A stretch of 64,000 nt of DNA. It comes from an uncultured virus (IMG/VR IMGVR_UViG_3300035498_000413). Taxonomy: Duplodnaviria > Heunggongvirae > Uroviricota > Caudoviricetes. Location of the stretch: positions 1 to 64,000 of IMG/VR virus record IMGVR_UViG_3300035498_000413, one strand, 5' to 3'. Positions 1-64,000 of this stretch are shown here, piece by piece. Below the pieces are notes generated by a model. That model saw only the letters and a program-made list of their open reading frames with translations. It searched no databases and had not been told where the DNA came from. Within the stretch, counting starts at the first letter, position 1, and the number at the start of each line of letters is the position of its first letter. A program made the translations under genes and the position numbers.

Positions 1-1579
1 TACTAAAGACTCAAGTGGAAATTGGAAAGCTAATAGCCATGAAGTTTCTACCTCAAAATCTGGTACTTATAATAATAAGATTAATGTCACTATTACAGCT
101 CCTAAGAATCAAAATATTAATCAAGGTGAAACTACAATTCTTGATGCTAATCAAACACCTAGTTTTACTTTGGATAAAGAAGGCGATGATTCGTCAGGAG
201 AAGCTAAAGTAAATAATCCTGTCTTGTCTTTCTCTTTACCGCAGTCGCAAGTTTTATAGAATCCTGATGTTGAAATATTAGAGTCTACAGCAGATCCTTC
301 TGTGACACTGGATGAAAGTAACATAAACAAGCCTAAATACACCTTCCATCTACCTGCGGCCGCACATTATTTCTACGGTAGCCAGTTAGGTAAGAAAAGT
401 GCTGGTGCTTATACAGTTACCACGTTCTCTAGTGAAATGAAAGTTGGAGATTACTATGTTAATGAAGGCACTGGATTTATTTATAAATTAACAGCAATAG
501 ATAAAAGTGCTAATACTTCTACTTTCGTTTATCAGGCTAGATTATCTGCTCCTGTTCCTTCCGTCGCTAAAACTACTTTAAGCCCTTATACAGGTAAGAA
601 TGGTAGTGCTACTAATCCTACTATTACTTCTACTTATGAGAATACTACAGAACAAACGGGATGGAAACTAACTTTTGGTATTCCTAAAGCTCCGAATTTT
701 AGTATCAATTATGCTAAAACAGGTGCGGCAGAAACTGGTAGTGCTAACACTGAGATATTAGATGCTAATACAGTCTAGTTAAATTTAACTATTCCGGCTG
801 GTAGTAGAATTTTCTCTGGTACTGCGCTTACTGATACAGTATATGCTAGTATTATAGTTGATGGAGCATAGAATGGTGATTGCTATTTAAATTCAGATAC
901 TGGTTCTATATTTCTTAGAGAAGAAGGGGCCTGGACTAGAATTGAAGGCAGTTTAAAGGGGCCAGTCGGTGATTCTTTAAAAACCGCTAGTGTGAGTTAT
1001 GAACTTAAAAATAGTTAGATAGGTGTATCTGAAGAAATTAGTACAGACGTAGTATTAGAGGAATATTTAAATAATAATAGTGCTAATTTCACTAAGCCTG
1101 CTGCTGATGAAGTGTGTAATATCACTTTAATAGATGATGATGAAGATGATGATAGAACTTATTATTGGGGTTATATTGTTAATGGAGTCTGGAAAGTATC
1201 TCGATTAACTGGTGGTGTTGGTAATTTATTAATTGATGATTATGACCCAAATGGTACAAAAGAAAAAGCATATTCGGCTTATTATATAAATAATCTTATT
1301 CAAGATAATTGGGATGCTAGTAAAGATGATGAGCAAAAACAAAGATATGTTTATAGTGTTAAGCATATAGATAATTTAATTAAAACTAATAAATCAGAAG
1401 CTAATAATAGTGATGAAGTTACTTATAGTTCTAAATATATAGATACTTTAATTAAGACAGAAACAGTAGCAGATGATGCTAGTAACAAAGATATTGTAAC
1501 TTATAGTGCTAGGTACGTAAATGACTTAGAGGATAGGGTTGAAGCGCTTGAGAATTAGCTTAAATGGTTTGATTTCTAA
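1..1579 (+). CDS. Phage tail or structural protein, 5'-truncated, read with TAG=Gln
   Basis: Frame 2 is open from base 2 to TAA at 1577-1579 apart from in-frame TAGs (257, 776, 869, 1016, 1556), joining ORF-track pieces 302-778 and 1112-1558. Ser/Thr-rich, with four C-terminal YSxxY/HIxxL repeats. Confidence 0.75.
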
Positions 1580-1610
1580 TAAATTTTCTTTTTAGAGAGG
1601 AGAAATATAA

Positions 1611-2063
1611 ATGGCTTTATTTAAGATTGGTAAGGGTAAGGCGGCTAACCTGCCTACTACGAAAAAAGAAGGATACGCATATTTTACTACTGATGATGGT
1701 AAAATGTATATCGACGTGGATGATAGTACAAGAGTCGCTCTTAATGCCGCTAATGCCGATACTATAAAAGATTCTTCTTATAGTTATACTGCTACTACAA
1801 TTCACAATGGTCTTGATGCAGCAAGTGCTAAAGTGTATACCCTTACTATTGCATCTAGTAGTTGGAGTAGTAATAAATATACTTATAGTAATACTAGTTT
1901 GCGGTGCGGGACTGACGGTAATGTTCCGCCCATTATCTACTCTAGTAGCGATTAGTTTTATTTAATTAGTACTGCATCAGCGACTAAAGGTACTGGAATT
2001 ACGTTTACTGCTTCTAGCACTCCTACAGCATCTATTACTATGACTATTGTCGATATGGGATAA
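1611..2063 (+). CDS. Tail-fibre-associated protein (TAG readthrough at 1953)
   Basis: RBS GAGGAG. N-terminus LPTTKKEGYAYFTTDDGKMYID is typical of phage fibre-associated modules. Continues past TAG to TAA at 2061-2063, just before a terminator. Confidence 0.7.
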
Positions 2064-2070
2064 AAAAATA

Positions 2071-2098
2071 AGCCCCTAGGAAATTAATCCTAGGGGCT
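2071..2098. terminator. Bidirectional intrinsic terminator
   Basis: AGCCCCTAGGA-loop-TCCTAGGGGCT inverted repeat flanked by A and T runs, between convergent genes. Confidence 0.85.
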
Positions 2099-2103
2099 TT
2101 TCT

Positions 2104-2487
2104 TTATTTATTCTAGTTTACTTGTGACTCGATTACTTGGGTTAAATAGACTGTTAGATCTCCAGAAGTTTCGGTAATATATTTCTTAGTTTCATCACTT
2201 AATGTAGCTATGATAGCATCATAAGTTAATTTAAACGCAGTTTTCTGAGCTTCAGCATCGAATTTATCCTCGGCTTTAAGAGAATTAACGTAAGTTTGAT
2301 TAGTGGTTATAACACACATCTAGGCAGTTTCTGTAATCATGTCAATATACTTTTGTGCGGTTGCGTTAGTTGTATTGCTGCTTATTTCTTCGCTTTTGGT
2401 TTTAATAAGCTTAACGATATAAGCAGTAAGAATACCTAGTAAAGGAATAACACAAGTCTAGAATATTTGTTGTAATAATTCTAACAC
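2104..2487 (-). CDS. Putative holin (LL-H-like), TAG-recoded
   Basis: GTG start after GAGGTG. N-terminal hydrophobic helix (VIPLLGILTAYIV), TNQTYV motif and IESQV C-terminus. Three in-frame TAGs; ends in TAA. Confidence 0.65.
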
Positions 2488-2667
2488 TTTAAATCACCTC
2501 ATTATATTTAAAAAAACTTATTGAGAAATTTAAGTAATTAGACTTGGACAATTGTGTTTAAGAGAATTTATTAAATTTTTAAATATGATATAAAAGGCAA
2601 GATGTCTTATACGGGGAAAGGCTACTTGTCTTTTCCTATATTTTTTTTGCCTATAAGGAGGTTTACT

Positions 2668-3024
2668 ATGGAAATGTACGCTAGAAAAGGACTGCGGATA
2701 ACAGGATTTGGTGGTTTTGTAAAATTTTACCAAGGCGCAATTTGTGATCTAGACGAACACACCGGAACTATCAGCTATCAAGGCATCCCTTTTTGCAATA
2801 AAGATAGCCAAATAGGGAAGAATTTCGTCCCCAATAACCAAGAATCGATTGAAAGAGCCGATATACTAGATCAATTACTGCCATTAGACCCGCCCGACCG
2901 CAGTGATTATTGGTTAGATTATGGTTCTAATTCACCTTGGGGATGGTAGTGGAATGAATGGTTACTCTAGGCCCCTGTTTACTATCTTAAGAATCTCCTT
3001 AAAAAAATCTTAAAAGGAGATTAA
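2668..3024 (+). CDS. Hypothetical protein, TAG-recoded
   Basis: RBS AGGAGG, ATG at 2668, two TAGs read through, TAA at 3022-3024 next to the following start. Confidence 0.65.
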
Positions 3025-3027
3025 TAA

Positions 3028-4044
3028 ATGAGTGTTAATGCAATTTTAATAAGTAAAGGTGTCAATCCTAGCTATTTTACTTTAAGTGAGTATGAAGTTG
3101 AATTAGGTCCATATATTAATAGTACAACTGTTACTATTAATAAATTAAATAGTAATAGTTCATTTACAGTAAGTTCATCTAATACTAGTGTAGCTACTGT
3201 CTCTATTAGTGGTACAACAATTACAATCACAAAAGGAAGCACGGTAGGTTCTGCTTCTATTACCGTAAAAGAAAGTACCACTAGTAAAACAGCTACAATT
3301 TCAGTAGAAGTAACATCTTCTTTAACTTTTACTTGGGATAGTGCTTCTTGGGAAGAAGTTCAAAATTTATGTAAAGCAAGAGCAGACGGCACAATTACTT
3401 CTACTTAGTTTAATTCAGTAGTGGCTATTGGTAATACTAAAGTTACTACTCTTTCTACTGCTGTTTTAGGAGCATCTAGTGCAACAATGGAAGTTATTGG
3501 AATAGATTAGGATGCAACTGGTACTTTGACTTTTTAGTCTAAATACTTATTACCTACTACTACTGTTTTTGGCTCTTCTGCAGTTTGGACAAATAGTACG
3601 GCTAAAACTCAATGTAGTAATTTCTATTCTTATTGTGATGCTAAAAGCTATATTAAATCTTTAAGTAAAGGAACTTGTTTAACGCAAACAAGTGGCTAGA
3701 ATGGTACTGCTACCTATGCTACAGAAACAGTGTGGATTCCTTCTGAAGGAGAAGTGAATTTAGATTCTTATTCTTCACTTAAAAAATCTAACTGGACTAC
3801 TTCTAATGCAGAATGTACTAGTGGAAAATCTTTTAATTATTCTAAATATTCTGACAATTCTAGTAGAATTAAATATATTGGAACTAGTAGTGGAGAAAGC
3901 AGCGGCTCTGCCAGCGGTTGGTGGCTTCGTTCGCGACACTACAACTACTCGACCAATGTCTGCTATGTCGGCTCTAGTGGTGGTGCGTACGGCAACGTCT
4001 ACAACGCTGGCGCCTACCTCGCGCCGGTTTTCTGCATTGGTTAA
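3028..4044 (+). CDS. DGR target protein: Ig-like (Big_2-like) domain plus C-terminal C-type-lectin-fold (DUF6273-like) variable domain; probable receptor-binding protein
   Basis: One frame with four TAGs (3406, 3508, 3535, 3697) joins 3028-3408 and 3730-4044. SSSNTSVATVS Ig motif; WWLRS...LAPVFCIG C-terminus carries the VR. Confidence 0.88.
3909..4030 (+). repeat. DGR variable repeat (VR)
   Basis: 122-bp ungapped match to 4716-4837 with 18 mismatches, all at positions that are A in the TR. Confidence 0.97.
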
Positions 4045-4123
4045 AAGTTCTTTTTAACAAAATCTGGACAAAAAAGTTTAGATGAATTAATTAAATTTTT
4101 ATATAGTAGTGAGAGAACTTTAC

Positions 4124-4152
4124 TTGATATATTGAAAATAATTTGGTATAAT
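4124..4152 (+). promoter_or_regulatory. Sigma70/SigA-type promoter for avd-TR-RT
   Basis: TTGATA-N17-TATAAT. Confidence 0.65.
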
Positions 4153-4264
4153 ATTAACAGAAAATGAGAAGAAAAAACTTCCAGTTCTTTTTTATTTACT
4201 TCAATAGGAAGATAATATTTTTCCTCTCATTTTCTTAAATTGATTATATCGAAGGAGGATAAAT

Positions 4265-4711
4265 ATGTCAGTAAAGACAGCTGATAGACATTTATCTAAA
4301 GTTGCTTATCTTAATGATGCTAGAAAGTTAGTTTTACAAGTATTAGTATTGACTAGACCTTCTAAACAGAAGGCGAATGGAAAGTATAATAGTCCTGGTG
4401 CACTGGGCAGTCAATATCTATACTCAGCTTTTGGGGCTAGTATTTTAGATAGTGCAAAACGAGTCCATGGTAATTGTTTTGCAGCTAGCGAGATAGAAGT
4501 TAGGACTAAGGAAGATTTAGATAAAGTAAATAAATTTTTTGATGCGGCAATAGGTTATTGCGATTCTATTTTAAGAGAATTAGATTTGTGTATTTTTGTT
4601 GTTCAAAGTGAGAAGAAACGCAACTCTTATTGGTATCTTGCAGATTTAGCGAGGGCTTGCAAGTTAAGCATCGAAGAACATCAACGCTCTTTCAGGGGTA
4701 AACCTTGTTAA
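4265..4711 (+). CDS. avd: DGR accessory variability determinant (Avd-like helical protein)
   Basis: 148-aa basic helical protein immediately upstream of the TR, the canonical avd position. No TAG codons. Confidence 0.75.
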   Translation: MSVKTADRHLSKVAYLNDARKLVLQVLVLTRPSKQKANGKYNSPGALGSQYLYSAFGASILDSAKRVHGNCFAASEIEVRTKEDLDKVNKFFDAAIGYCDSILRELDLCIFVVQSEKKRNSYWYLADLARACKLSIEEHQRSFRGKPC

Positions 4712-4715
4712 TTCT

Positions 4716-4837
4716 TGCCAGCAATTGGTGGCTTCGTTCGCGAAACTACAACAACTCGAACAATGTCTGCAATGTCAACTCTAGTGGTAATGCGAACAAC
4801 AACAACTACAACAATGGCGCCTACCTCGCGCCGGATT
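4716..4837 (+). ncRNA. DGR template repeat (TR)
   Basis: AAC/AAT-rich copy of the VR lying between avd and RT; diverges from the VR after CCGGATT. Confidence 0.95.
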
Positions 4838-5113
4838 AGATGAAAGCCTTGTCGTTAGGCGCGGCCGACTTAGGCCGTGACTAACAACGATTAGAAGAGA
4901 GACGCAGAAGCGTCTATCTAGGTGAGTAGTAATCTAATGTTATTATGTTATATTATTGTTTTATAAAAGAGAAAAATATTATTAAAAAAGTGTATTTCAT
5001 CTAAGGAAGGTTTATCCAGTCCCGTAAGGGCAAATTACGAAGCTAGATGTTAGTTCCACATTGAGAAGTCTAACTAGAACTAGCTGATAAAATTTTTTCA
5101 AGGAGGATGGCCC

Positions 5114-6313
5114 GTGTAGGACTCCTAGATTAGTTGTAGTCGTGAAGCTCTATATGATGCTTCATACAAAGTTTGCAGAAACGTAAGATGGAAAGGTAGT
5201 ACTATTAATTTTGAAGAGAATAGATTAAATAACGTTTTACGCTTAGAAGAAGAATTGAAGAATAATGAATACTAGTAGATGGTATTTAATTGTTTTTCAA
5301 TAGTTGAAAGAGGTAAGAAGCGAGATATAAGAGCCTGTTATATTTATGATAGGATGCTTCAAAATGCTCTTTGTGAAACATTTCTTTTACCATAGCTTAC
5401 TCCTAAATTGATATATGATAATTGCGCTACATTGAAAGACAAAGGAATTGACTTTGCCTTAAAGCGAGTTAGAATACATTTATAGAAAGCTCACTAGGAC
5501 TTTGGTCTTGGTGAGAATTTTTATGCGGTTAGGCTAGATATTAAAAAGTATTTCGATTCAATAGACCATGAATATCTTAAATCAGTAGTGCGGAAATACG
5601 TTCAATAGCCACAGATAAGCGAGCTTGTAGAATATATTATCGACACTTTTTGTTATTCACCCACAACAGATAATACGCCTTAGTCAGATAAATAGTATTA
5701 TATAGTTAAAGGACAATATGGCTATAGACCTGTAAAAGTAGAATACTTTAAGCCTGGTAAGACGTATTATGAATATAAACCTACAAGTCTAGGACTAGGA
5801 AGTTAGGCTTCTTAGCTTTTAGCATTATTAGCACTTAACGAAGTAGATCATTATGCTAAAGAGCAGCTGCATCTTAAATACTACGGCAGATATATGGATG
5901 ATATTTATTTCTTTGGAAATGATAAAGAATATCTGTGGGAATGCGTGCTTAAGATCGAGCAAAAGCTCGTTAGCTAGGGCCTTAAATTGAATCGTAAGAA
6001 AACTACTATAATGTAGATTAAACCCGGAAAACGCCAACAGCCTTTTAAGTATTTAAAATGGAATTTTTGGCTAACGAAAGACAATGGTCTTATACAACTT
6101 CCTTTTAAAGAGAAAATAGCCAAATAGCGCAGAAAGATGCGGCGGTAGTAGAAACTTTGGTTAAGCGGTGAAACTACTACTGAGAATATTGTATAGTCTT
6201 ACTTAAGCTGGCGAGCGCATATAAGTAAAGGTAATACTTTTTATTTAGTCTAGCGAATGGATAATTATTTCAAATCTTTATTCAAAGGGGTAGACTTATG
6301 TTTATATATGTAA
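5114..6313 (+). CDS. DGR reverse transcriptase (399 aa, 19 in-frame TAG=Gln), absent from the ORF track
   Basis: GTG start after AGGAGG. Motifs ERGKKRDI, LDIKKYFDSIDH, LGLGS(TAG)AS(TAG)LLA matching the DGR GSQxSQ motif, YGRYMDD at 5891-5902, GLKLNRKKT. Ends at TAA 6311-6313. Confidence 0.95.
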
Positions 6314-6930
6314 ATAAAAATAATTTAATCGTAGATATGATTTCTGAACCTAGATGGGTTAAATGGCAGACTGAACCCGCACTTTTAATTAGTTGTGCGG
6401 AGGAGGAAGCAACAGGTGTTATTGGTTCAGATTGTGATACTTTTTATTCTTTAGACTCGGTTTCTGTCTACGAAACAAACGAGCCTATTGAAGATTTTAT
6501 CCCTAATGTCTATGCGTATGACAATGGAGAATGTATTTTACGTAAAAGCATTGGAGATATTCAAACTGAGAAACAAAAGGAAAATAGAGAGAAATTCGCG
6601 GAATTCCTAGATTCATAGGCATTAGTTTTCTCGGACGGTAAAAGCTATGGGGTTACAGCTAATGACCAGTCTGAAATCAGCTTAAACTTATCATAGTATA
6701 AGGCTATGGTTGATGCGGGTGCGGAAGCACCTATCCTTGAGTGGCATGCCATCCACGAAGAGAATACAACCTGGTCTTATGAAGATTTATCTCGTTTAAG
6801 TGCAGCAATCTCTAGTTTTGTGTATCCTTACTACCATAAGATGCAGCAGCTTAAAACTAAGATTTATTCTGCACAGTCTATAGCAGAAATTCTCGAGATA
6901 GAATTAAGCTACGAGGACTAGAATATTTAA
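6298..6930 (+). CDS. DUF4376-like tail-associated protein, TAG-recoded
   Basis: Joins 6298-6618 and 6706-6921 through TAGs at 6616, 6694 and 6919. C-terminal WHA...W...LS...Q.LK..I..A.S..EI pattern. Confidence 0.65.
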
Positions 6931-6971
6931 GTCATATAACTAATTTTTTAATATTAAGGAAAGGAAGTTGT

Positions 6972-7175
6972 ATGATGGATAATAGATTCTATGAAAATCG
7001 TATGGCTATCAAGGCAGTCGCAGAAGAGCGCAGCGTTGATGTCGGTGTCGCTTCTAAGATGTATGCAGTCGAGCAAGGCTGGACTAATTACTCTAAAGAA
7101 ATGGACGAGTGGAACGCAATTCAGAGAAAATATATTCATGCTAAGGATAAGACTTTAGCCGATTTATTTAAGTAA
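6972..7175 (+). CDS. Hypothetical protein
   Basis: RBS AAGGAAGG, 67 aa, TAA stop followed by a terminator. Confidence 0.6.
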   Translation: MMDNRFYENRMAIKAVAEERSVDVGVASKMYAVEQGWTNYSKEMDEWNAIQRKYIHAKDKTLADLFK

Positions 7176-7182
7176 TACCTTT

Positions 7183-7222
7183 AGGGGCAAGGACGTAATA
7201 GTTCTTGCCCCTTATTTTTTTT
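7183..7222 (+). terminator. Intrinsic terminator
   Basis: AGGGGCAAG-loop-CTTGCCCCT followed by a T-tract. Confidence 0.8.
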
Positions 7223-7340
7223 GCCCGAGAACTGGGAATCTTTTTTACAAAAATTCTGACAAGTTTGATTAAGTGAATTTCCCAAATTTTTATATATTAG
7301 TGAAGGCCAAAGAAACTAATATAAAAGGAGTGAATAACTT

Positions 7341-7745
7341 TTGGCAACTTATCCATACTATTCAAGCTAGGTATATGGCGCACAATAGCAACCGCAACCG
7401 CAGTATTATCGGCCATAGCCCTACGGAGAATAGACCTAGATCCCGCAAGTTGGAATTAAAGGACGCCCTGTTTCTTCTATTGATGAGGTGAGAGCAACTT
7501 CAATAGATTTCGATGGTTCAATTTTCTTTTTCCCTGATTTAGCAAATAAGAAGATATATACAAAACAAATTAATTTAGATGGAACTTCTACGCTAAATAT
7601 CTATGAGTTAAAGGCAATGCCCATCGAAGCTACAGCACAATATGTTACTAAGGATGAATTTGATTCTGCTCTTGCTGAGATAAAAGCTTCTCTAAACGAG
7701 AAAAAGGGAACTCCTAAACAGGAGTCCCCGCAAATAAAATTCTAA
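7341..7745 (+). CDS. Late cassette gene 1: Gln/Pro/Tyr-rich N-terminus plus conserved KGRPVSSIDEV domain
   Basis: TTG start after AAGGAG. Five TAGs in the Gln-rich N-terminus; same frame as 7488-7745. Confidence 0.75.
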
Positions 7746-7758
7746 AGGAGGTAACGTA

Positions 7759-7989
7759 ATGAATCCTTTCCAAATTGCAAATATTCTAAGGAATGGTAAT
7801 CCGCAATAGATGGTTTTTAGTATGTTAGAGCAATATTCCCAGGGGAATCCTATTATGTAGAATCTACTTTCTCTGGCCAAGTAGGGAGATTCTGCTTCTA
7901 TAGAACAAATTGCTCGAAATATGGTAGCATCAAAAGGTGGAAATTTTGATTAGGAGTTTGCTGCTTTTAAATAGCAATTTGGCCTTTAA
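7759..7989 (+). CDS. Late cassette gene 2: small helical protein (MNPFQ...GNPQQ...NPIMQ), TAG-recoded
   Basis: RBS AGGAGG, five TAGs, TAA at 7987. Missed by the ORF track. Confidence 0.75.
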
Positions 7990-8016
7990 TATTAAAATAT
8001 TAAAGGAGATTTAAAA

Positions 8017-8757
8017 ATGTTTAATAACGATTATAGTCTGTCTGATATTGCTGCTGCTTCTGGTAGAAACAATGGTAGCTGGGGAAATGGCGATGGTGCT
8101 TGGTTAATCATTATCTTATTCCTGTTCATGTTTATGGGCTGGGGCAACGGCAACGGTGGCTGGGGTAATAACAATGCCTCTAGTCAGGGCGCTTTAACTC
8201 GTGGTGAGTTAGCCCAGGATATGAATTTCTAGCAGGTCGAGAATGGTGTCCGTGGTATCCAGCAAGGTTTATGTGATGGTTTCTATTCTCAGAATACAAC
8301 TTTACTTAATAGCTTTGGCAACGTTCAGCGTGATTTATGTACCGGATTTAGCTCTGTTGCTTAGGGCTTTGATGCAGTTAATGCTAATATCGCTGATACT
8401 CGCTATGCAATGCAGGATTGTTGTTGCACCACACAGCGTAGTATCGACAGCGTTAAAGCAGAAGCATATCGTAATACTTGTGATATTACAAACGCGATTC
8501 ATGGTGAAGGTGAACGGACTCGCGCGCTCATTCAGGAAACTAATATGCAGAATCTGCGGGATCGCATGGCCGAGAAGGATTCAGAGCTGCAGAGCGCACG
8601 TTTCCAGTTATCCCAGTGCTCGCAGAACGCATATCTCGTTGACCAGCTGCGGCCTACACCTCAGCCTGCATACTTAACCGCCTCTCCCTATTCTGCTTTT
8701 CCTCTCGGTAATGCAGTGCCTTTCGGCTCTAATGGATGCAGCTGTGGTTGCGCCTAA
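8017..8757 (+). CDS. Late cassette gene 3: Gly-rich/transmembrane N-terminus, DCCC motif, coiled coil and GCSCGCA tail
   Basis: Joins 8017-8232 and 8410-8757 through TAGs at 8230 and 8362. Confidence 0.8.
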
Positions 8758-8772
8758 TAAGGAGGTAATACA

Positions 8773-9195
8773 ATGGAACTGACAAGTGTAGCAGCTCAGA
8801 GCGTGGCAGCTAACCAAGATGTATTATTCCTTAATACCGCAATTGAAGGTAATTGTTCAATAATGCACAGAAGTGGAAGTGGTCTAGTTAATTTGCGTGG
8901 TTTAACTAATGGCCAAAGTAGGGCTAGATATAGAGTGCTTTTTGGCGGGAATGTAGCGGTTCCCACCACTGGCACTGCTGGCCCTATCTCACTGACGATA
9001 GCTATAGACGGTGAACCTGTAGCTTCATCTACTATGATTTCTACTCCTGGTGCGGTGAATCTATATAACAACATTTCCGCAAGTATTTTCATTGATGTCC
9101 CTAAAGGTTGTTGCTCTTAGGTAACTATCCGCAATACAACCGCACAGACGATTTCAGTTCAAAATGCTAATTTAATAGTAGAAAGAGTGGCGTGA
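8773..9195 (+). CDS. Late cassette gene 4: beta-sandwich protein (BclA C-terminal/C1q-like by inference)
   Basis: RBS GGAGG. Reads through TAG at 9118 to TGA at 9193-9195; ends VQNANLIVERVA. Confidence 0.7.
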
Positions 9196-9196
9196 T

Positions 9197-9379
9197 ATGC
9201 ACAGAATTAAAATGATTAAAGAATGTCTTATTGACCAAGTTATGGAGCAAATGGGGCATCCAGAGCAAGTATCCGCCGAGGAATTAGGCGAAGTTATTGA
9301 TATGATAAAAGATTTAGAAGAGGTATGTTATTATCATCATAAGGTAAAGGAATTAGAAGAGAAAGATACCACGATGTAA
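9197..9379 (+). CDS. Late cassette gene 5: small acidic helical protein (ELGEVIDMIKDL)
   Basis: Starts 1 nt after the upstream stop and is followed by a terminator. Confidence 0.7.
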   Translation: MHRIKMIKECLIDQVMEQMGHPEQVSAEELGEVIDMIKDLEEVCYYHHKVKELEEKDTTM

Positions 9380-9385
9380 AAAATT

Positions 9386-9413
9386 AAAGGGGAGCTTTAT
9401 GCTCCCCTTTTTT
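9386..9413. terminator. Bidirectional intrinsic terminator
   Basis: AAAGGGGAGC-TTTAT-GCTCCCCTTT between convergent genes. Confidence 0.85.
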
Positions 9414-9416
9414 CTT

Positions 9417-9875
9417 TTATAGGCTATTTTGATATTTTTGTTCAATTAAATGATACAAAGTATCTCCGTTAGAATTTCCATCTAAAGATTTATAAATGTC
9501 ATGCTCATGAGAAAGTTCCTAAAATTCTGCAAGAGTAATTTCATGGTCTTTCTTTAATGCTTCTTCGCACATTTTTTCAAAAGGCTCCCTATATAAAATA
9601 AGAATGGCGTGTTTCAGAACATTTAATTTATTCTAAATACAAATGATATTTTCTTTTAATTTTTCATCCTCTACGCTAGAATTATAGCGAACATCTTGTA
9701 CTGCGGCACCTATCGCGTCAGTTATTTCTTTTGAGATAGAGGCTCTACCATCGGCAGTTTGTCTTGCTTTTTCATCTTTATACATTTTATAAAAGAATCT
9801 AGCCGCACAAGTCGCGCCGGCGGTGATTATTCCAAACAGGAACTAGAGCCAGTATTTGATAATAAATTCCAACAT
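9417..9875 (-). CDS. Membrane protein, holin- or antiholin-like, TAG-recoded
   Basis: MLEFIIKYWL(Q)FLFGIITAG transmembrane segment, coiled coil and YKSLDGNS C-terminus. Three TAGs; missed by the ORF track. Confidence 0.6.
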
Positions 9876-9935
9876 CTTCTTTCCCTCTTTTCAAATAACC
9901 CTATCTTTTATAAAAAATTTCTAGTTTAATTTAAA

Positions 9936-10430
9936 TTAATTCGACCAATCGTGCTTTAATACATGAAGCCCTAAACAAATCGCATCGGCTTCATCAGAAG
10001 TAGGGTCAAAGCCATACGTATTTTTAACATATAACTAAGCATTTTTCTTCTATTCTTCTCGTCTTTTACCTTTAACTCCACACGTACTTTTCCACGAGGA
10101 AGCTAAGACCAACTAGTAAGAAATTCTTTTTTCTTCTAGTAAAGTCATTAAAGCTCCCTGCACGTGCGCAAGTTTCTTGTAAGTAGGAAGCCCAGTAACT
10201 CCAGTTCCTTTAGCATCCTAAAGCTAAATATCTTCTAAAGCTACCTAGATGCTTCCATCTACAGAGTCGATAATGCCATTAAGCCACTGCCGCAGCTAAA
10301 CAATTCTATTTATATAATCGCTTCCACTAAAAGTTACATGACCATGAGCGATTAGTTCCTAACCATTAAATACTGCATATCCAGTTATCTTAGTGCTTTG
10401 ATCTAAAGCTAATAACAAATTACTTCCCAC
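9936..10430 (-). CDS. ruvC: RuvC-like Holliday junction resolvase, 8 TAG=Gln
   Basis: LLALDQSTKITGYAVF, ALEDI(Q)L(Q), SSWKS and DEADAICLG motifs in one frame. Missed by the ORF track. Confidence 0.85.
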
Positions 10431-10956
10431 TAGAGCCGAATCCTCCAGTTCTCTTTTCTGTTGTTTCATCTGTTTCTGTAACTAGATATTTTTCAAAAAT
10501 ACCTTGTCCGATTTTATCACCTTTCTTGATAAGAATAGGATTAGGACCGAGGTTTATGAATTGAAAGAACACTTCGCCCTCATTATCGTTATTACCGAAG
10601 TAGTCTGCATCCACAATCCCGACTCCATTTGCAAGCACTAGCCAATTCTTCAAAGGCACTGAACTGCGGGAAAACAGCTTGAGATGTACGTTACTAGGCA
10701 TTTGACATTTCACTCCAGTAGAAACAAGAGTAAAACGAGTATCGGAATTTTTAGTAAATTCTGCAATTTCATCAAGAGTAAGAGGCTCATAAGGCTTTCC
10801 TTGGTCATGCGTATATTTTCTTAAAGTATCGAATTGAGAAACAAAAGAAGGAATAATAGTATCCTCTGCTGCGAAGAAATCATAACCTGCGGATTCCGCA
10901 GTTGACCGGCGCGGCATATCTACCTCAGTAAATCTTGAAACCTTCTGAAAAACCAT
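10420..10956 (-). CDS. dut: Trimeric dUTPase
   Basis: SAGYD, RSS, GIVDADY, KIGQG and RTGGFGSSG motifs. Confidence 0.95.
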   Translation of the reverse strand: MVFQKVSRFTEVDMPRRSTAESAGYDFFAAEDTIIPSFVSQFDTLRKYTHDQGKPYEPLTLDEIAEFTKNSDTRFTLVSTGVKCQMPSNVHLKLFSRSSVPLKNWLVLANGVGIVDADYFGNNDNEGEVFFQFINLGPNPILIKKGDKIGQGIFEKYLVTETDETTEKRTGGFGSSGK

Positions 10957-11204
10957 TAATAATCCTCCCCGTTATACTCAATATCAACTTGCGTGCTAGG
11001 ATCTTTTTCCTCAGTAAACTTCTTAGTAAGAGAAACCTTATACCAAGAATCAATTACTTCGCCTTTTGCTTTCTGTTCTCTACTAACACAATTATACTTA
11101 GAAAGGGTGTACATATTACTCTGTTTTGCTTCATTAATTAGATTCTCAACTTCATTCTCACTATCAACTCTATAGATTTCAGTAACTTCAATCAAGTATT
11201 TCAT
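10956..11204 (-). CDS. Hypothetical protein
   Basis: Stop/start overlap with both neighbours. Confidence 0.7.
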   Translation of the reverse strand: MKYLIEVTEIYRVDSENEVENLINEAKQSNMYTLSKYNCVSREQKAKGEVIDSWYKVSLTKKFTEEKDPSTQVDIEYNGEDY

Positions 11205-11440
11205 TATCTTACCTCAATTTCTTTATTATAATCTGCGTTTGCAATAGATGTAACCAGAGAATTTTTAATATAATCTGGTGCATGAACAGTTAGTCTAGTA
11301 ATGCCATTCTCATAGCAATATTTTACAACTTCTTCTGGCTCACATCTAATAAATTCTTTTGCGATTATTTCATTATTTTTAAATATTCTTATTTGCGAAA
11401 CCCAAGTAAATTCTTCATAAAATATAATAGCTTCTTTCAA
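11204..11440 (-). CDS. Hypothetical protein
   Basis: Stop/start overlap with both neighbours. Confidence 0.7.
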   Translation of the reverse strand: MKEAIIFYEEFTWVSQIRIFKNNEIIAKEFIRCEPEEVVKYCYENGITRLTVHAPDYIKNSLVTSIANADYNKEIEVR

Positions 11441-11784
11441 ATCTCAATCACTCCTTGGAAGTAATCAAAGAATAGATACATTTTACAATCATCGCCTTCT
11501 CCTACCCAGAATTCAATTCTATCATCTTCTACGGAGATTTCTTTGATAGGACCTAGTTCCTGCGCAAGTGTGAGAATCTCTTCCGCCATCTTTCTATAGC
11601 GATGATATTCCTCTTTATATGTAAAGAGAGTAAAATATCTTTCATCATGGTTTAAAAACATATAATACTTAGAATCATGGGAGGATAAGAACTTGGAAAC
11701 CCGCAAAATAGCTTTATGAATATCTTCTTCTGTGTAATTAGGCATTTTACTATATCCAGCTTGATTAAATTCGTATAATGTCAT
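11437..11784 (-). CDS. Hypothetical protein
   Basis: ATGA overlaps at both ends. Confidence 0.7.
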   Translation of the reverse strand: MTLYEFNQAGYSKMPNYTEEDIHKAILRVSKFLSSHDSKYYMFLNHDERYFTLFTYKEEYHRYRKMAEEILTLAQELGPIKEISVEDDRIEFWVGEGDDCKMYLFFDYFQGVIEI

Positions 11785-12272
11785 TCTTTCTTCTCCTGAT
11801 GTTTTAAGTCGTAAATTTTTTGATTACGAGAACCACGCATCCAAAGAGTAAGATCTCGTTGTTCTTCAATATAAGGTCCATCTATTAGATAATCTATATT
11901 AGATAAGATATGTCTTAGATGTGTGGTTAAGTTATTTAATAAATCTTCATATAAATATCCAGTCCATAAATATATTTTTATATCTGGATACACTTTTCTT
12001 ACTTCTGTTATAATGAGGTTTGTAAGGAACTGATTTTCTTCACAAAGCGGTTCTCCGCCTTGAATCGCTAATGAGCGAGATATGCCATTAGCAGTAAGCC
12101 CAGATATGATAGAATTAAGTGTCTCTTGAGTAAATTCCTTACCTTCGTTAAAGCACCAAGTTTCTGGATTATGGCATCCTTTACATCTGGATTTACATCC
12201 CTGAGCGAAATAAGTTAAACATATACCTGGGGCTGAGGCTATGTCATTTCGTATAATTCCTGCATATCTCAT
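11781..12272 (-). CDS. nrdG: Anaerobic ribonucleotide reductase activating enzyme
   Basis: QGCKSRCKGCHNPETW (CxxxCxxC), GGEPL, DGPY and RGSRNQ; adjacent to nrdD. Confidence 0.95.
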   Translation of the reverse strand: MRYAGIIRNDIASAPGICLTYFAQGCKSRCKGCHNPETWCFNEGKEFTQETLNSIISGLTANGISRSLAIQGGEPLCEENQFLTNLIITEVRKVYPDIKIYLWTGYLYEDLLNNLTTHLRHILSNIDYLIDGPYIEEQRDLTLWMRGSRNQKIYDLKHQEKKE

Positions 12273-15200
12273 TCTCTCACTCCCACGTGTTTAGTTCTCA
12301 TTTCAGTTTCCTGCTGCTTGCCAAGGTTAAAGGCACTCTTATAATCACCTGTTAAATATCCAGTAACTCTACGTAAACGTTGAATATTCTGGCTGCCGCA
12401 CATAGGACAAGAATCATCCATTTCATCAGTGTATCCACAATCTAAGCAAGTATCATTGGGGACATTGATTGCGAAATAAGGTATATCGTGATCCATCGCA
12501 TAATTTACAATAATCTCTAAAGCTTCTGGATTATGTTTTGCACTAGAATCTAATTCTACATAAGTAATACATCCAGCCGAAGAATATCCAGTAAGCTGAG
12601 ATTCAATATCAATTTTTTCAAACACAGAAACTTGTTTCCATACAGGGGTATGAATAGAATTTGTGAAATATTCATTTTCACTTACGTTAGGAATTTTACC
12701 ATATTTTTCCTGGAATTTTTTCATAGAAGTATAGGCTAAATTTTCTGCTGGAGTAAAATATACACCAAAATTAAGTTTATAATTTTTCTTAAATTCTGCG
12801 CATCTATCTTTAAATAATTGTTCAATTCGTTTGGCTAATTCCATTCCCTTATCTGTTGTTTGGTCACAACCGATTAGAATTTGAAGTGTTTCAGCTAACC
12901 CAATTTGGCCAATGGCTAGAGTCCCATGTTTTAATGCGCTTCTAATACCTTCTTCTGGATTATATCCTGCCATAACATGATTTCTATACATAAACTTAGC
13001 GCTGGCTGGAGATTGAGAACAAATATATTCAAATCGCTCAATGAGCATATCTTTAGCTTCATGGATTTTTTCGTCAAGAAGATTCATAAATAAGCTTACC
13101 TTATCTGGAGCGTCCTCAGTGGCTTTATCATATTCTTCTTTTGCTTCCATAGCTAAAGTAGGCATAATAATAGTTACGGGGCAAATATTACCACGGCCAT
13201 CTTTTAATTGCCCAAATCCATTAACGTCCCAGCCGTTAGCTGTTCTGCACGTGTTAATCTAGTGTTACCACTAGCACTGACTATATCTTCTATCTAGTAT
13301 TAGATAGTCTTCCGCTTCGGTTTTCAGATGCTTCGTTTCCTAAAACATCGCTGGTGCTTATCTCCAGCCCTACTCCCATACATTCATCAGGGATAGTCGA
13401 TACACTTTATTCATCATAATATTCAAAAATCCATTGTCCTTTAAAAGGACTTTTTACTTTTCCATTTAATCTTGTTGTAATAGAAGTTTTTCCATTTTTA
13501 ATTCCACAAGCTTGAGCACAACTAATTATAGTACCGAATATATCAATTTCATTAGTAATGATATTTGTTCTTTTTATTTTTCGTGCCATAGGATTCTTAG
13601 ATCCTAATTTAGTTTGTCTAATTTTTTCTTTAATAATTTCCATTTCTTCTTCGGTTTTTGATTGATATGTATTTCCTCCGCATTTTGAAATTGCATCGGT
13701 TTCATTATATCCATCTTCAACTGAATTATAATATTGAATCCAATATTGCTCTTTTTTGTTTAATTCATCTTGCGTTTGAGCAGAATCTATTTCTTCAATT
13801 ATAAAGCTATTTTTTCCGTATTTTCTAATTGCCCTTGCAAAATGAGTATCTAATATATTATTTAAAGCATCATTTATATGCCTATGAAAACGCTGTTCTA
13901 TTGGTCTAATTGTTTGACCAATATATATTTTATTATTTTGAATATTTGTTATTTTATATATCCACATAAGCTTTTCTCCTTATTGTGAATATTATGATGA
14001 ATCTTAGCACGGTCTCATCTTATAAATTGAACCATTTTTATAAGACCTAACCGTTAGCCTCTAATTAGAGACACCCTCGAGCGAGGTTCAAAAGATTTTA
14101 CATGAGCTGTAGTTTACGCTTACCCATGGTCGAGAAATAAGTCCGTGGGTCATCTCGGTCATATCCCTCATTACCACTCCAATCGACATTTGCATAATTA
14201 GGATAAAGTCTTTGAGAAGTAGACTTCAATGCCAATTGAAACAAATCATAATTAGGATCTCCAGGTTCTCTATTGACACCTTTCATACACTGAAAGATGG
14301 AACAAGGGAAGATAGGTGTTTTATGCAATTTACCTACTCCTTCAATAGAGGTTTCTAACAGAGATTTAATAATCATACGACCCTCAGGAAGAGTACAAGT
14401 ACCAAAATTGATAGAAGTAAAGGGGAGTTGATTCCCGCTTCTACTCTGCAAAGTATTAAGGTTATGAAACATTCCTTCTACTGCCTGATGAATTTCTTTA
14501 ACTGTCATATCCATGGCATAATCATAAGACATTTTATGTTTATAAATCTTAGTATCTTCAATGCTAATATCTTTAGCTTCATCACTAGAGATAGCTAGTT
14601 TGAGTCCGAAGCTATCAGTATATTTTAAACCATCTATATAATGTTTATAAAAACTTTTACGGACGTATGGTACCATCGTCCAATCAAGATGTGTAGCGCT
14701 AACCCCCATTAGCGCCTCTTATACCTTTCGGAATAAGACTGACTATATCTTACTTATCTTAAAAATAAGTTCTCCTTTTTCGCTTTCGCTACATAATAGT
14801 CTATGAACGTTCTATTATTAATAAATTAAATTATCACTAACATAAGAATAATTCATATCTCTTTTCTTTATATTTTCTGAGTGCGTTAATACTTGTAGAT
14901 TATTTAAACAGTTATTGCTTGGGTCACCATCTATATGGTCAATATCCATTCCTTTAGGTATTTCTCCATTAAATGCTTCCCATACTACTCTATGGACTAA
15001 AAATTTTTTATTTAAACCATAGGCAGCATTAAATCTATAATAATTACCTGATTTAGATAATTTTAATTCAATCTTTTTTTCCATATTAATTATTCTACCA
15101 TCTTTGGTGGCATAATATGGAGTATTTCTAAACTGAGCAATATCGCCATACTCTTCAATATTTATAATTCTTTTTTGTGGTCCTCTATTAGAATTAAATT

Positions 15201-17305
15201 GTTTTAATTTTTTAATTGTTGCATTATGCTCAGAGGGAGAAACCCATTCTAAATTTAAATAATTATTATTTAATTTATCTCCATCTAAGTGATGGACTAT
15301 TGTACGATTCGAGGGGTCTGGATTCTCAATAAAATATTCTGCTACTGCCCTATGGGTATAAAGAACATATTGTTTTCCTTTAAAATAAAGAGAATAAAAA
15401 TGATACCCTTTATTAATTCCGCCCTTTAACCATTTACCTGTTTTTACATTTCTCAATCTACCAGTATCTTCCAACCAGAAATTAGTTGGTTGATTATTCA
15501 ATATAACATTTTTTTCCATCGTTGATTAAAGACTCCTTTTTTTTTTTTTTTTTTTTTTATTATACCATATGGAGTTGCAAAAATCAACATAAAATTTATT
15601 AATAAAAGTTTCGCTGCTGATTACCCAATCTTTAAATTTTTTACACATTCACGCCTGAATCTCTTCTACGTTGTAGTATTTAAAGCTCTAAGGGTGTCCC
15701 AGCAATTTAAGAGATTTTAATTCGGCAGGGTTTTTAACCGAACTGCTGGAGACTTTGAAGCTGGAAAATTACTGCGACAAGCTGAAAAGCCGTATTAACG
15801 CTATTGGCCGGCCGCACATCAGTTTGTCTAGTATTAAAACCATTAGCTAATAAATCATCAAAAGGTACACTCAAACAATTTCCAGTAGTAATGCCATTTG
15901 GGAGAACGAAGCTATGAGTATTTTCAACTTGCAAACACCATACCTCTTCTTCCTTATCTTCTTCAATATTTACAACCGTCCAATAGTATTTATTTGTATC
16001 TCCAATAAAGGTATATTGTTTAGTGAAACCTCTTGTGGTATAATTTGTCTTTTCTCCAGATTTGTCTTTAATTCCAAGAATAAAATACCCCAGTGCAGGG
16101 GCTTCATCTTCTATAAAGCTAGCTATTTGTTCATTTGTAGTAGTAATCGTTTTACTACTTCCTGTATGCTGTCCATCCGCACAATATAATCCATCAAATA
16201 AAGCTAGTTTTTCGTTTCTTGTCATAAGGTTAAGGTCGGGGAAGATTTTCCTAAATCCAATCGTGCTACTGAATGTTAGATATAGGTCGCCGTTAGGCAT
16301 TTCCTTCGTAGAATGTTTCAACCCTATAAACCTTTGTTCGTATTTAATTTTTTCGCCACAAAGTCTCATACGAACGAATTTAATATCTTCATTCTTCTTT
16401 CCGTGTGACCATCTACAAGCCTCTGTGCCATCACCAAGGACAAATCCTAAACACCAATAATATTGTTCTTTTTCTGTCGCCATATCCCAGTCAAACCTTC
16501 TAATACTAATCGGCGCCTTATAAAGTTTATCTCCTATTTTTAAATGAGTTGTTTCTGCCCCATTTTCTAATATCCATCTATGGTTTGCTGTAAAACGCTC
16601 TGTAACAAATCTTTGTCCAGCAAGAGAAAAAGTAACCTTATTCAACTTTTGAACTCCAAATTTTTTAACTGTAGCGTTATTAAAGCTACCATCATGGCTT
16701 AACACTACTATTTTATCACCATCTTCATGGTCAGAAAAAGAATGAACTCCGAAATCTTTAGTGATGAATTTTGTCTCTCGTGCACAGCAGTTGTGCATCC
16801 CGACTGCGTAACTATCCAAATCATGGATATAGATTTCATTGTTTAAATGATTCTGCTTTGCCATATCAGATACAATATAATCCAAAGCATACTGTTTAGT
16901 CATAACGCTAGAAGCTTCACCGATACGGCCTCCGAAAGAAGCTTCATCTACGTTCGCATTTTGGTTTTGGATATTAGAAGCAGAAAGCTTTTCGCCAATA
17001 GCATCAAAGAAATCTGCTTTTACGTCCCTAGCTACTTCTTTCTTATATCTAAATCTAATATAAGCTCTAGCCACATCTCTACGTTCAGACTGCATTAATT
17101 CATCTTCAACCCAGTCTTGAATCATCTCAACAGTTACATTAGCAGGAGACTTGTTGATTTCTTTCTCAATATCATTAGCGATTTCTTGCGCTGTTTCATC
17201 TTCATATAAAGTGCCATCAACTTCTACAAATGCTTTGTTAATAGCATTGATAATCTTATTTTTATCAAACTCAACGGTTTCACCGCTACGTTTCACAATA
17301 TACAT
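12269..17305 (-). CDS. nrdD: Class III anaerobic ribonucleotide reductase in three exons (17305-15737, 14706-14122, 13249-12269), with an intein
   Basis: N-terminal ATP cone. Splicing restores QQFG|GVSATHLD and STMG|CRTANG. C-terminal CxxC pairs and RRVTGYL glycyl-radical motif. Confidence 0.95.
13250..14121 (-). mobile_element. Group I intron 2 of nrdD
   Basis: 5' exon ends in U with P1 CATGGGT/GCTCATG (U-G pair), terminal G at 13250, S element AAGATATAGTC near 13279-13289. Confidence 0.92.
13407..13967 (-). CDS. Intron-encoded GIY-YIG homing endonuclease
   Basis: WIYKITN...IYIGQT, conserved R and E, GYN motif. Confidence 0.9.
   Translation of the reverse strand: MWIYKITNIQNNKIYIGQTIRPIEQRFHRHINDALNNILDTHFARAIRKYGKNSFIIEEIDSAQTQDELNKKEQYWIQYYNSVEDGYNETDAISKCGGNTYQSKTEEEMEIIKEKIRQTKLGSKNPMARKIKRTNIITNEIDIFGTIISCAQACGIKNGKTSITTRLNGKVKSPFKGQWIFEYYDE
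14818..15519 (-). CDS. Intron-encoded HNH homing endonuclease with two HNH domains
   Basis: HRAVA...VHHLDGDKLNNNYLNL and HRVVW...IDHIDGDPSNNCLNNL. Confidence 0.9.
   Translation of the reverse strand: MEKNVILNNQPTNFWLEDTGRLRNVKTGKWLKGGINKGYHFYSLYFKGKQYVLYTHRAVAEYFIENPDPSNRTIVHHLDGDKLNNNYLNLEWVSPSEHNATIKKLKQFNSNRGPQKRIINIEEYGDIAQFRNTPYYATKDGRIINMEKKIELKLSKSGNYYRFNAAYGLNKKFLVHRVVWEAFNGEIPKGMDIDHIDGDPSNNCLNNLQVLTHSENIKKRDMNYSYVSDNLIY
15559..15587 (-). promoter_or_regulatory. Internal sigma70-type promoter for the intron HNH gene
   Basis: TTGATT-N17-TATAAT with extended -10 TG, then an A22 tract and a GGAG RBS. Confidence 0.7.
15878..16789 (-). mobile_element. Intein (304 aa, LAGLIDADG) in NrdD
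   Basis: GMHN|CCARETKF...TANHRW...LGFVLGDG...GLYCADG...NGITTGN|CLSVPF; removal restores GMHNCLSVPF. Confidence 0.9.
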
Positions 17306-17360
17306 AGTTAATCACCTTTGCTTTCTATAAGTTATATTATACTTTAAAAAATCATATAAG

Positions 17361-17921
17361 TCACTTAATTACATTTGCCTGCTCAGCAATTTTCAGCGCG
17401 GAAGCAAGAGGTGTAACTCCTTCATTTTCAATAGGAATAATGCCGGATACATCAGAATTAGATAAAAAGAGGAAATCTTCTTCATCTGCGGAAAACCTGC
17501 GAATAATCTCCTTCACATCAGGATTATTTTCTCTATTAAGCTGTCTAAGAAGTCTAGTTTTATCAGAGCAATTAATTTTATAAATGCTAAGCTTGACATT
17601 AGGATTCTTACTTAGATTATAGATTCCATAAGGATTAAAAACTCCGATATTGATTTTATCTTCGTCGAGTTCTTCAATGCTAGTACCATAGTTCCAGTTA
17701 TTAAATCTAGTCCATTCTAGCATTTCGCCAGAAGAAATAGCAGTTTGAAATTGCTCGTTAGTTAGATAAAAATAATTCTCGCCCTCTTTTTCTCCTTCTC
17801 GGATAGGCCGAGTAGTATAGCTAATAATTTTATGAAAGCTATTAGACAGCTTGGCGAGTTCATTCAAGATTGCATCCTTCCCAGAACCCGCTTTCCCGCA
17901 AATCGCAATTACTTTAATCAT
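17361..17921 (-). CDS. gmk: Guanylate kinase-like nucleoside monophosphate kinase
   Basis: GKAGSGKD P-loop, SYTTRPIREGE, YYF and YGT motifs. Confidence 0.88.
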   Translation of the reverse strand: MIKVIAICGKAGSGKDAILNELAKLSNSFHKIISYTTRPIREGEKEGENYFYLTNEQFQTAISSGEMLEWTRFNNWNYGTSIEELDEDKINIGVFNPYGIYNLSKNPNVKLSIYKINCSDKTRLLRQLNRENNPDVKEIIRRFSADEEDFLFLSNSDVSGIIPIENEGVTPLASALKIAEQANVIK

Positions 17922-20900
17922 CGTCTTGTTCTTCCTCCCCTTTATATCTTTCACTTCTAAGTTCTAAGTTACCTTCTGCATCAATAGAATCAATGCGATA
18001 AAGTTGATGCTCTAAACCGCCGGAAGCATACTTCTTAGCGACAAATTCATTTCCTCTTCTGATTCCACTAACCAGAATTTTCTCACCACGCTTAAACCAA
18101 CTAGATTCAACTATCTTTTTAGTTCCATCTTCTTTGCGTTGAGAAATACGTTTATCAAATAAAGCAAAATATTCTTTGCGGAATTTGACAGGTACAACGC
18201 CATCAGTAGTCAATAGAGTTACAGTCCCTTTCGCTTTATTCTTTGCAATGCAAGTCCCGCAGATGCAATTTAACTTATAGATAGGAATTGTAAAATCTCC
18301 TCGTTTAATCACATCTTTAACCATAGGCTCTTCTGGTAAAGAATAAAAATCAGATAAGCCATATTTAAATTTATTAACGTGCGCGAGCTCGTGTTCATGC
18401 GCGTAGAAACACACAGCTTCCATTTCCCATGCGGACAAATTGCCGATTGCATATTTTTCCCAATCCTGTAAAAATATGGAAGTATTCAGAGCATCCAAAA
18501 TTTCTTCTTGATTTTCCGCCATCCAGTTTCTAAAAACATCCATATATTTTTGGTAGGTTTTATTCCAATCTTTAACTGGCATTAAATAACCTACGGGGAT
18601 ACCATCTAAAATATTAGTAGATACTAAGAAATTAACTGCTCTTTCATCAAGCTGATAATATTCTCCAACTTTGCAAGTATCTTTCAAGTATCTATTAAAT
18701 TCATATACCCGAGACGAAATCACAAATTCCTCGCTATCCTGCGGAATCAGATCGTATTTCCGCAGACTAGAATAATTCTGCATCGTGATACGCTTTTTTT
18801 TATCACAAGTTTCCCAGATATATTCTACCATTGTGCGGTAACGAGGTCCTAGGCTGTCAAAAACTCCGCCTTTAATCAATTCAACCATAACTTTACGATT
18901 AGGATTAACTCTATAATAGAAATCCAGCATAGAATTATAAGGTCGATTTTCAATAATTTGATTAGCTAACCCATCATTCACATTTGCTATTCCCTTCAAG
19001 CCAAAGTAAATTTTATTTTCTTCGGCATTAGGGACAAAGCCAAAGCCAGAATTATTGATATCAGGTAAACTAACTTGGACTCCTGCTTCTTTCATCTTGC
19101 CAATAGCGCTAGCCATTTTATCATAATTACTAGAACTATCTTCTCCTGCTGAACCACTATCATTAATCAAGCAAGCACAATTCCAATAGATTGTAGGATA
19201 TTTATAAGCTAAATTCATTTCTTGGAGAGCCACGAGTGAATAAGCGAGCGTGTGAGATAAGTTGAACCCATAACCTCGGCTAGTGGAGACTAAAACCTTC
19301 CAAACATAGTTGCAGAGATTCTTACTTAAATTCTTCTCTTTAACTTGTTCAAAATATTCTTCTTCCAGCTTTTCAAATTCGGCTGGATTTTTCTTTGCAA
19401 TACTCTTACGGAGACGATCACTCCAGTTTAAATCAAATCCACCACATTCGGGAATCTGAACTAGCTGCATAAATGATTCTTGGGATTCTGCGATCCCATA
19501 CGAGCTTAAAAGATATGGCTTTAGCAAATCTTGCTCTTGTCTAGTTAAACCATATTCGTCCATTTCCTCATACCATTGAGTAATATCATTCTTAAACCTT
19601 GCAAATTTGTGAAGAGGTTGTTCTCCGCCTTTTTCTTGGGCCATAAGACGAATTACAGAATTAAGGTGAGCTAAATCTTCAACGCTTTTAGGCTTGGTAA
19701 GAGCAATACCCTGAATACCACTTTGTTTCTCCATTTGAAATAGCGAAATAACTTGATGATTCCATACCATTTTCCACATTTCAGGGTCATCTCTTTCAAG
19801 ATTGTAAATGCCGACAACAGATTCATAAGTTTCTTTAAGAGTGGCTTTACGTTCAATTACTCCAGCATCACACAATAGGTCAAGACAAATATGGATTTTA
19901 TCTTCAGCTTCGACGCTCAATAAATCATATTTAATAAGACTACAGTCCTCGCTATCATGCAGGTCAAAAGCTGTAACGATAGTTCCATCAGGAGCACGCA
20001 TTAAAGAGGTTGTATTCGTAAATGGTTCATCGACGAAAATAACCCCGCCTGCATGCACTCCCATTCTACAAGGTAAACCTTCTATACTTCTTGCAATTTT
20101 CCAAAGTTCTGGTCTTGCGTTCATTTCCTCTACAAAAGGTTTTACTGGAGCATAATCGTTATCTTTATCTCCATAATAACATTGATGAAGAGTTCTGGAT
20201 ATTCCTCTATCTTCTGGAACAAGAGAAGAGATATATTGGGCATCTTCAACGTCTATGCCTAAGCCTCGTGCAGCCGTCAGGATAGCCGCTTTAGGTTTTT
20301 CTGTACCGAAAGTGATAACATTAGCTACTCTATTTTCACCATAAACTTCTCTAAGCTTATTTAAAATATCTTGACGACGAGATCCCTCAACATCTATATC
20401 TACGTCCAACACAGAAACTCGGCTAGGATTAAGGAATCTCCAAGCGAAAGTCCTGGTGGTTTCGCGCAATGGATTTATCTGGGTGATCTCCATCATATTC
20501 AAAAGTATAACTGATATACTATATATTTCTATATAGCATGGACTATCTCTTTACTTAATATATAAGCAATTCGCGCTTCGAGCGGCAGCTCATCCTCCGC
20601 CCTACTCTACTCAGCCATTTAGCCTTTCGATAGTCTCTACATCTTTTTGTTTAATTATCCAGTTCATTCCTTTAAATTTTATCCCTCTTTTTGACGCCTC
20701 TCCTATTTTAGAAGAGAATTTCGCATAAACTTGGGTATCAGGTATATAGCCTTGTTTAATACAATAATTATATGCGTCTTTCCTAGAGAAAAAAGTAAAC
20801 TTATCGTCATCTTTAGACATTATAATAATTTCATTTTTATTACTATTAGCAGCACTAATTTTCTTTTTAGTTTCTTCTGAACATTTATGCGCTATAATAA

Positions 20901-23195
20901 TTTTTTCTTCTTCAGTAAAAGGAGAAGTTTTCCATTTCATTCCATAACGAACAAAATCCATATTATTTATGGCAGGACGAATACAGTTTCTACAAACAGC
21001 AATATTATCAGTATTTATTAAACCATTAGTTTTAAGATAATTAAAAATTTCTTCCCAAGTATTAAAGACTAAATCATTAGATGTATAAAGTGTAAAATGA
21101 GCTTTAGCAGCTTCACTTATTTTTTTTAAAGTTTCTTCTGAAAAAGTTCTTCCTTTAAGGGATTGACTTATTTTTGCTTTCCATTCAGGAGTCCTTTCAA
21201 CTTTTTTTAGCTTTTCAATCGTCTCTGGAGAAAGCTTACGGCCTTTTCTCGCAATACTCATTTTTTGTTTTGCTTCTTCTGTATGCTTAAAGTGCATTGC
21301 TTTTTTGACTTCACTTAAATGCTTTCTCATCTCTGGAGTTCTTACTTTTCCAGTATTAGCTTTAGATATTTTATCTTTAGTTTCTTGGGATAATTTAAAA
21401 CCTTCCCCGCCGGGAGTTAAATTATATCCTTTATCTTTATTTTTATAGCTTTGATAATATTCAATCCAGAAACATTCTCGTTCATTTTCCTAGCTCGGTT
21501 CTACTTCTTCTATTACTTCCCAAGTAAAATTTTCAACACCATATTTTTTTAAAGCATTATGAAAATAATAATTTTCTGATTCAATGTGACGAAGATGTTC
21601 TTTTTTTCTCTATTCAAGAGTTCTACTAGTCTTACCAATATAAACTTTTTGATTTATATTGTTTGTTACTTTATAGATAATGCTCATATCATCTACTCCT
21701 TTTCTATAAATAAATTAAACTTATTATTATTAACCTTCTTATTATATATAAAAAAAGGATGAACCTCAATTAAACAAACTTGACACGGTATTACCTTATC
21801 TTTTAAAAGACTTAGGTTCCCTTACTCATAATGACATCACTGCCTTCTGAACCGTTAGCTCAACATCTATATGTTGAACACCTATGAGCAATATAGTTCA
21901 CGAATTTTTAGTTGAGCCTAACTTTTAACCCAACACCCGAGCCTCTGCCTGGCCCAACTAGACTTCCAGCTTCCCACACGGTATCAATAATCTTTTGCAG
22001 ATTTAGATAATATGCGCTCCAATGCGTTTTATTAACAATAGAAGAATCCCATGTCATCTGCAAACATTCATTTACAGCGTCATAAGTTTCTTGATTTTGA
22101 TAAGTAATTTCCTTTTTAATTGCTTGAATAATAACATTTGCGAGTATTTTATCGCCTTCATAATCAGAAGCAATGAATTCAAATAAATAAGGAATTTTCT
22201 TAATATAGAAATCCTTATCTGCGGTTGACACGTATTCTGGTATCTTCCAAGCCAGCTCAGGGATTTTAAGCGGTTTCCGCAAACTATAATCTTCACAAGC
22301 ATCTTTAATCTTGCGGATATTTGAGTAAGCTTTTTCTAACTCTTCTTTTGTTAAAGCGAGGCGAGACTCTAATTCTTCTGTATCCATCATATAAGTTGTA
22401 GCATAAAAAGCATCAACTTCTCGCTCGCCATCTTGAGAATTTAAGTAAGCTTTATGGACATATCTATCTTCGTTCTTGAGATAATGACTATCTGTTGTTA
22501 TAATATAAGGAATATCTAACTTTTCAGATAGAGTAATCAATTCTCGGTTTACAAATGTTTGCTCTTCAGAGGCAGAAGGTTGAAGTTCAAGAAAGAAATT
22601 TCCTTTACCGAAGAGCATTTCCATATTTTGGCACCAATGGCAGATTTTGGAATACAGCTCATCGATAGGAAGCTCTTTCCACTTTAAGATTTGGGTTGGT
22701 AGAACTCCGCCTAAGCAGGCAGTGCTCCCGATAATATGTCCTTTATTCTGGCCAATGATTTCTTCTAAGTCGCTATAATATGTAGGAACTCGTCTTGTGC
22801 GGCCTATCATGTAAGAACGCATCCAAGCTCTCGTTGAAATTTCTCTAATCTGCTGATGACCAATAGCGTCTTTTGCCAAAAGAATAAAATGCCAGTATCT
22901 GTCAGAGGTTTTATCAAAATTTTGAGCATTTAATCCATTTCGGCATAGATAGATTTCATTTCCAAGAATTACTTTAAAATCAGGATGTGTTTTCTTAATT
23001 TTTTCATAATATTTTTCTACTTTTACCGCATTGCTAATACATTCATGTTCAGTAATAGCGACTACTTCATGCCCTAGCTCGATAGCATAATCAATTAATT
23101 CTTCTGGCATAATGATAGAATCTCTAAGTCGAAGATTACTATATCCAGTATGGCTAATTATGAAGACTCCCTGGATAGTTCACTCTAGTCTTCAA
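17914..23195 (-). CDS. dnaE: DNA polymerase III alpha subunit, interrupted by a group I intron and a 4-nt insert near the start
   Basis: PHP domain (SLHN/HT, ITEH, GNEIY, TTDSHY); GRGSGVG|FILL splice junction; DVDIDVE, HAGGV, KYDLL and YGFNLSH motifs. Segments 23195-23157, 23152-21928 and 20510-17914. Confidence 0.92.
20511..21927 (-). mobile_element. Group I intron in dnaE
   Basis: P1 GTTGGGT/GCTCAAC, terminal G at 20511, S-like AGAGATAGTC at 20541-20550. Splicing restores GVGFILLN. Confidence 0.92.
20611..21687 (-). CDS. Intron-encoded GIY-YIG/NUMOD3 homing endonuclease with two TAG=Gln codons
   Basis: MSIIYKVTNNINQKVYIGKTSRTLE(TAG)R...GYNLTPGG followed by SEETKxKIS repeats; same frame as 20611-21330. 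Confidence 0.88.
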
Positions 23196-23282
23196 TAGCA
23201 TCACCTCCGATTTATTTCTCTATAGATATAATAGCATATTTTTCTATGAAGTTCAAATGAGTTTATAATACTCGCTTTCATT

Positions 23283-24494
23283 TCATTGTGCTATTAAAGT
23301 TAATTTTTTTTCAGCTCTAGTAACAGCAGTATATAAAAACTGTCTATGCTCCTTTGGATCATAAGGAAAACCTTCTTCGAGGACTGAAACTTTAGACCAA
23401 GAACTGCCCTGCGCCTTCCAAGTCGTCATTGCGTATCCATAAGCGAACTCATAGGGAGGAGTAAAACAAGGCATATCTTCGCTTTTAGGCTTATTCTTAT
23501 TTAAAATATATAATTCTTTAGGAGTAAAAGCTGGTTGTCCAGTAAGCAAACAATTATAATCAATAGGACAATTAACAAATCTATCTCCATCTTCTAATAA
23601 AATATCAGTATACATAATATCTACGTTCTTAGAATCAAGATTTCTAAAAGCTGGAGACCGCTCTGTAACTATATTATAGTTCTCTACTCTACCGATAACT
23701 CCATTGGTAAGTGCCCATTCGCCAGACGCAGATTCATAGTCCCAATGGTTATGTAGACATATAAGTTTATCTTTCTCATCAGGTAGGGGCCCATAACCTA
23801 GCGCCTCCCGCACAGTGCTATTGAGTAGATTTCTGGTTCTATTAGTAGCACATAAAATCTGGTCGGCCCAAAGTAACATACCCATACTTAAGTCTTTTGC
23901 TTTAAAATACTGTACTTCTTCCCTTGCAAAAGGAAACATACTAACTGGCTTATTTTCTCTTATCCACATGGACAACCGCACAATTTCGCTTCCTTTTGCT
24001 TGTCGCATCACTTCATCCAAAAAGACATGAGGCGTATCAAGAACATGATTATCTTGTGTCTTATCTATAGGAGGAAGTTGCTCAGGATCCCCTAGAGCTA
24101 TCACATATTTATGATGCGATAGAAGTAAATCCCACATCTTTTTAGGTAGCATAGAAACCTCATCTACGACAATAAGTTTATAATTATCTATAGACTTTCG
24201 AGGGATAAAAGCATATCTACCATCCTTCATTCTCTTAGAAAAATAAAGTAGTTTATGTGCGGTTGTGGCATTAGGATTACCTTTTTGTCTTAGAACTTGA
24301 GCAGCTTTACCAGTGAAAGAAATATAAGCCACGCTTTCCGGATCTAAATTCAATGCTGCGATGATGAATTTAACCAAGGTTGACTTCCCCGTTCCAGTTC
24401 AGGCGTAGCCAGATATGCAGGTATATCTTTCTCCTGCTTTATATCTGGCTACAGCGATCTTTAAACCTTCTTCTTGTTTAGAGCTTAGAACCAT
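23283..24494 (-). CDS. RecD/Dda-like SF1B helicase with a TGAACT insert in Walker A
   Basis: MVLSSKQEEG...SGYA[TGA ACT]GTGKST, VDEVSM, GDPEQLPPI, MRQ, KAQGS and YTAVTRA motifs. Confidence 0.88.
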
Positions 24495-24592
24495 GGTTTA
24501 ATTTCTCCCTCCTTTCTTTTCTATCTATTGCCATGTAATGTTTTGCCATTGTTACTTTACCTATTCTCGCGTGTTATACGCAACCAATATTT

Positions 24593-24814
24593 TCATTCTT
24601 CCCAAGTCTCTGGCTCTGGAATATCTTTTCTGTTAGTTAAATCCTTAAGAATCTCAAAAAATTCTGCTTCATCTTGTTGAGCTGCTTCCATAGAACTTGA
24701 TAAATTGCCTCCAAAAAGATTTCCAGCTTCATATCTAGCCTGTCCCTCTCGTGCAATTTTATACATTAGATATAAACAGTTACTTCCATAGCGTTTGGTC
24801 TTATTTGATTCCAT
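24593..24814 (-). CDS. Hypothetical protein
   Basis: RBS AAGGAG, downstream of a TTGTAA-N17-TATAAT promoter. Confidence 0.6.
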   Translation of the reverse strand: MESNKTKRYGSNCLYLMYKIAREGQARYEAGNLFGGNLSSSMEAAQQDEAEFFEILKDLTNRKDIPEPETWEE

Positions 24815-24970
24815 AATTAAAATCTCCTTTATTTCATATAAATATTATATCATATAAAGTAATTTATTACAATTTTGGGTAAAAATTTCCCTAGGCTATT
24901 TTTAATCTGAGGTTTATGGATTTAACTACTGTATGCGCCCCGATATACCTGTTACCCTAGATAAAAAATA

Positions 24971-24996
24971 AAAGGGACTAGTTTCCTAGTCCCTTA
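24971..24996 (-). terminator. Intrinsic terminator
   Basis: AAGGGACTAG-loop-CTAGTCCCTT followed by a T-rich tract on the minus strand. Confidence 0.8.
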
Positions 24997-24999
24997 ATA

Positions 25000-25764
25000 T
25001 TAAGCTGTAAAATAATTATAAGCTATTGTTGCATACTTCATACGAGCCGAGCAAGTACTAGCTGCTCCTCGCTCATAACACTTAAAGAAGGCTTTAGCTG
25101 CCTGCTGTTCATTACTTAAATTCAAGAATTTAGAATAATTAAAGCCGCTTGCATAAGCTCTACCATAAGTATTTAACTCGTAAGAAATCGTATTAGCTAA
25201 AAAAGCGCATTGCCCTTCTAATGAAGCGCCCCAAACTCCAGAGTAGCCTCTCGACCACTGGCAAAGACCATAATAGTTACCACTGCTACTAGTAACCCAA
25301 TACTTGAGATTTAAAGTGCCTCCGCCGCACTCGCCCATCATATTACCCATAATTCCTGCGGCGACGTAGTTATTATATCCCAGAGTCTCAGTTAAATATC
25401 TCCAAACATAAGTAGCAGAAGGATATTGAGATTCTTTCAAAGACCAGCGGCTATTATAATCGGCTACTAAAGAATCATAAGTTGCTTGGTATCCCTTCTT
25501 CAAAGTCTTAGCGTCATTATATTCTTGTTTCGCTAAAACAATAGTAGAATGAGATTCATCATAGCCTAACTTGCGGGCGGCCTCTGCCATAGCGTGTGCT
25601 GCTTCCATTTTCTGACCTTGTGTATATGTCATAGAAGCGAGATTACTAATGTCACTATAAGTATAAGTAGTTCCATTGTATTCAATACCATAGGCAGCTC
25701 CTGCGCTCACACAAGCTCCGGCCGCAATCACCAAACATAAAAATACTGTAATAAAGCGTTTCAT
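25000..25764 (-). CDS. Secreted lysozyme-like cell-wall hydrolase (phage tail lysozyme-like domain) with signal peptide
   Basis: Sec-type signal peptide; AAGIMGNMMGEC, YGLCQW and CYER motifs. Confidence 0.8.
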   Translation of the reverse strand: MKRFITVFLCLVIAAGACVSAGAAYGIEYNGTTYTYSDISNLASMTYTQGQKMEAAHAMAEAARKLGYDESHSTIVLAKQEYNDAKTLKKGYQATYDSLVADYNSRWSLKESQYPSATYVWRYLTETLGYNNYVAAGIMGNMMGECGGGTLNLKYWVTSSSGNYYGLCQWSRGYSGVWGASLEGQCAFLANTISYELNTYGRAYASGFNYSKFLNLSNEQQAAKAFFKCYERGAASTCSARMKYATIAYNYFTA

Positions 25765-25836
25765 TTAAATTTGCTTCCTTTCTTAAATGTTTAAGGGTTT
25801 ATCCCTTATTCGTTTAAGTCGGTTGCGCTATTGAGA

Positions 25837-27579
25837 TTAAAAATAAAATTGCTGAGTTTCCATAATATCATAATTCTCAATGATAATCTAGGGTGTTACC
25901 ATGTCATTCCATACATTTGCTTCACATTTACCTACGACATTGATAACAACACAACCGGATTCAGAGAATAGTTTATTAAACTCTTCCTCACTTGACTTAA
26001 ATTTAATGCAGCTAACTCCATTCGGTAAATTTATCTTTAAAGTGGGATTTTTATCACGCGACATCAGATATAAATTATCTCTTGTCACTTTAATTCCTTC
26101 TATTGCTACATAGGCTTCGTCAATATCTTGGCCCCACCAAGGTTTTAAACTTGCAATATCAAGAATCATAGCGGAATTAAAATCATTGGCAGAAAAAATA
26201 TAGTCAACTCGATATGAAGGTTCAAACTCTATATCTTCTAATTCCTTTTCAGCATATTCCATAAATGCTTCAAAATTAGAATCAAGGATACCTAATCCAA
26301 AAGCATTTGCGTGTCCTTGCGCAAGATAGACTAAATTGGAATCTTCACAAAAGGTTCTAAAATCTTTTAATTGAGATTTATCGTAGCCTCTAGCAGAACC
26401 TTCCCATTTTAATCCTTCTTCTGATTCATAAGGGCTAAGAATGGCTGTAGGTCTTTGGTACTTAGACATTAGCTAATTTGCTATTAATCCAGCAATAGAA
26501 CGATCAACTGAAATATTATCTAATTTGATAATAAGAAGTTTTTTATCTAGTAACTTCTCTTCTTCAATCTTATTTTCTATTGCTTCTAAGCTGTCATCTC
26601 TAAGTCTTGTCTGCCTATTTTTCACGTTAATGCAGGTCCTAATAGCTTGTTCAACCCTAGATTCAAACAAACCTTTACATCCACGTTTAGTAGATGGTAT
26701 TTCCTCATATGCTTTCCATTCAAGCATAGATTCAAATAAAGTTATTTTCTCTTCTAATGTTCCCACTCTCGTAATTGCATTAACGTAAGGAGCCACATAA
26801 AATGCGATTCCTATTGGAGTAACTGCACTTCCTATTGAGTATTCATTCTTCTCTACCATACCAGCCAGAAATGGATTACGGATCTATGCGATTCCTTTTG
26901 AAATAATCTGGCGGGTTTCCATGTCTCGTAGTGACATCATATCAGCGGTGATACCTAACATAGTTAAATCAAGCTGTAAATCAGCTTTATTTTCTTCTCG
27001 GAACGTATCCAAATATTGACAGAATTTGTAAACAATTCCAGCACCCGAAAGAGATTTAGTAGGATAATCACAAAGTTGATTATTAACTACGCAAGCGTAT
27101 TCTGAAATGCTGTCTGCGTGGTGATGATCCAGTATAAGTACATCAATACCTTGCTCAAAAAGTTCTTTATGAATTTCAACTTCATTACTACTAGAATCTG
27201 CGGCAATCACTAGGCCAGTTCCTTCTTTAATCTAAGAAACATCAATACCATGTTGCTTGCCGGGATGAAATACATAATAAAACTTAGATTCAACTATACT
27301 TGGCATCCACTCATGTAAATAATTTAGCAAGATAGCAGATGAAGTGAAACCGTCACAATCAGCGTCAACAATCACGTAAATCAATTTATCATCAGCTAAA
27401 TGCTTTACTAACATCTTAGCGGCTTCATCAATTCTATCAAGCAGAAGAGAAGAATAAATATCTTCATCTGTGGTGTTTAGATAATGAGAAACCTCATCAT
27501 ATTCAATTCCTCGATTTGTTAATACCTAAACGATTGGCGTATATTCTTTATTTATTGGATTTATTAACTAATACTTCAA
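25837..27579 (-). CDS. recJ: RecJ-like DHH single-stranded DNA exonuclease, 6 TAG=Gln
   Basis: TTG start; joins four ORF-track pieces in one frame. DADCDG, LDHHH, ADMM and GHANAFG motifs. Confidence 0.88.
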
Positions 27580-27633
27580 TCCTGTTTCTCCTTTCAAAAC
27601 ACCACAATTTATTTTAAAAAACTCTTAAATAAA

Positions 27634-28743
27634 TTAATCATTTTTGTTTGTGGGTATAAATCTATTATTTAGTAATTCTTCAAAAATACTCTTACCTTGG
27701 TCGATAGGGGAATCTTTGTAATCTGTAAGCATACCTTTATCAAAGATGCAAGTAATTTTAACTCGATTCTTATACTTGTTATGAAATCCTATTAGCTTAT
27801 GCTTTAGACGTTTAAATTCTTCGTCGCCAATCTCTTGAAACTGTCGGTCAAAAGCGATAATGATTTCTCTGACTCCAAGTTGCAATAACATCTCGACTTG
27901 ATACGCCGATAAGCTACTGCCGCAACAAGCAACAGAAATATCAGAGTCCCCATACAAGCATCTTGATTTCATACAGCTTTTTTCGCTTTCATACACGATT
28001 GCGGCCTTGGCGGTCTGAATCGCCTTAAAGCTAAAATTAAGGTTGTATAGATTCATGGATAATGCGTGACTATAAGTCTTACCATCTATAGTAAGAGGTC
28101 TATATTTACCATATCGGTTGGCATCATCTTCCGCTAAGCTGCGGCCGCGTATCCCGACTAATCTACCAGAAATATCAAAATGTGGAATTGTAATTTGCTC
28201 ATGCGTGGGATAATAGCCTATCATATATTTTTTACAGATTTCTTTACTTATTCCTTCTGCTTCCCAATTTAAGATTCTAGGATAATTAAATCTATTAAGA
28301 ATAGACTTATCATATTCCTTAAGCTGTACTAATTGAGTTTTCTCGGTAGAATAGTCATATCTATCAAAGATTTTCCAGTCTTTTAACTCGTTATTATACT
28401 CCTTCGGTCTAGGAGCCTCCGCAAGTCCAAAGAAATCAGCTATATAACACATTGCATCATATAGTTCATAGTCTAAATTTCTTTGAATCTTAGCAGTTTT
28501 AATAACAAGTTGAAACACATCAAAACTAGGTTCCTCACAACCCGAATAACAATTAAAAAGCTTACTATTTTCATAATAATACAACTTGCGGGAACCTTCT
28601 CCAGGTCGATTATGGCATATAGTCTGAGAAATTAATCCAGTTTCTACATATTCAGGTTCTCCGCCAAGCTGTACCAATAAATCGTATATTTGTTCGATTT
28701 CTAGTTGGCTTTTTATTGTATCTTTATTATAATATCCAGCCAT
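27634..28743 (-). CDS. DNA primase (Zn-binding plus TOPRIM domains)
   Basis: TICHN...NCYSGC zinc site; IPH...GIRGR, YESEKS and AFDRQF motifs. Confidence 0.82.
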   Translation of the reverse strand: MAGYYNKDTIKSQLEIEQIYDLLVQLGGEPEYVETGLISQTICHNRPGEGSRKLYYYENSKLFNCYSGCEEPSFDVFQLVIKTAKIQRNLDYELYDAMCYIADFFGLAEAPRPKEYNNELKDWKIFDRYDYSTEKTQLVQLKEYDKSILNRFNYPRILNWEAEGISKEICKKYMIGYYPTHEQITIPHFDISGRLVGIRGRSLAEDDANRYGKYRPLTIDGKTYSHALSMNLYNLNFSFKAIQTAKAAIVYESEKSCMKSRCLYGDSDISVACCGSSLSAYQVEMLLQLGVREIIIAFDRQFQEIGDEEFKRLKHKLIGFHNKYKNRVKITCIFDKGMLTDYKDSPIDQGKSIFEELLNNRFIPTNKND

Positions 28744-28746
28744 AGT

Positions 28747-28908
28747 TTAGCCGACAATCAGATTGGTAATTTCTCCCTTAATTCCAGCAGTTTTATTCAG
28801 ATAATCAATGACATAATCCTTGGGATTCTTGCGCTTTTCAGTTTCGCTCTTACGAGTTTTCAGGATACCTTCATAAGTTTCCTTAGACATCTTATATTCA
28901 ACACCCAT
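28747..28908 (-). CDS. Small hypothetical protein (53 aa)
   Basis: RBS GGAG, MGVEYKMSK...; fills the gap in the operon. Confidence 0.6.
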   Translation of the reverse strand: MGVEYKMSKETYEGILKTRKSETEKRKNPKDYVIDYLNKTAGIKGEITNLIVG

Positions 28909-28921
28909 AATATATTCTCCT

Positions 28922-29182
28922 TTACATCATCATATCATTTTGGTTCATAAGCCCTTCTATAATAGACAAGTAAGCTTCGGCTTGTCCTTTCCAATAAGCA
29001 ACATTATTAGCACTTCTATTGTCTATAGCCATTATAATATAATATAAAGATAGAAGCAAAGCGTCTGATTTACCGCCTTCTGCTTCATACTCACTCAATA
29101 AATCAGTGAATTCTTGAACTGTAAACTTATTTTCTAGGCAGAGATGCGAGTTAAGCATCTAAACAAATTTATCTAAATCCAT
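28922..29182 (-). CDS. Hypothetical protein with one TAG
   Basis: ATG at 29182 after GGAGG; MDLDKFV(TAG)MLNSHL. Confidence 0.55.
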
Positions 29183-29183
29183 A

Positions 29184-32100
29184 TTATTCCTCCCAAGGTG
29201 GCGCATCATCATCCACCATAATTTTAATATCTTCAATACTAACCATTTCGTGATTATAAGTAGTTGCAAACATCGGTTTTATTCTACAAGTTCCTAAATC
29301 CGCATAACACCAGAGATAAACTCCTTTATATCTACCTCTTCTGTTTTTATAAACTGACATTTTAATATTTGGAGTTTTAAATCTGCCAGAAGCAAGAACT
29401 GGTTCTAATTTAACGAGATCTTCGTCTTTTACGTTCAGTAGAATCATACCGACATCAATTTTCGCTTATACTTTTATTTTCATAAAAGGCTAGACTATAT
29501 CTTTACCATGCCTATTACTAGGTTTAGGTAGACCGTAATTCCCCTAAAAGGGTACTCCGCGCTACCGGATAGTCGTTGAACCTCTTCTCTCGAAGACAGC
29601 TGCTGATTACCTATTGTTTTACCACTTAGCACCTTATTAAGGCTTTTATTTCAGCTTATGGCATCTAATTAATTTTTTCTGCTTTCGCAACATTCGCACT
29701 TATAACTCAAAAAGTTATTATGCTGTAGTTTAATTAGCTTTAAGGCTTTCCAGCATTTTTCGGTCTAATAATTCCCTAAATTTCTTTAAGAAACGACTGT
29801 TTCTAGTTCTTTATAAATTTGATATTTTCTATCTAAGTGTTCTGAACAGCTATTATATAATTTAGTTAAAATTTTATATGGTTTTTCTGTACCGCCGCAT
29901 CGAATGTAATAATTATTTTTATCATCATCGTTGCGTTTTTCTAAATGAGAAGAAATATCTAAAATAGAGTTTATCCATTCTAATATTTCTTTAGTTCCAA
30001 CAATGTTTATAGCATAATTATTATATTGTTTAGTCTTATAAATACTTCCATCTCCATCAAAATATCCTAAAATAAATGGAAGATAAAATTCTTCTTCAAT
30101 AATGGGAGGTTTTAAAACCAAGCTTTTTTTCTGACCTACTCCATGAGCTATAAAATCTTCAACCATATTTTTACTATTAAAAGTAATTTTACTCATAGGA
30201 GTATTATTAGAGAAACCGCAGTCTTGGATAAAATCATTAATTTCAACGTTACTATTCATAAAATTTTTAAATTTAACTAAATGGTCTCTATCTTTTCTAC
30301 TTAAATTAAGAATTACAGAACCATTAGTACTTCTTTTATAAACGCATCCATCAGCGGCTATAAACCCTAACCAATAAGCTTTTTCTGGCGTATCTATATG
30401 ATGAAACTTACTATAGTCTGCTTCATACTTATGTCTATCATTATTTTCAATGTTATTTTCTTTTAACACTCTCGTAATTACAGTCCTAGATACACCATAT
30501 TCTTTTCCTATGTCTTTCATCGACATTTTTTGATTTTGATATTTATTAATAATATCTTTTAGCTGTTCGTCATTAAAAACTACTTTTTTCATTCTTTATA
30601 CCTCTTTTTTAAATTAGATTTTGGAATTATCTATATTATAAGTATAAAGAATTTTTAATTTTAAATCAAATTTTAAGAACCATCCAATCAGCTATCGACT
30701 TTGCACCTCGAAGCAAATTTTGGTCAGGAGTCTCGCTATCTGTATAGCTACCATTAAGCTGAGTGCCCGACAAAATAAAAACACCATAAGTATTAGCAAT
30801 ATCTTTTAAACGAGCTGAAAGCATAAAAAGAACATTGTCCTCACGCAACCTAACACCGCCGCTCTTCCTCGTAATCTCGCTTAAGATTTTTAAGCTAGTG
30901 TGAATGTAGTCATGGACCACGTATTTTACGTCATGGTCTCTAATGCCTTTTTTTATTTTGTTCTCGATATCTTGCAAAGAAAAATCTGGTAGTTCTTCTA
31001 TCCATAGTGTAGCTTGCTTAAGAATTTCTGCCGCCTTGATTACTCTATCTCTTTCTCCATCTTCATATTGACCATTCAGGATATGCTCTTCATTAACAGC
31101 AGAAACAAAAGCCAACATCATAGTTTGTACTTCACTCTTATCTTGCTCCGTAGCGATAAAAAGAGTTGGTTGAGATTTACCATTTTTAATCCACATACCA
31201 AAGTCAGGCTCATAGATTTCGTTGCACGCAAAATTACAGGCATCTGCCACCATAGTTCGTGTATTATGCGTAACAATAAAATCATTCATTAAGAAAAGAT
31301 GAGAATTATTATCAACAGTAAAACAAGTCATATCGGAATATTCTTCAATAGGATAAATATTAGTTATTGCTATATAGTCTTTATGTTCATTTCTTTTAGT
31401 AGAAGTTGCATATTTAGTAGCTCTTTCTACTTTACGAGAAAGTCTAAATAAATTAACTTTATTTTCCTTTTTACATTGAATACGAACTGTATAGCAACTT
31501 TCTGTATATTTCTCAGAGCGAGAATCCTCTATAATGCCTGTAATAAAACCAAGACTATGACACAAATCAACTACTTGGTCAATCATCACTTTAGAAGTAC
31601 TAGTAAAACTTGTACGTCCCTTGTCTTTGTCAATACTTCCATCAGTATCCATTAGCCCTTGAAGTAAAGCATAACGCTGTTGAATACTAGCTGTCATATA
31701 TTCTTCTGGGATAAATTTATTTTGAGAATAAACATTCATTAATTCTGGATACATAGAAATAAAATCTTCAACCCAAATTTTCTTTCCAGTATTGTTATCA
31801 AAGAAAACATAATTATAATTAAAATCGCTAGTTTTTCTATAGGTCCAATTCATAATATTAGCAATAGATGTAGGAAGTTCTTCATCTGCGCTTGAGAATA
31901 TAAGTTCTTTATTAGAATTTCTATATCTAAAACTACCATCTCCAAGCATTAAACCAAAAACATAAGGATCGATTGGAAGCTCTTTTTCTTCATATTCTAC
32001 CGGTTCATTTAATTTGACTCTAAATCTAAATCCTTTATTAGAAGAATCTTTAAAACCATTTTTCAATTTAAGAGTTCTATCAATAATCTGTTGAACTGAT

Positions 32101-33026
32101 TCAACCCTAGAGCTGTAACCTCTATGAGACTCGTATTGGTATTCCCACAAATGATCTTTGCAGCATTTCGCAGTTCGTCCGTCAGAAAATTCGACAATAT
32201 AAACTTGCTTCTTTTCTGTCTGCGGGTGGGTTTTAAGTACTCTCGTAGGCTTGCCATCATCTCCAAAAAGATAATCACCTGGTTTAATTTCGTCTACACG
32301 TTTATTGCCTTCAGGAGTCGGAATAATTGTGTCATTCGGGATAGCTTTACCTACCCCCGTAGCTGCTGAACGAAGATAAAATTTTCTAAGTCTCGCGCCT
32401 CTAGTAACCGTATTAATAAGAGGCCCGTAGAGCGGGATTCCAACTTCTGGATGTTTTTCCAAATCCTGGATAAGCGCGAGAATATCATCACCAGCTTGAT
32501 AGCCTTCAGTCCCATCGTCATCAACACATCTTAGTCTAATGTCATCAATACTAGCGTCAATCATTTCAGCTATTCCCGCAAGTGAAATGTTATCTAACCA
32601 ATCTTCTTGCTGTTGCTTCTTTTTTGTATCTAACACATTAGTTGGGTCATAGAACTGACGCATATCTAAGCCAAAATTATCATACGCCCGCATAAGAGTG
32701 AATTTCTTTAATCTATTGTAGTAATAATTAAAAGTATCTTGAGTAGCTATTTGTGAAATTTTAACTAGATATTCAGGACCTTTATTCTGATGAAAGATTG
32801 CATCATATTTCGGTCTGTTGCTTAAATAATCTATAATACTATCTATTGTGACGTCATTACCACTAGAATGAATATTATAAATACTACCAAAGACAATTCT
32901 ATGAAACTCTTGTGCAAAATCTTCATCAGTAATAGTATATTTATCTGTTTCATCCAAGATAGAAGGAGTATTTAACACGCATCCAATTACCTGAATAACA
33001 GCAGTAGTATCAATGTAATCGCTCAT
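29184..33026 (-). CDS. dnaB: DnaB-like replicative helicase with an intein and a group I intron (exons 33026-30687 and 29462-29184)
   Basis: Walker A AATGVGK|T split by the intein; DYIH and TQLN motifs; splicing restores AKSIAD|KIDVG; YKNRRG arginine finger. Confidence 0.92.
29463..30686 (-). mobile_element. Group I intron in dnaB
   Basis: Exon ends in GAT, terminal G at 29463, S element at 29493-29503, and CAACGACTA and AATCAGCAG core motifs. Confidence 0.88.
29786..30592 (-). CDS. Intron-encoded LAGLIDADG homing endonuclease
   Basis: N-terminal HTH; YWLGFIAADG and FILGYFDGDG motifs. Confidence 0.9.
   Translation of the reverse strand: MKKVVFNDEQLKDIINKYQNQKMSMKDIGKEYGVSRTVITRVLKENNIENNDRHKYEADYSKFHHIDTPEKAYWLGFIAADGCVYKRSTNGSVILNLSRKDRDHLVKFKNFMNSNVEINDFIQDCGFSNNTPMSKITFNSKNMVEDFIAHGVGQKKSLVLKPPIIEEEFYLPFILGYFDGDGSIYKTKQYNNYAINIVGTKEILEWINSILDISSHLEKRNDDDKNNYYIRCGGTEKPYKILTKLYNSCSEHLDRKYQIYKELETVVS
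31263..32345 (-). mobile_element. Ala-1 (class 3-type) intein, 361 aa, LAGLIDADG, in DnaB Walker A
   Basis: GVGK|AIPNDT...DHLW...GLMLGDG...GLMDTDG...MTCFTV...FIVTHN|TRT. Confidence 0.9.
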
Positions 33027-33027
33027 T

Positions 33028-33546
33028 TCACTCCTCCTCTAGGAAAGAAAAAGAATTATTTCTCCGTTTCATTATTTCTCGCTCAGGAGAAGATATATGA
33101 ATGGTCTTAGTCGGAAGTATATATTCATCTAAATCTATACTATCATTCTGCTGTTGCGCGAGCCATATAGAGTAGTAATATCTAGCTGCATCGTCGTATT
33201 GATATGGGATAATTCCTACTCTGCCTTCTGCTTTAGATAAATCGCCATGTTTAATCTCATAATGATAAACTAAAGTTTTAAGCATCCCAGAATAAGTATA
33301 ATGATATTCTTTAGCATATTGCTTAATTTGCTTTGTTACTACCGCTGGAATAGTTTCATATCCGAATAGTTGCTTAATATAACTATACAAATTCTCAAGA
33401 TCTTGCTCTTCTGGAGTTTTAATCTTTACACCCTTTTCCGCACAAGCTTTATGGGCATATCTATTCGATCTAACCTTAACAAATTCAACTTCATTAGCAT
33501 CAAATGGTTCTTGGCAATAATAACATTTTAACATTCTTTTGGCCAT
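33028..33546 (-). CDS. Zn-finger protein, possible helicase-loader accessory
   Basis: CxxC...HxxC N-terminus; directly upstream of dnaB. Confidence 0.6.
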   Translation of the reverse strand: MAKRMLKCYYCQEPFDANEVEFVKVRSNRYAHKACAEKGVKIKTPEEQDLENLYSYIKQLFGYETIPAVVTKQIKQYAKEYHYTYSGMLKTLVYHYEIKHGDLSKAEGRVGIIPYQYDDAARYYYSIWLAQQQNDSIDLDEYILPTKTIHISSPEREIMKRRNNSFSFLEEE

Positions 33547-33636
33547 ACATATTCCTCCTTTCCATTTAATTTATATAAATATTATATCATATTATAATAA
33601 GAAAAGCAAGAGCTTCAAAGCCCTTGCTTTCTCATT

Positions 33637-35763
33637 TTATTCAACCATATCTTTCATATCCAAAAGAATCAGCTCTAACTGTTCACACTGAGAAGGAGTA
33701 CAATCTCCAACTTTCTTGCCTTTACCAAGATATTTCTCAACAAGAGCAGTAATCTTCATTGCATTAGACTGATTCTGCTCCATAAGCGTACCAACGAGGT
33801 TTTGGAACTCACTCATCATGCCTTCAAAGTCATATTCCTTAGCAGCGGTAATCTGCTGTTTTTCATTAGTAACATACTTACCATCAGTCATTTCTGCTTC
33901 TTTGTCAATAGCCTTGTTAAGAGCGGAAACGAGAGCTTCGTAAGAAAAGTCAATCTCGGGTTCAATATACTTAAAGCGGCAACCGCACCGAATACTATTA
34001 TCAGGAGAGCGAAGAGTAAGTACCATGCGAGATGTACCATCTGCTAGCATCTTAGGGTGTGCATAAGCAATAATATCGCTCATATTTTCGATGATAGAAA
34101 GTGCAGAACTCTGAATAGAGGAACCAATCTGCTGATATTCAGCTCCGTTCTGCGGCTTAACTGTCTTTTCCTTGTCATGGGACAAAAACACGATTGCATA
34201 TCCCATTTGAGCCAGAGATCTAAAAGTGTCTTCAAACTCCTTTTTATATTTACTCCAGCCATTATTAGTCCATCCGCCATCTCCGATATTGTCAATTCCA
34301 AGCTGATTACAAATATACTTCTGACACATATCAGCAGCAATATCAGCGGTATCCACAATAACACTCTGGAAAGTTTCTTTAACTTCTGGCTTCTTCAACT
34401 CTCGCAAGACTTGCTTCATCTCGCCCCAAGATGTAATGTCTTGAGCCATCGCGCCCGGTATTGCGTTATCTTTACTACTTATAGTTTCCTATAAGAATAG
34501 ACTATATCTTTCTTCTTTTTTAAAGAAGCGAACCACTTCGATTTAAGGGGTTCTCACCCACCATTAAGGCCCTACTCCTATAGACGTATTTCACGTCGCC
34601 ATTTGGATAGTCGTTGAGCGTTCTTCCAAATTGGAAGCTTCGTTGCGGATTGCCCAATCTTTAATGATTTTACCATACCTTAGTCGTTACCCTCGCCGCT
34701 ATCTATATTACTATGATAGTTTGGTTATTAAAGCTCTAAGGGGTTTCCCGCAGTTCAATTCTTGGCGTTAATACAAATCACTTTGTATTACGGACTGTAA
34801 ACGCATTTTCAAATTTATCTAATTTTCTTTTTAAACAAAACTTTTTAGTATCAGAATCATAAGCTTTACTAAGCCATTCATCTGTTTTTCCTTCTGTATA
34901 TTCAACTTTATAAGTATTATTTGTACATCTGTGTTCTTGGCGAATAGAATTATTATATCCCAAAAATTCATTAATTTTAGAAATTACTTCATAAGTTCCT
35001 GTAAAATATGTTTTATATCTTTTAGTATCTTCTGAATAAGTAATCCCGCCATCTCCATCATAATATCCTAGAATCCAATAAAGTTGTAAATCTTTAGGTA
35101 CTTTTTCTTCTGTAGGATATTCTAAGTCTAAACTTTTATTTTGATGACAACCTAAAACTACTAAATCTTTTACCATTTTAGCACTATTAAGATGAACATA
35201 AACATTTGGAAATTTACCCTTTTGCGAAGCACTATGAGTTACTTTTTTATTAGAGCCAACAGCTTTTAAGAATTTTTCTAAATGCTCTTCGTCTTGAGGC
35301 TGCAAAGTAATATCTACTCGACCCCTATCTTCGCTAATTGAGCCATCCGCTGATAAAAATCTTAACCAATAAGCTTTTTCTTTAGTATCTATTTTTTTAA
35401 AATATGATTCATTTAAAGAAAATTTTCTTCTATTATCTTTTTGAATACCATATTTTTTACCTAAAGTACTTAAAGTATCAGGATTTATATCAAATTCTTT
35501 TGCTATAGTTTTATAGCTTTCTCCTTTCTCCAAATGCTTTTGAAGGTAATCCTTTCCAAGTTCTGTTAAAGAATATTTGTTTTTATAAGAAGAAACATAA
35601 GCGTTATTCATAATCCTCTTTCGAAAGCTAGGAGAAGATGACCTGGCATTTGAGTGCCGAAGGTCGTCTTTCCGCTTTTTGCAGGGCCAAATAAAAAAGT
35701 AATATAGCCGCTCAGATCTCGAGAAACCTTATGAGGCTGAACATTAAGAAGATTAATAGCCAT
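33637..35763 (-). CDS. AAA_24/Sak4-like recombination ATPase split by a group I intron (exons 35763-35613 and 34469-33637)
   Basis: Exon 1 has GPAKSGKTT; splicing restores LAFERG-Y-NAIPG; VIVDT Walker B and FLSH motifs. Confidence 0.85.
34470..35612 (-). mobile_element. Group I intron in the recombinase gene
   Basis: Exon ends in GGAT, terminal G at 34470, S element at 34500-34510, and GAACTGCGGGAA and CAACGACTA core motifs. Confidence 0.88.
34778..35611 (-). CDS. Intron-encoded LAGLIDADG homing endonuclease
   Basis: YWLRFLSADG and WILGYYDGDG motifs. Confidence 0.85.
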   Translation of the reverse strand: MNNAYVSSYKNKYSLTELGKDYLQKHLEKGESYKTIAKEFDINPDTLSTLGKKYGIQKDNRRKFSLNESYFKKIDTKEKAYWLRFLSADGSISEDRGRVDITLQPQDEEHLEKFLKAVGSNKKVTHSASQKGKFPNVYVHLNSAKMVKDLVVLGCHQNKSLDLEYPTEEKVPKDLQLYWILGYYDGDGGITYSEDTKRYKTYFTGTYEVISKINEFLGYNNSIRQEHRCTNNTYKVEYTEGKTDEWLSKAYDSDTKKFCLKRKLDKFENAFTVRNTK

Positions 35764-35775
35764 TATTCAGCCTCC

Positions 35776-36693
35776 TTAGAAATTGTATTCGTTCTTATTT
35801 ACAGTAAATGCACTAGCACTATTCTGCGAATTTCTCCAATCTTCAGTCCGCTTCTTTTCTGCGGCAAGGTCAATCTCTCTCTTAGTAATCTTCTCCTGCA
35901 GCTCCACAGCAGTAATGGTACTCTCGTCATCCCAGATATAGGGTTCAGGCTGCGCCCAATTAATTACATAATCCTTATAAGAAGAAACGACCTCGCGCAC
36001 ACTAGGTTCACCGAAGGCAGATTCCTCTTCAATAGTACGAGTAGTAGTCTGAGAAATTTCAACACCCTTAACCCGAGTAAACACAGGATTCCCAGTAGAA
36101 GGCTCAAGACTCTCGAAATAGTCAATAGCTCTAGGATTCAGGACACTAAGTTCACAAGGAAGAATGTCACCACGCCAATTAAAGACTGCACCCTTCACGA
36201 TACCCTTCTCAGGTAGATTCTTGCTCTCATCGGCTTCCTTTCGAGTAAAACCATTGATAATAATATCTGCTTCAAACTCAGACCGCTTCTTGACATCAGA
36301 CTTGAGTTCACTAGGATTAATCAGATGAATAAAGCCACCCTCATTTCTCTTAGTGGAAACAAACTCATTATCTCTAGTATAGAAATCATTCAATGCAATA
36401 TTGGTATTGACTCTCAGACAAGTGAGATTCTCCTTACCATCCTTCATCACATAAGGATACTGACCGGAAACAATACCATCAAGAATCGAGAAATTGTTAT
36501 TAGAACTATCAATGTAAGAGAAGTAAACACTAATAACATTCATAAAGGTTTCATCAGTAGCAATGCTAATAGTACCTCTAATATAGTCGGTTCCGGGCTT
36601 CTTAGAGTTAGGACCAGTAACCTTCTTTTCAAGCTTATGCTCATAGAGATAACCTTCAATATAAACACTATTTACAAACTTATTCTTAGCCAT
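35776..36693 (-). CDS. Putative single-stranded DNA-binding protein
   Basis: NSVYIEGYL OB-fold-like start, aromatic C-terminus (NEYNF), next to the recombinase. Confidence 0.6.
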   Translation of the reverse strand: MAKNKFVNSVYIEGYLYEHKLEKKVTGPNSKKPGTDYIRGTISIATDETFMNVISVYFSYIDSSNNNFSILDGIVSGQYPYVMKDGKENLTCLRVNTNIALNDFYTRDNEFVSTKRNEGGFIHLINPSELKSDVKKRSEFEADIIINGFTRKEADESKNLPEKGIVKGAVFNWRGDILPCELSVLNPRAIDYFESLEPSTGNPVFTRVKGVEISQTTTRTIEEESAFGEPSVREVVSSYKDYVINWAQPEPYIWDDESTITAVELQEKITKREIDLAAEKKRTEDWRNSQNSASAFTVNKNEYNF

Positions 36694-36743
36694 ATTTCTT
36701 TTTCTCCTTAATCTTTTTAATTATTATATCATTTATTTATTTT

Positions 36744-38054
36744 TTAATCAATTATAAATTGTTTCGCATAAGGAACTTCTGTAGCAATAGTATCATAGAA
36801 ATACTTCCATTCACTTAGCTTATGCCCCTTGCGTTGATGGCAAATATTCCTTAGAACCTCGTAATTTGCTGACCAAGTTCTCGTCTGCAACCAACTTTCA
36901 GGCAACATAGCAATGATACTTTTCCATACCTCTTTATCTTTAGTTTCTAAATATTCATCTCTAAGTAAATTTAATTTATCAATAATTTTTAAAAAATCAT
37001 CATATTCATTAATATAATGTTCTCCATAATCATAATCTCCATTGACTAAAGAATTTATTGTAGTATGCGAAACATTATATTCTTTTGCTATTGCCCTGCG
37101 GCTAATTCTTTCAGTAGATAGTCTAAATAAAATTTCTTCTCTTTGTTCTTTCGTTAATTTTCCTTTATAAGTATATGTTTTCGCAGGTTGAAGTCCATTT
37201 TTAGATCTATCAATACAATTTTCTTTAGGAGTTACCCATTCAAGATTTGATACTATATTATTTAATTTATTTCCATCTTTATGATTAACTTGAGTTTTTT
37301 CTTCTGGATTATCGTTATTTAAAAAAGTTTCAGCAACTAAAACATGAACTCTTCTATTTTTAAGTTTCCCATCAGTTTTATCGGTATTTACTCCCACGTA
37401 AGCATATCCATCCGCGCTATATTGCCATTTTAAAATAACTTCTGGTAAAGTATGATTATTATTAGTAGTATAAGACTTTCTTTTAATTCTTCCTTGGTTA
37501 CTTACTTCATATAGTCTCCCATATGGGTAATCTTTCCATATTTCTTCATTCTCATTATATACAATTTCTTGTGGAATATATTTTTTATAACCACGTAACC
37601 CAGATAGTTCAAACATATCAGGAGTAAATTCTTTTTCTAATAGTTTGTGCATTGTCGAAGTACTATTCGACGTTGTACCGAGCTTATAGGTGTCCATTTC
37701 CTTCCAGAAATAAATCGGTGCTGTAATATCCATAGATACATTAATCTGTCTAAGGAACTTGCGGTGCTCACTTCCAGATTTTACCAATCGGCACGCCAAA
37801 TCCATGTCGTTAGGCCCAATGAAATAACCTAAATCATAAACCTCACTCTCAAGAGAACCATTTCTCTTAAACTCTTCAAAAGTAAAATCAGGATTTTCAT
37901 ATAAATCATAAATTCTTTTTACTTTAGAATTAAACGATTTCATATAAAAATCTACAATATAAGCTGAGTCACTACGATCCCAGGAGTTCATAGGATTCCT
38001 CATACCTCGAATTGCTGCTTCAAAACCATCTGCATAAATATTTTCAATTTCCAT
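36744..38054 (-). CDS. ThyX-like protein carrying an in-frame NUMOD4-HNH endonuclease insertion
   Basis: AIRGMRNP, HRKFLRQI, EMDTYK, STMHK ... LPESW, NYEVLRNI, QRKGHKLSEW flank EIWK...YEVSNQGRIK and VNHKDGNKLNN. Confidence 0.7.
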   Translation of the reverse strand: MEIENIYADGFEAAIRGMRNPMNSWDRSDSAYIVDFYMKSFNSKVKRIYDLYENPDFTFEEFKRNGSLESEVYDLGYFIGPNDMDLACRLVKSGSEHRKFLRQINVSMDITAPIYFWKEMDTYKLGTTSNSTSTMHKLLEKEFTPDMFELSGLRGYKKYIPQEIVYNENEEIWKDYPYGRLYEVSNQGRIKRKSYTTNNNHTLPEVILKWQYSADGYAYVGVNTDKTDGKLKNRRVHVLVAETFLNNDNPEEKTQVNHKDGNKLNNIVSNLEWVTPKENCIDRSKNGLQPAKTYTYKGKLTKEQREEILFRLSTERISRRAIAKEYNVSHTTINSLVNGDYDYGEHYINEYDDFLKIIDKLNLLRDEYLETKDKEVWKSIIAMLPESWLQTRTWSANYEVLRNICHQRKGHKLSEWKYFYDTIATEVPYAKQFIID

Positions 38055-39034
38055 TAACTACCGCCTTTATTTCCATTGAATCCAAAATCTTGAGTTCTAT
38101 AGAAATCAATCCAATAGACTTCTCGTTCATTCAATTTCGTTCTAGGTACTTCTTCTAGTATTTCAAAAGTAAAATTATGAACGCCATATTCCTTCATGCC
38201 CTTATATAGTTTATTCTAAGTAGACTCATGAGATAAAGCAGACTTGATATGTTGCCGCCAGCGTTCTCGTATATCCACACTTTGACCTATATAAGCTTTA
38301 TCGGTATCTAAGCAAGTAATTTTATAAATTCCACAAACCTTGCTGGTTCCTTCAAACAAATGTGAAGAAAGAACGTCAAAAGCAGGTTTATAATAAATAT
38401 CCCATAAAATTTTATCTATAGCTTCTTTGCGCGAGAAGGTAGATTGAAAGTTCCTCAAAGCTTGCACATCCGCAATTTCCGCATCAGAGATACATAAACG
38501 ATAATAATCTTTCTTACGAAGCATTTCTTCTTTTCTCTATTGCTCCTAGAGGTATGTATCCTACTTTGCCCGCAATTCCGCTAACTTAGATTCCTCTTCT
38601 TTTATAGAATTCTAAATAGAAGTTTGTTTTAATGAGATTTCATCTTTAAAACTCTCTAGCTTTGATCTTAATTCATCCCGGTAATCTTCATATTCTCTTT
38701 GTAATTTTTCTTTCTCAGCTTGACCTGCTATTCTTAGACGTTCAGCTTGGTCATTTACTAAATCCTTCTGTTGCTTTTCAGAGTGTATAATCTAATCAGA
38801 AATATATAGTAAAGAATCTTGTTTATCTTTTAATTCACTTTTTACTTTTGAAGTTTCTAAAGTTAAATTTTCTATTGTATTTTTTAAGTCATTTGCTGTC
38901 TATTCTAATTGTTTATTTTCTTCTGCCTACTTCGCATTGAATTTAACAGTTTTTTTAACATCCTACTTTAAACTATAGGCATAAACTGCTAAAAAACAAA
39001 ATGCAAAAGCAAGAATACAAGCTACAATATCCAT
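38054..39034 (-). CDS. Membrane-anchored coiled-coil protein with C-terminal GIY-YIG nuclease domain, 9 TAG=Gln
   Basis: N-terminal TM helix (IVACILAFAFCFLAVYAY), long coiled coil, CGIYKIT...AYIGQS...RWRQH...EREVYWI. Its TAA overlaps the next ATG. Confidence 0.75.
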
Positions 39035-39094
39035 ATTTTATTTTAGATAAGGAGAGAATGAAACTAAGCCATTCTCTCCTTACTATCTCCTTTA

Positions 39095-39358
39095 TTAGCC
39101 CTCAGAGTTCACATCATAGTTCATGCCAGCCTCATTCAGCCGCAGGAACTTAACACGCTTATGAGTACCATCAGGCAGCTCAACCTCGCACTCCTCACGG
39201 TAGCCCATCTTCTTATTCTGCAGAGAAGAAGTAAAAGCACCATTCACCTGCTTAGTAGTCAGACCCAGAGCATCTGCAATATCGGCTGCCACCAGATCCT
39301 TATCTGCATTAGCCTGCAGAATACTAATAACCTTCTTGCTATTCTCAGAAATTGCCAT
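39095..39358 (-). CDS. Small winged-HTH-like DNA-binding protein
   Basis: AADIADALGLTTKQVNG HTH-like segment and LNEAG end. Confidence 0.65.
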   Translation of the reverse strand: MAISENSKKVISILQANADKDLVAADIADALGLTTKQVNGAFTSSLQNKKMGYREECEVELPDGTHKRVKFLRLNEAGMNYDVNSEG

Positions 39359-39376
39359 GTTAATTTTCTCCTTTTA

Positions 39377-39577
39377 TTAATTATATTTTTTACTTATTAG
39401 GTAATCGACTTCATCTAGTAATTCTAATCCATTAGGTAGACACATCAGCATATTAGTTATTTGTGACATTCGTTTTTCTGCTCTTGCTTTCTACTCATGG
39501 GTAGATTCTTCATCATTATAGACTTTGTCTAGCTAGATGATTTCATCCGCGATTTTGCGGAGTTGTTTCTTAGTCAT
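39377..39577 (-). CDS. Hypothetical protein with two TAGs
   Basis: MTKKQLRKIADEII(Q)LD..., downstream of TTGAAA-N17-TATAAT. Confidence 0.55.
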
Positions 39578-39617
39578 CTCTTAACCTTTCTGTAATTATT
39601 ATAATATATATTTTTTA

Positions 39618-39761
39618 TTATTTCAATTCAAAGTATAAACAGGATTCATAAGGACAAGTGAAGTCTGCGCAATGCTCACTGTCTGCGTTACAACAAACTT
39701 GTTCCTCTGCGGCCCACCATCTACACTTTTCACAATAAATTATATCATTTTTATTTTCCAT
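39618..39761 (-). CDS. Small Cys-rich protein (47 aa)
   Basis: MENKNDIIYCEKCRWW...CCNADSEHCADFTCPYESC; starts 2 nt after the ligase stop. Confidence 0.55.
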   Translation of the reverse strand: MENKNDIIYCEKCRWWAAEEQVCCNADSEHCADFTCPYESCLYFELK

Positions 39762-39763
39762 AT

Positions 39764-40861
39764 TCAACTAAACACTTCTTCTAAGATACACTCTTGCGGA
39801 TTCTTATCTGGCCTAGGACCTACATACACCGGATGCCGCAGAGTATGTTCCTTCTTATCAATACTCATGCAAGAAAAGTTAAATACATGATTGATAAAAC
39901 TCTCAGGATAAAAAGTCATTTGAGCACGATCATCATCTGTAAAACCAGAAGATACAGTACCAATTTTAACTAGACTACCATTATGGTATGCGCCAATCTC
40001 CATAGAGGTAATTACGCCTAAATAATATGGCTTAGTAATCGGTTCCCATCCTTCTTCACCATATTTATTTTCGTTAATTAACTCTTCACCCCTAGCCCAA
40101 TAAGGCCATGTTTCTAATTCTTTGCCGGTATATTCTTTAGTTGGCTTGCATAGTCCTGTACAGACTAAATCAATAGTATCTACAGTTTTTACTTTGATAC
40201 TACTCCAAGCTGGGCGCCTTCCGGCAGTATATACCGCGTCCTTCTTTTTAAGAACAATACCCTCTCCGCCAGAAGCTAGAATATTAGCAAGAATAGCTTG
40301 AAAATCTTTATCCTTTTTCTCGGCCAGCCGCAAGAAATCATAAGAATCAAGATTATATTCTTTCCACAAAGAAGCTAAAATGTTATATCTATTTTCTGCC
40401 CCAATTCCAGTTAAATCTTCTCCATTACAAAAAATAATATCATGGACATAATAATGAATAGGATTATCCTTCTGTCTTTCTATTGCTTTCTTCGGCAAAC
40501 AACCCATAATACTGGTTACATTCTTGGATGTCCCGCCCGGATAGTAGATTTCACCAATCAGAACAGTAGAAGAAGGTAATACAGAAAGCGCTTCTCTAAT
40601 ATGCGGTACATTATCTAGTTTTTCAGTAAGTAACCCAGTAGTTTTGCTAATAGTTCTACCGAATAGATATGCTCCATTTTCAACTTTTACAAATTGATAT
40701 AAAGCACCATCAATCTTTTCTGTAAGAAAGTATTCTCCAGATTCGCAAACTTTTTCAAACATATCTTCTTTGCCCGAAGGCAGCTTCCAAATGAGCTGCG
40801 CCTCGAGCATAAGATCTTCTGCACCTGGATATAATTCTGCAATCTTTTCTTTATCGAGCAT
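39764..40861 (-). CDS. ATP-dependent DNA ligase
   Basis: EKIDG motif I, GEIY, EGIVLK, KVK, VSSG and LRHP motifs. Confidence 0.9.
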   Translation of the reverse strand: MLDKEKIAELYPGAEDLMLEAQLIWKLPSGKEDMFEKVCESGEYFLTEKIDGALYQFVKVENGAYLFGRTISKTTGLLTEKLDNVPHIREALSVLPSSTVLIGEIYYPGGTSKNVTSIMGCLPKKAIERQKDNPIHYYVHDIIFCNGEDLTGIGAENRYNILASLWKEYNLDSYDFLRLAEKKDKDFQAILANILASGGEGIVLKKKDAVYTAGRRPAWSSIKVKTVDTIDLVCTGLCKPTKEYTGKELETWPYWARGEELINENKYGEEGWEPITKPYYLGVITSMEIGAYHNGSLVKIGTVSSGFTDDDRAQMTFYPESFINHVFNFSCMSIDKKEHTLRHPVYVGPRPDKNPQECILEEVFS

Positions 40862-40870
40862 AATGCCTCC

Positions 40871-43234
40871 TTAAATTTCGGTAATAGAAGTCACTGTATC
40901 ATTGTTCTTAATAACCAAATTTCCAAGCATCATTTTACTATACTGCGGAAACTCTTGGGCGGAAACCCGTACAGAACTGCGGTCGCCGGTAATGAGGATA
41001 TCGCTAGTTAAGTCAACTTGAGCTACTCCGCCAATGTCAACTCCATTAGTACATTTTACTCCTTTGCCGCCTCGACCTTGCGTGTTAAACTCCGCCATAT
41101 CAACAAGCTTTCCGTGGCCATCAGCCGTCACGACCGCAAGATAAGGCTTTCTAATAGGTACGCAAGCAACCAGTTCATCACCATCATTAAGCTTAATACC
41201 CTTAACGCCCATCGCAGTTCTCGAAGAAAGTGGCATATCTTCTGTAGCGAATCGAATAATCATACCTCTCTTAGAAATAAGAAGAATATCTTCATCACAC
41301 ATAAAATCAACAGAAGTAAGGAAATTACCTTCCCGCAGCTTTAAAGCCTTAACACCTTTAGAGTGTTTAGTAGAAGTAAATTCTTCAAACTTAGCTTTCT
41401 TAACCGTTCCATCCGCAGTTCCGAAGAATACGTAATTAGGTGTACTATTGTCATTTAACACAGTATAAGCCATTGCGGATTCGCCAGCTTCGAAGTCGAC
41501 TAAACTCGTGAGTAATAGCCCCTTGGTCGCATTAGTAGCTTCAGGAATATCAATGACAGGAAGTCTATACATTTTGCCAGCAGAAGAAAAGATAAGAAGT
41601 GTATCTACAGTATTTGTCTTAGCTGTATATACCATGACATCTTCGTTCTTGGCTCCTACAGTATTTCTACGAGAAGTCTTATAAGACTTACTAGGAATAC
41701 GCTTAATATATCCAGACTTAGAGATATTTACAACACAATCCTCTGGCACAATTTCAGGCTTAGCTTTTTCAAGCTTTTCTTCTTGGATGTCTGCCAGCTT
41801 TGTGCGGCGCTCGTCGCCATATTTCTCTTTAAGGCTCGTTACTTTCTGAATGAGGACTTGATTTCTGTAGCTTTCATTCTCGCAAATCCGCGCACATTCC
41901 TCGATTATCTCTTCCTTCTGTTTTAATTCATCTACTAGCTCTTGCTTATCAATCCGAGTTAGCTTAGCAAGCTTCATATCAAGGATGGCATTAGCTTGAA
42001 TTTCGTCAATACCAAGAAATTCTACTAACTTAGCATTAGCATCTTTCTTTCCTTCTGCTTTCTTAATAAGTTCAATAACTTCATTAATTTTATCTAATGC
42101 TACAAGTAGACCTCTTAAGATATGTGCTCTTGCTTCGGCTTTTTCCTTATCAAACTTAGTGGCGGCGAGTAGAACATTTGTTTGGTGTTTAACATAAGCA
42201 TCTACTAGATCTAACATAGAACAAAGTTTAGGCGTACCATTAACAATGTAATTCATGTTATAGGATACAGTAGTCTGCAAGTCGGTCTTAGCAAAAAGCA
42301 CATTTAAAGCCTTTGCCGCATTAACCCCGCTCTTTATCTTAAAAACTAGTCTGTTCTTGCCTACATTTGATTCATCGCTGAAATCATCAAAATACTTTTC
42401 TAATTCCTCGACGTTCTTATTGATTTGTTCTTTAATTTTATCACGGTAAGTTCTATAAGGAATTGTAGTAAAAATAATTTCATCATTATTTACTTCATAG
42501 TTTCCTCGGACTTTTACAGAAACTTTAGACTTACCAGTTCTAAAAGCTTCACGAATCACAGAACTATTGATAACAGTACCGCCAAGCGGGAAGTCAGGTC
42601 CTTTCATATATTGCATTAATTCATCTACATTCGAGATTTTACCCTCAATATAAGCGATAATAGCATTACAGGCTTCAGTTAGATTATGAGGTACACTAGA
42701 ATGAGATAATGCGACGCCAATAGCTTGTCTACCATTACAAATTGCATTAGGGAAAAGAGAAGGCAAAACAACAGGCTCCATAAATTCGCCATTGTAAGTT
42801 TCTTTTGTCGGTACTACATTCTTCTTATAATCACCCATCATCAAGTCTGCGTAGATAGAAGGTTTAGCTTCTGTATATCTCGAACTAGCTTTCATGTCAT
42901 TAGATTCTTGAGTACCAAGAGAACCTTGACCTGTAATAAGCGGATACCTCATAAGAAATTCTTGGGACATCTTACAAAGCACACCATAACAAGCTTGATC
43001 GCCGTGAAAATACGAGGTCGCTAGAGTAGACCCGACTAGAGCATTACACTTTTTAGTCTTGCTTTTAGAATCCATTTTCAAATAATCTTCCATTGTCCAC
43101 AAGATTTTACGCTGTGCGGAAAGGAGACCATCTTCTGCGGCTGGCACTGCACGATCTGTAAGTACCTCAGAACTATAGGTTAAAAAACATTCTTTCGATT
43201 CATCTAAAATATCTACTTCTGTAATATTCGCCAT
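40871..43234 (-). CDS. gyrA: Type IIA topoisomerase subunit A (GyrA/ParC-like)
   Basis: DRAVP..EDGL, YFHGD, catalytic SSRYTE, GPDFP, and C-terminal beta-pinwheel repeats. Confidence 0.92.
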   Translation of the reverse strand: MANITEVDILDESKECFLTYSSEVLTDRAVPAAEDGLLSAQRKILWTMEDYLKMDSKSKTKKCNALVGSTLATSYFHGDQACYGVLCKMSQEFLMRYPLITGQGSLGTQESNDMKASSRYTEAKPSIYADLMMGDYKKNVVPTKETYNGEFMEPVVLPSLFPNAICNGRQAIGVALSHSSVPHNLTEACNAIIAYIEGKISNVDELMQYMKGPDFPLGGTVINSSVIREAFRTGKSKVSVKVRGNYEVNNDEIIFTTIPYRTYRDKIKEQINKNVEELEKYFDDFSDESNVGKNRLVFKIKSGVNAAKALNVLFAKTDLQTTVSYNMNYIVNGTPKLCSMLDLVDAYVKHQTNVLLAATKFDKEKAEARAHILRGLLVALDKINEVIELIKKAEGKKDANAKLVEFLGIDEIQANAILDMKLAKLTRIDKQELVDELKQKEEIIEECARICENESYRNQVLIQKVTSLKEKYGDERRTKLADIQEEKLEKAKPEIVPEDCVVNISKSGYIKRIPSKSYKTSRRNTVGAKNEDVMVYTAKTNTVDTLLIFSSAGKMYRLPVIDIPEATNATKGLLLTSLVDFEAGESAMAYTVLNDNSTPNYVFFGTADGTVKKAKFEEFTSTKHSKGVKALKLREGNFLTSVDFMCDEDILLISKRGMIIRFATEDMPLSSRTAMGVKGIKLNDGDELVACVPIRKPYLAVVTADGHGKLVDMAEFNTQGRGGKGVKCTNGVDIGGVAQVDLTSDILITGDRSSVRVSAQEFPQYSKMMLGNLVIKNNDTVTSITEI

Positions 43235-43246
43235 TAAATTTCCTCC

Positions 43247-45139
43247 TTAATCAAAGCTAAAACCAAGTTCTGTAGCATTATCATAGATATATTGTCTACG
43301 AGGCTCGATTGCAGGACCTTCTAAAACTTCTAGCAGTTTAATAGTTTCTTCTAAATCAGAAATTGTTAGTTGTTTGTATCTTTCATTCTCAAAGCACACC
43401 TTCTGCAAATCAACTGGGTTCAATTCTCCTAAGCCCTTGGCTCGTAGTAATTCATAACTTCCAGAATTATGACTCTTCCAATCCTCCAATTCTGCGTCAG
43501 AATAACAATAATACTCTTCGCCTTTTTGTCTAATGATATAAAGAGGAGTTACAGCTCGATATAATCTACCAGCTTCCACGAGCGGCCGCATATAAGTACA
43601 AAAGAATGTAATAAGCAAAAGCTCAATCGCACTTCCATCGCTATCTTGGTCGCTGGTGATAACAATCTTATTGAAATTCATTTTAGAAACATCAAAAGCA
43701 TCACCGAATCCTGCACCAATAACTCTAATGATATCAGACATCTCTTGATTAGCTAGAATTTTATCTAAACTAGCTTTTAGAGGACTAATAATCTTACCTC
43801 TTAACATATAGATGCAATCAGTCTTGGCATTACGCGCTTCAACTGCAGCTGACCCGGCGCTTAGCCCCTCGACTATAAGCAGCGTGCGTTCTTCAGGTTT
43901 TTTGTTCACACAATCAATGAACTTATTACTGAGTTGCATCTTAGCTTTAAGACCGGTTTCTTTCTTCTTAGGGTCTCGTGCGGCATCTCGAGCTTTGCGT
44001 GCAGCTTCTCTCGCTCTTCGGGCGTTTAAAGCCTTGTCCGCAATGTTTTTAATTTCTTTTTCATTTGCTGCAAACCAATACTGGAGAGATTCAGTAATGA
44101 TCCCGTTAAAGGGTTTCATATCTAGCTTTACAATTCTAGACTTAGTTTGTGCATCATAAGAAACACCAGGCGCAGAAATATTAAAAGCTAAATACATACC
44201 TTCTTGGCAGTCATCGCCAGAAAGATTACTATCCTTATCTTTAAGCCATCCTTTATCTCTAAAAAACTTATTCATTTCTCTAGTTAGAATAGTTTTAATC
44301 TGAGAAATATGGGGACCAGAATCAGTAAGACCAGTATTCACATATGGAACAATAGTAGAAGAATAGGAATCAGTATACGTCATTACTAGGTCAATACTAT
44401 ACTTACCTTCTGTATGATTGATAGTAAAACGATTCTTTAGAATTTCCTTTTCTTTAACTGCTTTGTCTACTAAATTCTTTAAGCCTTCCTTAGAATAATA
44501 CTTTGTAGTTTCTCCATGACTAGTATATTCAATAGTAAGTCCAGGACAAAGACAAACTAAAACCTCAAGTAAGTCTTTAATTACTTTTTCATTAACCTCG
44601 GGATGGTCAAAGAACTCTTCACTAGGAAGCCATTTTACATAAGTGCCGGAAGGCTGCTCTGTATCTGTCACTTCTCTCGATGTAAAGATACCTTCATCAA
44701 ATCTGATTTTTTCCATCTTACCATCACGATAAGAAGTAACTTCAAGCCAATGACTTAAAAAGGTAGGAAGCTTAGAACCAATACCGTTAAGACCTAAAGC
44801 AGTACCTTCATATACGCCATCTTCACTATATTTACCACTAGTATTAAGTACACTAAAGCTAGCTTCAAGGACAGTTTTACCATCTTCCCGCACACTATTA
44901 ATCAAGAAACCTTGTGCATAGTCTCTAACTTCAATAACATTATCATCATTTACTTTTACTTCAATTTTAGACCCATTACCAGCTCGAAATTCATCAACAG
45001 CATTGCTAATAATTTCGATTAAAAGCTGTGTGGAATACTCAGTGCTACCTACGTAGACACCAGGCCTCAAGCGTGTAAACTCCCTAGGATCTAAGCTTTG
45101 AATAGAATTTTCATCATATAGATTTTTATTATCTTTCAT
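43247..45139 (-). CDS. gyrB: Type IIA topoisomerase subunit B (GyrB/ParE-like)
   Basis: RPGVYVG, EIISNAVDE, GLNGIG, VEGLSAG, LRGK, DQDSDG and KGLGE motifs. Confidence 0.92.
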   Translation of the reverse strand: MKDNKNLYDENSIQSLDPREFTRLRPGVYVGSTEYSTQLLIEIISNAVDEFRAGNGSKIEVKVNDDNVIEVRDYAQGFLINSVREDGKTVLEASFSVLNTSGKYSEDGVYEGTALGLNGIGSKLPTFLSHWLEVTSYRDGKMEKIRFDEGIFTSREVTDTEQPSGTYVKWLPSEEFFDHPEVNEKVIKDLLEVLVCLCPGLTIEYTSHGETTKYYSKEGLKNLVDKAVKEKEILKNRFTINHTEGKYSIDLVMTYTDSYSSTIVPYVNTGLTDSGPHISQIKTILTREMNKFFRDKGWLKDKDSNLSGDDCQEGMYLAFNISAPGVSYDAQTKSRIVKLDMKPFNGIITESLQYWFAANEKEIKNIADKALNARRAREAARKARDAARDPKKKETGLKAKMQLSNKFIDCVNKKPEERTLLIVEGLSAGSAAVEARNAKTDCIYMLRGKIISPLKASLDKILANQEMSDIIRVIGAGFGDAFDVSKMNFNKIVITSDQDSDGSAIELLLITFFCTYMRPLVEAGRLYRAVTPLYIIRQKGEEYYCYSDAELEDWKSHNSGSYELLRAKGLGELNPVDLQKVCFENERYKQLTISDLEETIKLLEVLEGPAIEPRRQYIYDNATELGFSFD

Positions 45140-45290
45140 CTAATGGTATAAACCTCCTTAGATTGAAATTTTAAATTTACTAAGTTATAATATTTTTGTT
45201 AAGTGAAAGAGAAATGAATGATTGGAAGTCCTCTCTATCACTTTTCTTTAATAATTATACAACAAATTTTTTAGAATTTCAAATAAAAAT

Positions 45291-45318
45291 AAAAAGGGCG
45301 GAACTTAGTTCCGCCCTT
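45291..45318 (-). terminator. Intrinsic terminator ending the lysis operon
   Basis: AAGGGCGGAAC-loop-GTTCCGCCCTT followed by Ts on the minus strand. Confidence 0.85.
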
Positions 45319-45323
45319 AATAA

Positions 45324-45629
45324 TCAGATGTCGGGAGTAACATCATCTAAATCTTCAGCGCTAGAATTCATATCTTTCATTATAGTCTCAAACTTCAATC
45401 CGCCTGCGGTATTCTCTGCTTTTGCTTTAGAATAATAAAAAGCTTGACTTACTGCATAAGCGCCCCAAGGTAAACTTGACATTGCAGATAGCCAAGGCAA
45501 AGAACCTGTATAACCTTTAAATATGCAGATAAAAGCAAGAGCAATGAAAGATATAGTCATAATCCAAATTAAAATAGATTCTTGGACTAGTAGTGTTTTA
45601 GAAAATTCTTTATTACTTGAATTTCTCAT
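45324..45629 (-). CDS. Two-TM membrane protein, putative holin
   Basis: EFSK, two hydrophobic helices and FYYSKAKAEN; overlaps the endolysin stop. Confidence 0.65.
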   Translation of the reverse strand: MRNSSNKEFSKTLLVQESILIWIMTISFIALAFICIFKGYTGSLPWLSAMSSLPWGAYAVSQAFYYSKAKAENTAGGLKFETIMKDMNSSAEDLDDVTPDI

Positions 45630-46443
45630 AATATCTATGTAGCACCGCTGCAAACTCTTCACGAGTTAAGAATTTCTTATACTGCATTTTACCGTCTGAG
45701 CCAGTAATAAGATTATTACTCTCTGCCCATGTGCGGTCTGCGCTACTCCAAGAACTAGGATCCTTTTCGGCTAAAGATTTTAGGTATACATCCATCATCT
45801 TGTTAAAATCTTCTTGAGTCACGATTTCTTCCTCCTTTTGCGATTTCGCCTGATTAGTAGTGGTATTAGAACTAGCTGTAGTAGTTGTAGTCAATCTCTT
45901 TTTGAAAGCTAACCACTGACTTTCATCGCCTGTATCTGCGTTCCAACCAACGATGCCAGGACACTATTTACCATTTACATCGTAATGACGAATAACATGA
46001 TTAACATCAATATTATACTTATCCATTAAATATTTCACTAAGTCTACAGCATTATTAAGTGCAGCATCCTTGAAATAATAATTAGAGTCATTAGCATATG
46101 TCATCTTGCCAGTTTTATTGGTAGAACAAATCTCAATACCAATAGTATTTTTTAAAGTAGCTACTCCGTAGAGTGAACCACCTTTAGTAGCGTATTTAGA
46201 ACCACCACAATGCCAAGCATATCTATTAGCTATATCAGGATTAAACTAGACTATAGTTCCATCATCCACAATAAAATCTGCTGAGGCTTTTACGCTAGCA
46301 TTACTAAAATAAGACGCAGTGCTTGCCGCAGTACCAGCTTTAGAAGTCACACCGGCTGTATAATGAATTACGATATATTTAATTGAACGATTAGGCAAAG
46401 ATGTAGTATTTGTTGTACTAGTTTTCTTAGTAATATTTAACAT
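45613..46443 (-). CDS. N-acetylmuramoyl-L-alanine amidase endolysin (Amidase_2 plus SLH-like domain), 2 TAG=Gln
   Basis: YIVIHYTA, AWHCG, IGIEIC and RHYDVNGK(TAG)CPG; C-terminal LITG...TREEFAAVLHR. Confidence 0.9.
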
Positions 46444-46491
46444 TATTTCACTTCCTTTCAAAAGAAAAAAAAGAAGCACATAAAGCGCTTC

Positions 46492-47820
46492 TCATTTTCT
46501 TCTTAACAAGTATATAATTCCTAGGCTTGCGATTATACTCAAGACTATATAAACATAACTAGAGTCTCCAGTCTAAGGTACCTCCGCAAGTGGAATTGTT
46601 GTATCTAAAATAGTAGTTGTAGTAGATTTAATAGTATCTGTTTCTTTAGCTATTGATTCTTCGTTCTCTAAATCTGAGGTTTCTTCTTCGATAATAAATT
46701 CTTCGTTCTCTAAATCTGAGGTTTCTTCTTCGATAATAAATTCTTCTTTACGGGGAATTTCTTCCTCAATAATAGGCTCCTCTTCCGTGGGTAACGTTTC
46801 ATCAGGAAGAGGAGTCTAAATTGGCTTACTTACTATAGGTTTATTGTTAGAGCTAGAACTAGAAGGAATCTATGGAGTTTCTTCTTTTTCAGCTTTGATC
46901 CATTTACCATATAAAGTAGTATTGCTTATTAGTTTATAAGTAGAATCAGTTAAGATATTAGTTTGCTCTTCATCAGTAGACCATCCGGAAAATTTATAGG
47001 TTATTCCATCTATAACTTTATCTTCTGTAGAATAAAATTGTCTCGTAGATTCATCATAGCCTATGGTTATTTCTTTTCCTTCTTCTGATTTAGTATAATA
47101 AACTATATCTCCACTATAAGGAAGAGTATCTTCTGGATTTAAATCTCCATCTAATAAAATATATTGTAATGTAATACTATTATAGTTCTTAATAGCATCC
47201 ATATTAGCTATAATATTTCCATCAATATGCCATGGATTTGGGTCAGATGAACTTTCTGCTTTCTTTAAAGTATACCATTCTATATCATAAAACACAGGAT
47301 TTCCATCCTCGTCATACTCTTTTAGCAAATCTTTATCTACATATTCACCATTAAGCGTTATAATGGTTTTTGTCTCTAAAGATTTCTAAACAGCTTCTAT
47401 CGCTTCTTGCTTGGTTAATGGATTTTCTACCATGGTTTCTACTAATCCTTCAATTACTTGGCTAATTACCTAACTATTTTCTGATGAATTTCCTATAATA
47501 GCATAAGTACCATTAAAGGAAGATATATAATCTTTATTAGTAATAGTAGTAACTTCTCCATTCATAGTAATTTCAGTTTCGCTTTCTATCCAATTATTCC
47601 AAGCTTCTTCATCTATAGTAATCTAACTTTCAGAATCACTTAAAGCACTTGTAAAACTAGATATTGGTCTATTATTAACTCCATCAGCGGCTGAGTCTAA
47701 AATCTAACCATTAAGATTTACATACCAATTAATAGTTTCTGTTTCGGACTCAGCCGCTAATGCTATTGGCGTACAAAATAATAAAATACCTAAAAAAATA
47801 GGGACAAAACGTTTTGCCAT
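46492..47820 (-). CDS. Sortase-anchored surface protein: signal peptide, InlB B-repeat-like domain, VP(Q)TG, TM helix, RRK tail; TAG-recoded
   Basis: MAKRFVPIFLGILLFCTPIALA signal peptide; YKFSGWS...TTLYGKW repeat; acidic linker; VP(TAG)TGDSSYVYIVLSIIASLGIIYLLRRK-stop. Seven TAGs. Confidence 0.82.
46657..46746. repeat. 42-bp coding tandem duplication (EEFIIEEETSDLEN twice)
   Basis: Two identical 42-nt units starting at 46657 and 46699. Confidence 0.9.
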
Positions 47821-47846
47821 ATAACTCATCTCCTTTAATTTTGAAG

Positions 47847-47939
47847 TATGAGTTTGGTAGTCGGACTAGCTTAGTTAATACTTTAGCTTCCTAACTTTGC
47901 GTCCTAACTTTTCAGTTAGTTTGCCTTTTCATTCTCACA
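47847..47939 (-). promoter_or_regulatory. Cyclic di-GMP class I (GEMM) riboswitch
   Basis: Minus strand GGCAAAC-TAACT-GAAA-AGTTA-GGACGCAAAG...GCTAA...TAGTCCGACTACC matches the GEMM consensus. P1 is GTGAG/CTCAT; it lies directly 5' of the surface-protein RBS. Confidence 0.88.
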
Positions 47940-49173
47940 TTAATTCTGCCCTAGCAGCTATTTTAGACCTATAACAATTTTGAAGAGTTACCTCTCCATA
48001 GTAAGGTTCGCCGCGGAATACTTCCGAGGCCCGCCGCAGACCATTATTATTATTTTCATATACCTTTAAATCAACTTGTGCTTTATCATCGCCTTCAACG
48101 ATACAGATACAATTCTCTCCAATCCGCTAAAGCATAAGTTGCATTAAATCTATAGTAGTATTTTGCGCTTCTGTGATATATACGCCAGCTCTACTACCTA
48201 TATCCAGTCCTCTGCAATCAGAAGCAGGAATCAATATCAAAGTGCCTTCTTCTATCAGTCTCTCTACTGCTTCACAACCGCCGAATTTACCAATCAAGAA
48301 ATTACCAATCTATGAATCGAGAAGTTTAGATTCTTTAGACCCAGGATAAAAGCCAAGTCTAGCCGAGTCTTTAGTAGCGACAGGGTTACATAGAATAACT
48401 ATTTTGTCTATAATGCCTTTTTCTAACGCATACATAAGATAAGCCATTGCAGTATAAGACTTTCCTGTTCCAGCTTTACCTCTAATAATAGTCATGGTAT
48501 TGTTACACAAACTATCAAATAATAATTTTTGATAAATATCATTTTTATAAGGAATAACTTCACCAAACCAATCAGAAGTAAAAGAGTTGTAATTTAAATG
48601 TCTATATGAGTCTCCTTGCCACACTAAGACATCTGCTACTTTATCTTCTTCTCGTACTATCAAGTATTCTCCACATAATAAACCATAAGGGTTTTTATCT
48701 TGATATATATCTGCTACTGAGCTATCACTCACGCTCACTTCAATATATCCTGTATATTCTTCGGCGGGAGCTATAGCTTTAATACAGCCATCACCCAAGA
48801 ATTGATTCGCTAATAAAGCGAGAGAAAAATCATTTGTAACGAAGTCTATATCATCTATATGTAAATTGTTATTAGCATAAATAACATCTGATAGGATTTT
48901 AGAATCATTATTCAACTCGAAATCTGCTTCTACAATCGGTTTTTCGTAAGCACTTTTATGTAAAATTACGTCATACTTATCAGTATTTTCATATAAAAAT
49001 TTTAATAAATTTCTTGCTGAATACTTAACTTCTTCATTTTTATGAGTAGAAGTCTTTATATTTTCTAATTCTTTAATTGTAATAGAAGAAACTAAAAACT
49101 TGTTTTCGTCGTCAAAGCTGGTTTTTAGTAACAAACTAGATGTATCATAAAAGTTAATCATCTTCTTCTTCAT
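47935..49173 (-). CDS. phoH: PIN-PhoH protein, 2 TAG=Gln
   Basis: PIN domain (YDTSSL, KELE, NDSKIL, VTND); GKAGTGKS, LGFYPG, EAQN, L(Q)RIGE and GD..QVD; TGA at 47935. Confidence 0.88.
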
Positions 49174-49378
49174 CTCCTTCTTCGCCTAGAGTAAAACCAA
49201 TTACTCTAGTAGGTTCTTCTTCACCATTCAGCTTAGCTATTTTCGCATTAAGTTCTCCAATTTTAATGCTAAATTTAGCCTTAATTAATTCAGTAATATA
49301 AGTAATAATAGTTACTAATAAATCTAGTAAAGAAGTTCCTATAGTGGCAAAGAGGATTCCTAAAATAAAATACTTAAT
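49154..49378 (-). CDS. Small membrane protein with probable ATT start
   Basis: GGAGG-7 nt-ATT; IKYFILGILFATIG hydrophobic helix, VIGF motif and acidic tail. No ATG, GTG or TTG in frame. Confidence 0.55.
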   Translation of the reverse strand: MKYFILGILFATIGTSLLDLLVTIITYITELIKAKFSIKIGELNAKIAKLNGEEEPTRVIGFTLGEEGDEEEDD

Positions 49379-49419
49379 AGAAATTCCTCCTAGAGATATT
49401 AAAAAAAGGATTAAATAAT

Positions 49420-49887
49420 TTAATCCTTTTCGTCCTTATTTTGTCTCTGTCTCTTTAGAGAACTGATAACAGTTTCTTGAGCCTTAAGATATTCATTAAG
49501 TTCATTTCTAAGAATCTTTAAATCTCTGGAATAACGGCGGTACTTATTCTCGGCCATCCGCACTTGTCTTTTAAATCTATTCTGCGGATCTGCTTCTACA
49601 ATGGCATCTTTATCTTCATATAGATTAAACATAGCATCTTTATAAGCCTTATTCAGAATTTTCCACTCTCGTTCTGCATCAGCAGTAGCCCAATAAGCCG
49701 CTTCAATTAAAGCCCGCTGATGGGCAATATTAAATCCAATTTTAGGAGAATAGAATTCTTCATCTTCCTCGCAACAAGCACTAAAACCAGTATAATCAGT
49801 ACCATTGTAATTAATAGTAGCTACAGTCATATGGTCTAAAGTTTTCTCTTTAACCGGACATTTGTTTAATACTCTAATTAAATTCAT
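49420..49887 (-). CDS. Hypothetical protein
   Basis: RBS AGGAG, own sigma70-like promoter, 155 aa. Confidence 0.7.
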   Translation of the reverse strand: MNLIRVLNKCPVKEKTLDHMTVATINYNGTDYTGFSACCEEDEEFYSPKIGFNIAHQRALIEAAYWATADAEREWKILNKAYKDAMFNLYEDKDAIVEADPQNRFKRQVRMAENKYRRYSRDLKILRNELNEYLKAQETVISSLKRQRQNKDEKD

Positions 49888-50039
49888 AATATGAATCTCC
49901 TTTTTTCTTTTATTATATCAGAAATTTTATATTAAAGCCATTTTACCAAAAAATTTCCCTATGGGCGTAATGAACTGGACCTCGGAGCATAACTTAATAC
50001 AACGAAACCCCTGAAGGTATTATACCTCCAGGGGTTATA

Positions 50040-50912
50040 TCAATAGTTTAATGCGTTATATTTATCCAGAAAATGATGGATACCGGGCGCGCACTCTTCC
50101 CATCTATTGTCATCGAAATCCTTTACTTCCACTGTTTCTCCAACCCGATAAATAAAAGATACATTATACTGACTAAAAGCTTTATCATAGTATATATTAG
50201 GACAATCTTTATCAACAATAGACAGAACTTTAGCTTTACTTGCTCTACATTTAGGTCCTCCTGCAGAACTCCGCTTTGCATCTGCAGGAATTTCTAGCTT
50301 TGCAATCGCAGACCGTCCATTTTTACTCCAAACTTTCTTAAAAGCAATATAAGAGCCCTCGGAAGGACAATCTATACCAGGTCTTAAAAATAGGTTATGA
50401 GGCTCTATAGATTCAAATGAACCACAATTATAATTATGATAAAAATCATAAATATTTATAACATTATTTGCAGTAAACTTAGAATACAGAAAATTACAAG
50501 TATAAAAATTGCTATAAATAGTACAGCTATCAAATTTAATTCTTATTTCAGCTTCCAAGAAATCATTATCTTGAATATCACAATGGATACAAGCACAATC
50601 TTTCTGAAAGAATACGCCTTTAATAATACAAGCTGTAAAATCAGTCTTACAGAAAATGCAATTATAGAAACACATCTTTTTAATACTAGAATATTCAATA
50701 CTAGAATTTAAGAAAAATACTGTATCTAGCGTACAATTATAAAAGCTAGAATCTCCATAAAATACGCAATTAACAAAAACACAATTCTCGAATTTTACAT
50801 CAGAGACAATAATATTCTTAAATTCACAATCTTCGAACCGAGCATAGCTGAAATCTTTATCTCTAATAAAAACTCTTTCTAAGTTTAAATTCTTATAAAT
50901 TCTGGGTTCCAT
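50040..50912 (-). CDS. Pentapeptide-repeat protein with DUF5758-like C-terminus
   Basis: FxNCxF repeats; AFKK...KLEIPADAKRSS...KCRASKAKV...ECAPGIHHF. Confidence 0.8.
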   Translation of the reverse strand: MEPRIYKNLNLERVFIRDKDFSYARFEDCEFKNIIVSDVKFENCVFVNCVFYGDSSFYNCTLDTVFFLNSSIEYSSIKKMCFYNCIFCKTDFTACIIKGVFFQKDCACIHCDIQDNDFLEAEIRIKFDSCTIYSNFYTCNFLYSKFTANNVINIYDFYHNYNCGSFESIEPHNLFLRPGIDCPSEGSYIAFKKVWSKNGRSAIAKLEIPADAKRSSAGGPKCRASKAKVLSIVDKDCPNIYYDKAFSQYNVSFIYRVGETVEVKDFDDNRWEECAPGIHHFLDKYNALNY

Positions 50913-51454
50913 GCTTCTTTGCACTCCTTTATAATTTCATCTAATTCAATAGGTCTACAGTCATGTGCCTCCATATCTGCATGATAAATCATCCCTTTAT
51001 TCCAATCGGAGAATCTATTCGGAGTATGAGTATGACCACAAATATTCAAAATTCTAGTTTTAAAGGATTTCTTATAATCATCTATATTGGAAACAAGAGT
51101 AGGAAAATGGCTGAATAGAATCATAGGTTTAGATTTATACATTAGGTAACTATGAGAAATATAAGATACATTGGAACAAGTTTCATACATTTCTTGCCGT
51201 TTAATAGTATCATGGTTTCCTACAATAATATGCAATTTACCGTTCATACTTTCAATTAGGTTTTTATTACCTTCAATGTCGGTACTAAGACACAAATCAC
51301 CTAGCACATAAACAGTATCCTCCGGCCGCACTAACTCATTGTGCCGCCGCACGATTTCTTGATTCATTTCTTCTACTGATTCAAATCCTCTTGCTTCCCA
51401 GATAAAACTTTTATCATGGTTAAAATGCCAATCAGAAGTAACCCAAATACTCAA
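50885..51454 (-). CDS. Calcineurin-like metallophosphoesterase
   Basis: SDWHFNH, LGD, GNHD, SHFP and GHTH motifs. Confidence 0.88.
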   Translation of the reverse strand: MSIWVTSDWHFNHDKSFIWEARGFESVEEMNQEIVRRHNELVRPEDTVYVLGDLCLSTDIEGNKNLIESMNGKLHIIVGNHDTIKRQEMYETCSNVSYISHSYLMYKSKPMILFSHFPTLVSNIDDYKKSFKTRILNICGHTHTPNRFSDWNKGMIYHADMEAHDCRPIELDEIIKECKEAWNPEFIRI

Positions 51455-51954
51455 TTCTCAAACCTCTCAATCAATACAGATCTAAAACCATAACCAATCA
51501 ATTCAGGAACAGTAGGATAAGAAAAATTATCAAACATAGATTCAATAGCGGAATCGGGTACGTGCGCGAAACCAGATCGTTCTGCATTACGCTGGACTGC
51601 ACTTTCATAGCTAGTAAGCATTACCGCGACCCGCAGCATGATATTTCCTTCAATCTTAATACGAGAAAGCAGTTTGTGGCGAGAAGCATGACTTACATGA
51701 GTCGCATCGACAAAGATATACTTTACACCTTCCTTAATAGAAGAATTAATTCTATCAATAAAGTTATTAAATACTTCTTCTTCTCTGGAGAAATAATTCT
51801 CCGTATCTTCACCAATAAGCTCTTTACGGAATTCATCTCGAGAAATTACTACCGCAGTATCTCCATCTCTTCTATGAAGCTCCGCTTGCTTGTTAGCCCA
51901 TGTAGACTTGCCAGAAGCAGGAATTCCGCACATCATAATAATCTCATAAGTCAT
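51451..51954 (-). CDS. Polynucleotide kinase-like P-loop kinase (AAA_33)
   Basis: CGIPASGKST, ISRD..R, VDATH and RN..R motifs. Confidence 0.85.
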   Translation of the reverse strand: MTYEIIMMCGIPASGKSTWANKQAELHRRDGDTAVVISRDEFRKELIGEDTENYFSREEEVFNNFIDRINSSIKEGVKYIFVDATHVSHASRHKLLSRIKIEGNIMLRVAVMLTSYESAVQRNAERSGFAHVPDSAIESMFDNFSYPTVPELIGYGFRSVLIERFEN

Positions 51955-52210
51955 AAATAGATTCCTCTCTTTCAACTTCTAAAATAGATGCGGCAGCTTC
52001 TTCTTTAAATTCTCCCGCTTCAAAATTCTTCTTAAACTCTAAGAGTTCTTTGCTATTTTTAATTTCTACGTGATTACACGCTGCCTTGCAATTAGGACAA
52101 TATAATTTCTTTCTATGGAATTTCTCCCGAAAGCTACCTCGATTTCTATACACCGGTAAGCTGCGGTTCCCGCAATTTAAACAATATAAATCATGTACAC
52201 ACATTTTCAT
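51944..52210 (-). CDS. Zn-ribbon protein
   Basis: CLNCG...H.KKLYCPNC. Confidence 0.7.
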   Translation of the reverse strand: MKMCVHDLYCLNCGNRSLPVYRNRGSFREKFHRKKLYCPNCKAACNHVEIKNSKELLEFKKNFEAGEFKEEAAASILEVEREESIYDL

Positions 52211-52218
52211 CCTTTTGT

Positions 52219-52857
52219 TTAACCTCCTACTACGCGAGATTCAAAAGTATCAAGGTTAAACAAGACAGCTTTTCCAGTATACGCACTCGCAATATCAATA
52301 TCAATTTTATGGCCGTTGCAATACCACATAGGGCCGAGATTTTCTAACTTCTTACCGATATATCCTTCCATTTCTTGAACTGGAGTATGTCCATGTACAA
52401 TAATGTCATAGCCAATCGGCTCTTCTAAGAAATTATGTCTATCCCAAAGAACTTCTTCTGGATCTTCACTCTCACAGCCAGAATGATTTAATAAAATCAT
52501 ATGTCCAGTTTCGCTAAAATGCTCAACACTAAGAGGAAGCTCTTCAAGTTTTTTAATCCAAGACTCATCGGCGCCTTCTTTCTGCCATTCCGCATAAGTG
52601 ATACTCCCGCCGTTCCATTGGAGTAAAGGAAGTTCGCAATCATTTCTCATTGCATCTTCTAACATTTGTTCGTGGTTGCCTTTAACATAAATCCATTGAG
52701 GATTATTATAAATAGCTTTAATCAACTTCCAACCATCAAGACCTCTATCTGCGGCGTCCCCAAGAAAACAAACTTTATCTTCGGGGTTAAGAAGTTCACA
52801 AATCTTCAAATAAATATCATATCGGCCATGGAGATCTGATACTGCATAAACACTCAT
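52219..52857 (-). CDS. Ser/Thr phosphatase-like metallophosphoesterase
   Basis: SDLHG, GDAADRG, GNHE and HGHTP motifs. Confidence 0.9.
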   Translation of the reverse strand: MSVYAVSDLHGRYDIYLKICELLNPEDKVCFLGDAADRGLDGWKLIKAIYNNPQWIYVKGNHEQMLEDAMRNDCELPLLQWNGGSITYAEWQKEGADESWIKKLEELPLSVEHFSETGHMILLNHSGCESEDPEEVLWDRHNFLEEPIGYDIIVHGHTPVQEMEGYIGKKLENLGPMWYCNGHKIDIDIASAYTGKAVLFNLDTFESRVVGG

Positions 52858-52874
52858 TTTATCAATCCTTTCTA

Positions 52875-53459
52875 TTATTCAAATAACTCCTTTAATACTC
52901 TAGGCGAGTAAGTTCTAGTTTCAAGATTGCTGTTATATTTATCAATCAGATTAGCTACGTTAATAGCTCCAGCTTTTTCAAGCGTTGTAATAAGAGTAAA
53001 TTTGTCTTTAATTTCTCTTCGCTTTTCTCTGACTTCTTTCAGTTGTTTCATCAAACAAATAGCTCGTAAGCCTACCATCTCTTCAAACTCGATTTTATGA
53101 AGGATATCTTCTTGCATCTTGTCATATTCACTTAGCTTCATAGTATAATAAGCCTTTAAAGACTTAAGGTTTTTAGTGCTCTTAGAAAAAGCGTTTGCTG
53201 CATCAAGCAAGTTATCAAACTTAGCTTCAATATCTGCAACTTCTTCTTCTGTTTGAGGAAGGCTTGAATCGTAAGGAATAATCTGCGCTTCTTCAAAAGA
53301 AGATTCTCCTTTATTCAGCCGAATTTCTTTCTCTCTTTCTGCATAATTAGCATTACTAAACTTAGCAGCAGACTCAATACTAGCAGCGAATACTAATGCT
53401 CCTTTGCTGTCTTGGGCGTAGTAAGTCTTAGAAGAAGGAAAATAAATTACATATTTCAT
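52875..53459 (-). CDS. Hypothetical coiled-coil protein
   Basis: QEDILHKIE...REKRREIKD. Confidence 0.65.
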   Translation of the reverse strand: MKYVIYFPSSKTYYAQDSKGALVFAASIESAAKFSNANYAEREKEIRLNKGESSFEEAQIIPYDSSLPQTEEEVADIEAKFDNLLDAANAFSKSTKNLKSLKAYYTMKLSEYDKMQEDILHKIEFEEMVGLRAICLMKQLKEVREKRREIKDKFTLITTLEKAGAINVANLIDKYNSNLETRTYSPRVLKELFE

Positions 53460-53473
53460 AAGTACCAATCCTT

Positions 53474-53842
53474 TCAATCAATTCTTTCAGTCCAACCATT
53501 TGCCTTGATGATAGCCCTCATCTTCTGTGCACCAACTGGGTTCATGCTATGGATTTTGATAGGTGGAATAATTCAATCATTGACATGAGCATTATATTCG
53601 AGCCAGTTAAGAAACTCAATATAATCTCCTCCATCGGCCGGAGAACCATAATCACCAGCATCATGGTCAATATCAATTACCTCTACATTAAATTTCTTAA
53701 TGTAGCAGAGTTGATGATTTTCATCGTAGTACTTCTCGAAGCGAGCCATTCCTTTGAAGCGCATCTTAGCTTCATTAACAGTCTTAATCCAGCGATAACC
53801 TTTAGGAGCAGGCCGCACATCATCAATCCACATCTTCATCAT
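53474..53842 (-). CDS. Cyclic-phosphate-processing receiver-domain protein with an internal in-frame TGA (53573-53575)
   Basis: WIDDVRPAP and DIDHDAG before the TGA; the family motif IHSMNPVG follows in the same frame. Confidence 0.7.
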
Positions 53843-53938
53843 TTTCAATCAATCCTTTCCTTAACTTCCTATAGATATTATAATATAAATTTTATTAAAA
53901 ATAAATAAAAGCTCTCTAGCCAAAGAGAGCTTTTAATC

Positions 53939-54166
53939 TTATTTATTAGATTTATTACTAAAATATATATTAAAACTTTCAAGAACAAGACAAATAACAG
54001 GCCCAATAGCTAGATCCCAAGTGCAAGTAATCCCCATTATAATTGCAATAATATCACACGCAAGTACGATACTCCAGCCAACAACAAAAAACAATGGAGT
54101 ATTAAGTTTCTCATAGAACAAACAATAAATAATTACTGCAATAACAACAATAGTAGCAAAAATCAT
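53939..54166 (-). CDS. Small multi-TM membrane protein
   Basis: Three hydrophobic segments. Confidence 0.6.
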   Translation of the reverse strand: MIFATIVVIAVIIYCLFYEKLNTPLFFVVGWSIVLACDIIAIIMGITCTWDLAIGPVICLVLESFNIYFSNKSNK

Positions 54167-54654
54167 TAGTTTCCTCCAATAACAAACTTAGTAGTATTCA
54201 AAAACTCGATAATACATTTCTGAAAATCAGAAGGCACAGTAAAGTAAATCCATCCCTCTACAGTCTCTCCCGATTTACATTCAGTCCCTATAGGAAACGC
54301 ATCTTCCTCATTCCCGAACACCCAGTTTTCACACATTATATCATCTGCATAGCAAGAGAAGTCAAGACTGCCAATGTTAATAGAAGATTCACTTGTATTA
54401 TCAAATACGAAGTAGATTCTTTCTACTTCATATCCTTCTGCTGGGGCAGCATACTGTGAGTAAGTTGTAAACTCTTCTGCGGCCGTAGCTGTAAGGTTAT
54501 AAGACCTAGTGGTTGATGTTTCATTTAAAGCGAAGTTTGCGGGCGCCGAATCAGAATTTTCTCCGCTTACGAATAACATTACTACAGCAATTAATACTAT
54601 AGCCCATACAATAATAATTAAAATATAATCTGTATTTATATTTTTAATTATCAT
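54166..54654 (-). CDS. Membrane-anchored DUF4352-like Ig-fold protein
   Basis: N-terminal TM helix; DFSCYAD...GETVEGWIYFTVP. Confidence 0.65.
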   Translation of the reverse strand: MIIKNINTDYILIIIVWAIVLIAVVMLFVSGENSDSAPANFALNETSTTRSYNLTATAAEEFTTYSQYAAPAEGYEVERIYFVFDNTSESSINIGSLDFSCYADDIMCENWVFGNEEDAFPIGTECKSGETVEGWIYFTVPSDFQKCIIEFLNTTKFVIGGN

Positions 54655-55936
54655 TCACCTCCAACTCTTGTGCTTCTTCCATATCGGGTGCTTTGGCGCT
54701 ATCCTTAATTAAACCTTCCAGAATCTTAAATTCTACGGTCTTAGACTTATAAGCTTCAAACCGAGGTCGGTTTACAATTCTAACTACTACGCCTTCTTTG
54801 ATATGAGTCTTGCCGATAGGATCAGTCAAATCTTCAAAATATGCGTTAATGCGGTTCTGCAGGTCTTCGGCGGTAGTAAACTCGAAATCATCCACTACAG
54901 GAACTCGATTAAAGTTATGAATATTACACCATTCAGTAATTTCATCAGGCGTCCATTCCTTGCGTCCATTATCAGAAGTAATACGGTAAATCCACATCGC
55001 AGAGTGACCGGGAGTACAACCATAGTTAAAAGTGGTGGTATCCCCATATTGCTTTACGAAATTTTTATCATTGATTTTTGCATTATCACAAATAGGCATA
55101 ATAGTTTGCGTTTCTTGAGGCCCATAATATCCAACTACTTCATAGTATACCTCAAGTGAGTCCTGCATAAAAGGCGCCAATGCTTCATGGTGAGGAAATC
55201 TAAAAGTATCAGTTCCATAGTACCCAGTAGAATTTTCATGAATAACAGTACGTCTAGTACCAAGCACATAAGCAGGCTTAGTCTTTTTCTTCATATGAAA
55301 TAATCTGCGGAACCAATTATTAGGAAGCTCACCATAAGTCATCATAGAACGCTGGCTAGTGCCGTGCATCTTCAAAGTAATATTAATCTTATCACCAGGC
55401 TTAAAAGCATCCATATTATAAGCTAACTGTTGAGTGTCAGAGTGCATAGAGAACTCAGGATAAATGATACCTTCAGCTTTGCGGCCCTTATAAGAAGTTT
55501 TCTTAGCCCCATGATAAACATCAGTTTGCTTAGGAATATACTTTTTACAGAATCGCTTTTCTTTCCCATCCACAAAGATAGAGGTTACTTCTTGTCCATC
55601 ATTCCAATTCTGATAGCCAAATACACTATAAATTTTAGAGATAGGAATAACAATACCTTCCGAGCGGTTTCCTCTCAGCTTAATTGCTCTAATATGACCA
55701 TTATTCTCGATATATCCACCTTGGATACTACCATCCATATTCTTGCGGAAAAGCTTGAAGGCGTCTCCAAACCATCGCTCAATCTGTCCATCCTGCGGAA
55801 GATAAAGTACCTTATCACCATCAACAGAATCAGGACCTACGATAACGCCCTCGCCGTAACATTCAGCGAGATACAAACGGTCACTATTCTCGGCCTTCCG
55901 CACATTCTTTAAAGTAGTCACGTATGCGCAATACAT
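54644..55936 (-). CDS. RNA ligase (Rnl2/DRB0094-like) with N-terminal OB domain
   Basis: LRGNRSEG, motif I TLKMHGTS, YYEVVG, EGVVVR and YKSK. Confidence 0.8.
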   Translation of the reverse strand: MYCAYVTTLKNVRKAENSDRLYLAECYGEGVIVGPDSVDGDKVLYLPQDGQIERWFGDAFKLFRKNMDGSIQGGYIENNGHIRAIKLRGNRSEGIVIPISKIYSVFGYQNWNDGQEVTSIFVDGKEKRFCKKYIPKQTDVYHGAKKTSYKGRKAEGIIYPEFSMHSDTQQLAYNMDAFKPGDKINITLKMHGTSQRSMMTYGELPNNWFRRLFHMKKKTKPAYVLGTRRTVIHENSTGYYGTDTFRFPHHEALAPFMQDSLEVYYEVVGYYGPQETQTIMPICDNAKINDKNFVKQYGDTTTFNYGCTPGHSAMWIYRITSDNGRKEWTPDEITEWCNIHNFNRVPVVDDFEFTTAEDLQNRINAYFEDLTDPIGKTHIKEGVVVRIVNRPRFEAYKSKTVEFKILEGLIKDSAKAPDMEEAQELEVNDN

Positions 55937-55937
55937 A

Positions 55938-56441
55938 TTACATTACCCTCCAATCAAAATCGGGATGCTGGTTAATAAAAGGCATCACAACTTCTCTTAT
56001 TGCTCCAAGAGCAGTAACTCTATCAATAAAAACAATAGAAAGAAAAGGAACTTGTTCAGTCTCTCCTGCCGCGAGACATTTAACGCTAAATTCATTATCA
56101 GAAAAACAAATGATAAAAACAGCTTCATCTCTCGTCAGCTCAATCTTATCTCCTTCATACTGCATAGTGTATCGCCACAGCAGCCTCCGCAGAATTTCTC
56201 GATAGCTTTGCTGAACCATCATAGCTTCATTAGTACAGTAATTTCCTACTGCATATAGACTATCCTCAAATGTAGAGTTGCAATCTCCTTCTTCGGCCAC
56301 TTCACCATCAATATCAATGAAGTAAAATAGATCGTCTGACTGTCTATCAAACTCATTTTTGAAGTAAATACTCTCCAGATGATTTGCTTCTTCATTGCTC
56401 AGATAACGCTTCCGCCCATTGACGTAGATATAATTATCCAT
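55938..56441 (-). CDS. Hypothetical protein
   Basis: 167-aa ORF in the operon. Confidence 0.6.
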   Translation of the reverse strand: MDNYIYVNGRKRYLSNEEANHLESIYFKNEFDRQSDDLFYFIDIDGEVAEEGDCNSTFEDSLYAVGNYCTNEAMMVQQSYREILRRLLWRYTMQYEGDKIELTRDEAVFIICFSDNEFSVKCLAAGETEQVPFLSIVFIDRVTALGAIREVVMPFINQHPDFDWRVM

Positions 56442-57213
56442 TAGCTTCCTCCTTAACGCACTTCCGCACCATATAGTTTACGACTTCTCGATAATCTTTT
56501 CTCAAGTTCTGGTTGCTAGGTTCCACAGGAAAATAACTTTTAAAAAGAGTAAAGGTAGGCATAATCATATCTGCCATAGCTTTAGCTTCTTCCAAATTCC
56601 ATTTTCCTTCTTTTGCTTCTTTAACCTGGGTCCAAGGAATTTCCTTCAAAGAAGCCTCATAGTTCTTAGTAGCCATGTAATTCAGCAGAAGATATTCAAG
56701 TCGGAACAGATGGCTGAGACACTTGGAATAATCTTCTCTTCCATCACGGATTCTCTTATGCTCATTCTTGGCCATACCTCGAATATTGTTGGCTAAAGCA
56801 AGAGGATGAAGTCTTACAAGATCTTCGCGTGCGGCGGTGAGTAGGTCCCATTCATCCTTATACTTAGGATTCACGATTTTATAATCCGTGAACAAAGTTT
56901 CAAGAATCGAGATACTCGGCTTCGTAAGACTCTGATACCAAAGTCTAATGTCCTTAACCACGATATGCCACGTATCATTGGTGGTAGTTTCATAAGTAAC
57001 CATCTCACCATTGATAAGCTGGTCAAGAGTAGGAGTTACAAGAAGAACAGTATCAACATCGGACTGCTCAGTATCAAGCCCATAGTTGCCAGAGCCGTAG
57101 TAGAACAGCCCTACGATGTTATTCTCTTTTACGCAGCGGTCCGCGCACAGCGCATAAATTTCTTCCATGCGAGCCATAATCCATTCATCAGAGTGAAAAT
57201 TCTTCATAACCAT
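56434..57213 (-). CDS. Pol-beta-superfamily nucleotidyltransferase (RlaP-like)
   Basis: YGSGNYGLDTEQSDVD motif and ILETLFT. Confidence 0.78.
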   Translation of the reverse strand: MVMKNFHSDEWIMARMEEIYALCADRCVKENNIVGLFYYGSGNYGLDTEQSDVDTVLLVTPTLDQLINGEMVTYETTTNDTWHIVVKDIRLWYQSLTKPSISILETLFTDYKIVNPKYKDEWDLLTAAREDLVRLHPLALANNIRGMAKNEHKRIRDGREDYSKCLSHLFRLEYLLLNYMATKNYEASLKEIPWTQVKEAKEGKWNLEEAKAMADMIMPTFTLFKSYFPVEPSNQNLRKDYREVVNYMVRKCVKEEANG

Positions 57214-57223
57214 CAATCCTTTC

Positions 57224-57823
57224 TCAAACAATAATAATTGGTTCTACTTCTTGATTCGTGCTTAAAATACAAAAAGGACGTTGTACTCCCTCACATAGCT
57301 CTTCTGCTGCTTCAAGAGCGTAAGTAATATGTTCAACTGGAGTTAGCTTATCTTTAAAATGCTTTGTCGTAGTAATTAGACTTGCTAGTGCTGCATTTTC
57401 ACCACAACCAACCGCCGCAAATCCAGAATTCGATCGCAAAACAGAATAATCACTTTGAATTTCAAATAGCTTATCTTCTACTCCAAGGAGGAAGTTTCCA
57501 CCTCGTTCTTCGCTAGGCTTATCAATAATATTTTCTTGAAATAAAGTTATTAGATTAGGAATAAAAGTTTTAACCATATATTTATGGTCAATATCTTTTC
57601 CTTTATACCAATCAATTTCAGGAAAAAGTTTTTCACTATACTTTAACAAATCCATATGGCGAAACGACCCTGTGCTTCCCATAATGACATTTTTAAATGT
57701 ATCATGTCTAAATACTTTTGGCAAAGCTTGTACGTCTTTAGTATAACCATTACTACCTAAGGCATCTCCGCCTATCCAAACCTGATTAGTTTCTTTATCT
57801 GTAAATCCAACAATGCAAGTCAT
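57224..57823 (-). CDS. Ntn-hydrolase, HslV/proteasome beta-like peptidase
   Basis: MTCIVG with N-terminal Thr nucleophile; GGD, K33-like PKVF and AVGCG. Confidence 0.75.
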   Translation of the reverse strand: MTCIVGFTDKETNQVWIGGDALGSNGYTKDVQALPKVFRHDTFKNVIMGSTGSFRHMDLLKYSEKLFPEIDWYKGKDIDHKYMVKTFIPNLITLFQENIIDKPSEERGGNFLLGVEDKLFEIQSDYSVLRSNSGFAAVGCGENAALASLITTTKHFKDKLTPVEHITYALEAAEELCEGVQRPFCILSTNQEVEPIIIV

Positions 57824-57883
57824 TTCTTCTTTCTCCTTTAACTTTCTATAGATATAATACTATATTTTTTCTATAAAATAAAA

Positions 57884-58219
57884 TCACTTATCTTTCACGA
57901 TAAATATCTTACCCTGTTGTTCTAATACTTCATATCTATTTGAAAAATCAATCATAGAAACTGAATCATCTATCATCACTTGATAATGAGTCTCATATAC
58001 TGGCTCACTAGTTAAGTACCCAATAGCTTGAATACCAAAAAAACCAAAAATTGCAGAGCATAAAAGTAATACGTATCCTACACCTCCAAGGGAAGTTACT
58101 GCTATAGTTCCAACCGCACATATCATAAGTATAATAATTATAAATCCTATGAATGTTGCTACAGTCCAATTACGTTCAGCGATAATACTAAATTCATTTA
58201 GAATAGTTACTCCTTGCAT
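57884..58219 (-). CDS. Two-TM membrane protein
   Basis: Two hydrophobic helices; YQVMIDDSVS. Confidence 0.65.
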   Translation of the reverse strand: MQGVTILNEFSIIAERNWTVATFIGFIIIILMICAVGTIAVTSLGGVGYVLLLCSAIFGFFGIQAIGYLTSEPVYETHYQVMIDDSVSMIDFSNRYEVLEQQGKIFIVKDK

Positions 58220-58686
58220 CTATTCTCAATCCTTTCTGCAATCTCAACGATCTTATCACCACTAGTTTGAATTTCTTCTTTAGCTTGTTCATGCAGCCTC
58301 TCGATATCACGTTGTACAGATTTATAAATAGCAATCATTGCCTCATTATTCTTAGCTTGAGTTTCAAGTGCTTTTTTATGTTTAACTAATCTTCTAGTAG
58401 CTAAAAAATCTTCAAAGCTCATTCTAACATAATGACTCTCGAAGTTATCTTCTCTATATCTCCACTGAAAATCACGAGGAAGTTCCCATCTATTTGGATT
58501 TACTTCATACAAATCTTTAAATATTTCATATGTGATAGTTGGTCCATCATATAAACATTCATAATAACGTTTTTTTATTTTTCTTTTTTCTATAAATTTT
58601 ACTTTATCGTTTGAGCAAGCATTAGCGAAAAGAATAATACCAATTATGCCTGCTGAAATTAAAATTACTAAAATTATTCCTAACAT
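58207..58686 (-). CDS. Membrane-anchored hypothetical protein
   Basis: N-terminal TM helix and coiled-coil tail. Confidence 0.65.
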   Translation of the reverse strand: MLGIILVILISAGIIGIILFANACSNDKVKFIEKRKIKKRYYECLYDGPTITYEIFKDLYEVNPNRWELPRDFQWRYREDNFESHYVRMSFEDFLATRRLVKHKKALETQAKNNEAMIAIYKSVQRDIERLHEQAKEEIQTSGDKIVEIAERIENRCKE

Positions 58687-58756
58687 ATTTATTATTTCCT
58701 TTTTATTTTATTATAACATTTTTATTATAAAAAAATAAAAGGGAGCCGTAGCTCCC

Positions 58757-59056
58757 TTAATGACAATATCTATCAATCAAAACCTTAGCTTCCTCTGGGT
58801 CAGTTAGACTAAGCAGCTTAGTATCACTCAGCTCGTCCTTATTAAAAACAACGTTCATAAAAGCGCACGTCCAATCTCCGAGTTCAATCCCCTCAAGATC
58901 TACCAGCCGCGCAAGCATTTCGCAAGCGGGGTCGATGATATCATTGAATGGAGAGTAATAAAGATCGGCAGGATAAAGAACTTCACTAATCTTGTCAAGA
59001 TAATCGGTATACTCAATAATCTTGTGTGCGTAATCGAGATAAATCTTAGCGTCCAT
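58757..59056 (-). CDS. Hypothetical protein
   Basis: RBS GGAGG; followed by hairpin GGGAGC/GCTCCC. Confidence 0.6.
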   Translation of the reverse strand: MDAKIYLDYAHKIIEYTDYLDKISEVLYPADLYYSPFNDIIDPACEMLARLVDLEGIELGDWTCAFMNVVFNKDELSDTKLLSLTDPEEAKVLIDRYCH

Positions 59057-59071
59057 ACTTAAATATCCTCC

Positions 59072-60544
59072 TTATCGAATCATGTCATACTTCTTTAAAG
59101 TTTCAAACATCAGTTCTTTACCAGTCTTGCCGGTAAGAATAGAATCCAAAATGACCGGGGAGTAACCACTTACAAAAGAAACACCGTTCTTAGGAGCCTC
59201 AGGAATAAGGTTATGTCTAGCATTGACATTCCAATATACAAGATTAGGCATCTTGTATCCATATTCTTCCCATTTGTTTCTAATAGTCTCCATACCAGAG
59301 TAAAGGCCCTCTAAGCTTCTGTAGTTCGTCATACTATCAAATTCCATATCAGAGATAATGATAATATTCTCAGGAAGTTCAGACTGCGGGAGCTGATGCT
59401 TTAAGGCGGTATTGAGCAGTAGATTAAATACAGCTTCAATATTAGTGTTATCGCAGAGCATATTATCATAGATATTAATTACCTGACTACAGAAATCTTG
59501 TCCAGTAATCTCTACTAGTTCAGGTCGGCTAGAAAAAGAAATATAATGGTTATAGAAAGGACTCCCAGGATTACACTTTCCAGCGCAATACAAACCTAAC
59601 GAGATTGCAACTTCGATCGGGCGTCCGTACATACTACCAGAAGTATCTACCACTGCAATACCATTGAATTTTGCGCCCTTAAAATAGTCGGTAAGATTTC
59701 CCCAATACTTGTTATATATTGCTCTATCTTCTAAGTCAGTATAGTGCATATCATAATAGCTCTTACCCATAACCTTATGCACTACATCAGCAGGATACAG
59801 AGTTCCAGCATGGACTTTAGTATTCTTAGACTGAATAAATTCCTGATATCGCTCAGAAGTTTCCTTATTCTTCAAAAAAGCTTTAGAATACTTCAAACCA
59901 GCCTTAGAAGGAACAGCCGAGAAATCAATCTCATCCCATCTCTTATCACTCATAAGACGCTCAAGAACGTTAGAATAATTCCGCAATTCTGACAGAGTCT
60001 TACGATACAGCTTGGGAGTCATATGAAGATATTCTCGAATCTTCTTAGCCTTTCTTCGAGTTTCTTGACTAGAAGTATTTTCACTAGGAAGCCATTTAGC
60101 AAGAAGGCTAATAGAATCTTCCTTAAGAGCGTTCTTAATATCCATCGCAAGCTGTTCTGCGATAAATTGCATAACCTCAGCTTCAACCGGAGTATCAAAC
60201 AGCTCGAATAAATCGTCCCATCTACCAAACTCAGGAATATATCCAAGATTCCGCAGAACTGCATCAGGGTCATAATTAGCCAACCACTTCAAACAAACTC
60301 GGAAAAAGGCTCTTTCGCCCTGGCCTCCGCGCGCATCACGCAAGTAAAACAAGCACTTCAAAGCAAAAGTAGGATTCTCTCGATAAGCAGAAGCAAAAAG
60401 TGCAATCGTATCTTCTTTACTACGCTCTCTATATGCGCCACCAAGGCTAAAGAGATCGAACACTCGATCTGCAGTAGTAGAATAACTCACGCCGCCATTT
60501 TCAGTATAAGTCTTAGATGCTTCAATCTTTAATTCATTTAACAT
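59072..60544 (-). CDS. DUF2828 / TROVE-vWA (Ro60-like) protein
   Basis: TENG, RDARGGQGER, GRWDDL, AKWLPSE, VVDTSGSM (MIDAS), ISDMEFD, YWNV and SGYSP. Confidence 0.85.
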   Translation of the reverse strand: MLNELKIEASKTYTENGGVSYSTTADRVFDLFSLGGAYRERSKEDTIALFASAYRENPTFALKCLFYLRDARGGQGERAFFRVCLKWLANYDPDAVLRNLGYIPEFGRWDDLFELFDTPVEAEVMQFIAEQLAMDIKNALKEDSISLLAKWLPSENTSSQETRRKAKKIREYLHMTPKLYRKTLSELRNYSNVLERLMSDKRWDEIDFSAVPSKAGLKYSKAFLKNKETSERYQEFIQSKNTKVHAGTLYPADVVHKVMGKSYYDMHYTDLEDRAIYNKYWGNLTDYFKGAKFNGIAVVDTSGSMYGRPIEVAISLGLYCAGKCNPGSPFYNHYISFSSRPELVEITGQDFCSQVINIYDNMLCDNTNIEAVFNLLLNTALKHQLPQSELPENIIIISDMEFDSMTNYRSLEGLYSGMETIRNKWEEYGYKMPNLVYWNVNARHNLIPEAPKNGVSFVSGYSPVILDSILTGKTGKELMFETLKKYDMIR

Positions 60545-60635
60545 ATAAAATCTCCTTTTTGCTGACTTTTCTTTTTTCAAGAAAAGTATCTCTCTTAACT
60601 TTCTATATACATTATACAATTTTTATAATAAAATT

Positions 60636-61166
60636 TCAAGTAATTTCTTTTCTAAAATAAGTATAAACGCATCGACATGAAGGATGATAAGGAGGAATTT
60701 CTTTTATTTCAGAGACAGGGACTGGAGGTCCGTCAAACGTATCGGCGCAATAACCGCAACAATCCTCGGCATGAAGAATTTCGCCATACATATCAGGAAT
60801 ATCCTTAAATAAGTTATAAGCAATTCTATTCACAATAGTATAACACTCATTATCAAGAATCAAAAGACAATGATATAGAGCTAGATTGCGGTCGCCGCAG
60901 TTCAGCCACTCCCGCACTCGAGATTCAAAGGTTTCCATATCATCATAGGTTACTGAAAATACAGCTATGTCGCCGGGGACTTCAATCTCGTATTCTGTAG
61001 TAATATATTTTATACACATAGCTAATACTTTTTCAAAAGAATCGTAGTATTCGTCGAACAATTCTTCACCTTTTCCTTCTGTTTTAAAATATCGAAGGAC
61101 TGCTTTAGCTATTGTGTTCTCTTGTTTTAAGAGATATTTCTCTATTTGTTCAATTAATTCTTTCAT
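60636..61166 (-). CDS. Protein with a Mu gpF-like C-terminal Cys/His motif
   Basis: DCCGYC...IPPYHPSCRC. Confidence 0.6.
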   Translation of the reverse strand: MKELIEQIEKYLLKQENTIAKAVLRYFKTEGKGEELFDEYYDSFEKVLAMCIKYITTEYEIEVPGDIAVFSVTYDDMETFESRVREWLNCGDRNLALYHCLLILDNECYTIVNRIAYNLFKDIPDMYGEILHAEDCCGYCADTFDGPPVPVSEIKEIPPYHPSCRCVYTYFRKEIT

Positions 61167-61172
61167 TACTTT

Positions 61173-61763
61173 TCACGAACTGCTAGATGTTTGGCTACAA
61201 TCTGTAGTACAGGTATTTCCGCTTTTACACTTGGAGCTTGTTGTATTACCTGATTTACATAAGTTACAGCCTTTACAGCTATCACAAGTATTGCAACCAG
61301 TATTGCAAACAGTACACTGATTTTTTTCATAAGTTAAATCATTAGCTTTATTGGCTAAATCTTCAAAATAAGAGCCATAAATATAAGTTTTTCCTGCTGT
61401 TGCTCTTTTGGAGCTTCCCACTAATGCAGCATAATTATTAAACCAAGATGCTTTAACTTCTTTATCAGTTTGTGTTGTAATTCCGCTGGTACTCTTGCCC
61501 CCAATACCTTTAGATCTTAAAGCTTTAACATATGCAGGAAGCCTATTCCAATCGGTAAGTTTAATTAATTCACTTCCAGCAGTTACCCCGCCATTCCATG
61601 CAAACTTATTAGAGCAATCGATACTATAAACTTCTTGAACTTTACAATACGTTTGTGCATCATCACAGGTTGTACAATTACCATTGTCACAATTATTACA
61701 ACTATCATTACAAGTATTGCAGCCATCGCAGTCTTGACAGCTAACACAAGTTTCACAACTCAT
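61173..61763 (-). CDS. Cys-rich protein with CxxC repeat arrays at both ends; candidate rSAM substrate
   Basis: ATG at 61763 after AGGAG, overlapping the rSAM stop; 22 Cys in two terminal arrays. Confidence 0.75.
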   Translation of the reverse strand: MSCETCVSCQDCDGCNTCNDSCNNCDNGNCTTCDDAQTYCKVQEVYSIDCSNKFAWNGGVTAGSELIKLTDWNRLPAYVKALRSKGIGGKSTSGITTQTDKEVKASWFNNYAALVGSSKRATAGKTYIYGSYFEDLANKANDLTYEKNQCTVCNTGCNTCDSCKGCNLCKSGNTTSSKCKSGNTCTTDCSQTSSSS

Positions 61764-63408
61764 TTTTCTTCTCCTTTCTACAATAATTTTTATAATGACA
61801 TTCATTATCTAAATAATCTTTAAAAACTAAGTTATTTTCTTCTACTAAACATTTCATCATATTAACAGCGTGTTTAAACAAAATTTGGTTCCACCTACAA
61901 GCTACTTCTGGATTGATAAAGAAATCTTCATAAGTATCATAGTTAGAAGAAGGACAACCATTGGTCTGGCACACCTGCCGTAAGGGGCAAGTTTTGCAGA
62001 GTTCAGGCTTCTCACACTCATTTATTGCTTCTTTTGTATATTCATCTAACAAAGCTTCATGCTTTTTTCTATCTACGCCATTCCAAATATCACCGATAAA
62101 GAAGAAACTATTTCCATAAGAATCTTGCTCTTGACAAGCATAAATTCTACCATCATAAGAAATAGAAGCAGAAGTAGTACCAAGGCCGCATCTAAAAGGC
62201 TCGCGATGAATAGAAACATTATTAAATCTATTATGATAGAACTGTAAATCTCTATTTAATATATCTTCATAAGTTTTATCAATACGAGAGAAAGAAGTAA
62301 AAGGTTTATGACCCTCAGAAAACTGTAGATACATCAACGCAAAAATCTTCTCTACTTCTTCATCAAGTTTTTGAATATTTTCTTCTGACCAAGTTTCTCT
62401 ACCATTAGGCATTGTAAAGAAATTGCGGAAACCGTGCTCCATAGCGAAAACATACGAGTTAAAAGTGCCATCAACTGTAGCTTGGTCAATGGTTGCTCTC
62501 ATAGTGGTGTTTGGAAAATTCTGTAATAAATAGGAAATATTGGAAGCCGCCGCCTCATAACTACTTTGCCCATTCCGCATTGGACGATTTTTATCTTGAA
62601 CTTCTTTAGGACCATCGAAAGAAAGATGGGGATAGATATCATACTTCCGCATAAAATCAATTCTTTCCTTGTCTAGCAGCGTCCCATTAGTGGTCATTGT
62701 AAGAGTAATAGTATCTCCATATTTCTCTCTAATATGCTTAGTCAGCGGCACAATAATACTATCCCACATTATAGTAGGTTCACCGCCAAAGTAAGTAATA
62801 GAAGGATCTTGCTTAATTCCAGTTAATTCTTCCTTTTGTTTAACATTATTCATTAAAAAATCAACGCTTTGTTCTGCAATTTCGTAAGTCATATAGTGGT
62901 TACATTGCTTAACAAAGCAGTTATGAACAGCAAAACCATCTGCAAAATAAGTATGTTCACTAGTCTCAAAATTATAAACCTGCGTAGTTTCAAAAATTTC
63001 TTCGACAGATTCAATTATAGAACTATATAGCCCTATATCTCCAAATATGTAAGCCACATCGATCCCAGGCTTTAAATCTTTTACCTGGGTCCATTTATTT
63101 ACTCCAGTTAAGATAGGATGATTTCCTGTAAGATAAATTTTATGTTTATCCTTCGTAACAATTTTAAATAAAGTTCTAGCTTCTCTTACAAAAATATTAA
63201 GAACTTTAGTTGTTTTTACTCTATGGGGAGCTTCTTCTTCAAACCCCATAACTCTATCAGCGATTTCAATATCTTCAATATTTTTCGTGCTACCATCAGC
63301 CATTAAGATCTTAGTGCCGGCTGGTGCGCAATACTTGCATTCTAGGTTACACGCGTCAGTGAGGTTCAAACACACGCTACTAAAAAACGGGTAATGTTCT
63401 TTATACAT
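61753..63408 (-). CDS. Radical SAM/SPASM-domain enzyme with a mini-intein
   Basis: CNLECKY|C, YFGGEP, TTNG and SFDG; SPASM CGLG...IYAC...CKTCPLRQVC...GCP...AC. Confidence 0.92.
   Translation of the reverse strand: MYKEHYPFFSSVCLNLTDACNLECKYCAPAGTKILMADGSTKNIEDIEIADRVMGFEEEAPHRVKTTKVLNIFVREARTLFKIVTKDKHKIYLTGNHPILTGVNKWTQVKDLKPGIDVAYIFGDIGLYSSIIESVEEIFETTQVYNFETSEHTYFADGFAVHNCFVKQCNHYMTYEIAEQSVDFLMNNVKQKEELTGIKQDPSITYFGGEPTIMWDSIIVPLTKHIREKYGDTITLTMTTNGTLLDKERIDFMRKYDIYPHLSFDGPKEVQDKNRPMRNGQSSYEAAASNISYLLQNFPNTTMRATIDQATVDGTFNSYVFAMEHGFRNFFTMPNGRETWSEENIQKLDEEVEKIFALMYLQFSEGHKPFTSFSRIDKTYEDILNRDLQFYHNRFNNVSIHREPFRCGLGTTSASISYDGRIYACQEQDSYGNSFFFIGDIWNGVDRKKHEALLDEYTKEAINECEKPELCKTCPLRQVCQTNGCPSSNYDTYEDFFINPEVACRWNQILFKHAVNMMKCLVEENNLVFKDYLDNECHYKNYCRKEKKNEL
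62920..63330 (-). mobile_element. Mini-intein (137 aa, no endonuclease) inside the CxxxCxxC motif
   Basis: CAPAGTKILMADG...TGNHPI...VYNFET...FAVHN|C. Confidence 0.92.
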
Positions 63409-63427
63409 AATTTCTCCTATAAAAAAT

Positions 63428-63450
63428 AAAGGGAGGTTTCCCTCCCTTTT
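63428..63450 (-). terminator. Intrinsic terminator after the tRNA cluster
   Basis: AAAGGGAGG-loop-CCTCCCTTT followed by a T-rich tract on the minus strand. Confidence 0.75.
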
Positions 63451-63454
63451 AGTC

Positions 63455-63529
63455 TGGCAGAGGCGCTTCAGAATCGAACCAAGACCCGAGGGGTTAGAGC
63501 CCTCTGTGCTACCATTACACTACACCTCC
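63455..63529 (-). tRNA. Amber suppressor tRNA (anticodon CUA), probably Gln-accepting
   Basis: GGAGGTG/CGCCTCT acceptor stem, G73-CCA, D arm GTGT-AATGGTA-GCAC, anticodon arm GAGGG-CT[CTA]AC-CCCTC, GGTTCGATTC T loop. Confidence 0.9.
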
Positions 63530-63683
63530 ATATGTAAGATAGCTTATTTAGTCTTTAGGTTCTTTCTACATTATTTTCTACATTTAATTTTTCCGATTCT
63601 TTTCTCTATTGCTATCTAATTTATATAATTGATAAGATTTGTTAAAACATCATCGCCACGAGAAGGCTCTTATCTTGATGACG

Positions 63684-63769
63684 CGGAGCGAGAGGGATTC
63701 GAACCCCCGTGTCTCGTAGACACGCTAGTTTTCAAGACTAGGCTGTTATGACCGCTTCAGTACCGCTCC
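63684..63769 (-). tRNA. tRNA-Ser(UGA)
   Basis: CTAGT-CT[TGA]AA-ACTAG anticodon arm, long variable arm CGTGTC/GACACG, G73. Confidence 0.92.
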
Positions 63770-63772
63770 GTT

Positions 63773-63846
63773 TGGAGGTAGATGCCTGAATCGAACAGGC
63801 AACAAGATATTACAAGTATCTCGTTTTACCATTAAACTAATCTACC
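63773..63846 (-). tRNA. tRNA-Thr(UGU)
   Basis: GGTAGAT/ATCTACC acceptor stem, AGATA-CT[TGT]AA-TATCT, encoded CCA. Confidence 0.85.
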
Positions 63847-63969
63847 ATAAAGAGCCCAGGCTACGTTCCACAGCTCGATGGAGGATTTGGGTTCCTCGTT
63901 AACCAACCCTTTTTCAAACACCCATAAAAGTAAACCTTGTTGTAGCTTCGTTCCCTTAACTACAATAAT

Positions 63970-63998
63970 ATTATATGATATTTTTTTTGAAATTTCAA
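63970..63998 (-). promoter_or_regulatory. Sigma70-type promoter for the tRNA cluster
   Basis: TTGAAA-N17-TATAAT. Confidence 0.75.
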
Positions 63999-64000
63999 AG

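What the first reader, a model, noticed from the sequence alone, without database searches (positions are those of the whole stretch)
23140..23195. 4-nt stop-containing insert in the first PHP motif of dnaE: candidate ribosomal bypass site that the code switch could shut off
Seen: after a strong RBS the gene reads ...YPGSLHN (CAT AAT), then TAGC, then CAT ACT GGA TAT AGT AAT (HTGYSNLRLRDS) in the +1 frame. Removing exactly 4 nt restores the HxH motif and a 1286-aa polymerase. The site lies in the loop of a stem, TATCCAG/CTGGATA. Known: T4 gene 60 bypassing uses a take-off codon, an adjacent stop, a hairpin and a matching landing codon. Inference: peptidyl-tRNA-Asn could leave AAT at the TAG and re-pair on AGC (one G-U pair) 4 nt downstream, giving HNHT. 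Once the suppressor tRNA reads TAG as Gln, ribosomes would continue in frame 0 (QPYWIQ) and stop at TAA, so the late code switch would turn the replicase off. An alternative is a micro-intron removed by a nuclease and the phage RNA ligase.
Basis: partly seen in the sequence, partly recalled or inferred. Interest (0 to 1): 0.85.

Follow-up and report, generated by a model that had tools for sequence, protein, structure and literature searches.

The report
Four-base ribosome hop in phage dnaE
The DNA polymerase gene of this uncultured phage, and the helicase gene beside it, are each broken inside a catalytic motif by a few extra bases that start with a stop codon, and comparison with many related phages indicates that ribosomes hop over these tiny gaps, a short-range version of the famous phage T4 gene 60 bypass.

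Summary
It lies on the minus strand. dnaE reads MKTRVNYPGSLHN, then TAG+C, then HTGYSNLRLRDS in the +1 frame. Removing exactly TAGC restores the HxH motif.

It is not an isolated error. 34 of 130 non-duplicate relatives' dnaE loci carry 21 different 4-12 nt inserts at four adjacent codon boundaries of this motif. The helicase next door, in the window too, carries 5-7 nt inserts in its Walker A motif.

All 27 insert types share three features:
- Each starts with a stop codon in frame with the upstream ORF.
- Each ends in a triplet cognate (14 of 27) or one position off (13 of 27) to the codon before the stop.
- Each follows a hairpin that ends 0-4 nt before the stop.

This is the signature of programmed translational bypassing. 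In the window, peptidyl-tRNA-Asn would leave AAU and re-pair on AGC.

The supported hairpin is UGAAGACU/AGUCUUCA, which includes the start codon.

The 'code switch shuts off the replicase' idea is not supported as a rule, and the micro-intron alternative is disfavoured. Nothing was tested at the bench, and no reads or RNA could be examined.

Six literature searches found no description of such gaps. The closest published cases are T4 gene 60 and the candidate phiHau3 bypass.

The parts
23204..23208 (-). Shine-Dalgarno GGAGG of dnaE, 8 nt before the TTG start
   Evidence: Read directly from the sequence.
23193..23195 (-). TTG start codon of dnaE. The leader is MKTRVNYPGSLHN, 13 codons.
   Evidence: Relatives have ATG or GTG at the same place, followed by AAG ACT.
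23187..23194 (-). 5' arm (UGAAGACU) of the hairpin. It overlaps the start codon.
   Evidence: MFE folds (-9.8 kcal/mol for 23196-23157). The same architecture is seen in all 21 dnaE gap types.
23161..23168 (-). 3' arm (AGUCUUCA) of the hairpin. It ends 1 nt before the take-off codon and 4 nt before the stop.
   Evidence: AGT CTT CAT AAY precedes every gap placed after the Asn codon.
23157..23159 (-). Take-off codon AAT (Asn), the x of the HxH motif
   Evidence: It is the last sense codon before the in-frame TAG. Relatives read SLHN|HT.
23153..23156 (-). 4-nt coding gap TAGC. TAG is in the A site at take-off. The last three bases, AGC (23155-23153), are the inferred landing triplet.
   Evidence: Absent from L004 and L005 (98% aa identity) and present in L006. 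Other gaps also end in AGC after AAY.
23150..23152 (-). Resume codon CAT, the second His of HxH
   Evidence: The Pfam PHP match starts here. See also the alignment with relatives.
21926..23152 (-). Rest of dnaE exon 1 (PHP domain and start of the pol III alpha domain)
   Evidence: Pfam PF02811 and PF07733. tblastn of an intronless relative.
20518..21925 (-). Intervening sequence in dnaE. It holds a GIY-YIG/NUMOD3 endonuclease ORF (about 20614-21714, with two in-frame TAGs). The ends are approximate.
   Evidence: It gave no Rfam group I hit at the gathering score.
17914..20517 (-). dnaE exon 2 (pol III alpha, finger and HhH domains)
   Evidence: Pfam. tblastn.
23283..24494 (-). RecD-like SF1 helicase gene directly upstream of dnaE. 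It carries a second gap.
   Evidence: Pfam AAA_30 and UvrD_C_2. Translation.
24403..24455 (-). Helicase hairpin (GCUGUAGCCAGAUAU.../...AUAUCUGGCUACGC, -27.2 kcal/mol). It ends at the take-off codon.
   Evidence: All 8 interrupted helicase loci have it. Mean MFE is -21.6 against -11.05 kcal/mol in 71 uninterrupted loci.
24396..24404 (-). Helicase take-off codon GCC (24404-24402) and 6-nt gap TGAACT (24401-24396) inside Walker A. It reads GYA[TGA ACT]GTGKST. Decoding resumes at GGA (24395-24393).
   Evidence: 72 of 79 relatives with this region read GYAG[TSVA]GK[ST] uninterrupted.
63455..63529 (-). tRNA with anticodon CUA (amber suppressor) and an ordinary 7-nt anticodon loop.
   Evidence: ARAGORN, Rfam and the sequence.

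Best explanation
TAGC is a 4-nt coding gap that ribosomes skip by short-range programmed translational bypassing, a 'stop-hop'.

Proposed sequence of events:
1. The ribosome starts at TTG 23195 and translates 13 codons.
2. It arrives with peptidyl-tRNA-Asn on AAU in the P site and UAG in the A site.
3. Instead of terminating, the peptidyl-tRNA lets go of AAU. The mRNA slides 4 nt.
4. The tRNA re-pairs on AGC, with a G-U pair in the middle position.
5. Decoding resumes at CAU. The product is ...SLHNHTGYS..., with an intact PHP metal-binding motif.

A hairpin joins the start-codon region (UGAAGACU) to the codons just before the take-off codon (AGUCUUCA). By analogy with the 5' stem-loop of T4 gene 60, I infer that it drives or locks the forward movement as the mRNA leaves the ribosome. 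It may also keep a second ribosome from loading behind the first.

The neighbouring helicase gene uses the same device: hairpin, GCC, UGA ACU, resume at GGA.

The gaps most likely arose, and spread as small cassettes, because they break the target sites of homing endonucleases in conserved motif-coding DNA.

Shown here: the sequence anatomy, its recurrence in relatives, the codon matching and the hairpin association. Inferred: the hop itself, the hairpin's role and the link to endonuclease immunity.
For: (1) Exact removal restores conserved motifs. SLHN|HT is uninterrupted in 96 of 130 non-duplicate dnaE loci. GYA|GTGKST is uninterrupted in 72 of 79 helicase loci.

(2) Recurrence. 34 of 130 dnaE loci carry 21 distinct inserts of 4-12 nt at four adjacent codon boundaries: after His1, after Asn, after His2 and after Y/F-Ser. 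Helicase loci L030, L031, L033, L034, L037, L044 and L109 (7 loci, plus L027 found later and the window) carry 6 insert types of 5-7 nt.

(3) All 27 types begin with TAG, TAA or TGA in frame with the upstream ORF.

(4) The last 3 nt of the insert are cognate to the codon before the stop in 14 of 27 types. The null mean is 1.0, and 0 of 200,000 simulations reached 14. The other 13 types match at 2 of 3 positions, and none is worse.

(5) In 24 of 24 representative loci, a hairpin ends 0-4 nt before the stop.
- MFE of the 60 nt before the stop is -11.7 kcal/mol (n=34) against -6.8 (n=96), p = 3.6e-12.
- Under a conservative best-of-four-sites control it is -11.1 against -7.7, p = 2.4e-6.
- The longest contiguous Watson-Crick helix is 7.9 against 5.2 bp. 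It reaches 7 bp or more in 16 of 21 types against 7 of 87 controls, p = 1e-10.
- For the helicase, MFE is -21.6 against -11.05, p = 3.6e-6.
- The arm sequences differ between sites. The 5' arm, which is the leader's first codons, follows the 3' arm.

(6) Gapped genes stay open for 400 or more codons in lineages that are 55-70% identical to the window.

(7) 9 of 27 gaps hold an SD-like GGAG, GGTG or GAGG, as does the gene 60 gap (paper passages).

(8) The same TAGC stands in a second contig.

(9) A published precedent exists for 7-10 nt bypass in a phage gene: the phiHau3 terminase, with a junction peptide found by mass spectrometry in E. coli (PMC10732093, passages read).
Against: - No experiment, no reads and no RNA data.
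- The window's landing triplet AGC is only near-cognate to AAU, so efficiency may be low.
- For a 4-nt gap alone, a +1 frameshift giving HNSHT cannot be excluded from sequence.
- At take-off the hairpin's 3' arm lies inside the ribosome. Its role as a driver is an analogy, not shown.
- The window's own 81-nt fold is not better than shuffles (z = -0.13). Support for the hairpin is comparative.
- A loose pairing criterion barely separates gapped from ungapped genes: 21 of 21 against 68 of 87.
- Insert types are not all independent. Collapsed to 20 families, 10 are cognate against 0.72 expected.
- The 5 cultured relatives examined have no gap, so no plaque-forming phage with a gap is in hand.
- L158 has an extra CT without a stop and fits no model.
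Confidence: 0.75

Rival explanations
1. +1 programmed frameshift at AAU-UAG-C, in the manner of prfB. The ribosome moves one base and reads AGC as Ser. The product is HNSHT, with one extra residue in the metal-binding motif.
For: A 4-nt insert needs only a +1 shift. A stop in the A site is a classic +1 stimulator. An SD-like GGGAG lies upstream of the site.
Against: - tRNA-Asn would re-pair worse on AUU than on AGC.
- GGGAG lies 7 nt from the AAU codon. The review gives 3 nt as the spacing that stimulates +1 shifts (PMC5009743).
- Relatives have 8-12 nt gaps at the same boundary. There a frameshift would put several foreign residues inside HxH, or meet further stops.
- In-frame gaps of 6, 9 and 12 nt share the same anatomy.
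Confidence: 0.08
2. Regulatory add-on proposed by the first reader. Once the phage tRNA-CUA is made, UAG is decoded, ribosomes run on to TAA, and DnaE synthesis stops late in infection.
For: - The window has a tRNA-CUA.
- In-frame TAGs with Gln-like contexts occur in a subset of genes: RecJ-like, PhoH, amidase, a surface protein and endonuclease ORFs. None occurs within dnaE other than the gap's own TAG, nor in the helicase, primase, gyrase, ligase or nrdD.
- 17 of 21 dnaE gap types start with TAG.
- The phiHau3 model, in which UUA is read by the bldA tRNA, is analogous (PMC10732093).
Against: - TAG-led gaps exist in G004 (96% complete), where all 5 tRNA matches were typed and none is CUA. In G005 (100% complete), 12 of 13 matches were typed and none is CUA.
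- TAA- and TGA-led gaps exist at the same sites. G008 has a TAA-led gap and does carry tRNA-CUA.
- The helicase gap of this same phage starts with TGA.
- G001 and G002 have the same tRNA-CUA but no dnaE gap.
- L205's dnaE has a TAG-led gap and also an in-frame TAG at a conserved Trp.
- The TAG-rich RecJ-like gene sits in the same replication block.
Confidence: 0.15
3. The 4 nt are removed from the mRNA as a micro-intron, by a nuclease together with the phage RNA ligase.
For: The phage encodes an RNA ligase (54647-55942), a kinase-like AAA_33 protein, phosphoesterases and a cREC_REC protein. It is also full of introns.
Against: - The inserts share no boundary motif and range from 4 to 12 nt.
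- An RNA-level cut does not explain why all 27 types start with an in-frame stop and end in a triplet matched to the preceding codon.
- I know of no precedent for a 4-nt intron (recalled knowledge, no call).
Confidence: 0.04
4. The gene is broken or starts elsewhere. This could be an assembly error, a decaying gene, or initiation at ATA/ATT just upstream in the +1 frame, giving a DnaE without the first His.
For: The record is a metagenome contig rated 45% complete. Reads could not be checked. The +1 frame is open from 23179 and holds ATA ATT.
Against: - The identical insert stands in a second contig.
- 34 relatives carry ordered gaps, and their genes are intact for 400 or more codons.
- The short ORF before the gap has a strong RBS and a conserved leader that encodes YPGSLH(N).
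- The +1 frame has no canonical start before Met24.
- The same device occurs in a second gene of the same phage.
Confidence: 0.05

Closest known systems
Phage T4 gene 60 50-nt translational bypass and its homologues in the MobA element. Sources: PMC5009743 passages; bioRxiv 10.1101/2022.08.31.505936, abstract and outline; bioRxiv 10.1101/2024.12.09.627546 passages.
   Same: - A take-off codon followed at once by a stop, usually UAG.
- A landing triplet matched to the take-off codon, with resumption at the next codon.
[quoted passage not shown]
- An SD-like element in many gaps.
- A location in a conserved part of a replication-related phage gene.
- Links to homing endonucleases and cassette-like spread.
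   Different: - The gap is 4-12 nt, not 50 nt.
- There is no room for an A-site or take-off stem-loop inside the gap.
- The hairpin abuts or includes the take-off codon, whereas in gene 60 it lies 9 nt upstream. In dnaE it also includes the start codon.
- Landing is often only near-cognate.
- The genes differ (dnaE PHP motif, SF1 helicase Walker A) and so do the hosts (Bacillota-type phages).
- There is no sequence homology to the gene 60 cassette, and no endonuclease gene lies next to the window's gaps.
- No nascent-peptide signal has been identified.
Candidate UUA-triggered bypass of 10-nt (and 7-nt) inserts in the large terminase of Streptomyces phage phiHau3 and prophages (PMC10732093, passages read).
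   Same: - Short inserts that break a conserved phage gene and whose exact removal restores conserved junctions.
[quoted passage not shown]
- A proposed 5' stem-loop and SD.
- A proposed control by whether a tRNA is available.
   Different: - The trigger here is a stop codon, not the rare sense codon UUA.
- The gaps here can be as short as 4 nt.
- The genes and hosts differ.
- Here dozens of variants at one motif allow statistics.
- phiHau3 has partial bench support; this case has none.
[quoted passage not shown] 1987, as described in PMC5009743, and in the passages).
   Same: Peptidyl-tRNA re-pairs on a matched triplet just beyond a stop. Gaps such as TCT[TAGTCA]AAT and GCT[TAAGCT]GGA in relatives have exactly this form.
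   Different: Those were low-level events in artificial constructs without stimulators. The review states that no natural in-frame stop-hop was known. Here the sites are natural, conserved, come with a hairpin, and sit in essential genes.
'Byp' elements in Magnusiomyces mitochondrial genes (as described in PMC5009743).
   Same: [quoted passage not shown]
   Different: Those are 27-55 nt (a length recalled, not in the passages read), mitochondrial and GC-rich mobile clusters. These are 4-12 nt, in phages.

Membership tests
Programmed translational bypassing (the mechanism class defined by T4 gene 60) | A non-coding gap inside an ORF whose exact omission gives the conserved protein | tested here: met
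   Removing TAGC gives SLHNHTGYS, identical to L004/L005 and to the family consensus. The same holds for the helicase motif GYA|GTGKST.
Programmed translational bypassing (the mechanism class defined by T4 gene 60) | [quoted passage not shown] | tested here: met
   AAT TAG in the window. All 27 insert types start with an in-frame stop.
Programmed translational bypassing (the mechanism class defined by T4 gene 60) | A landing triplet matched to the take-off codon, directly before the resume codon | tested here: inconclusive
   In the window, AAT to AGC matches at 2 of 3 positions, with G-U possible in the middle. Family-wide, 14 of 27 types are cognate and 13 of 27 are one position off, against a null mean of 1.0 cognate.
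Programmed translational bypassing (the mechanism class defined by T4 gene 60) | [quoted passage not shown] | tested here: met
   A hairpin ends 0-4 nt before the stop in 24 of 24 representatives. It is stronger than in uninterrupted genes under three measures. For the window alone the fold is not better than shuffles.
Programmed translational bypassing (the mechanism class defined by T4 gene 60) | A take-off (A-site) stem-loop formed by the start of the gap | tested here: not met
   Gaps of 4-12 nt cannot hold one.
Programmed translational bypassing (the mechanism class defined by T4 gene 60) | A nascent-peptide signal that promotes take-off | not tested
   The leader is only 13 residues. YPGSLHN is also present in uninterrupted genes. 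No test was made.
Programmed translational bypassing (the mechanism class defined by T4 gene 60) | A protein product spanning the junction is demonstrated | not testable with these tools
   This needs mass spectrometry or a reporter assay.
T4 gene 60 / MobA cassette (homology) | Lies in a topoisomerase subunit gene, has a 50-nt gap, and sits next to mobA | tested here: not met
   The genes are different, the gap is 4 nt, and no endonuclease gene lies next to the window's dnaE or helicase starts. The window's gyrase B and A genes showed nothing odd in the Pfam scan.
phiHau3-type UUA bypass | The rare UUA codon in the A site at take-off | tested here: not met
   The A-site codon is UAG. It is UAA or UGA in some relatives.
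prfB-type +1 frameshift site | The P-site tRNA can re-pair in the overlapping +1 codon, with an SD about 3 nt upstream | tested here: not met
   AAU to AUU re-pairs poorly. GGGAG lies 7 nt before AAU. The spacing rule comes from PMC5009743.
Self-splicing intron | A catalytic RNA fold | tested here: not met
   4 nt is too short. Rfam finds nothing here.

The most novel reading that the evidence does not exclude
These are the long-presumed natural short-range counterparts of the gene 60 bypass. They would be a widespread class of 'micro coding gaps' of 4-12 nt, each made of a hairpin, a take-off codon, a stop and a matched landing triplet. Ribosomes would hop them efficiently in essential replication genes of many gut and rumen Bacillota phages.

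The gaps would spread as tiny cassettes that make conserved motif-coding DNA immune to homing endonucleases. In phages that recode TAG, the same gap could also make replicase synthesis sensitive to the suppressor tRNA.
Probability: 0.6. Interest if true: 0.9.

Novelty: new variant of a known kind. Interest (0 to 1): 0.85.

Why it matters
Translational bypassing has rested on very few natural cases: T4 gene 60 and its homologues, yeast mitochondrial byps, and one candidate in a Streptomyces phage. The 2016 recoding review states that shorter counterparts were long presumed, and that no natural in-frame stop-hop was known (PMC5009743).

Here one gene family offers about 27 natural variants of a minimal bypass signal. 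They differ in gap length, stop codon, landing match and hairpin sequence, and uninterrupted sister genes serve as controls. Three questions become directly testable with small reporters:
- What is the minimum a ribosome needs to hop?
- How much tRNA re-pairing is needed?
- What does a 5' hairpin contribute?

There is also a practical point. Gene callers split or truncate such genes. The first reading frame here stops after 13 codons, so essential phage genes are being mis-annotated as broken.

If the link to homing endonucleases holds, this shows a cheap way for a genome to protect conserved sites from selfish nucleases.

Tried and rejected
- Public reads and RNA: the look-up of sequencing runs listed no run for 22600-24600. 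None was listed.
- Near and distant DNA search of cultured phages with 22700-23400: no match.
- Quadruplet decoding of TAGC by the phage tRNA-CUA: rejected. The anticodon loop is an ordinary 7-nt CUCUAAC, and 5-, 7- and 8-nt gaps would not fit.
- A signature scan of the whole window (stop, near-matched triplet, hairpin, long ORF after it) gave 89 minus-strand and 8 plus-strand rows. Most are ordinary out-of-frame stops. Its strict mismatch rule also missed both true sites at their real gap lengths. It was therefore useless for finding further gaps. Only the Pfam scan of 68 ORFs, inspected by eye, was used for that, and it flagged no third gapped gene. Genes without a Pfam match remain unchecked.
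- The first automatic classifier mislabelled or missed the gaps after Y/F-Ser, because its anchor took the landing Ser codon for the real one. Those were sorted by eye.
- MAFFT did not bring the hairpin arms of the 'after His2' types into register. No formal covariation count was made, and the evidence is per-sequence folds with controls.
- One search failed on a script error and was repeated.
- Cultured phages checked for a gap: Satyr, Gut-P1, PMBT24, CB473P1 and TPWB06. All are uninterrupted. The other 448 of the 453 matching records were not examined.
- Earlier notes of this scan by place and by sequence: nothing.
- Literature: six searches found no paper on stop-led micro-gaps in dnaE or helicase genes. 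Subscription journals outside the library were not searched. The supplements of PMC10732093 were not opened.
Full report
**What is in the sequence**

The feature is on the minus strand.
- A Shine-Dalgarno GGAGG (23208-23204) lies 8 nt before a TTG start (23195-23193).
- Frame 0 reads M K T R V N Y P G S L H N. It stops at TAG (23156-23154).
- One base later (C, 23153) the +1 frame reads H T G Y S N L R L R D S ... It stays open to 21908.
- Pfam places the PHP domain from that His onward, starting at profile position 5 of 164.
- The gene continues after an intervening sequence of about 1.4 kb that holds a GIY-YIG/NUMOD3 ORF (about 21925-20518).
- Frame 0 beyond the TAG reads PYWI, TAG, TAA.

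**Origin of the record and nearest relatives**

The record is an IMG/VR viral contig of 76,610 nt rated 45% complete. The nearest cultured phages are only about 40% identical in this protein.

A second contig (L006, 110 kb) has the same TAGC. Two contigs that are 98% identical in protein (L004, L005) lack it and read MDYPGSLHNHTGYS.

In the DNA alignment, window and L004 are nearly identical upstream (a promoter-like stretch) and downstream of the site. They differ in a patch of about 50 nt that runs from the RBS through the leader codons to the insert. That looks like replacement of a small cassette, not like a random indel.

**The insert is one of many**

I collected dnaE 5' regions from viral contigs and from genome or MAG contigs. 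Of 130 non-duplicate loci with enough upstream sequence, 96 are uninterrupted and 34 are interrupted.

The 34 fall into 21 insert types at four neighbouring codon boundaries of S-L-H-N-H-T-x-Y/F-S-N.

| Boundary | Types |
|---|---|
| After His1 | CAT[TAGTTCAA]AAC, CAT[TAGTGCAA]AAT, CAT[TAGTGCAA]GGG, CAT[TAGTTTATTCAT]AAC, CAT[TAGTTGATTCAT]AAC |
| After Asn | AAT[TAGC]CAT (window), AAT[TAAAC]CAT, AAT[TAGGGAGC]CAT, AAC[TGAGGAAC]CAT, AAC[TGAGGAAAC]CAC, AAC[TAGGGTGAAC]CAC, AAC[TAGGGTGAGC]CAC, AAC[TAGGGTTGAAC]CAC |
| After His2 | CAC[TAGAT]ACT, CAT[TGAAT]ACC, CAT[TAGTGGAGTAT]ACC |
| After Y/F-Ser | TCT[TAGTGTGTCT]AAT, TCT[TAGCGTCA]AAY, TCT[TAGTGTCT]AAC, TCT[TAGGTATCT]AAC, TCT[TAGTCA]AAT |

One locus (L158) has an extra CT without a stop and fits nothing.

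**A second gapped gene in the window**

The RecD-like helicase directly upstream (ATG 24494 to TGA 23283) reads ISGYA[TGA ACT]GTGKST in its Walker A motif.
- Of 79 relatives with this region, 72 read GYAG[TSVA]GK[ST] uninterrupted.
- 7 are interrupted right after the Ala codon. An eighth, L027, was found later.
- The types are GCC[TGAACT]GGA, GCT[TAAGTT]GGA, GCT[TAAGCT]GGA, GCC[TAAACC]GGT, GCT[TAAGGCA]GGT (7 nt) and GCT[TAACT]GGA (5 nt).

The frame-breaking 5- and 7-nt forms at the same boundary argue that the in-frame 6-nt forms are skipped too, not read through.

**Rules that point to the ribosome**

All 27 types begin with a stop codon in frame with the upstream ORF.

The last three bases of the insert are a codon for the same amino acid as the codon before the stop in 14 of 27 types. 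They match at two of three positions in the other 13, and none is worse. In simulations that keep take-off codon, stop and gap length, the mean number of cognate ends is 1.0. None of 200,000 runs reached 14, and none had all types at two or more matches. After collapsing related inserts to 20 families, 10 are cognate against 0.72 expected.

In 4- and 5-nt gaps the landing triplet overlaps the stop, which limits the match. The window's AGC is the best that TAG+N allows for an AAY codon. AGC recurs after AAY in two longer, unrelated gaps (TAGGGAGC, TAGGGTGAGC).

Nine of 27 gaps contain an SD-like GGAG, GGTG or GAGG.

An RNA-level excision or a DNA artefact would have no reason to obey codon-level rules.

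**A hairpin comes with every gap**

Folding the 60 nt that end at the stop shows, in 24 of 24 representative loci, a helix whose 3' arm ends 0-4 nt before the stop. In dnaE the 5' arm is the start-codon region.
- In the window, UGAAGACU (23194-23187) pairs with AGUCUUCA (23168-23161), at -9.8 kcal/mol for 23196-23157.
- The arms differ by site, and the leader's first codons follow the 3' arm:
  - AUG.AAAACUAC / GUAGUUU.CAU after His1.
  - AUGAAGACU / AGUCUUCAU after Asn.
  - AUUAUGAAG / CUUCAUAAU after His2, with AUUAUGGAG / CUCCAUAAU in one lineage.
  - GAAUAAUCA / UGAUUAUUC and others after Ser.

| Measure | Gapped | Ungapped | p |
|---|---|---|---|
| Mean MFE, 60 nt before the stop (kcal/mol) | -11.7 (n=34) | -6.8 (n=96) | 3.6e-12 |
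| Mean MFE, one value per type vs best of four sites | -11.1 (n=21) | -7.7 (n=87) | 2.4e-6 |
| Loose pairing criterion met | 21 of 21 | 68 of 87 | 0.02 |
| Longest contiguous Watson-Crick helix (bp) | 7.9 | 5.2 | 1e-10 |
| Helix of 7 bp or more | 16 of 21 | 7 of 87 | |
| Helicase mean MFE (kcal/mol) | -21.6 (n=8) | -11.05 (n=71) | 3.6e-6 |

The loose criterion hardly discriminates. The window's helicase hairpin (24455-24403) reaches -27.2 kcal/mol and ends at the take-off codon.

The window's own 81-nt fold is also unremarkable (z = -0.13). The case for the hairpin is therefore comparative.

**Mechanism**

Take-off codon, adjacent stop, matched landing triplet, 5' stem-loop and SD-like gap element are the listed features of T4 gene 60 bypassing (PMC5009743 passages; bioRxiv 10.1101/2024.12.09.627546 passages).

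I therefore read the window's site as a 4-nt hop. Peptidyl-tRNA-Asn leaves AAU with UAG in the A site and re-pairs on AGC. CAU is decoded next.

The hairpin's role is inferred. In gene 60, pairing of mRNA that exits the ribosome is proposed to drive forward movement, and ribosome spacing matters. Here the 3' arm is still inside the ribosome at take-off. It could pair only as the mRNA moves forward, which would favour or lock the forward step. Because the 5' arm holds the start codon, it is free only while no second ribosome has loaded.

Differences from gene 60:
- There is no stem-loop in the gap.
- The hairpin abuts the take-off codon instead of lying 9 nt upstream.
- Landing is often near-cognate.
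- No nascent-peptide signal is known.

**Origin and spread**

On a FastTree tree of 129 DnaE N-terminal parts, presence or absence of a gap needs at least 20 changes. Near-identical proteins differ in state: L008 vs L009/L110, L174/175/178 vs L181/L188, and L004/5 vs L006.

The window's genome is crowded with selfish elements:
- inteins in a radical SAM gene, dnaB and nrdD;
- intervening sequences with GIY-YIG, HNH and LAGLIDADG ORFs in nrdD, dnaE, dnaB and an AAA_24 gene.

Prompted by earlier notes of this scan, I looked upstream of dnaE in 16 loci.
- Two gapped genes (L115, L135) have an HNH or homing-endonuclease ORF directly in front.
- L009 has an extra 116-aa ORF that its ungapped sister L008 lacks.
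- One ungapped gene (L111) also has a GIY-YIG ORF in front.
- The window, L011 and L116 have none.

The link to endonuclease immunity is thus plausible but only partly supported.

**The code-switch idea**

The window does recode TAG.
- It has a tRNA-CUA with a normal anticodon loop.
- Many in-frame TAGs in Gln-like contexts occur in a RecJ-like gene, phoH, an amidase, a surface protein and endonuclease ORFs.
- There are none in the helicase, primase, gyrase, ligase or nrdD, and none in dnaE apart from the gap's own TAG.

So competition between hop and suppression at the dnaE UAG is conceivable, as in the phiHau3 UUA model. Several results speak against it as the purpose of the gap:
- No tRNA-CUA was found in G004 (96% complete; all 5 tRNA matches typed) or G005 (100%; 12 of 13 typed), though both have TAG-led gaps.
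- G008 has a tRNA-CUA and a TAA-led gap.
- G001 and G002 have the window's tRNA-CUA but no dnaE gap.
- The window's helicase gap starts with TGA.
- L205's dnaE has a TAG-led gap and also a TAG at a conserved Trp position.

**Novelty**

Six full-text searches found no description of stop-led micro-gaps in dnaE or helicase genes.

The 2016 review says that shorter counterparts of gene 60 were long presumed and that no natural in-frame stop-hop was known. The 2023 phiHau3 paper gives partial bench support for 10-nt UUA-led bypass. The 2022 preprint covers only homologues of the 50-nt cassette (abstract and outline).

Earlier AI notes of this scan describe the same architecture in other phage genomes. 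They are leads, not evidence.

I rate this a new variant of a known kind.

**Limits**

- There is no bench result, no reads and no RNA.
- Insert types are not all independent.
- The tree is a quick one.
- Boundaries of the gaps after Ser were set by eye.
- The window was not searched exhaustively for further gaps (one search failed as a screen).
- Five cultured relatives checked are ungapped.

Noticed in passing
window 20518-21925 (-): An intervening sequence of about 1.4 kb splits dnaE after the GPGRGSGVG region. It holds a GIY-YIG/NUMOD3 endonuclease ORF with two in-frame TAGs. It gave no Rfam group I hit at the gathering score. L004, L010 and L027 also stop near codon 440-449, while L008, L015 and L018 are continuous.
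   Followed up: partly
window 47853-47935 (-): A c-di-GMP-I riboswitch (Rfam, 76 bits) lies just upstream of ORF 46495-47874. That ORF is a secreted or anchored-looking protein with seven in-frame TAGs. A phage gene under a c-di-GMP riboswitch is unusual.
   Followed up: no
window 25840-27624, 47938-49200, 46495-47874, 45616-46491, 38057-39037 (-): In-frame TAG codons with Gln-like contexts are confined to a subset of genes: RecJ-like, PhoH, a surface protein, an amidase and GIY-YIG ORFs. The gap-bearing replication genes and most other replication genes have none. The amino acid carried by the tRNA-CUA was not determined.
   Followed up: partly
window 34478-34810 (-) and 34781-35728 (-): An Rfam group I intron (54.8 bits) with a LAGLIDADG ORF splits an AAA_24 (recombinase-like) gene.
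   Followed up: no
window 61756-63543, 30669-33068, 15737-17311 (-): Intein (Hint or intein-splicing) domains lie inside a radical SAM gene, dnaB and nrdD. nrdD is further split by HNH (14821-15525) and GIY-YIG (13410-13979) ORFs. dnaB is followed by a LAGLIDADG ORF (29789-30595) before its last part (29187-29465).
   Followed up: no
window 4967-6310 (+): A reverse transcriptase (RVT_1) ORF lies near tail-fibre-like genes. It may belong to a diversity-generating retroelement.
   Followed up: no
window 50888-55942 (-): A cluster that looks like RNA repair: RNA ligase (54647-55942), a cREC_REC cyclic-phosphate receiver protein (53576-53848), two metallophosphoesterases and an AAA_33 kinase-like protein (51454-52176).
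   Followed up: no
L205, about 37 codons after the Ser-Asn of the motif: This relative's dnaE has a TAG where relatives have a conserved Trp (ISG*VKAE against ISGWVKAE). It also has a TAG-led 10-nt gap, and its contig has a tRNA-CUA. The suppressor there may insert Trp, or the TAG may be a recent mutation.
   Followed up: partly
L158, upstream of its Ser-Ser-Ile-Arg: A distant relative (31% identity) has an extra CT in a TCTCTC run, with no stop codon. It fits neither the hop pattern nor an intact gene.
   Followed up: no
L027:230-400: The helicase of a phage whose dnaE is ungapped has the 5-nt TAACT gap after GYA, with the same hairpin. It also has an in-frame TAG earlier in the same gene. 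Gaps in the two genes therefore occur independently of each other.
   Followed up: partly

Follow-up and report, generated by a model that had tools for sequence, protein, structure and literature searches.

How can a phage helicase gene yield a full-length protein when an in-frame stop codon lies inside its Walker A motif? The window, a stretch of 64,000 nt from the IMG/VR record IMGVR_UViG_3300035498_000413 of an uncultured virus, raises this question on its minus strand, where the helicase ORF runs from ATG at 24494-24492 to a stop TGA at 23285-23283. A TGA stands in frame as codon 32 (24401-24399); ACT (24398-24396) comes next, with GGA ACG GGG AAG TCA ACC (24395-24378) after it, and the Walker A DNA reads GGC TAC GCC TGA ACT GGA ACG GGG AAG. 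The most likely answer, judged from sequence comparison, is that translating ribosomes would make a short hop over the insert, in a much reduced version of the bypass known from gene 60 of phage T4. The elements of the locus are the following.

24505..24514, minus strand: Shine-Dalgarno-like AAGGAGGGAG, read directly, 10 nt before the helicase ATG and kept in the relative L001
24402..24494, minus strand: helicase N-terminal coding segment, open, 31 codons from ATG to the take-off codon GCC, MVLSSKQEEGLKIAVARYKAGERYTCISGYA
24405..24452, minus strand: 48-nt hairpin in the coding sequence, from folding, with a 12-bp outer stem, a 3-nt bulge, a 5-bp inner stem and an 11-nt loop
24402..24404, minus strand: putative take-off codon GCC (Ala31), read from the sequence, which would occupy the P site once the stop reaches the A site
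24396..24401, minus strand: 6-nt insert, from the sequence and homologues, consisting of TGA (24401-24399) and the proposed landing codon ACT (24398-24396)
24378..24395, minus strand: resume codon GGA and the remaining Walker A (G T G K S T), from the sequence and homologue alignment
23283..24395, minus strand: helicase body of 370 codons and its own TGA stop, from Pfam, PHROG and codon comparison with L001

The Pfam search matched the window helicase to AAA_30 (1.5e-15), AAA_19 (2.2e-13) and UvrD_C_2 (2.2e-11), with the AAA_30 match continuing across the in-frame TGA, and the PHROG profile match was the Dda-like helicase phrog_325 (1.2e-78). The host gene is an SF1 Dda/RecD-like helicase with an AAA_30/AAA_19 core, Walker A and a C-terminal UvrD_C_2 domain, and beyond the TGA it is open over 371 codons. 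Of the helicase-family relatives in IMG/VR, 450 were seen and 80 were kept. A stop-led insert at exactly the same site was present in 30 distinct alleles, and 50 distinct alleles had none. The motif GYAG[ST]GKST stood without the insert in 13/13 full-length homologues aligned and was uninterrupted in 50/50 distinct insertless DNA alleles; because the homologues and insertless alleles read this motif without the six bases, these are a real insert. Identical GCC TGA ACT was found in L001 and L002, which are assemblies from two further samples, and L003/L073 from another sample, which begins inside the helicase gene, was 100% identical to the window over 3963 nt. Since independent assemblies carry the same sequence, a sequencing or assembly error was rejected. 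For positions 23000-24600, neither a public sequencing run nor an RNA holder was listed. An intron or intein at the micro-insert site was also rejected, given its length of six nt and an Rfam gathering search that found no family at the insert site.

The insert might instead mean that no helicase is made, either because a selfish element left behind a knock-out that the phage tolerates or because translation yields only a 364-residue product starting from TTG at 24377. Gene callers indeed give only this 364-residue ORF (P0002, P0122), and selfish elements are abundant in the window genome. Against this, the comparison of codons 33-362 between the window and L001, which is 95% identical and keeps the insert, revealed 23 synonymous and 6 non-synonymous codon changes, indicating that purifying selection went on after the insert arose. 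The reading frames on both sides of the insert were intact in all 30 distinct alleles, and the N-terminal segment was open, with a start codon and a ribosome-binding site, in 6/6 insert-bearing loci checked. The gene is also the sole AAA_30 helicase, with no second one of the same family, in the 76.6-kb record, which is only about 45% complete. A restart at TTG 24377 was rejected, as the product would be without the whole P-loop and other lineages have CTA, CTT or TTA in place of this TTG. On these sequence grounds the insert is neither an error nor a pseudogene mark, and we give the absence of a helicase only a very slim chance.

Another possibility is that TGA is a sense codon in the phage or its host, through code 4 or 25, a suppressor tRNA or selenocysteine. 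The phage is already TAG-recoded and encodes a tRNA with anticodon CUA, and TGA read as Gly would give GYAGTGTGKST. However, the helicase itself ends in TGA where its homologues end, TGA closes 31 of the 131 ORFs of at least 80 codons, and no other gene visibly broken by TGA was seen in the window phage. None of the 11 tRNAs encoded by the record has the anticodon UCA, no SECIS-like Rfam family was reported, and relatives have TAA or TAG at the same place, besides the frame-shifting alleles described below. Decoding as Gly, Trp or Sec or by a suppressor was rejected on codon usage, tRNAs, Rfam and the relatives' stops, and a sense TGA is vanishingly improbable.

The coding sequence directly upstream of the stop folds into a hairpin with outer arms GTAGCCAGATAT (24452-24441) and ATATCTGGCTAC (24416-24405) and inner arms GCAGG (24437-24433) and CCTGC (24421-24417). 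On the 3' side it ends with the Tyr codon, so that only the 3 nt of the GCC codon separate it from TGA. The results showed that a 78-nt stretch folds as RNA at -30.0 kcal/mol, compared with a shuffle mean of -14.0 (z -6.18; 0/200 shuffles as good), and that against 500 synonymous recodings of the same peptide the z was -5.45, with 0/500 as low. The initial annotation had described TGAACT within Walker A, whose deletion restores the canonical motif, an otherwise intact helicase gene, and a hairpin of 12-bp and 5-bp stems ending 3 nt before TGA; the homologues and alleles above, the 371 open codons with matched helicase domains and the folding results bear out this description.

In the relatives, positions -1 to -6 were paired in 29/29 insert-bearers scored compared with 5/50 insertless alleles, and the mean folding energy was -22.4 kcal/mol in insert-bearers versus -11.9 kcal/mol in insertless alleles. 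Over 10 independent pairs, the hairpin went with the insert in 8.1 and in the opposite direction in 0 (p about 0.008). Pair types covaried at -1 (G-C 12, A-U 5 and G-U 3 in 20 distinct sequences) and at -7 (A-U 11, C-G 2, U-A 2 and G-C 2), the pairs being tabulated from each sequence's own minimum-energy fold and hence fitted to the folds and not to a separate alignment. With six sequences, RNAalifold returned the outer stem alone, because the 5' arm of L017, which is made of different codons, is shifted by 6 nt. Hairpin, GCY codon and insert share one cassette of roughly 100 nt and possibly move as a unit, and therefore their association on the helicase-body tree is partly linkage and not independent co-evolution.

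The 30 inserts comprise 19 of 6 nt, 10 of 5 nt and one of 7 nt (L008, GCT TAA G GCA), and every one begins with an in-frame stop. TAA, TAG and TGA are all used, TAA being the stop in most relatives. TAG-led inserts occur only where the helicase has no in-frame TAG (4/4), and in TAG-recoded helicases the insert stop is TAA or TGA. The codon before the stop was GCY in 29/29 insert-bearers scored versus 19/50 insertless alleles (median p 0.03 in a sign test over independent pairs). In 30/30, the resuming GGN was preceded by ACY, GCW or GTW, each within one transition of GCN. Matched Ala codons flank the stop (GCY-stop-GCW) in 8 of the 29 tabulated alleles and in the 7-nt L008, and the unmatched alleles have ACY or GTW, one transition away. 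The insert moves the downstream sequence into another frame in 11/11 five-nt loci and in the 7-nt locus, and with TAG as sense this frame runs on uninterrupted for 360-374 codons. On the tree, 5-nt and 6-nt alleles adjoin, with L077 and L084 sister to L127-L144 at 100% support.

These findings bear on leaky termination, in which a near-cognate tRNA (e.g., that for Trp) would read TGA at a low level and a P-loop two residues longer would work in a shifted register. The general P-loop pattern is [AG]xxxxGK[ST], and the readthrough product A-x-T-G-T-G-K-S-T was found by eye to fit it. The window insert is in frame, only small residues (Thr, Ala or Val) follow the stop, and the helicase is perhaps needed in small amounts only. 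But the 5- and 7-nt inserts change the frame, and therefore readthrough cannot serve the eleven five-nt loci and the 7-nt locus; as these frame-changing alleles neighbour 6-nt alleles on the tree, a single mechanism is more economical. Among bacterial stops, TAA, which most relatives have, is the least prone to readthrough. Ser and Gly, which should be tolerated equally well, never follow the stop (0/30), and readthrough leaves both the 5' hairpin and the GCY codon unexplained. We therefore consider readthrough unlikely, although in the window allele taken by itself it may occur at a low level. Slippage by -1 or +1 in the 5-nt forms was rejected by inspection, since neither CGC nor CUU would let the Ala anticodon pair again.

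The initial annotation had suggested a family of very short bypass or splicing elements. Its bypass half is supported by the 30 alleles, the hairpin in 29/29 scored and the frame-changing forms, whereas nothing supports splicing. A search of related phage helicases for stop-containing inserts showed that insert and hairpin recur and are not unique to the window genome. The annotation had also called the match of ACT to GCC only partial, which is correct, and the landing codons of the family all lie within one transition of GCN.

In the ribosome hop that we propose, Ala-peptidyl-tRNA would sit on GCC in the P site with TGA in the A site, where decoding would stall. The inner part of the hairpin would already be outside the ribosome, and its zipping may pull the mRNA forward, so that the hairpin would drive the hop. 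The peptidyl-tRNA would then re-pair 6 nt downstream on the near-cognate ACT and decoding would restart at GGA, giving the canonical product ...ISGYA-GTGKST.... We infer from the sequences that the skipping would happen on the ribosome and that ACT would be the landing codon. Re-pairing of one tRNA fits because of the rules for the GCY take-off codon and the ACY, GCW or GTW landing codon, and for GCC to ACT in the window 2/3 positions should be able to pair with the GGC anticodon. Some points count against the hop: the first position of ACT does not match the Ala anticodon; 16 distinct alleles retain ACY although a perfect GCN seems easily evolved; and the GCC:GGC pairing is strong and hard to break.

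The six bases could also be lost at the RNA level, by a polymerase jump driven by the nascent hairpin or by cutting and rejoining by phage RNA-repair enzymes, and the mRNA would then be canonical. In its favour, only 3 nt lie between a strong hairpin and the insert, an arrangement like that of intrinsic terminators. The insert also resembles a degenerate copy of the TAY GCN just ahead of it, a likeness that could permit realignment, and among the genes of the phage are an RNA ligase and a kinase/phosphatase set. However, there is no U run or homopolymer, and after a jump of 5-7 nt the RNA:DNA hybrid would re-pair on only 2-5 matching bases. We know of no process that removes 5-7 nt, and no Rfam family matched at the site. 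An RNA-level loss would need no in-frame stop, yet 30/30 inserts start with one. We hold this explanation to be very unlikely.

Relatives indicate where the arrangement may have come from. An HNH ORF was found in L162, L129, L130, L134 and L017. In L162, the old N-exon is cut at GGA TA and is followed by the HNH ORF (phrog_2255, 9e-24), after which come a new ribosome-binding site, a TTG start, an N-exon with a hairpin, and GCT TAACT GGA. The L162 HNH protein, of 173 residues, is 44% identical to the HNH upstream of L017, whose ORF gave no Pfam family at E 0.01 and was identified as HNH by PHROGs. When L128 is set against its insertless sibling L111, and L129 against L097, the identity changes abruptly right at the insert, being 99% after it and 70-72% before, a comparison that holds for near-identical pairs only, as ungapped comparison of distant insert-bearers is uninformative owing to indels. 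In these relatives, the N-terminal segment is the replaced part of a mobile cassette. An HNH motif lay upstream in 4/29 insert-bearers versus 0/50 insertless alleles, and 25/29 have none within 450 nt; a free-standing endonuclease beside every insert was therefore rejected. The PHROG scan of the upstream ORFs of 14 further insert-bearing loci found no endonuclease, and these ORFs are RecJ-like exonuclease, ligase, methyltransferase or unknowns. Neither Pfam nor PHROG found an endonuclease ORF adjoining the window helicase, and the window insert has no close insertless sibling to show an identity break. The initial annotation made no link to any HNH homing-endonuclease cassette.

Taken together, the window insert and hairpin are probably the relic of a homing-endonuclease cassette, decoded by a +6 stop-hop that would yield full-length helicase. 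In the course of events that we envisage, an HNH endonuclease gene would have entered the helicase gene at the Walker A site, as in the intact relatives, bringing along a new ribosome-binding site and start codon as well as a divergent version of codons 1 to 31, and the cassette would end in a stop-led micro-insert of 5-7 nt that parts the N-terminal copy from the remainder of the gene. In the window, the endonuclease gene would have been lost and the junction retained, TGAACT and the preceding hairpin being the surviving 3' junction. By analogy with gene 60, the insert may protect the DNA against the endonuclease.

A possibly related second site lies at the 5' end of dnaE, whose TTG start is at 23195-23193.

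23153..23156, minus strand: 4-nt insert TAGC at the dnaE 5' end, within the PHP H-x-H motif and preceded by CAT AAT

The TAGC is present in L003/L153 and absent from L001, where the DNA is 100% identical over the 75 nt downstream of the site and diverged upstream. A pattern scan for dnaE-type inserts found only the window's own strain, its 5 stretches being one with the insert, two relatives without it and two unrelated. The parallel drawn in the initial annotation stands as far as a 4-nt TAGC after AAT with an upstream stem is concerned, but it weakens in that the insert occurs in one strain only and the 8-bp stem TGAAGACT/AGTCTTCA is not above chance (z -0.44).

We compared the helicase site with known systems. 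Bonocora et al. in 2011 reportedly described the T4 gene 60 bypass with a mobA homing-endonuclease cassette. According to the accounts available to us, the helicase site resembles mobA/gene 60 in that a homing endonuclease (here of the HNH family) would enter an essential DNA-metabolism gene at a conserved motif, bring in a replacement copy of the adjoining coding segment and leave a non-coding insert that opens with a stop right after the take-off codon. Also as in those accounts of gene 60, a 5' stem-loop would form from mRNA leaving the ribosome, and many elements have kept the bypass insert but no longer have the endonuclease gene. A stop 3' of the take-off codon (30/30 inserts) and an upstream hairpin, both expected of a gene-60-type bypass, were found, whereas an A-site stem-loop containing the take-off codon is lacking at the helicase site with its 5-7-nt gap; in the window, the 6-nt gap leaves no room for such a stem-loop in the A site, which counts against the hop. 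The N-terminal peptide, where a gene-60-type bypass has a nascent-peptide signal, is ordinary helicase sequence that insertless homologues share. Unlike gene 60 as described there, the helicase has no room for a take-off/A-site stem-loop and shows neither a mini-SD nor a barrier to forward slippage. Its gap measures 5-7 nt against 50 nt in gene 60 (20 nt in the shortest gene 60 clade mentioned), and the window landing codon is near-cognate (ACT for Ala tRNA) where that of gene 60 is matched. The target here is a helicase P-loop and in T4 a topoisomerase, and the helicase is not split into two subunits. In the portions of two preprints that we could draw on, mRNA pairing on ribosome exit is proposed as the driver of gene 60 bypassing (10.1101/2024.12.09.627546), and the gene 60 insert protects against MobA (10.1101/2022.08.31.505936).

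The site also resembles synthetic stop-hops as outlined in the text available to us, since nine nt would specify one amino acid and the peptidyl-tRNA would re-pair on a similar codon past the stop. Such stop-hops, with +5 and +6 forward hops, are said to have been made in E. coli by Weiss, Dunn, Atkins and Gesteland in 1987. The classic stop-hop layout, with matched codons on either side of the stop, is found as GCY-stop-GCW in the 8/29 tabulated alleles and L008. As far as that text describes them, synthetic stop-hops were engineered, low-level and unstimulated, whereas the helicase layout is natural, conserved and hairpin-coupled in a seemingly essential gene. Synthetic stop-hops are discussed in a 2016 review, which in the part accessible to us knows of no natural in-frame occurrence of stop hopping (PMC5009743).

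The same P-loop DNA is targeted by a second selfish element, a LAGLIDADG intein that lies after GYAGxGK in 38/40 long homologues, 12 nt downstream of the micro-insert site. It has about 355 residues and is removed by protein splicing, whereas the micro-insert of 5-7 nt is too short to encode anything. Mitochondrial bypass inserts are 27-55 nt long. They are similar, in the descriptions at hand, in being many short skipped inserts whose take-off and landing codons often agree at two of three positions and not fully, and differ in being said to act independently of mRNA context, with an unused codon and not a stop in the A site. In the Streptomyces phage Hau3 terminase, two 10-nt inserts are bypassed at a UUA codon; as in the helicase, short frame-disrupting inserts lie in an essential phage gene with flanks that match uninterrupted homologues, but the staller is a rare sense codon and not a stop, the gap is 10 nt, and a host-state sensor is proposed, according to the part of the article available to us (PMC10732093). 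Unlike the helicase relatives, no endonuclease cassette is reported for Hau3 in that part (PMC10732093).

It is quite possible, from the sequences compared, that widespread HNH cassettes invade the Walker A of Dda-like helicases in gut/rumen-type phages and carry a portable 5-, 6- or 7-nt hop device (hairpin, GCY, stop and near-cognate codon) together with a self-immunity insert, the dnaE TAGC being a further member. Our search of the literature on stop hopping, and on bypassing in helicase, phage or metagenome contexts, found no report of the helicase site. For decades, what is known of programmed bypassing has come from gene 60 of T4 and related phages, from elements of yeast mitochondria and from one candidate in Streptomyces phages. 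If the proposed reading is true, these would be the first natural stop-hops, in-frame ones included, and the smallest programmed bypass known, and the micro-insert would be the element's immunity to its own nuclease, perhaps also to the nuclease of the P-loop intein 12 nt away. About 30 natural minimal-bypass variants, with 5-, 6- and 7-nt gaps, three stops and three landing-codon classes, would form a ready mutational series that could probe mRNA movement by a hairpin behind the ribosome and the strictness of peptidyl-tRNA re-pairing. Annotation, viral completeness and pseudogene calls are affected as well, as gene callers shorten such helicases to P-loop-less 'exodeoxyribonuclease-5' ORFs. 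The idea from T4, that homing endonucleases come with bypass inserts as self-immunity, would be extended to one more gene family and one more lineage of nucleases.

We read the window DNA across the helicase gene and found that its Walker A site runs ATA TCT GGC TAC GCC TGA ACT GGA ACG GGG AAG TCA ACC, with the TGA at 24401-24399.

24494-24492 (ATG) to 23285-23283 (stop), minus strand: helicase gene, from reading of the window DNA
24452-24405, minus strand: hairpin of 12-bp and 5-bp stems, its 3' end 3 nt before the stop

The gene encodes an SF1 Dda/RecD-like helicase with AAA_30, AAA_19 and UvrD_C_2 domains and a phrog_325 match (1.2e-78), and it is the one helicase of the AAA_30-type family in the 76.6-kb record, which is about 45% complete by CheckV and whose bases 1-64000 make up the window. 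All 13 full-length homologues aligned (about 59% identity) carry GYAG[ST]GKST, and the window has two extra codons, a stop and Thr, between GYA and G. The initial annotation had placed TGAACT inside Walker A with a hairpin 3 nt before the stop, and gene reading, the 13-homologue alignment and folding confirmed this.

The same GCC TGA ACT was found in two related loci from two further samples, L001 and L002 (95% protein identity), which rules out a sequencing error. A 110-kb contig from another sample (L003/L073) shares 3963 nt with the window at 100% identity; it begins inside the helicase and leaves the site itself uncovered. Comparison of the window with L001 showed 23 synonymous and 6 non-synonymous codon changes in codons 33-362, and 2 and 3, respectively, in codons 1-31. 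The 23 to 6 excess indicates that the frame 3' of the TGA has been under purifying selection since the insert arose, and a dead gene is thereby ruled out. Codons 363-403 (23283-23405, minus strand) hold 17 synonymous and 12 non-synonymous changes against L001, compared with 29 changes in the preceding 330 codons, a mosaic patch that marks a recombination boundary inside the gene. Reassignment of TGA as a sense codon was also rejected, since TGA ends the helicase where its homologues end and closes 31 of 131 ORFs of at least 80 codons. The 11 tRNA genes of the record include none with anticodon UCA; one has anticodon CUA, and none of the other ten is for Ala.

63455-63529, minus strand: tRNA with anticodon CUA (labelled Pyl by ARAGORN)

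By contrast with TGA, TAG visibly interrupts the late genes. It serves as a sense codon in many genes, for example the late genes at 25840-27624 and 45616-49200, where same-frame ORF pieces are split only by TAG.

IMG/VR, metagenome contigs and a genome set with one member for each species were searched with degenerate DNA patterns for G-Y-A-(insert)-G-x-G-K-[ST]-T, and IMG/VR was also scanned by homology; chance matches (about 25 of 31 metagenome stretches and 6 of 7 genome stretches) were dropped by eye from the translations, and alleles were counted after removal of identical N-terminal DNAs. The results showed 19 distinct alleles with a 6-nt insert and 10 with a 5-nt insert (29 in all), one further allele with 7 nt (locus L008) and 50 insertless alleles. 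Among the best 80 IMG/VR relatives, 77 were classable, 16 with and 61 without an insert. Read in the frame of the upstream codons, every insert opens with a stop. Those of 6 nt combine TAA, TAG or TGA with a following GCW, GTW or ACY, those of 5 nt have the sequence T[AG]AC[CT], and the one of 7 nt is TAA G GCA. Inserts led by TAG are confined to helicases without in-frame TAG (4/4), and where a helicase does contain in-frame TAGs the insert opens with TAA or TGA; therefore, the stop of the insert is always still a terminator in that phage. With 30 distinct alleles at the same site, the comparative evidence supports the earlier suggestion of a family of very short bypass elements. A helicase with GCT TAA GCA and a RecJ-like neighbour also occurs on a 139.6-kb contig of a rumen Endomicrobiaceae MAG (L067, JBGUZU010000044.1), which is either a prophage, and would then hint at the host, or a binning artefact.

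All 11 five-nt loci and the 7-nt locus have the helicase frame shifted after the insert, where it is open for 360-374 codons with TAG as sense, so the helicase of these loci cannot come from in-frame decoding of the stop. On the tree, 5-nt alleles stand beside 6-nt alleles: L077 and L084 (TAAGTT, TAAGCT) are sister to L127-L144 (TGACT, TAACT) with 100% support, and a single deletion turns TAAGCT or TAAACT into TAACT. The take-off codon, which precedes the stop, is GCY in 29/29 insert-bearers versus 19/50 insertless alleles. The landing codon, which precedes the resuming GGN, is ACY, GCW or GTW in 30/30, at most one transition from GCN, and never Ser, Gly or Pro. Ala codons flank the stop on both sides in 8 of the 29 tabulated alleles, and L008 (GCT TAA G GCA) is another matched case; this layout is that of the synthetic stop-hops, where one amino acid is specified by nine nucleotides (PMC5009743). 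All three insert lengths would be accounted for, and canonical GYA-GxGKST restored at each, if one tRNA-Ala left GCY and paired again 5, 6 or 7 nt further on. For the window, we infer from comparative sequence a hop from GCC to ACT (+6) as the landing codon, with decoding resuming at GGA. The reservation in the initial annotation about ACT versus GCC stands, as ACT mismatches at the first position; positions 2 and 3 would be able to pair with a GGC anticodon. Within the ACY class, ACA and ACG were never seen, which fits re-pairing by a GGC anticodon, but shared ancestry could also account for it. No description of natural stop-hops or of this helicase site was found in the literature searched, which covered freely available main texts.

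Folding of the window hairpin gave -30.0 kcal/mol versus -14.0 for shuffles (z -6.18, 0/200 as good), and recodings that keep its peptide unchanged are far less stable (z -5.45, 0/500 as low). In the minimum-energy fold of each sequence, the Gly and Tyr codons, which make up the six bases preceding the take-off codon, are fully paired in 29/29 insert-bearers versus 5/50 insertless alleles, with mean folding energies of -22.4 and -11.9 kcal/mol, respectively. Across 10 phylogenetically independent pairs, the hairpin accompanied the insert in 8.1, ran counter to it in 0 and showed no difference in 1.9 (median p 0.008). Covariation was found at -1 (G-C 12, A-U 5, G-U 3), where Tyr TAT goes with partner codon ATA and Tyr TAC with GTA, at -4 (G-C 17, U-A 2, G-U 1) and at -7 (four pair types); loci L039 and L010 show the double change GTATCC/GGATAC, and L017 makes the 5' arm from codons two positions further upstream. 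In the window, the 3' arm of the inner stem would lie 13-17 nt 5' of the codon in the P site, close to the point at which mRNA exits the ribosome. Because the remaining 12 pairs involve bases that would still be inside the ribosome, zipping would pull the mRNA forward, making the hairpin a putative driver of the hop; a pull-forward role is proposed for the 5' stem-loop of gene 60 (10.1101/2024.12.09.627546).

On the tree of the helicase body, the part after the insert, presence or absence of the insert requires at least 16 changes. Some near-identical bodies occur both with the insert (L128, L129) and without it (L111, L097). Identity between L128 and L111 is 99% after the insert versus 70% before it, and between L129 and L097 99% versus 72%. 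An intact element was found in L162 (the contig of L129) by comparison with its insertless sibling L159. There, the old N-terminal exon is cut at GGA TA, followed by a promoter-like stretch and a 173-residue HNH endonuclease ORF (phrog_2255, 9e-24), whose end overlaps a new translation start region (ribosome-binding site and TTG) and a diverged version of the 31 codons that carries the hairpin; then come GCT TAACT GGA and the unchanged remainder of the gene. In L017, a homologous HNH gene (44% identity) directly precedes the helicase, and L128 retains just the last 40 nt of the HNH ORF. An HNH motif lies upstream of the helicase in 4/29 insert-bearers and 0/50 insertless alleles. Since hairpin, GCY and insert all sit on one short cassette able to move as a unit, their association is in part linkage.

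The initial annotation had also drawn a parallel with dnaE, whose window copy starts at TTG 23195 and reads AGT CTT CAT AAT TAG C CAT ACT GGA. TAGC is a 4-nt insert because L001 reads AGT TTG CAT AAT CAT ACT GGA (SLHNHTGYS) without it.

23156-23153, minus strand: TAGC, 4-nt insert in the dnaE PHP H-x-H motif (dnaE 5' end 23195-23100), from comparison with L001

Past TAGC the window matches L001 at 100% for 75 nt, and on the other side the match is broken, as in the helicase cassettes; moving +4, from AAT to AGC, would bring back canonical DnaE. The parallel holds only in part: a stop-led insert with a weak 8-bp stem upstream is present, but TAGC was seen in the window's strain only (L003, L153), and the stem is not above chance (z -0.44). 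TAGC could act as the site of a +4 hop or a +1 shift, or it could be tolerated as a truncation, with translation restarting at ATG 23110; it is a possible second member of the bypass family. Distinct from this site, dnaE is split by about 1.4 kb between Pfam DNA_pol3_alpha positions 70 and 75 (20503-21910, minus strand). This interruption holds a GIY-YIG/NUMOD3 endonuclease ORF, itself with in-frame TAGs, and is probably a group I intron; the Rfam gathering search made no such call there. In L001, dnaE is free of it and is interrupted elsewhere, further downstream.

Homing elements are unusually dense in the replication module. For anaerobic ribonucleotide reductase, the gene nrdD (12272-17311, minus strand) is broken into three or more pieces, which match NRDD profile positions 2-64, 105-265 and 263-562; the first contains an intein, and the gaps hold HNH (14821-15525) and GIY-YIG (13410-13979) ORFs. 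Further selfish elements and other genes are:

30669-33068, 34478-35728, 36747-38066 and 61756-63543, minus strand, jointly: DnaB with a LAGLIDADG intein; a group I intron with a LAGLIDADG ORF in an AAA_24 gene (intron 34478-34810, minus strand, Rfam, 54.8 bits); an HNH_3/NUMOD4 module inside another ORF; a radical-SAM gene with a Hint/intein segment
47853-47935, minus strand: c-di-GMP-I riboswitch aptamer (76.2 bits, full length), inside a phage genome between a PhoH/PIN gene and a 460-residue secreted-looking protein
4967-6310, plus strand: reverse transcriptase ORF (RVT_1, 1.5e-15) with many in-frame TAGs, adjoining tail-fibre-like genes, which may be part of a diversity-generating retroelement
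51454-55942, minus strand: RNA-repair-like set of an AAA_33 kinase, two metallophosphatases and an RNA ligase
39767-40870: separate ATP-dependent ligase

Pfam and PHROG matches revealed no endonuclease ORF beside the window helicase. The architecture of the L162 cassette is that of the T4 mobA/gene 60 element, in which the bypass insert shields DNA from the nuclease that the element encodes and often persists after the gene for that nuclease is lost (10.1101/2022.08.31.505936). A LAGLIDADG intein occupies the same P-loop DNA in 38 of 40 long homologues, after GYAGxGK and 12 nt downstream of the micro-insert site; that the micro-insert also blocks its nuclease is speculation. By analogy with mobA/gene 60, the insert would have an immunity role, and the window hairpin and insert may be read as a relic of an HNH cassette. 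These sequence comparisons support extending the proposed family of short bypass elements to a putative mobile-cassette origin.

Follow-up and report, generated by a model that had tools for sequence, protein, structure and literature searches.

A c-di-GMP-I aptamer and a TAG-recoded gene for a predicted sortase-anchored protein form a presence/absence cassette in a gut-type phage

Which gene would a c-di-GMP riboswitch control in a phage that reads TAG as glutamine, and what would the phage gain from it? This question is raised by a minus-strand locus between phoH and the endolysin gene in the stretch of DNA analyzed here (hereafter the window), which covers 64,000 nt and corresponds to positions 1-64,000 of the IMG/VR record IMGVR_UViG_3300035498_000413 (76.6 kb as a whole). 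The window was compared with four related phage records (G000 to G003), each of them partial (12-79% complete). A preliminary description had portrayed the locus as a riboswitch controlling a surface protein inside the lysis operon, and all of its sequence-level observations could be located where it had put them. The reading that we favor, to which we assign a probability of roughly 0.5, is that of a promoter-less accessory cassette whose translation would need both high c-di-GMP and the late code switch of the phage. The locus comprises the following features:

47935..49173, minus strand: PIN and PhoH ATPase gene with 2 in-frame TAG codons (PhoH 2.5e-27, PIN_4 1.6e-08, PHROG 2765 2.6e-65)
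47853..47935, minus strand: c-di-GMP-I (GEMM-I) aptamer (RF01051, 76.2 bits against a gathering cut-off of 35, E 3.5e-13)
46493..47931, minus strand: presence/absence cassette of 1,439 bp (aptamer, platform and gene), absent from G001 and G002
46492..47820, minus strand: cassette gene with 7 TAG codons, encoding a predicted secreted surface protein of 442 aa, uninterrupted with TAG read as Q
46471..46493, minus strand: terminator-like hairpin and U8 between the cassette gene and the endolysin gene, found directly after phoH in cassette-less relatives
45613..46443, minus strand: endolysin (N-acetylmuramoyl-L-alanine amidase) gene with 2 TAG codons (Amidase_2 1.4e-23; PHROG 1794 amidase 4.1e-36)
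45324..45662, minus strand: small ORF (101-112 aa) without TAG, a putative holin from hydrophobic stretches read by eye
45294-45318: strong terminator-like hairpin 3' of the putative holin ORF

The RF01051 match was one of five obtained by Rfam cmscan of the window; it spans positions 1-87 of the 87 in the model, is not truncated, and was recovered identically on the 76.6-kb record. By covariance model, the leader RNA is a bona fide c-di-GMP-I aptamer, for which ligand binding is predicted, and it lies where it had first been placed, between phoH and the surface-protein gene, its start coinciding with the stop codon of the PIN and PhoH gene. In the alignment to RF01051 the GAAA tetraloop hairpin and the GGCAAAC and GACGCAAAG junctions agree with the consensus, all conserved positions are intact (76 bits), and the second hairpin is shortened by the deletion of four model positions. 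Model position 11 is a G; we take it to be the equivalent of G20 in the Vibrio cholerae Vc2 aptamer, reportedly established as the structural reference for c-di-GMP-I by Smith et al. and by Kulshina et al. in 2009. A G rather than an A at that position would indicate c-di-GMP rather than 3',3'-cGAMP, and this numbering agrees with the ligand proposed earlier. The covariance-model family, the tetraloop hairpin, both junctions and the equated G are thus shared with Vc2, whereas the window aptamer differs from it in the shorter second hairpin, an AU-rich P1 and a different expression platform. Along the leader, three pairing elements were identified:

47929..47938, minus strand: candidate 5' strand of helix P1, GUGAGAAUGA, paired by script; weak (duplex -6.5 kcal/mol, z -1.0)
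47843..47854, minus strand: switching strand, AACUCAUACUUC, which could serve P1 as its 3' strand or act as the anti-Shine-Dalgarno strand; the MFE fold has the anti-Shine-Dalgarno pairing
47823..47833, minus strand: Shine-Dalgarno GGAG and spacer, GGAGAUGAGUU, base-paired in the fold without ligand and separated by 2 nt from the start codon

The anti-Shine-Dalgarno strand (47843-47854) overlaps the candidate 3' strand of P1 (47843-47851), and the ribosome-binding site hairpin AACUCAU-A-CUUC / GGAG-AUGAGUU is present in the MFE fold, in agreement with the earlier proposal that the 3' strand of P1 can alternatively pair so as to hide the ribosome-binding site. This hairpin alone amounts to -9.9 kcal/mol, and its 5' strand is also used by the candidate P1; the computed energies are -23.7 kcal/mol for the OFF state versus -15.5 kcal/mol for the P1 state, and the GGAG is unpaired with a probability of about 1% (0.005-0.011). 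Among 60 translation-start regions of the record, the leader ranks third in folding energy (-11.7 versus a mean of -6.0, sd 3.3) and has the third lowest Shine-Dalgarno accessibility (0.19 versus a median of 0.51). The candidate P1, which contains an internal A-A mismatch, is no better than shuffled flanks and therefore not above chance. Covariation for either conformer is absent, since the two records with the cassette show 100% identity across the compared 3.9 kb, and scans of viral, metagenome and genome sequences yielded no divergent copy of the leader. The alternative pairings of the leader follow the layout of a translational ON switch, and a response to the ligand with ON polarity is predicted.

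Another way to read these pairings is that the aptamer binds c-di-GMP but acts otherwise, as an OFF switch, by altering how stable the phoH message is or how its 3' end is processed, or through ribosomes terminating at the overlapping phoH stop. Such actions would fit the statistically unremarkable P1 pairing and the position of the phoH TGA within the candidate 5' strand of P1, because of which terminating ribosomes may disturb folding; they also have a precedent in the c-di-GMP-I switches of Clostridioides difficile prophages, which according to excerpts of PMC7699646 act negatively by termination. We nevertheless consider them unlikely, since the leader (47820-47853) contains no terminator-like site, which makes control by transcription termination improbable, and since the only strong alternative helix masks the Shine-Dalgarno sequence with the strand that adjoins the 3' end of the aptamer, which is an ON geometry. 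In the favored cassette reading, the cassette would form the 3' portion of the phoH transcript and end at the old phoH terminator, and the riboswitch at its front would act on translation. Without ligand, AACUCAUACUUC would pair with GGAGAUGAGUU and bury the ribosome-binding site; with c-di-GMP bound, AACUCAUACUUC would be drawn into P1, the ribosome-binding site would be freed and the gene would be translated. Since the first TAG is codon 39, the full-length protein would also need the CTA-anticodon tRNA of the phage, that is, its late code switch.

The comparison of related records added a point that the preliminary description did not contain, namely that aptamer and gene form one precise cassette. 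Both are present in two of the four records (G000 and G003) and lacking in the other two (G001 and G002, 96-97% identical), so that they were gained or lost jointly; the survey of related phages suggested earlier thus recovered the module in half of them. The insertion point lies between the phoH stop codon and the terminator-like hairpin that precedes the endolysin gene, and in the cassette-less relatives this hairpin stands only a few bases behind phoH, with the endolysin gene coming next. No promoter or terminator belonging to the cassette was seen: the aptamer sets in right at the junction, and the relatives possess the terminator as well. A 41-nt candidate late-promoter motif of plus-strand late-gene leaders matches only at 2545 and 4065 and nowhere upstream of phoH.

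Only four members of the cassette-protein family were found, and the sole match of the 3.9-kb region in a phage database DNA search was to 141 nt of a PhoH gene. The pattern GGCAAA-N(10-24)-GACGCAAAG matched at least 119 stretches on viral contigs, almost all by chance; among the pattern matches listed, a closing stem of at least 4 bp occurred in only 4 of 120, and a tighter pattern was adopted. A single-sequence model gave no matches in the 80 pattern loci given to it. The DNA around the homologues P0004, P0006 and P0007 was not recovered in metagenome and genome scans, and viral scans returned only one near-identical contig. The riboswitch could be a passenger brought along from a donor and unused in the present phage-host pair, with expression depending solely on phoH transcription and on the code switch. 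The cassette is indeed dispensable, being absent from two of four relatives, and the leader offers no sequence variation that might reveal selection. Against this, which we regard as improbable, stand the intact conserved positions of the aptamer and the time that was available for every CAG in the gene to become TAG: its glutamine codons are seven TAG, five CAA and no CAG, and this full replacement speaks for a long stay in recoded phages and hence for selection keeping the aptamer intact. In addition, a pattern scan of 185,579 species genomes found no bacterial homologue.

The proposed location inside a lysis operon stood only in part. An endolysin gene with an Amidase_2 domain and a small hydrophobic ORF do follow downstream, but the module is an optional cassette, missing in two relatives, and a hairpin precedes the endolysin gene. 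The ORF at 45324-45662 occupies the place of the proposed holin but has no match to a holin family in Pfam, NCBIfam or PHROG even at E values up to 1. The nearest relatives of the endolysin (35% identical) belong to Agathobaculum phages, a weak hint at the host. We judged it very unlikely that the riboswitch times lysis, with ribosome traffic or read-through setting the expression of the downstream endolysin and holin. The endolysin gene starts 48 nt past the end of the cassette gene on the same strand, and its Shine-Dalgarno sequence (SD-unpaired 0.14) pairs with the U-tract of the hairpin before it; however, the terminator-like hairpin separates the two genes, the relatives share hairpin, endolysin leader and endolysin without having the aptamer, and a translational switch on the first gene alone gives no control of the second.

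The cassette reading further depends on the decoding of TAG. The phage is of the gut type and reads TAG as glutamine, and the window encodes the corresponding tRNA:

63455..63529, minus strand: suppressor tRNA with anticodon CTA (ARAGORN; Rfam tRNA 38.1 bits), which would decode TAG

Pfam matches to PhoH and Amidase_2 extend across in-frame TAG codons. When aligned with G001 (a 96% relative), 91 of 108 in-frame TAGs were retained, and the TAG-variable codon columns held CAG or CAA in 14 of 25 cases and TGG in none. Codon 349 of phoH is TAG in the window and CAG in the relative L003, and the TAGs of the cassette gene face Q in P0004 at two of five alignable sites. Suppressor tRNA, TAGs within conserved domains and TAG/Gln interchange together are those of genetic code 15. 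Only some genes contain TAGs, those for lysis among them, and replication genes have none. ORF coverage was rejected as a test of the code, since in this AT-rich genome it does not discriminate (86% with TAG as sense versus 88% with TAA as sense). Genetic code 15 gut phages were reportedly described by Borges et al. in 2022. Code 15 (TAG to Gln) with suppressor tRNAs appears for crAss-like phages and phAss-1 in excerpts of three papers (PMC9523058, PMC10879173, PMC10607447), which, as far as these go, resemble the present phage in the CTA-anticodon tRNA, in TAGs confined to a subset of genes including lysis genes, and in TAG-free replication genes; the phAss-1 paper (PMC10607447) contains no mention of a riboswitch.

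As had been claimed, seven TAGs fall in one frame of the cassette gene (codons 39, 66, 117, 145, 317, 335 and 416). It is hardly credible that they are real stops in a decayed pseudogene behind a leftover aptamer: table 11 does break the frame into pieces, the largest of 152 aa, but no other stop interrupts the 442 codons of the frame, residues 1-321 are 70% identical to an uninterrupted database protein, and TAG behaves as Gln genome-wide with the CTA tRNA encoded.

As a coding sequence, the cassette gene is amber-recoded, and its product would be secreted and carry an LPXTG-type sorting signal, for which wall anchoring is predicted. A start at 47829 was rejected in favor of the second ATG at 47820 (MAKRF, as in P0004). 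The signal peptide claimed previously can be read from the sequence in codons 1-23 (MAKRFVPIFLGILLFCTPIALA/AE), where the n-, h- and AxA segments of the Sec type are recognizable, and the pattern of MAKR, 18 hydrophobic residues and ALA/A is conserved in P0004 and P0006. The signal peptide is followed by an N-domain without known family, a beta domain resembling Flg_new and SHIRT (~215-315), an acidic Glu/Pro linker that contains a 42-nt tandem repeat, and the sorting signal:

46492..46581, minus strand: sorting signal, VP(TAG)TGD, hydrophobic stretch, RRK and stop, with the TAG at 46573-46575

With TAG read as Q, this C-terminus (VP(TAG)TGD, 21 hydrophobic residues, then RRK) matches TIGR01167 LPXTG_anchor at 17.3 bits versus a cut-off of 15.9, which supports the sorting signal named in the preliminary description. 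[VA]PxTGD, a hydrophobic stretch and basic residues are kept in all four family members, the first residue of the motif being V or A instead of L. That a TAG lies inside the motif, at codon 416, is correct, but it occupies the variable x (N, K or E in homologues) and has no special role there, because unsuppressed translation would already end at codon 39. The domain called B-repeat-like was partly upheld: phmmer linked residues ~270-315 to multi-repeat Flg_new proteins (E down to 1.6e-14), whereas the Pfam match to Flg_new (PF09479) stayed below threshold (18.9 bits versus a gathering value of 27). The domain is thus a relative of the fold class that is not filed as a member. Among the homologues, P0006 scores 19.2 bits for Flg_new and P0007 passes SHIRT (23.0 versus 22.4). 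A PDB profile search gave nothing below E 0.49, an ESM Atlas search with P0004 gave only sub-0.9 leads to SHIRT/Flg_new clusters, and the AlphaFold2 model from a four-row alignment reached a mean pLDDT of 34.8.

The host is probably a Clostridia-type Gram-positive bacterium. No GGDEF, EAL or sortase genes were found in the four phage records (12-79% complete), and the c-di-GMP signal and the anchoring enzyme would for this reason be those of the host; no integrase was found in the same records either, and since all four are incomplete these absences are not proof. The product would be exported via its signal peptide, and the host sortase would attach it to peptidoglycan through VPQTGD. On the wall it may contribute to adhesion or hide the receptors of infected cells; adhesion and superinfection exclusion were the roles suggested earlier.

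How does this arrangement compare with known systems? That phages carry c-di-GMP riboswitches has been clear from the discovery of the class onward, and the cases studied come from temperate Clostridioides prophages, where they govern small RNAs; phage-borne c-di-GMP-I riboswitches reportedly figure in the work of Sudarsan et al. in 2008. Excerpts of two papers (PMC3649979, PMC7699646) describe Cdi1_4 and Cdi1_5, c-di-GMP-I riboswitches in the PhiCD119-like lysis-module region of the C. difficile prophages phiCD630-1 and phiCD630-2, which precede the antitoxin RNAs of type I toxin-antitoxin pairs and cause premature transcription termination at high c-di-GMP. As far as those excerpts go, the present locus is similar in having a GEMM-I aptamer in phage DNA beside lysis genes, with a host that is probably also among the Clostridia. 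In contrast to these temperate prophages with the standard code, it combines a surface-protein gene, a translational ON layout and TAG recoding, with no integrase found.

The C. difficile surface proteins CD2831 and CD3246 are sortase-anchored. Their control by c-di-GMP riboswitches (a class II aptamer for CD2831) is described in excerpts of PMC3649979, and that of the sortase-anchored adhesin CbpA by a host riboswitch of Bacillus thuringiensis in excerpts of PMC7423583. In these cases, as predicted here, a riboswitch reads c-di-GMP to turn on an LPXTG-type wall protein; on the evidence of the excerpts, those genes are chromosomal and belong to collagen-binding families, whereas the present one is phage-borne, recoded and part of a four-member family. 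A classic moron comes with a promoter and a terminator of its own and is expressed in the prophage state, and Staphylococcus SasX is a prophage-encoded LPXTG protein. Like them, the cassette is a dispensable, precisely bounded extra phage gene that encodes a predicted sortase substrate; unlike classic morons, it has neither promoter nor terminator of its own, would ride the phoH transcript and would be readable only after the code switch. A full-text literature search linking stop codon recoding, phage and riboswitch returned only unrelated papers. Taken singly, c-di-GMP riboswitches of phages and LPXTG adhesins under riboswitch control are known; the combination of the two is new.

Beyond the cassette reading itself, we tentatively propose that a virulent recoded phage would here read host c-di-GMP late by means of a portable cassette, and that only in high-c-di-GMP (biofilm-type) cells would it have the host sortase plant a phage-specific wall protein before lysis. 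Such a protein might keep the burst site within the biofilm; alternatively, in analogy to T5 Llp, it might cover receptors on debris and so keep progeny from being lost. Standard-code gene calling fragments the cassette gene (the database entries of 152, 38 and 31 aa are such pieces), and modules of this kind are therefore easily missed. The locus offers a compact, testable case of a host second messenger and a phage code switch both bearing on one gene, for which natural cassette-plus and cassette-minus relatives exist for comparison. If our reading is true, riboswitch-gene units would move between phages as promoter-less cassettes, and a phage would make a lifestyle-dependent decision by riboswitch, gated doubly by a second messenger and by its own code switch.

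Searching the whole window with Rfam cmscan returned five matches above the gathering score, including a c-di-GMP-I aptamer lying, as the preliminary description had it, between phoH and a predicted surface-protein gene. The aptamer is abutted by the TGA stop of phoH, and the features that concern us are these:

47935..49173, minus strand: gene with PIN and PhoH domains, upstream of the aptamer (PhoH 2.5e-27, PIN_4 1.6e-08)
47853..47935, minus strand: c-di-GMP-I aptamer (RF01051; cmscan 76.2 bits against a cut-off of 35, E 3.5e-13)
46492..47820, minus strand: cassette gene downstream of the aptamer, an open 442-codon frame with TAG read as Gln
46471-46493, minus strand: terminator-like hairpin between the cassette gene and the endolysin gene
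after this hairpin, minus strand: endolysin gene (Amidase_2 1.4e-23)
after the endolysin gene, minus strand: small ORF with hydrophobic stretches (read from sequence), a putative holin by position only
45294-45318, minus strand: strong terminator-like hairpin, last in the block
63455-63529, minus strand: tRNA with anticodon CTA (ARAGORN)

The aptamer match spans model positions 1-87 without truncation. The GGCAAAC junction, the six-pair hairpin with its GAAA loop and the GACGCAAAG junction all agree with the consensus in the cmscan alignment, and the second hairpin is four positions shorter than in the model. Model position 11, which we take to be the equivalent of G20 in the Vc2 aptamer, is G; an A at that position moves specificity toward 3',3'-cGAMP. 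Just upstream of phoH, and overlapping its start, is an unannotated 74-codon ORF (49154-49378, minus strand) whose GGAGG site is good but whose start codon is ATT. Its product begins with a hydrophobic stretch, one transmembrane helix by eye, continues with a helical stretch and ends in an acidic tail. Pfam and PHROG gave it no match up to E 1, and it may be another small membrane protein of lysis type.

The cassette gene starts at its second ATG (MAKRF...), as does its database homologue P0004, with GGAG nine bases upstream. TAG occurs at codons 39, 66, 117, 145, 317, 335, and 416, and under table 11 the gene falls into fragments. The predicted N-terminus is a typical Sec signal peptide, and the ~190 residues after it matched no family. 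A beta-rich region is related to Listeria-Bacteroides/InlB B-repeat and SHIRT domains; for the B-repeat-like domain proposed earlier, phmmer matches (E down to 1.6e-14) to proteins carrying as many as 19 Flg_new repeats speak in favor, although Pfam Flg_new itself scored 18.9 bits, under its cut-off of 27. An acidic linker contains a 42-nt tandem repeat, and the C-terminus reads VP(TAG)TGD, 21 hydrophobic residues and RRK, passing the NCBIfam model TIGR01167 LPXTG_anchor (17.3 versus 15.9 bits). An amber-recoded gene with signal peptide and sorting signal was thereby recovered as described. The TAG inside the sorting motif plays no special role: the x position that it occupies varies among homologues (N, K, E), and suppression is already needed at codon 39.

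The protein family is small. A word-indexed search of 5.8 billion clusters gave a single full-length relative (P0004, 70% identical across residues 1-321), and exhaustive phmmer against 1.84 billion representatives returned 40 proteins with E no higher than 0.001. Two of these were full-length relatives (P0006, 42%; P0007, 35%), three (152, 38, and 31 aa) were table-11 fragments of the cassette gene or of a close relative's copy, and the rest matched the B-repeat-like part only. All four family members keep [VA]PxTGD, a hydrophobic stretch and basic residues. A pattern scan of one genome for each of 185,579 prokaryote species found no relatives, and the four incomplete phage records contained no GGDEF, EAL, sortase or tyrosine-integrase genes. 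The nearest database relatives of the endolysin, 35% identical, are Agathobaculum phage enzymes, a weak pointer to a Clostridia host.

The source record (76.6 kb, completeness ~45% by CheckV) includes the window as its first 64 kb, with a G+C content of 35.4%. TAG-bearing genes form a plus-strand block (170-9195) and the island of phoH, cassette and endolysin, while polymerase, primase, helicase, topoisomerase II, ligase and NrdD are essentially without TAG. PhoH and Amidase_2 domain matches span TAG positions. When the whole record was aligned to a 136-kb relative (G001, ~96% identity), 91 of 108 aligned in-frame TAGs were kept in both. At 25 columns with TAG in one genome only, in an alignment of greedy ORFs of which some are probably spurious, the partner was CAG 12 times and CAA twice (14/25), otherwise AAG (3), TAA (2), TTG (2) or GAT, TAC, GGG and TCG (one each), and never TGG. 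Within the cassette gene, TAG stands opposite Gln of P0004 at two of five alignable sites, and its Gln codons are TAG (7), CAA (5) and CAG (0). ORF coverage (72% under table 11, 86% with TAG sense, 88% with TAA sense) is uninformative on its own in this AT-rich genome, TAA sense exceeding TAG sense. Published accounts of code-15 gut phages, as excerpted, are consistent with the TAG-to-Gln reading (PMC9523058, PMC10879173, PMC10607447).

The suppressor tRNA lies in a cluster (63455-63846, minus strand) with tRNA-Ser(TGA) and tRNA-Thr(TGT), adjoining a radical-SAM gene (61753-63450) with an apparent insertion. The plus-strand block includes a diversity-generating retroelement (3028-6313): a 122-nt repeat pair (VR 3909-4030, TR 4716-4837) differs at 18 columns, all A in the latter copy, and a 338-aa gene (3028-4044) has the variable copy as its 3' end. 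Its reverse transcriptase (5114-6313; PHROG 1423, 5.3e-78) is the most densely recoded gene of the record, with 19 in-frame TAGs. Ahead of TAG-bearing genes there, a 62-nt motif (TGGACAA ... AAATTTTTATATA; 2531-2592, 4051-4112, 7242-7303) recurs and may represent a late promoter or an element of the leader.

Comparison with related phages delimited the unit. Positions 46493..47931, exactly aptamer, leader and gene, are missing from G001 and G002, where the flanks are 96-97% identical on both sides. Covariance search and the protein family profile both place the module in two of four records, the source record (G000) and G003. Where the cassette is absent, a few bases at most separate the phoH stop (TAA) from the hairpin GAAGCAC-TTTAT-GTGCTTC and its T-run, after which comes the endolysin RBS; in the window this hairpin stands after the cassette gene, and the cassette seems to bring no terminator of its own. 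TGAGAA occurs at both junctions. With the candidate closing helix of the aptamer (P1) starting at the junction, the cassette also seems to carry no promoter. Promoter-like matches in the phoH 3' end were weak (9/12), those across the region did not exceed shuffles (25 versus 19.9, sd 4.3), and a 41-nt consensus of the 62-nt motif (two matches versus 0.01 expected) had none upstream of phoH. The gene had been placed inside the lysis operon: the downstream endolysin stands, the holin had no family match, and these comparisons describe the unit better as an optional cassette without a promoter of its own, carried by the phoH transcript rather than integral to that operon.

Most other G000-specific insertions relative to G001 contain homing-endonuclease genes, and among those examined the cassette is the one carrying a cargo gene. 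Replication genes are interrupted or flanked by a group I intron (34478-34810, minus strand, 54.8 bits) and by at least seven GIY-YIG or HNH genes (13407-13967, 14818-15519, 20611-21687, 29786-30592, 34778-35611, 36744-38054, 38054-39034), and the NrdD and DNA polymerase genes are in pieces. Several of these elements are clean insertions when compared with G001 (14709-15755, 29463-30690 and 31273-32345), the last, inside a helicase-like gene, a suspected intein.

No terminator-like site was found in the cassette leader. In the minimum-free-energy fold both aptamer hairpins are retained, and a further hairpin forms, AACUCAU-A-CUUC / GGAG-AUGAGUU (-9.9 kcal/mol alone), which pairs the Shine-Dalgarno (SD) sequence and ends 2 nt before AUG; GGAG is unpaired in ~1% of the ensemble. 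Among 60 translation-start regions the leader ranks third by folding energy (-11.7 versus a mean of -6.0, sd 3.3) and third lowest in SD accessibility (0.19 versus a median of 0.51). The 5' strand of the SD hairpin shares bases with UCAUACUU. This stretch is able to close P1 by pairing with GAGAAUGA, immediately upstream of the aptamer, in seven pairs with one A-A mismatch; the phoH stop codon falls inside the 5' P1 strand. Without ligand the SD hairpin would be favored, the computed P1 state being 8.2 kcal/mol less stable, and GGAG would be buried. P1 formation would take up the shared strand, freeing the SD and turning translation on. The overlap makes the previously suggested translational ON layout plausible, but the P1 duplex (-6.5 kcal/mol) does not stand out against shuffled flanks (z -1.0), and the cassette copies offer no sequence variation for covariation of either helix (G000 and G003 are 100% identical across the 3.9 kb compared). 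In the predicted fold of its own leader, the endolysin SD (GAAAGGAAG) pairs with the U-tract belonging to the hairpin just upstream (46443-46493, minus strand; unpaired probability 0.14, lowest among the most-structured leaders listed), an arrangement also seen in cassette-less relatives that might serve to time lysis.

Scanning IMG/VR with a tight aptamer pattern gave 77 stretches; with three from a first scan, 80 loci were scored, giving 73 model matches in 54 distinct contexts. In ten the aptamer precedes a 50-58-aa ORF on AT-rich contigs resembling C. difficile prophages, and in seven phage or prophage contexts (L137, L152, L156, L169, L177, L180, L192) a 108-128-aa ORF with a CheY-type receiver-like N-terminus (by eye). 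Two G+C-rich contigs (L146, L147) have VWA/pilin-type surface proteins downstream. The only recoded case observed was an identical copy of the cassette; of the ORF-less contexts with sufficient sequence downstream, L158 was the one read with TAG as Gln, and no recoded gene followed its aptamer. Excerpts of published work place the prophage switches Cdi1_4/5 of C. difficile in a PhiCD119-like lysis-module region (PMC3649979), ahead of antitoxin RNAs, with transcription terminated at high c-di-GMP (PMC7699646). The cassette aptamer differs in fronting a protein-coding gene with a terminator-less leader. Riboswitch-controlled host wall adhesins such as CbpA are likewise described in excerpt (PMC7423583). 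Among the papers listed for c-di-GMP, riboswitch, sortase and phage, titles and abstract openings showed no phage-borne case, and a full-text search on 'stop codon recoding', phage and riboswitch gave nothing related.

The original observation stands, and its interpretation is supported in part: the parts of the module are real and its switch logic is plausible. Unless the TAG at codon 39 is suppressed, translation would end there, so the full-length protein would also depend on the CTA tRNA, in line with the code-switch requirement first proposed, and the cassette is a new combination of known elements.

Follow-up and report, generated by a model that had tools for sequence, protein, structure and literature searches.

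In a large phage of gut type, in which TAG is read as glutamine, the gene for a radical SAM/SPASM enzyme overlaps the gene for a protein with two Cys-rich tails. On balance, we favor the view that these two genes form a protein-maturation module, with the Cys-tailed protein as the enzyme's substrate and a link to the virion. The pair is encoded in a 64,000-nucleotide stretch of DNA from an uncultured virus (IMGVR_UViG_3300035498_000413), which we call the window. Both genes are on the minus strand: the maturase gene is at 61753..63408 (a 551-amino-acid precursor ORF with AGGAG 7 nt before its ATG), and the gene for the Cys-tailed protein, the proposed substrate, is at 61173..61763 (196 amino acids). 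We placed the start of the latter, within the enclosing ORF at 61173..61805, at the ATG at 61763, which has AAGGAG seven bases ahead. The TGA stop of the maturase gene (61755-61753) lies inside the first codons of the Cys-tailed gene, and the 11-nt overlap agrees with an earlier note on this DNA, which had reported that the stop of the enzyme gene overlaps the start of a 196-residue Cys-rich protein.

The reading of TAG as glutamine is seen in alignments of orthologs, where TAG falls opposite glutamine. ARAGORN identified an amber suppressor tRNA (anticodon CTA) at 63455..63529 on the minus strand, and the interval between this tRNA and the start of the maturase gene contains a terminator-like hairpin (63428..63449, minus strand; nine pairs, five of them G-C, and then a run of T). 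The window's own copies of the pair contain no TAG codons; together with the hairpin directly upstream, this weakens the case for late expression in this particular phage. In the window, the pair adjoins tRNA genes and RNA-repair genes. We found no match to the region among GenBank phages (using megablast) and no description of this enzyme and Cys-tailed protein as a pair in the literature.

The pairing of the two genes is far beyond chance. In 12/12 assessable loci, the enzyme gene is directly upstream of the Cys-tailed gene, either overlapping it or within 10 nt. (A locus was assessable if it had a complete copy of the Cys-tailed gene, or its 5' part, along with upstream DNA; these were the window, L003, L004, L007, L008, L009, L010, L019, L020, L024, L025, and L095. 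L011, where the contig ends and leaves just a 3' fragment of the gene, was left out.) The pair is kept across nine lineages, with enzyme identity down to 30–33%, while the other neighbors all change, and the start/stop overlap is present in most of these lineages. The coupling of the enzyme to a Cys-rich protein, as proposed in the earlier note, is borne out by this comparison of neighborhoods: the two are a conserved and translationally coupled pair. Since many related phages retain the pair, the Cys-tailed protein is most likely stapled by the enzyme via sulfur-carbon bonds. Among the more distant radical SAM enzymes of phages (L039–L054 type), we did not find a Cys-rich neighbor in the 32 of 74 loci that were examined.

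As judged by its profile matches, the enzyme belongs to the clade of thioether-forming peptide maturases. It matches Radical_SAM (PF04055; 54.3 bits for the precursor and 56.0 bits for an intein-free allele, with a Pfam cut-off of 29.5), Fer4_12 (27.7 bits on the 551-residue ORF, Pfam cut-off 22), and phrog_1802 (E = 2.7e-31). The match to SPASM (PF13186), at 17.8–18.7 bits for the precursor and the intein-free allele, is under the Pfam cut-off of 21.5. SPASM domains bind two auxiliary clusters with a seven-cysteine pattern, Cx9-15Gx4C ... Cx2Cx5Cx3C ... C. Five phage homologs share, without variation, a pattern of this type, Cx12Gx4C ... Cx2Cx5Cx4C ... C, whose last gap is x4 rather than x3 (C270, G283, C288, C328, C334, C337, C343, C348, and C367 in the numbering of L003), and likewise the three cysteines of the CxxxCxxC motif (C20, C24, and C27).

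Among the NCBIfam models, the best score for the intein-free allele was for the PapB family (NF047865; 189 bits, covering profile positions 3–322 of 330, with a cut-off of 340). The other top scores were for nif11-type and ScfB-like maturases, SCIFF maturases (TIGR03974; 128.8 bits, cut-off 425), QhpD (TIGR03906; 119.9 bits, cut-off 453), and CcpM. Lower scores were obtained for the CXXX-repeat maturase (TIGR04115; 87.8 bits, cut-off 350) and the CrpC type (TIGR04463; 52.1 bits, cut-off 525). For the intein-free allele, anaerobic sulfatase maturase (97 bits), the sactipeptide maturase RumMC (76 bits), and the cyclophane formers YhhB, FxsB, and XyeB (60–97 bits) were also under their cut-offs. 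Indeed, the enzyme reaches none of the curated NCBIfam cut-offs. The top matches are all maturases of Cys-containing peptides or proteins, and no RNA-modifying radical SAM families are among them. We found no RRE domain on the enzyme: its matches begin at residue 10 and skip the first 78–97 profile positions of the RRE-bearing families. Across 80 bacterial loci, the nearest cellular relatives of the enzyme are SCIFF systems (24–28% identity), and a GGCGECQTSCQSACKTSC peptide is encoded upstream of the bacterial relatives in Veillonella and Lachnospiraceae. The window's operon does not contain a SCIFF peptide.

In the window, the cluster motif of the maturase is interrupted by an intein. The N-extein (residues 1–26; 63331..63408, minus strand) includes C20 and C24 of CxxxCxxC and is identical to L003 at 26/26 residues. 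It is followed by a 137-residue mini-intein (C27...HN163; 62920..63330, minus strand), identified from Hint-type Pfam matches and from alleles with an empty site, and by the 388-residue C-extein (61756..62919, minus strand; 97.7% identical to L003), which comprises the remainder of the radical SAM barrel and the putative SPASM domain, with eight conserved cysteines. The Hint-type matches span residues 22–115 and include Hom_end_hint (PF05203; 34.0 bits, cut-off 32.1). The mini-intein lacks an endonuclease domain. By eye, we identified block A (CAPAGTKILMADG), block B (TGNHP), and block F/G (YFADGFAVHN, then C). The alleles from L003 and L004 lack exactly these 137 residues; their empty site reads CNLECKYCFVKQ, and their exteins are 97.7–100% identical. 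With Cys1, a TxxH block, a terminal HN followed by Cys +1, and a precise empty allele, the insert has the sequence marks of a class 1 Hint intein. There was no paralog of the intein in the genome, as tblastn with the intein as the query matched 63330-62920 only. Splicing of the precursor would replace the intein's Cys27 with the +1 Cys164, which would then complete the set of three ligands for the [4Fe-4S] cluster that cleaves SAM. The ligand-motif cysteine would be Cys27 before splicing and Cys164 after it, and both would be used in the splicing chemistry. This natural example of an intein on a cluster-ligand cysteine makes conditional splicing of an iron-sulfur enzyme directly testable.

The Cys-tailed protein has three parts. 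The N-terminal array (residues 3–50; 61614..61757, minus strand) has 12 cysteines, mostly in C-x-x-C spacing, and pLDDT is below 50 for residues 1–36 of the predicted model. The Cys-free core (residues 51–149; 61317..61613, minus strand) is predicted to be helical, with pLDDT of 77–94 per 10-residue block across residues 51–150. The C-terminal array (residues 150–190; 61194..61316, minus strand) has 10 cysteines, starts with the family-wide QCxxCNxxC, and has pLDDT below 50 for residues 154–196. We counted the cysteines by eye and confirmed the total of 22 from the composition. The translation thus counted bears out the earlier description of 12 and 10 cysteines around a Cys-free core, and with 196 residues and a core that is confidently folded in the model, the enzyme's partner is protein-sized, as had been suggested. 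Two "loosely repeated units" had also been described in the core; as motifs these hold up, in that LTDWNRL and KASWFNNY coincide with the pair of core motifs that is best conserved in the family. A three-sequence alignment shows no variation at W72-N73 or F108-N109, and in a 60-sequence alignment W72, C150, C153, C157, C160, and C163 are conserved in at least 90% of sequences.

Profile searches indicate that the Cys-tailed protein represents a family without annotation. It matches no family in Pfam, PHROG, or NCBIfam, nor the models for CXXX targets (TIGR04114 and TIGR04117), and just one of 60 family members has a match to TIGR04117 (E = 0.05). A profile search limited to E ≤ 1e-3 found 143 representative clusters; at E ≤ 1e-10, it found 58. 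We examined cysteine content in 144 proteins (142 of the 143 profile matches, P0003 and P0006–P0147, plus P0002 and P0003 of another search), and all but one contain cysteine; the exception is a 117-residue fragment. Among the 93 proteins whose core could be located with a crude motif, 71 have at least four cysteines on both sides of the core, 19 (mostly short fragments) on the C-terminal side only, one on the N-terminal side only, and two on neither. Across the family, the arrays contain 935 C-x-x-C gaps and 467 C-x-x-x-C gaps, and aromatic residues are scarce in them (Y 2.0%, F 1.0%, W 0.3%). The cysteine in C-x-x-C is followed by N, D, Q, or E in 713 of the 935 cases. These are the types of acceptor reported for ranthionine bridges. 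In a recent report, the C-X-X-Q/D motif is tied to such bridges (PMC13692751). We did not find any match to the Cys-tailed protein in GenBank phages with tblastn, to which the low-complexity filter may contribute. Scanning genome contigs with alignment A3 did not confirm any relatives.

We consider it quite probable, by analogy to characterized maturases, that the arrays undergo protein-sized, ranthipeptide-like thioether crosslinking. The spliced enzyme would act on a co-translated 196-residue protein whose small helical core lies between two arrays, predicted to be disordered, that are built from C-[N/D/Q/E]-[S/T/G] units. It would take a hydrogen from a side-chain carbon of the acceptor and join that carbon to the sulfur of a neighboring cysteine, as for PapB, SCIFF maturases, QhpD, and CrpC. 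With many such thioether (ranthionine-type) bridges, both flexible tails would become compact knots, resistant to proteolysis and to changes in redox state. Because the enzyme lacks an RRE domain and the substrate lacks a leader, the folded core is probably the docking element for the enzyme.

Several known systems resemble the phage pair. PapB, which forms Cys-Asp links, and its substrate PapA (freyrasin) also combine a radical SAM enzyme that has a full SPASM domain (a putative one in the phage enzyme) with a substrate rich in cysteine and acidic or amide residues. However, PapA is a leader-core peptide, while the phage protein has 196 residues with a folded core and two arrays; also, the phage pair lacks a protease or exporter, is phage-encoded, and has an intein-interrupted enzyme that scores under the 340-bit cut-off. 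The SCIFF maturases (CteB/Tte1186 type, TIGR03974) are of the same thioether-forming class and are the nearest cellular relatives, but the match of the phage enzyme begins only at profile position 97, so that it has no counterpart of the N-terminal RRE part. The phage substrate is encoded downstream of the enzyme, the reverse of the SCIFF order, and is four times longer. RiPP gene clusters are recognized by a short leader-core precursor, a maturase with an RRE of its own or encoded nearby, and a protease for the leader, an exporter, or both. Here, the candidate substrate has 196 residues and a folded core, there is no RRE, and Pfam and PHROG revealed no protease or transporter family in the operon. 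QhpD crosslinks cysteine to acidic residues in QhpC, a subunit that stays in a larger assembly, and is similarly a radical SAM/SPASM enzyme, although the phage locus lacks the context of an amine dehydrogenase. The CXXX-repeat system (TIGR04115, with targets TIGR04114/TIGR04117) was likewise defined in silico from a radical SAM enzyme and Cys-repeat proteins; in contrast, the window's protein has mainly CxxC spacing and a bipartite architecture. True members of TIGR04115 are present in phage contigs, at 652 bits in L058 (beside a protein of 378 residues with 66 cysteines) and 513 bits in L056 (beside one of 276 residues with 41 cysteines, which is a weak match to the profile of the Cys-tailed family, E = 9e-5).

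The concept proposed here is found in Methanococcus voltae, where the SPASM radical SAM enzyme CrpC was shown experimentally to install ranthionine bridges on the Cys-rich, 28.8-kDa protein CrpA (PMC13692751). CrpA has repeated C-X-X-Q/D motifs in one C-terminal array of 17-residue repeats (PMC13692751), whereas the phage protein has two arrays. Unlike in the phage pair, CrpC has an RRE, CrpA has an N-terminal leader-like region, and the system is archaeal, not viral; QHNDH is named in the same report as a precedent for such crosslinks (PMC13692751).

What would the matured protein be for? It might be a late component associated with the virion or tail fiber, a serious possibility that we put just short of an even call. 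This placement is suggested because of the homology of the core, the position of the gene after tail-fiber genes (by synteny), the in-frame TAG codons in relatives, and the swapped-cassette behavior of the gene. An hhalign comparison aligned the core with the C-terminal domain of FN3/Ig proteins from tail modules (A2 vs. A5; probability 98.4%, E = 5.5e-15, 100 columns). The genes for these FN3/Ig proteins come immediately after genes with matches to annotated tail endopeptidases or minor tail proteins; the proteins have no Cys arrays, and there is no radical SAM gene nearby. Also, in L026–L030, enzymes that are 32–37% identical sit between a gene for a tail-collar fiber and one for a protein of 495–602 residues with an N-terminal Cys array. 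These partner proteins have 19–28 cysteines in L026–L028 and 18 in the 563–567-residue proteins of L029 and L030, and Ig-like repeats were present in all three that were scanned (L026, L029, and L030). The same combination of enzyme and Cys-array protein is present in two bacterial loci (L096 and L098). The earlier note had left the choice between a virion component and an effector; the homology of the core and these sister systems in tail-fiber modules lend support to the virion option.

In L008 and L009, both genes of the pair contain in-frame TAG at glutamine positions, while the neighboring TROVE gene of L008 does not contain TAG. Recoded stops are described as a mark of late genes (PMC10607447). 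Between the window and L003, the Cys-tailed gene has dS of 1.01 and dN of 0.157, with all aligned cysteines kept, vs. dS of 0.16–0.25 and dN of 0.004–0.011 for the C-extein of the enzyme, the 176-residue gene described below, TROVE, and orf99 (dN is 0.053 for orf159). In this comparison, the Cys-tailed gene behaves as a swapped cassette. Structure-based searches with the model of the Cys-tailed protein gave no match in the PDB at E ≤ 0.001 (Foldseek), a best E of 0.35 in BFVD (Foldseek), and a best Z of 5.5 with VIA-align wide, which is within noise for helical models. Sequence searches of the PDB with the tail-domain profile and with the tail-module neighbors in L005 and L006 found nothing, and the FN3-core tail proteins had no match in GenBank phages.

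The known substrates of thioether-forming radical SAM maturases are small secreted peptides and, as of very recently, a single archaeal protein. A version that is conserved in phages and specific to them would carry thioether chemistry into virus biology and, if confirmed, would suggest that virions can carry enzymatically installed crosslinks other than disulfides. The pair would also be a compact system for multiply stapled proteins (about 412 residues for the spliced enzyme plus 196), with no RRE and no leader. More speculatively, phages of anaerobes may turn natural-product (RiPP-type) radical chemistry on their own particles: a dedicated radical SAM/SPASM enzyme would put a dozen thioethers or more into the Cys arrays of a tail-associated protein, yielding a hyper-stable, interchangeable surface module, with the intein possibly as a redox gate. 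Such a module would affect host binding or survival in the gut.

We also considered that the crosslinked product might be a soluble effector, intracellular or released, such as an anti-defense, superinfection-exclusion, or bacteriocin-like protein or a factor that handles metals or redox. The gene's small product and its place behind tRNA genes and the terminator-like hairpin, near RNA-repair genes, would fit this, as would the lack of TAG in the window's copies; in L019, L020, and phAss-1, the pair is beside topoisomerase genes, among replication genes, and not beside tail genes. The fast turnover of the Cys-tailed gene fits an arms race as well. But we think that an effector is unlikely: the core shares homology with a domain of tail modules, the sister systems are embedded in tail-fiber modules, both genes in L008 and L009 have in-frame TAG, and neither the ORF list nor Pfam nor PHROG revealed a gene for a protease, exporter, transporter, leader peptide, or signal peptide in the operon.

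Other alternatives concern the chemistry. In one, the arrays bind metal without being modified (as in metallothioneins, zinc ribbons, or iron-sulfur proteins), the radical SAM enzyme acts on some other substrate, such as RNA, a cofactor, or a different protein, and the genes are adjacent on account of common requirements for iron-sulfur or redox chemistry. CxxC pairs are classic metal ligands, dense arrays could bind zinc or iron-sulfur clusters, the tRNA and RNA-repair neighborhood could suggest nucleic-acid chemistry, and the enzyme is under every curated cut-off for maturases. Still, this explanation seems quite improbable to us, given top matches that are all to Cys-peptide or Cys-protein maturases rather than RNA-modifying enzymes, a pair that stays intact across nine lineages while other neighbors change, and the start/stop overlap in most of them. 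The N, D, Q, or E that follows the cysteine in 713/935 CxxC units is not required for binding metal, and the arrays are predicted to be disordered. Alternatively, the enzyme could modify the arrays by other radical chemistry: sactionine bridges to the alpha-carbon, conversion of cysteine to formylglycine as by anSME, or cyclophane-type C-C links. The families for these reactions (anaerobic sulfatase maturase, RumMC, YhhB, FxsB, and XyeB) do score, under their cut-offs, but the ranthipeptide-type families score clearly higher (PapB 189, SCIFF 128.8, and QhpD 119.9 bits), the nearest cellular relatives in the 80 bacterial loci are SCIFF systems, and arrays nearly free of aromatic residues (2.0% Y, 1.0% F, and 0.3% W) argue against cyclophanes. 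We view such chemistry as very improbable.

The earlier note had included a third gene in the system, which encodes a 176-residue protein with a MuF-like C-terminal motif (60636..61166, minus strand). This part was not supported: we scanned 17 sequences (16 loci plus the genome of the window), and only the window and L003 have the P.H..C[RK]C motif next to the pair. We rejected the idea of three genes as one conserved system, as the third gene does not co-occur with the pair beyond the closest relatives, and by its distribution the gene is a lineage-specific neighbor that lies outside the module. The only protein relatives that we found are 98% and 81% identical. There were no matches in GenBank phages (tblastn, E ≤ 1), and a word search for longer relatives of the C-terminal part found none. 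The single-sequence AlphaFold model of the protein has a pLDDT of 41.2, too low for the model to be used. The protein ends in CCGYC...PPYHPSCRC (...EDCCGYCADTFDGPPVPVSEIKEIPPYHPSCRCVYTYFRKEIT; C136, C137, C140 ... H161, C164, C166). Pfam gave no match to PF04233 even at E ≤ 10. The CxxC...PPxHxxCRC motif is present, 21 of 30 matches in a protein atlas carry PF04233 (score 0.95), and residues 118–174 match phrog_4728, "head morphogenesis" (E = 5.1e-4). Directly behind this gene is a promoter-like site, TTGAAA-17-TATAAT (60611..60639, minus strand), which was identified by its match to the consensus (11/12) and marks the putative start of the next unit, the TROVE/DUF2828 gene.

The virus genome is a single contig of 76,610 bases, and the window is its first 64,000. 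On the minus strand, the region from 60636 to 63408 contains three genes arranged head to tail. The first encodes a 551-aa radical SAM/SPASM enzyme (63408-61753, with AGGAG 7 nt ahead of the ATG). The second encodes the 196-aa cysteine-rich partner, whose ATG at 61763 has AAGGAG seven bases ahead of it; the start of this gene overlaps the enzyme's TGA (61755-61753) by 11 nt. The third (61166-60636) encodes a 176-aa protein with the C-terminal motif CCGYC...PPYHPSCRC. A terminator-like hairpin (63449-63428) separates these genes from an amber-suppressor tRNA with anticodon CTA (63455-63529, minus strand), a tRNA-Ser, and a tRNA-Thr. Upstream of the tRNAs are tail-fibre-like genes with in-frame TAG codons, and downstream of the three genes are RNA-repair and replication genes, many of which are interrupted by homing endonucleases. 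The region's best promoter-like site (11/12) lies directly behind the third gene, ahead of a TROVE/DUF2828 gene.

The earlier note grouped the three genes and proposed a protein-modification system. To be assessable for co-occurrence, a locus had to contain a complete gene of the partner family, or the 5' portion of one together with DNA upstream of it. In all 12 assessable loci, the enzyme is directly upstream of the family gene, so the pairing of enzyme and partner holds up. These loci (the window, L003, L004, L007, L008, L009, L010, L019, L020, L024, L025, and the GenBank phage phAss-1, or L095) represent nine lineages, across which enzyme identity drops as low as 30–33%. We left out L011, where the end of the contig leaves just a 3' fragment of the gene.

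The third gene did not fare as well: in a scan of 17 sequences, made up of the genome of the window and 16 loci, its motif accompanies the pair in the window and L003 alone. The only relatives found for the 176-aa protein are 98% and 81% identical to it. It has no match to PF04233 in Pfam and only a weak match to a PHROG "head morphogenesis" family (E = 5.1e-4), while 21 of its 30 matches in a protein atlas carry PF04233. The gene, judging from its distribution, is outside the conserved module and probably encodes a small MuF-like protein.

Within the 551-aa ORF, Pfam identifies Radical_SAM (54.3 bits, with a cut-off of 29.5), Fer4_12, a weak SPASM match, and Hint/intein domains at residues 22-115. 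The enzyme of L003 and L004 is 412 aa long and has CNLECKYCFVKQ where the window enzyme has CNLECKY-[C27...HN163]-C164FVKQ. Because the site is empty in these alleles and their exteins are 97.7–100% identical to the window's, the insert is a 137-aa mini-intein; it contains no endonuclease domain. It is located at the third cysteine of the CxxxCxxC motif, which would be completed by the intein's Cys1 in the precursor and by the +1 cysteine after splicing. Among the nine lineages, only the window's has the intein, and a genome-wide search found no paralogue of it. An alignment of five phage homologues shows no variation at the three cysteines of the cluster motif or at eight cysteines of the SPASM domain (Cx12Gx4C ... 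Cx2Cx5Cx4C ... C).

For the partner, we confirmed the cysteine counts in the earlier note: residues 3-50 contain 12, residues 150-190 contain 10, and the stretch between (51-149) contains none. The two "repeated units" that it described in the core correspond to the core domain's two conserved motifs, (L)T..WN and (L)TA..FN. The partner matches no family in Pfam, PHROG, or NCBIfam, and a word-based search found just three relatives. A profile run against 1.84 billion representatives picked up 143 at E ≤ 1e-3 (58 at E ≤ 1e-10), nearly all of them 140–260 aa long. We took a census of cysteines in 144 proteins (142 of the 143 profile matches, P0003 and P0006-P0147, plus P0002 and P0003 from the word-based search), and 143 contained cysteine. 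A crude motif placed the core in 93 of these: 71 have four or more cysteines on each side, 19 have that many on the C-terminal side only (mostly short fragments), one on the N-terminal side only, and two on neither side. The main spacings are C-x-x-C (935 gaps) and C-x-x-x-C (467 gaps). Within C-x-x-C, 713 of the 935 gaps have N, D, Q, or E at the first position after the cysteine, and the second position is mostly S, T, or G. The arrays are nearly free of aromatic residues.

AlphaFold2, given 60 family sequences, predicts a confident helical core (pLDDT of 77–94 per block of 10 residues across residues 51-150) and two tails with pLDDT below 50. We found no structural match to this model. At the sequence level, hhalign aligned the core to the last ~110 residues of FN3/Ig-domain proteins (98.4% probability, E = 5.5e-15, 100 columns), and on this profile comparison the two domains are homologous. 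Those proteins lack the cysteine arrays, and their genes are directly behind matches to annotated tail endopeptidase, minor tail, or tail proteins.

The partner has also diverged differently from its neighbors. Between the window and L003, the enzyme's C-extein, the 176-aa gene, TROVE, and orf99 have dS of 0.16–0.25, dN of 0.004–0.011, and protein identities of 97.7–99.0%; for orf159, dS is 0.18, dN is 0.053, and identity is 89.3%. The partner has dS of 1.01, dN of 0.157 (dN/dS = 0.16), and 76.5% identity, with every aligned cysteine conserved. The raised dS points to a cassette swap, in which the partner gene was replaced by a diverged allele, and not to positive selection alone.

TAG acts as a sense codon in this group of phages. 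Both the enzyme and the partner of L008 and L009 have TAG at positions where orthologues have Q, and the L008 partner has five TAG codons while the adjacent TROVE gene has none. In a tail-fibre gene of the window's phage, the residue aligned with TAG is Q in one case and G in another, and in a third case TAG is matched by TAG. TAG-bearing genes in this genome lie in a plus-strand block at 1-9.2 kb (ORFs at 2-9195) and in fibre genes at 64-68 kb (64065-68458, minus strand), with a few others (46492-47829, 38054-39034, and 25837-27597, minus strand). The enzyme, partner, and 176-aa genes of the window have no TAG, so late expression of the window pair would be an extrapolation from its relatives only. 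Many in-frame TAG codons of this phage fall in presumed late genes, and most replication genes contain none. A relative in GenBank, phAss-1, is listed under the "code 15 clade."

To run the test in reverse, we searched 74 viral loci that contain relatives of the enzyme with the family profile. Strong matches were found in five loci (L021-L025), whose enzymes are at least 43% identical, and a weak match in L056. We viewed the gene neighbors by eye at 32 of the 74 loci. In L026-L030 (enzyme 32–37% identical), a different partner of 495–602 aa overlaps the enzyme's stop codon. Its N-terminal array has 19–28 cysteines in L026-L028 and 18 in L029 and L030 (563–567 aa). All three of the partners that we scanned (L026, L029, and L030) have Ig-like repeats (phrog_10993, phrog_36643). 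The partner gene is behind Baseplate_J and Mu-gp48 genes in L029 and behind a tail-collar-fibre gene in L026; across these five viral contigs, the structural-type protein with the cysteine array is located in the tail module. Homologues of this protein in Faecalibacterium phages, annotated as "Hoc-like head decoration," match only from residue 64-148 on.

Other relatives have other neighbors. True TIGR04115 ("CXXX-repeat target") maturases are encoded on gut phage contigs in L058 (652 bits) and L056 (513 bits), next to proteins of 378 aa with 66 cysteines (L058, 2278-4724) and 276 aa with 41 cysteines (L056, 2178-4769). Many further loci (L059-L091, with 21–22% identity) look like members of this group. 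Among the loci viewed, the large group typified by L039-L054 has no cysteine-rich neighbor.

We also searched 185,579 bacterial and archaeal species genomes and screened the best 80 loci. Because none of the 80 contains the partner family, the window's enzyme subfamily looks phage-specific. The closest of these loci, L096-L098 from Aedoeadaptatus and Peptoniphilus, have enzymes that are 31–33% identical. A cysteine-array protein is downstream of the enzyme in L096 and L098, and no match to it was found in L097 in the same screen. In the Peptoniphilus- and Aedoeadaptatus-type loci L096 and L098, the radical SAM/SPASM gene overlaps a structural-type protein of 495–602 aa with an N-terminal cysteine array. 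L096 and L097 are relatives of prophage type and come from cultured strains. Among the remaining 77 loci (24–36% identity), the screen picked up a SCIFF peptide next to the enzyme in 12, which are from Veillonella, Lachnospiraceae, and allied Bacillota.

The best-supported reading is ranthipeptide maturation in a leaderless form that acts on a protein-sized substrate. The enzyme precursor would splice, the spliced enzyme would bind the partner's folded core, and it would then put multiple Cys-to-side-chain thioethers into both arrays, as suggested by the enzyme's family and the array motif. The predicted acceptors are the N, D, Q, or E residues next after the cysteines. In NCBIfam, the intein-free allele scores highest against thioether-forming maturases of cysteine peptides, namely PapB (189 bits), nif11-type (153.8), ScfB-like (136.6), SCIFF (128.8), QhpD (119.9), and CcpM (119.4). 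It does not reach the curated cut-off for any of these six. A rival explanation is that the enzyme uses a different radical chemistry. The NCBIfam matches start at residue 10 of the enzyme and leave the first 78–97 positions of the profiles for RRE-bearing families uncovered, so the enzyme lacks an RRE domain. A rival account of the partner is that its cysteine arrays simply bind metal.

If the partner is matured in this way, its destination may be the virion. This link is indirect: it draws on domain homology, synteny, the sister systems in tail modules, the TAG codons, and the cassette behavior. The competing explanation is that the partner is a soluble effector. Full-text literature searches found no paper on a phage radical SAM enzyme paired with a cysteine-rich virion or phage protein. 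The nearest published work is on CrpC/CrpA (Dieter et al. 2026, PMC13692751). Passages of PMC12801897 class a "radical SAM maturase" from a cyanophage with the antibiotic-synthesis genes and name no substrate for it.

In phAss-1 (OQ749652), the enzyme is annotated as "hypothetical protein," and the 174-aa partner (L095, 6147-6671), with its three TAG codons, is unannotated in the public record. A second radical SAM gene has ten TAG codons, and the two radical SAM genes are annotated as hypothetical or split. A term search of the full text of the phAss-1 genome paper did not find the word "radical." The phAss-1-like lineage has one or two extra radical SAM genes upstream of the pair (L019, 1672-2814 and 3089-3310; L095, 3935-4966). 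The module copies in L010 and L020 look damaged: the L010 enzyme has an in-frame TGA (2594-2616), and in L020 (4456-5595) the enzyme is truncated and the partner is frameshifted.

In several lineages, a small conserved protein adjoins the pair, either upstream or downstream (L007, 2725-3078; L008, 5648-5980; L024, 2966-3412). It has the pattern MK/YP..KYRF...VAVSTYAGK.VRGVAKCDP.DEF...GK.LAAARC and a weak Rv2632c-like match in Pfam. None was seen next to the window's pair.

Elsewhere in the window, an RNA-repair-like cluster (51451-60544, minus strand) adjoins the tRNA genes and encodes a TROVE/DUF2828 (Ro-like) protein, an RlaP-type nucleotidyltransferase, an HslV-like peptidase, an RNA ligase, a polynucleotide kinase, and phosphatases. 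At 12269-17305 and 17914-23110 (minus strand), GIY-YIG and HNH homing-endonuclease genes divide the anaerobic ribonucleotide reductase NrdD into three pieces, and an endonuclease lies between the two pieces of the DNA polymerase. Finally, the middle (about residues 220-595) of a 786-aa DnaB-like helicase (30666-33026, minus strand) matches PHROGs for the terminase large subunit and may be another intein or an inserted domain.
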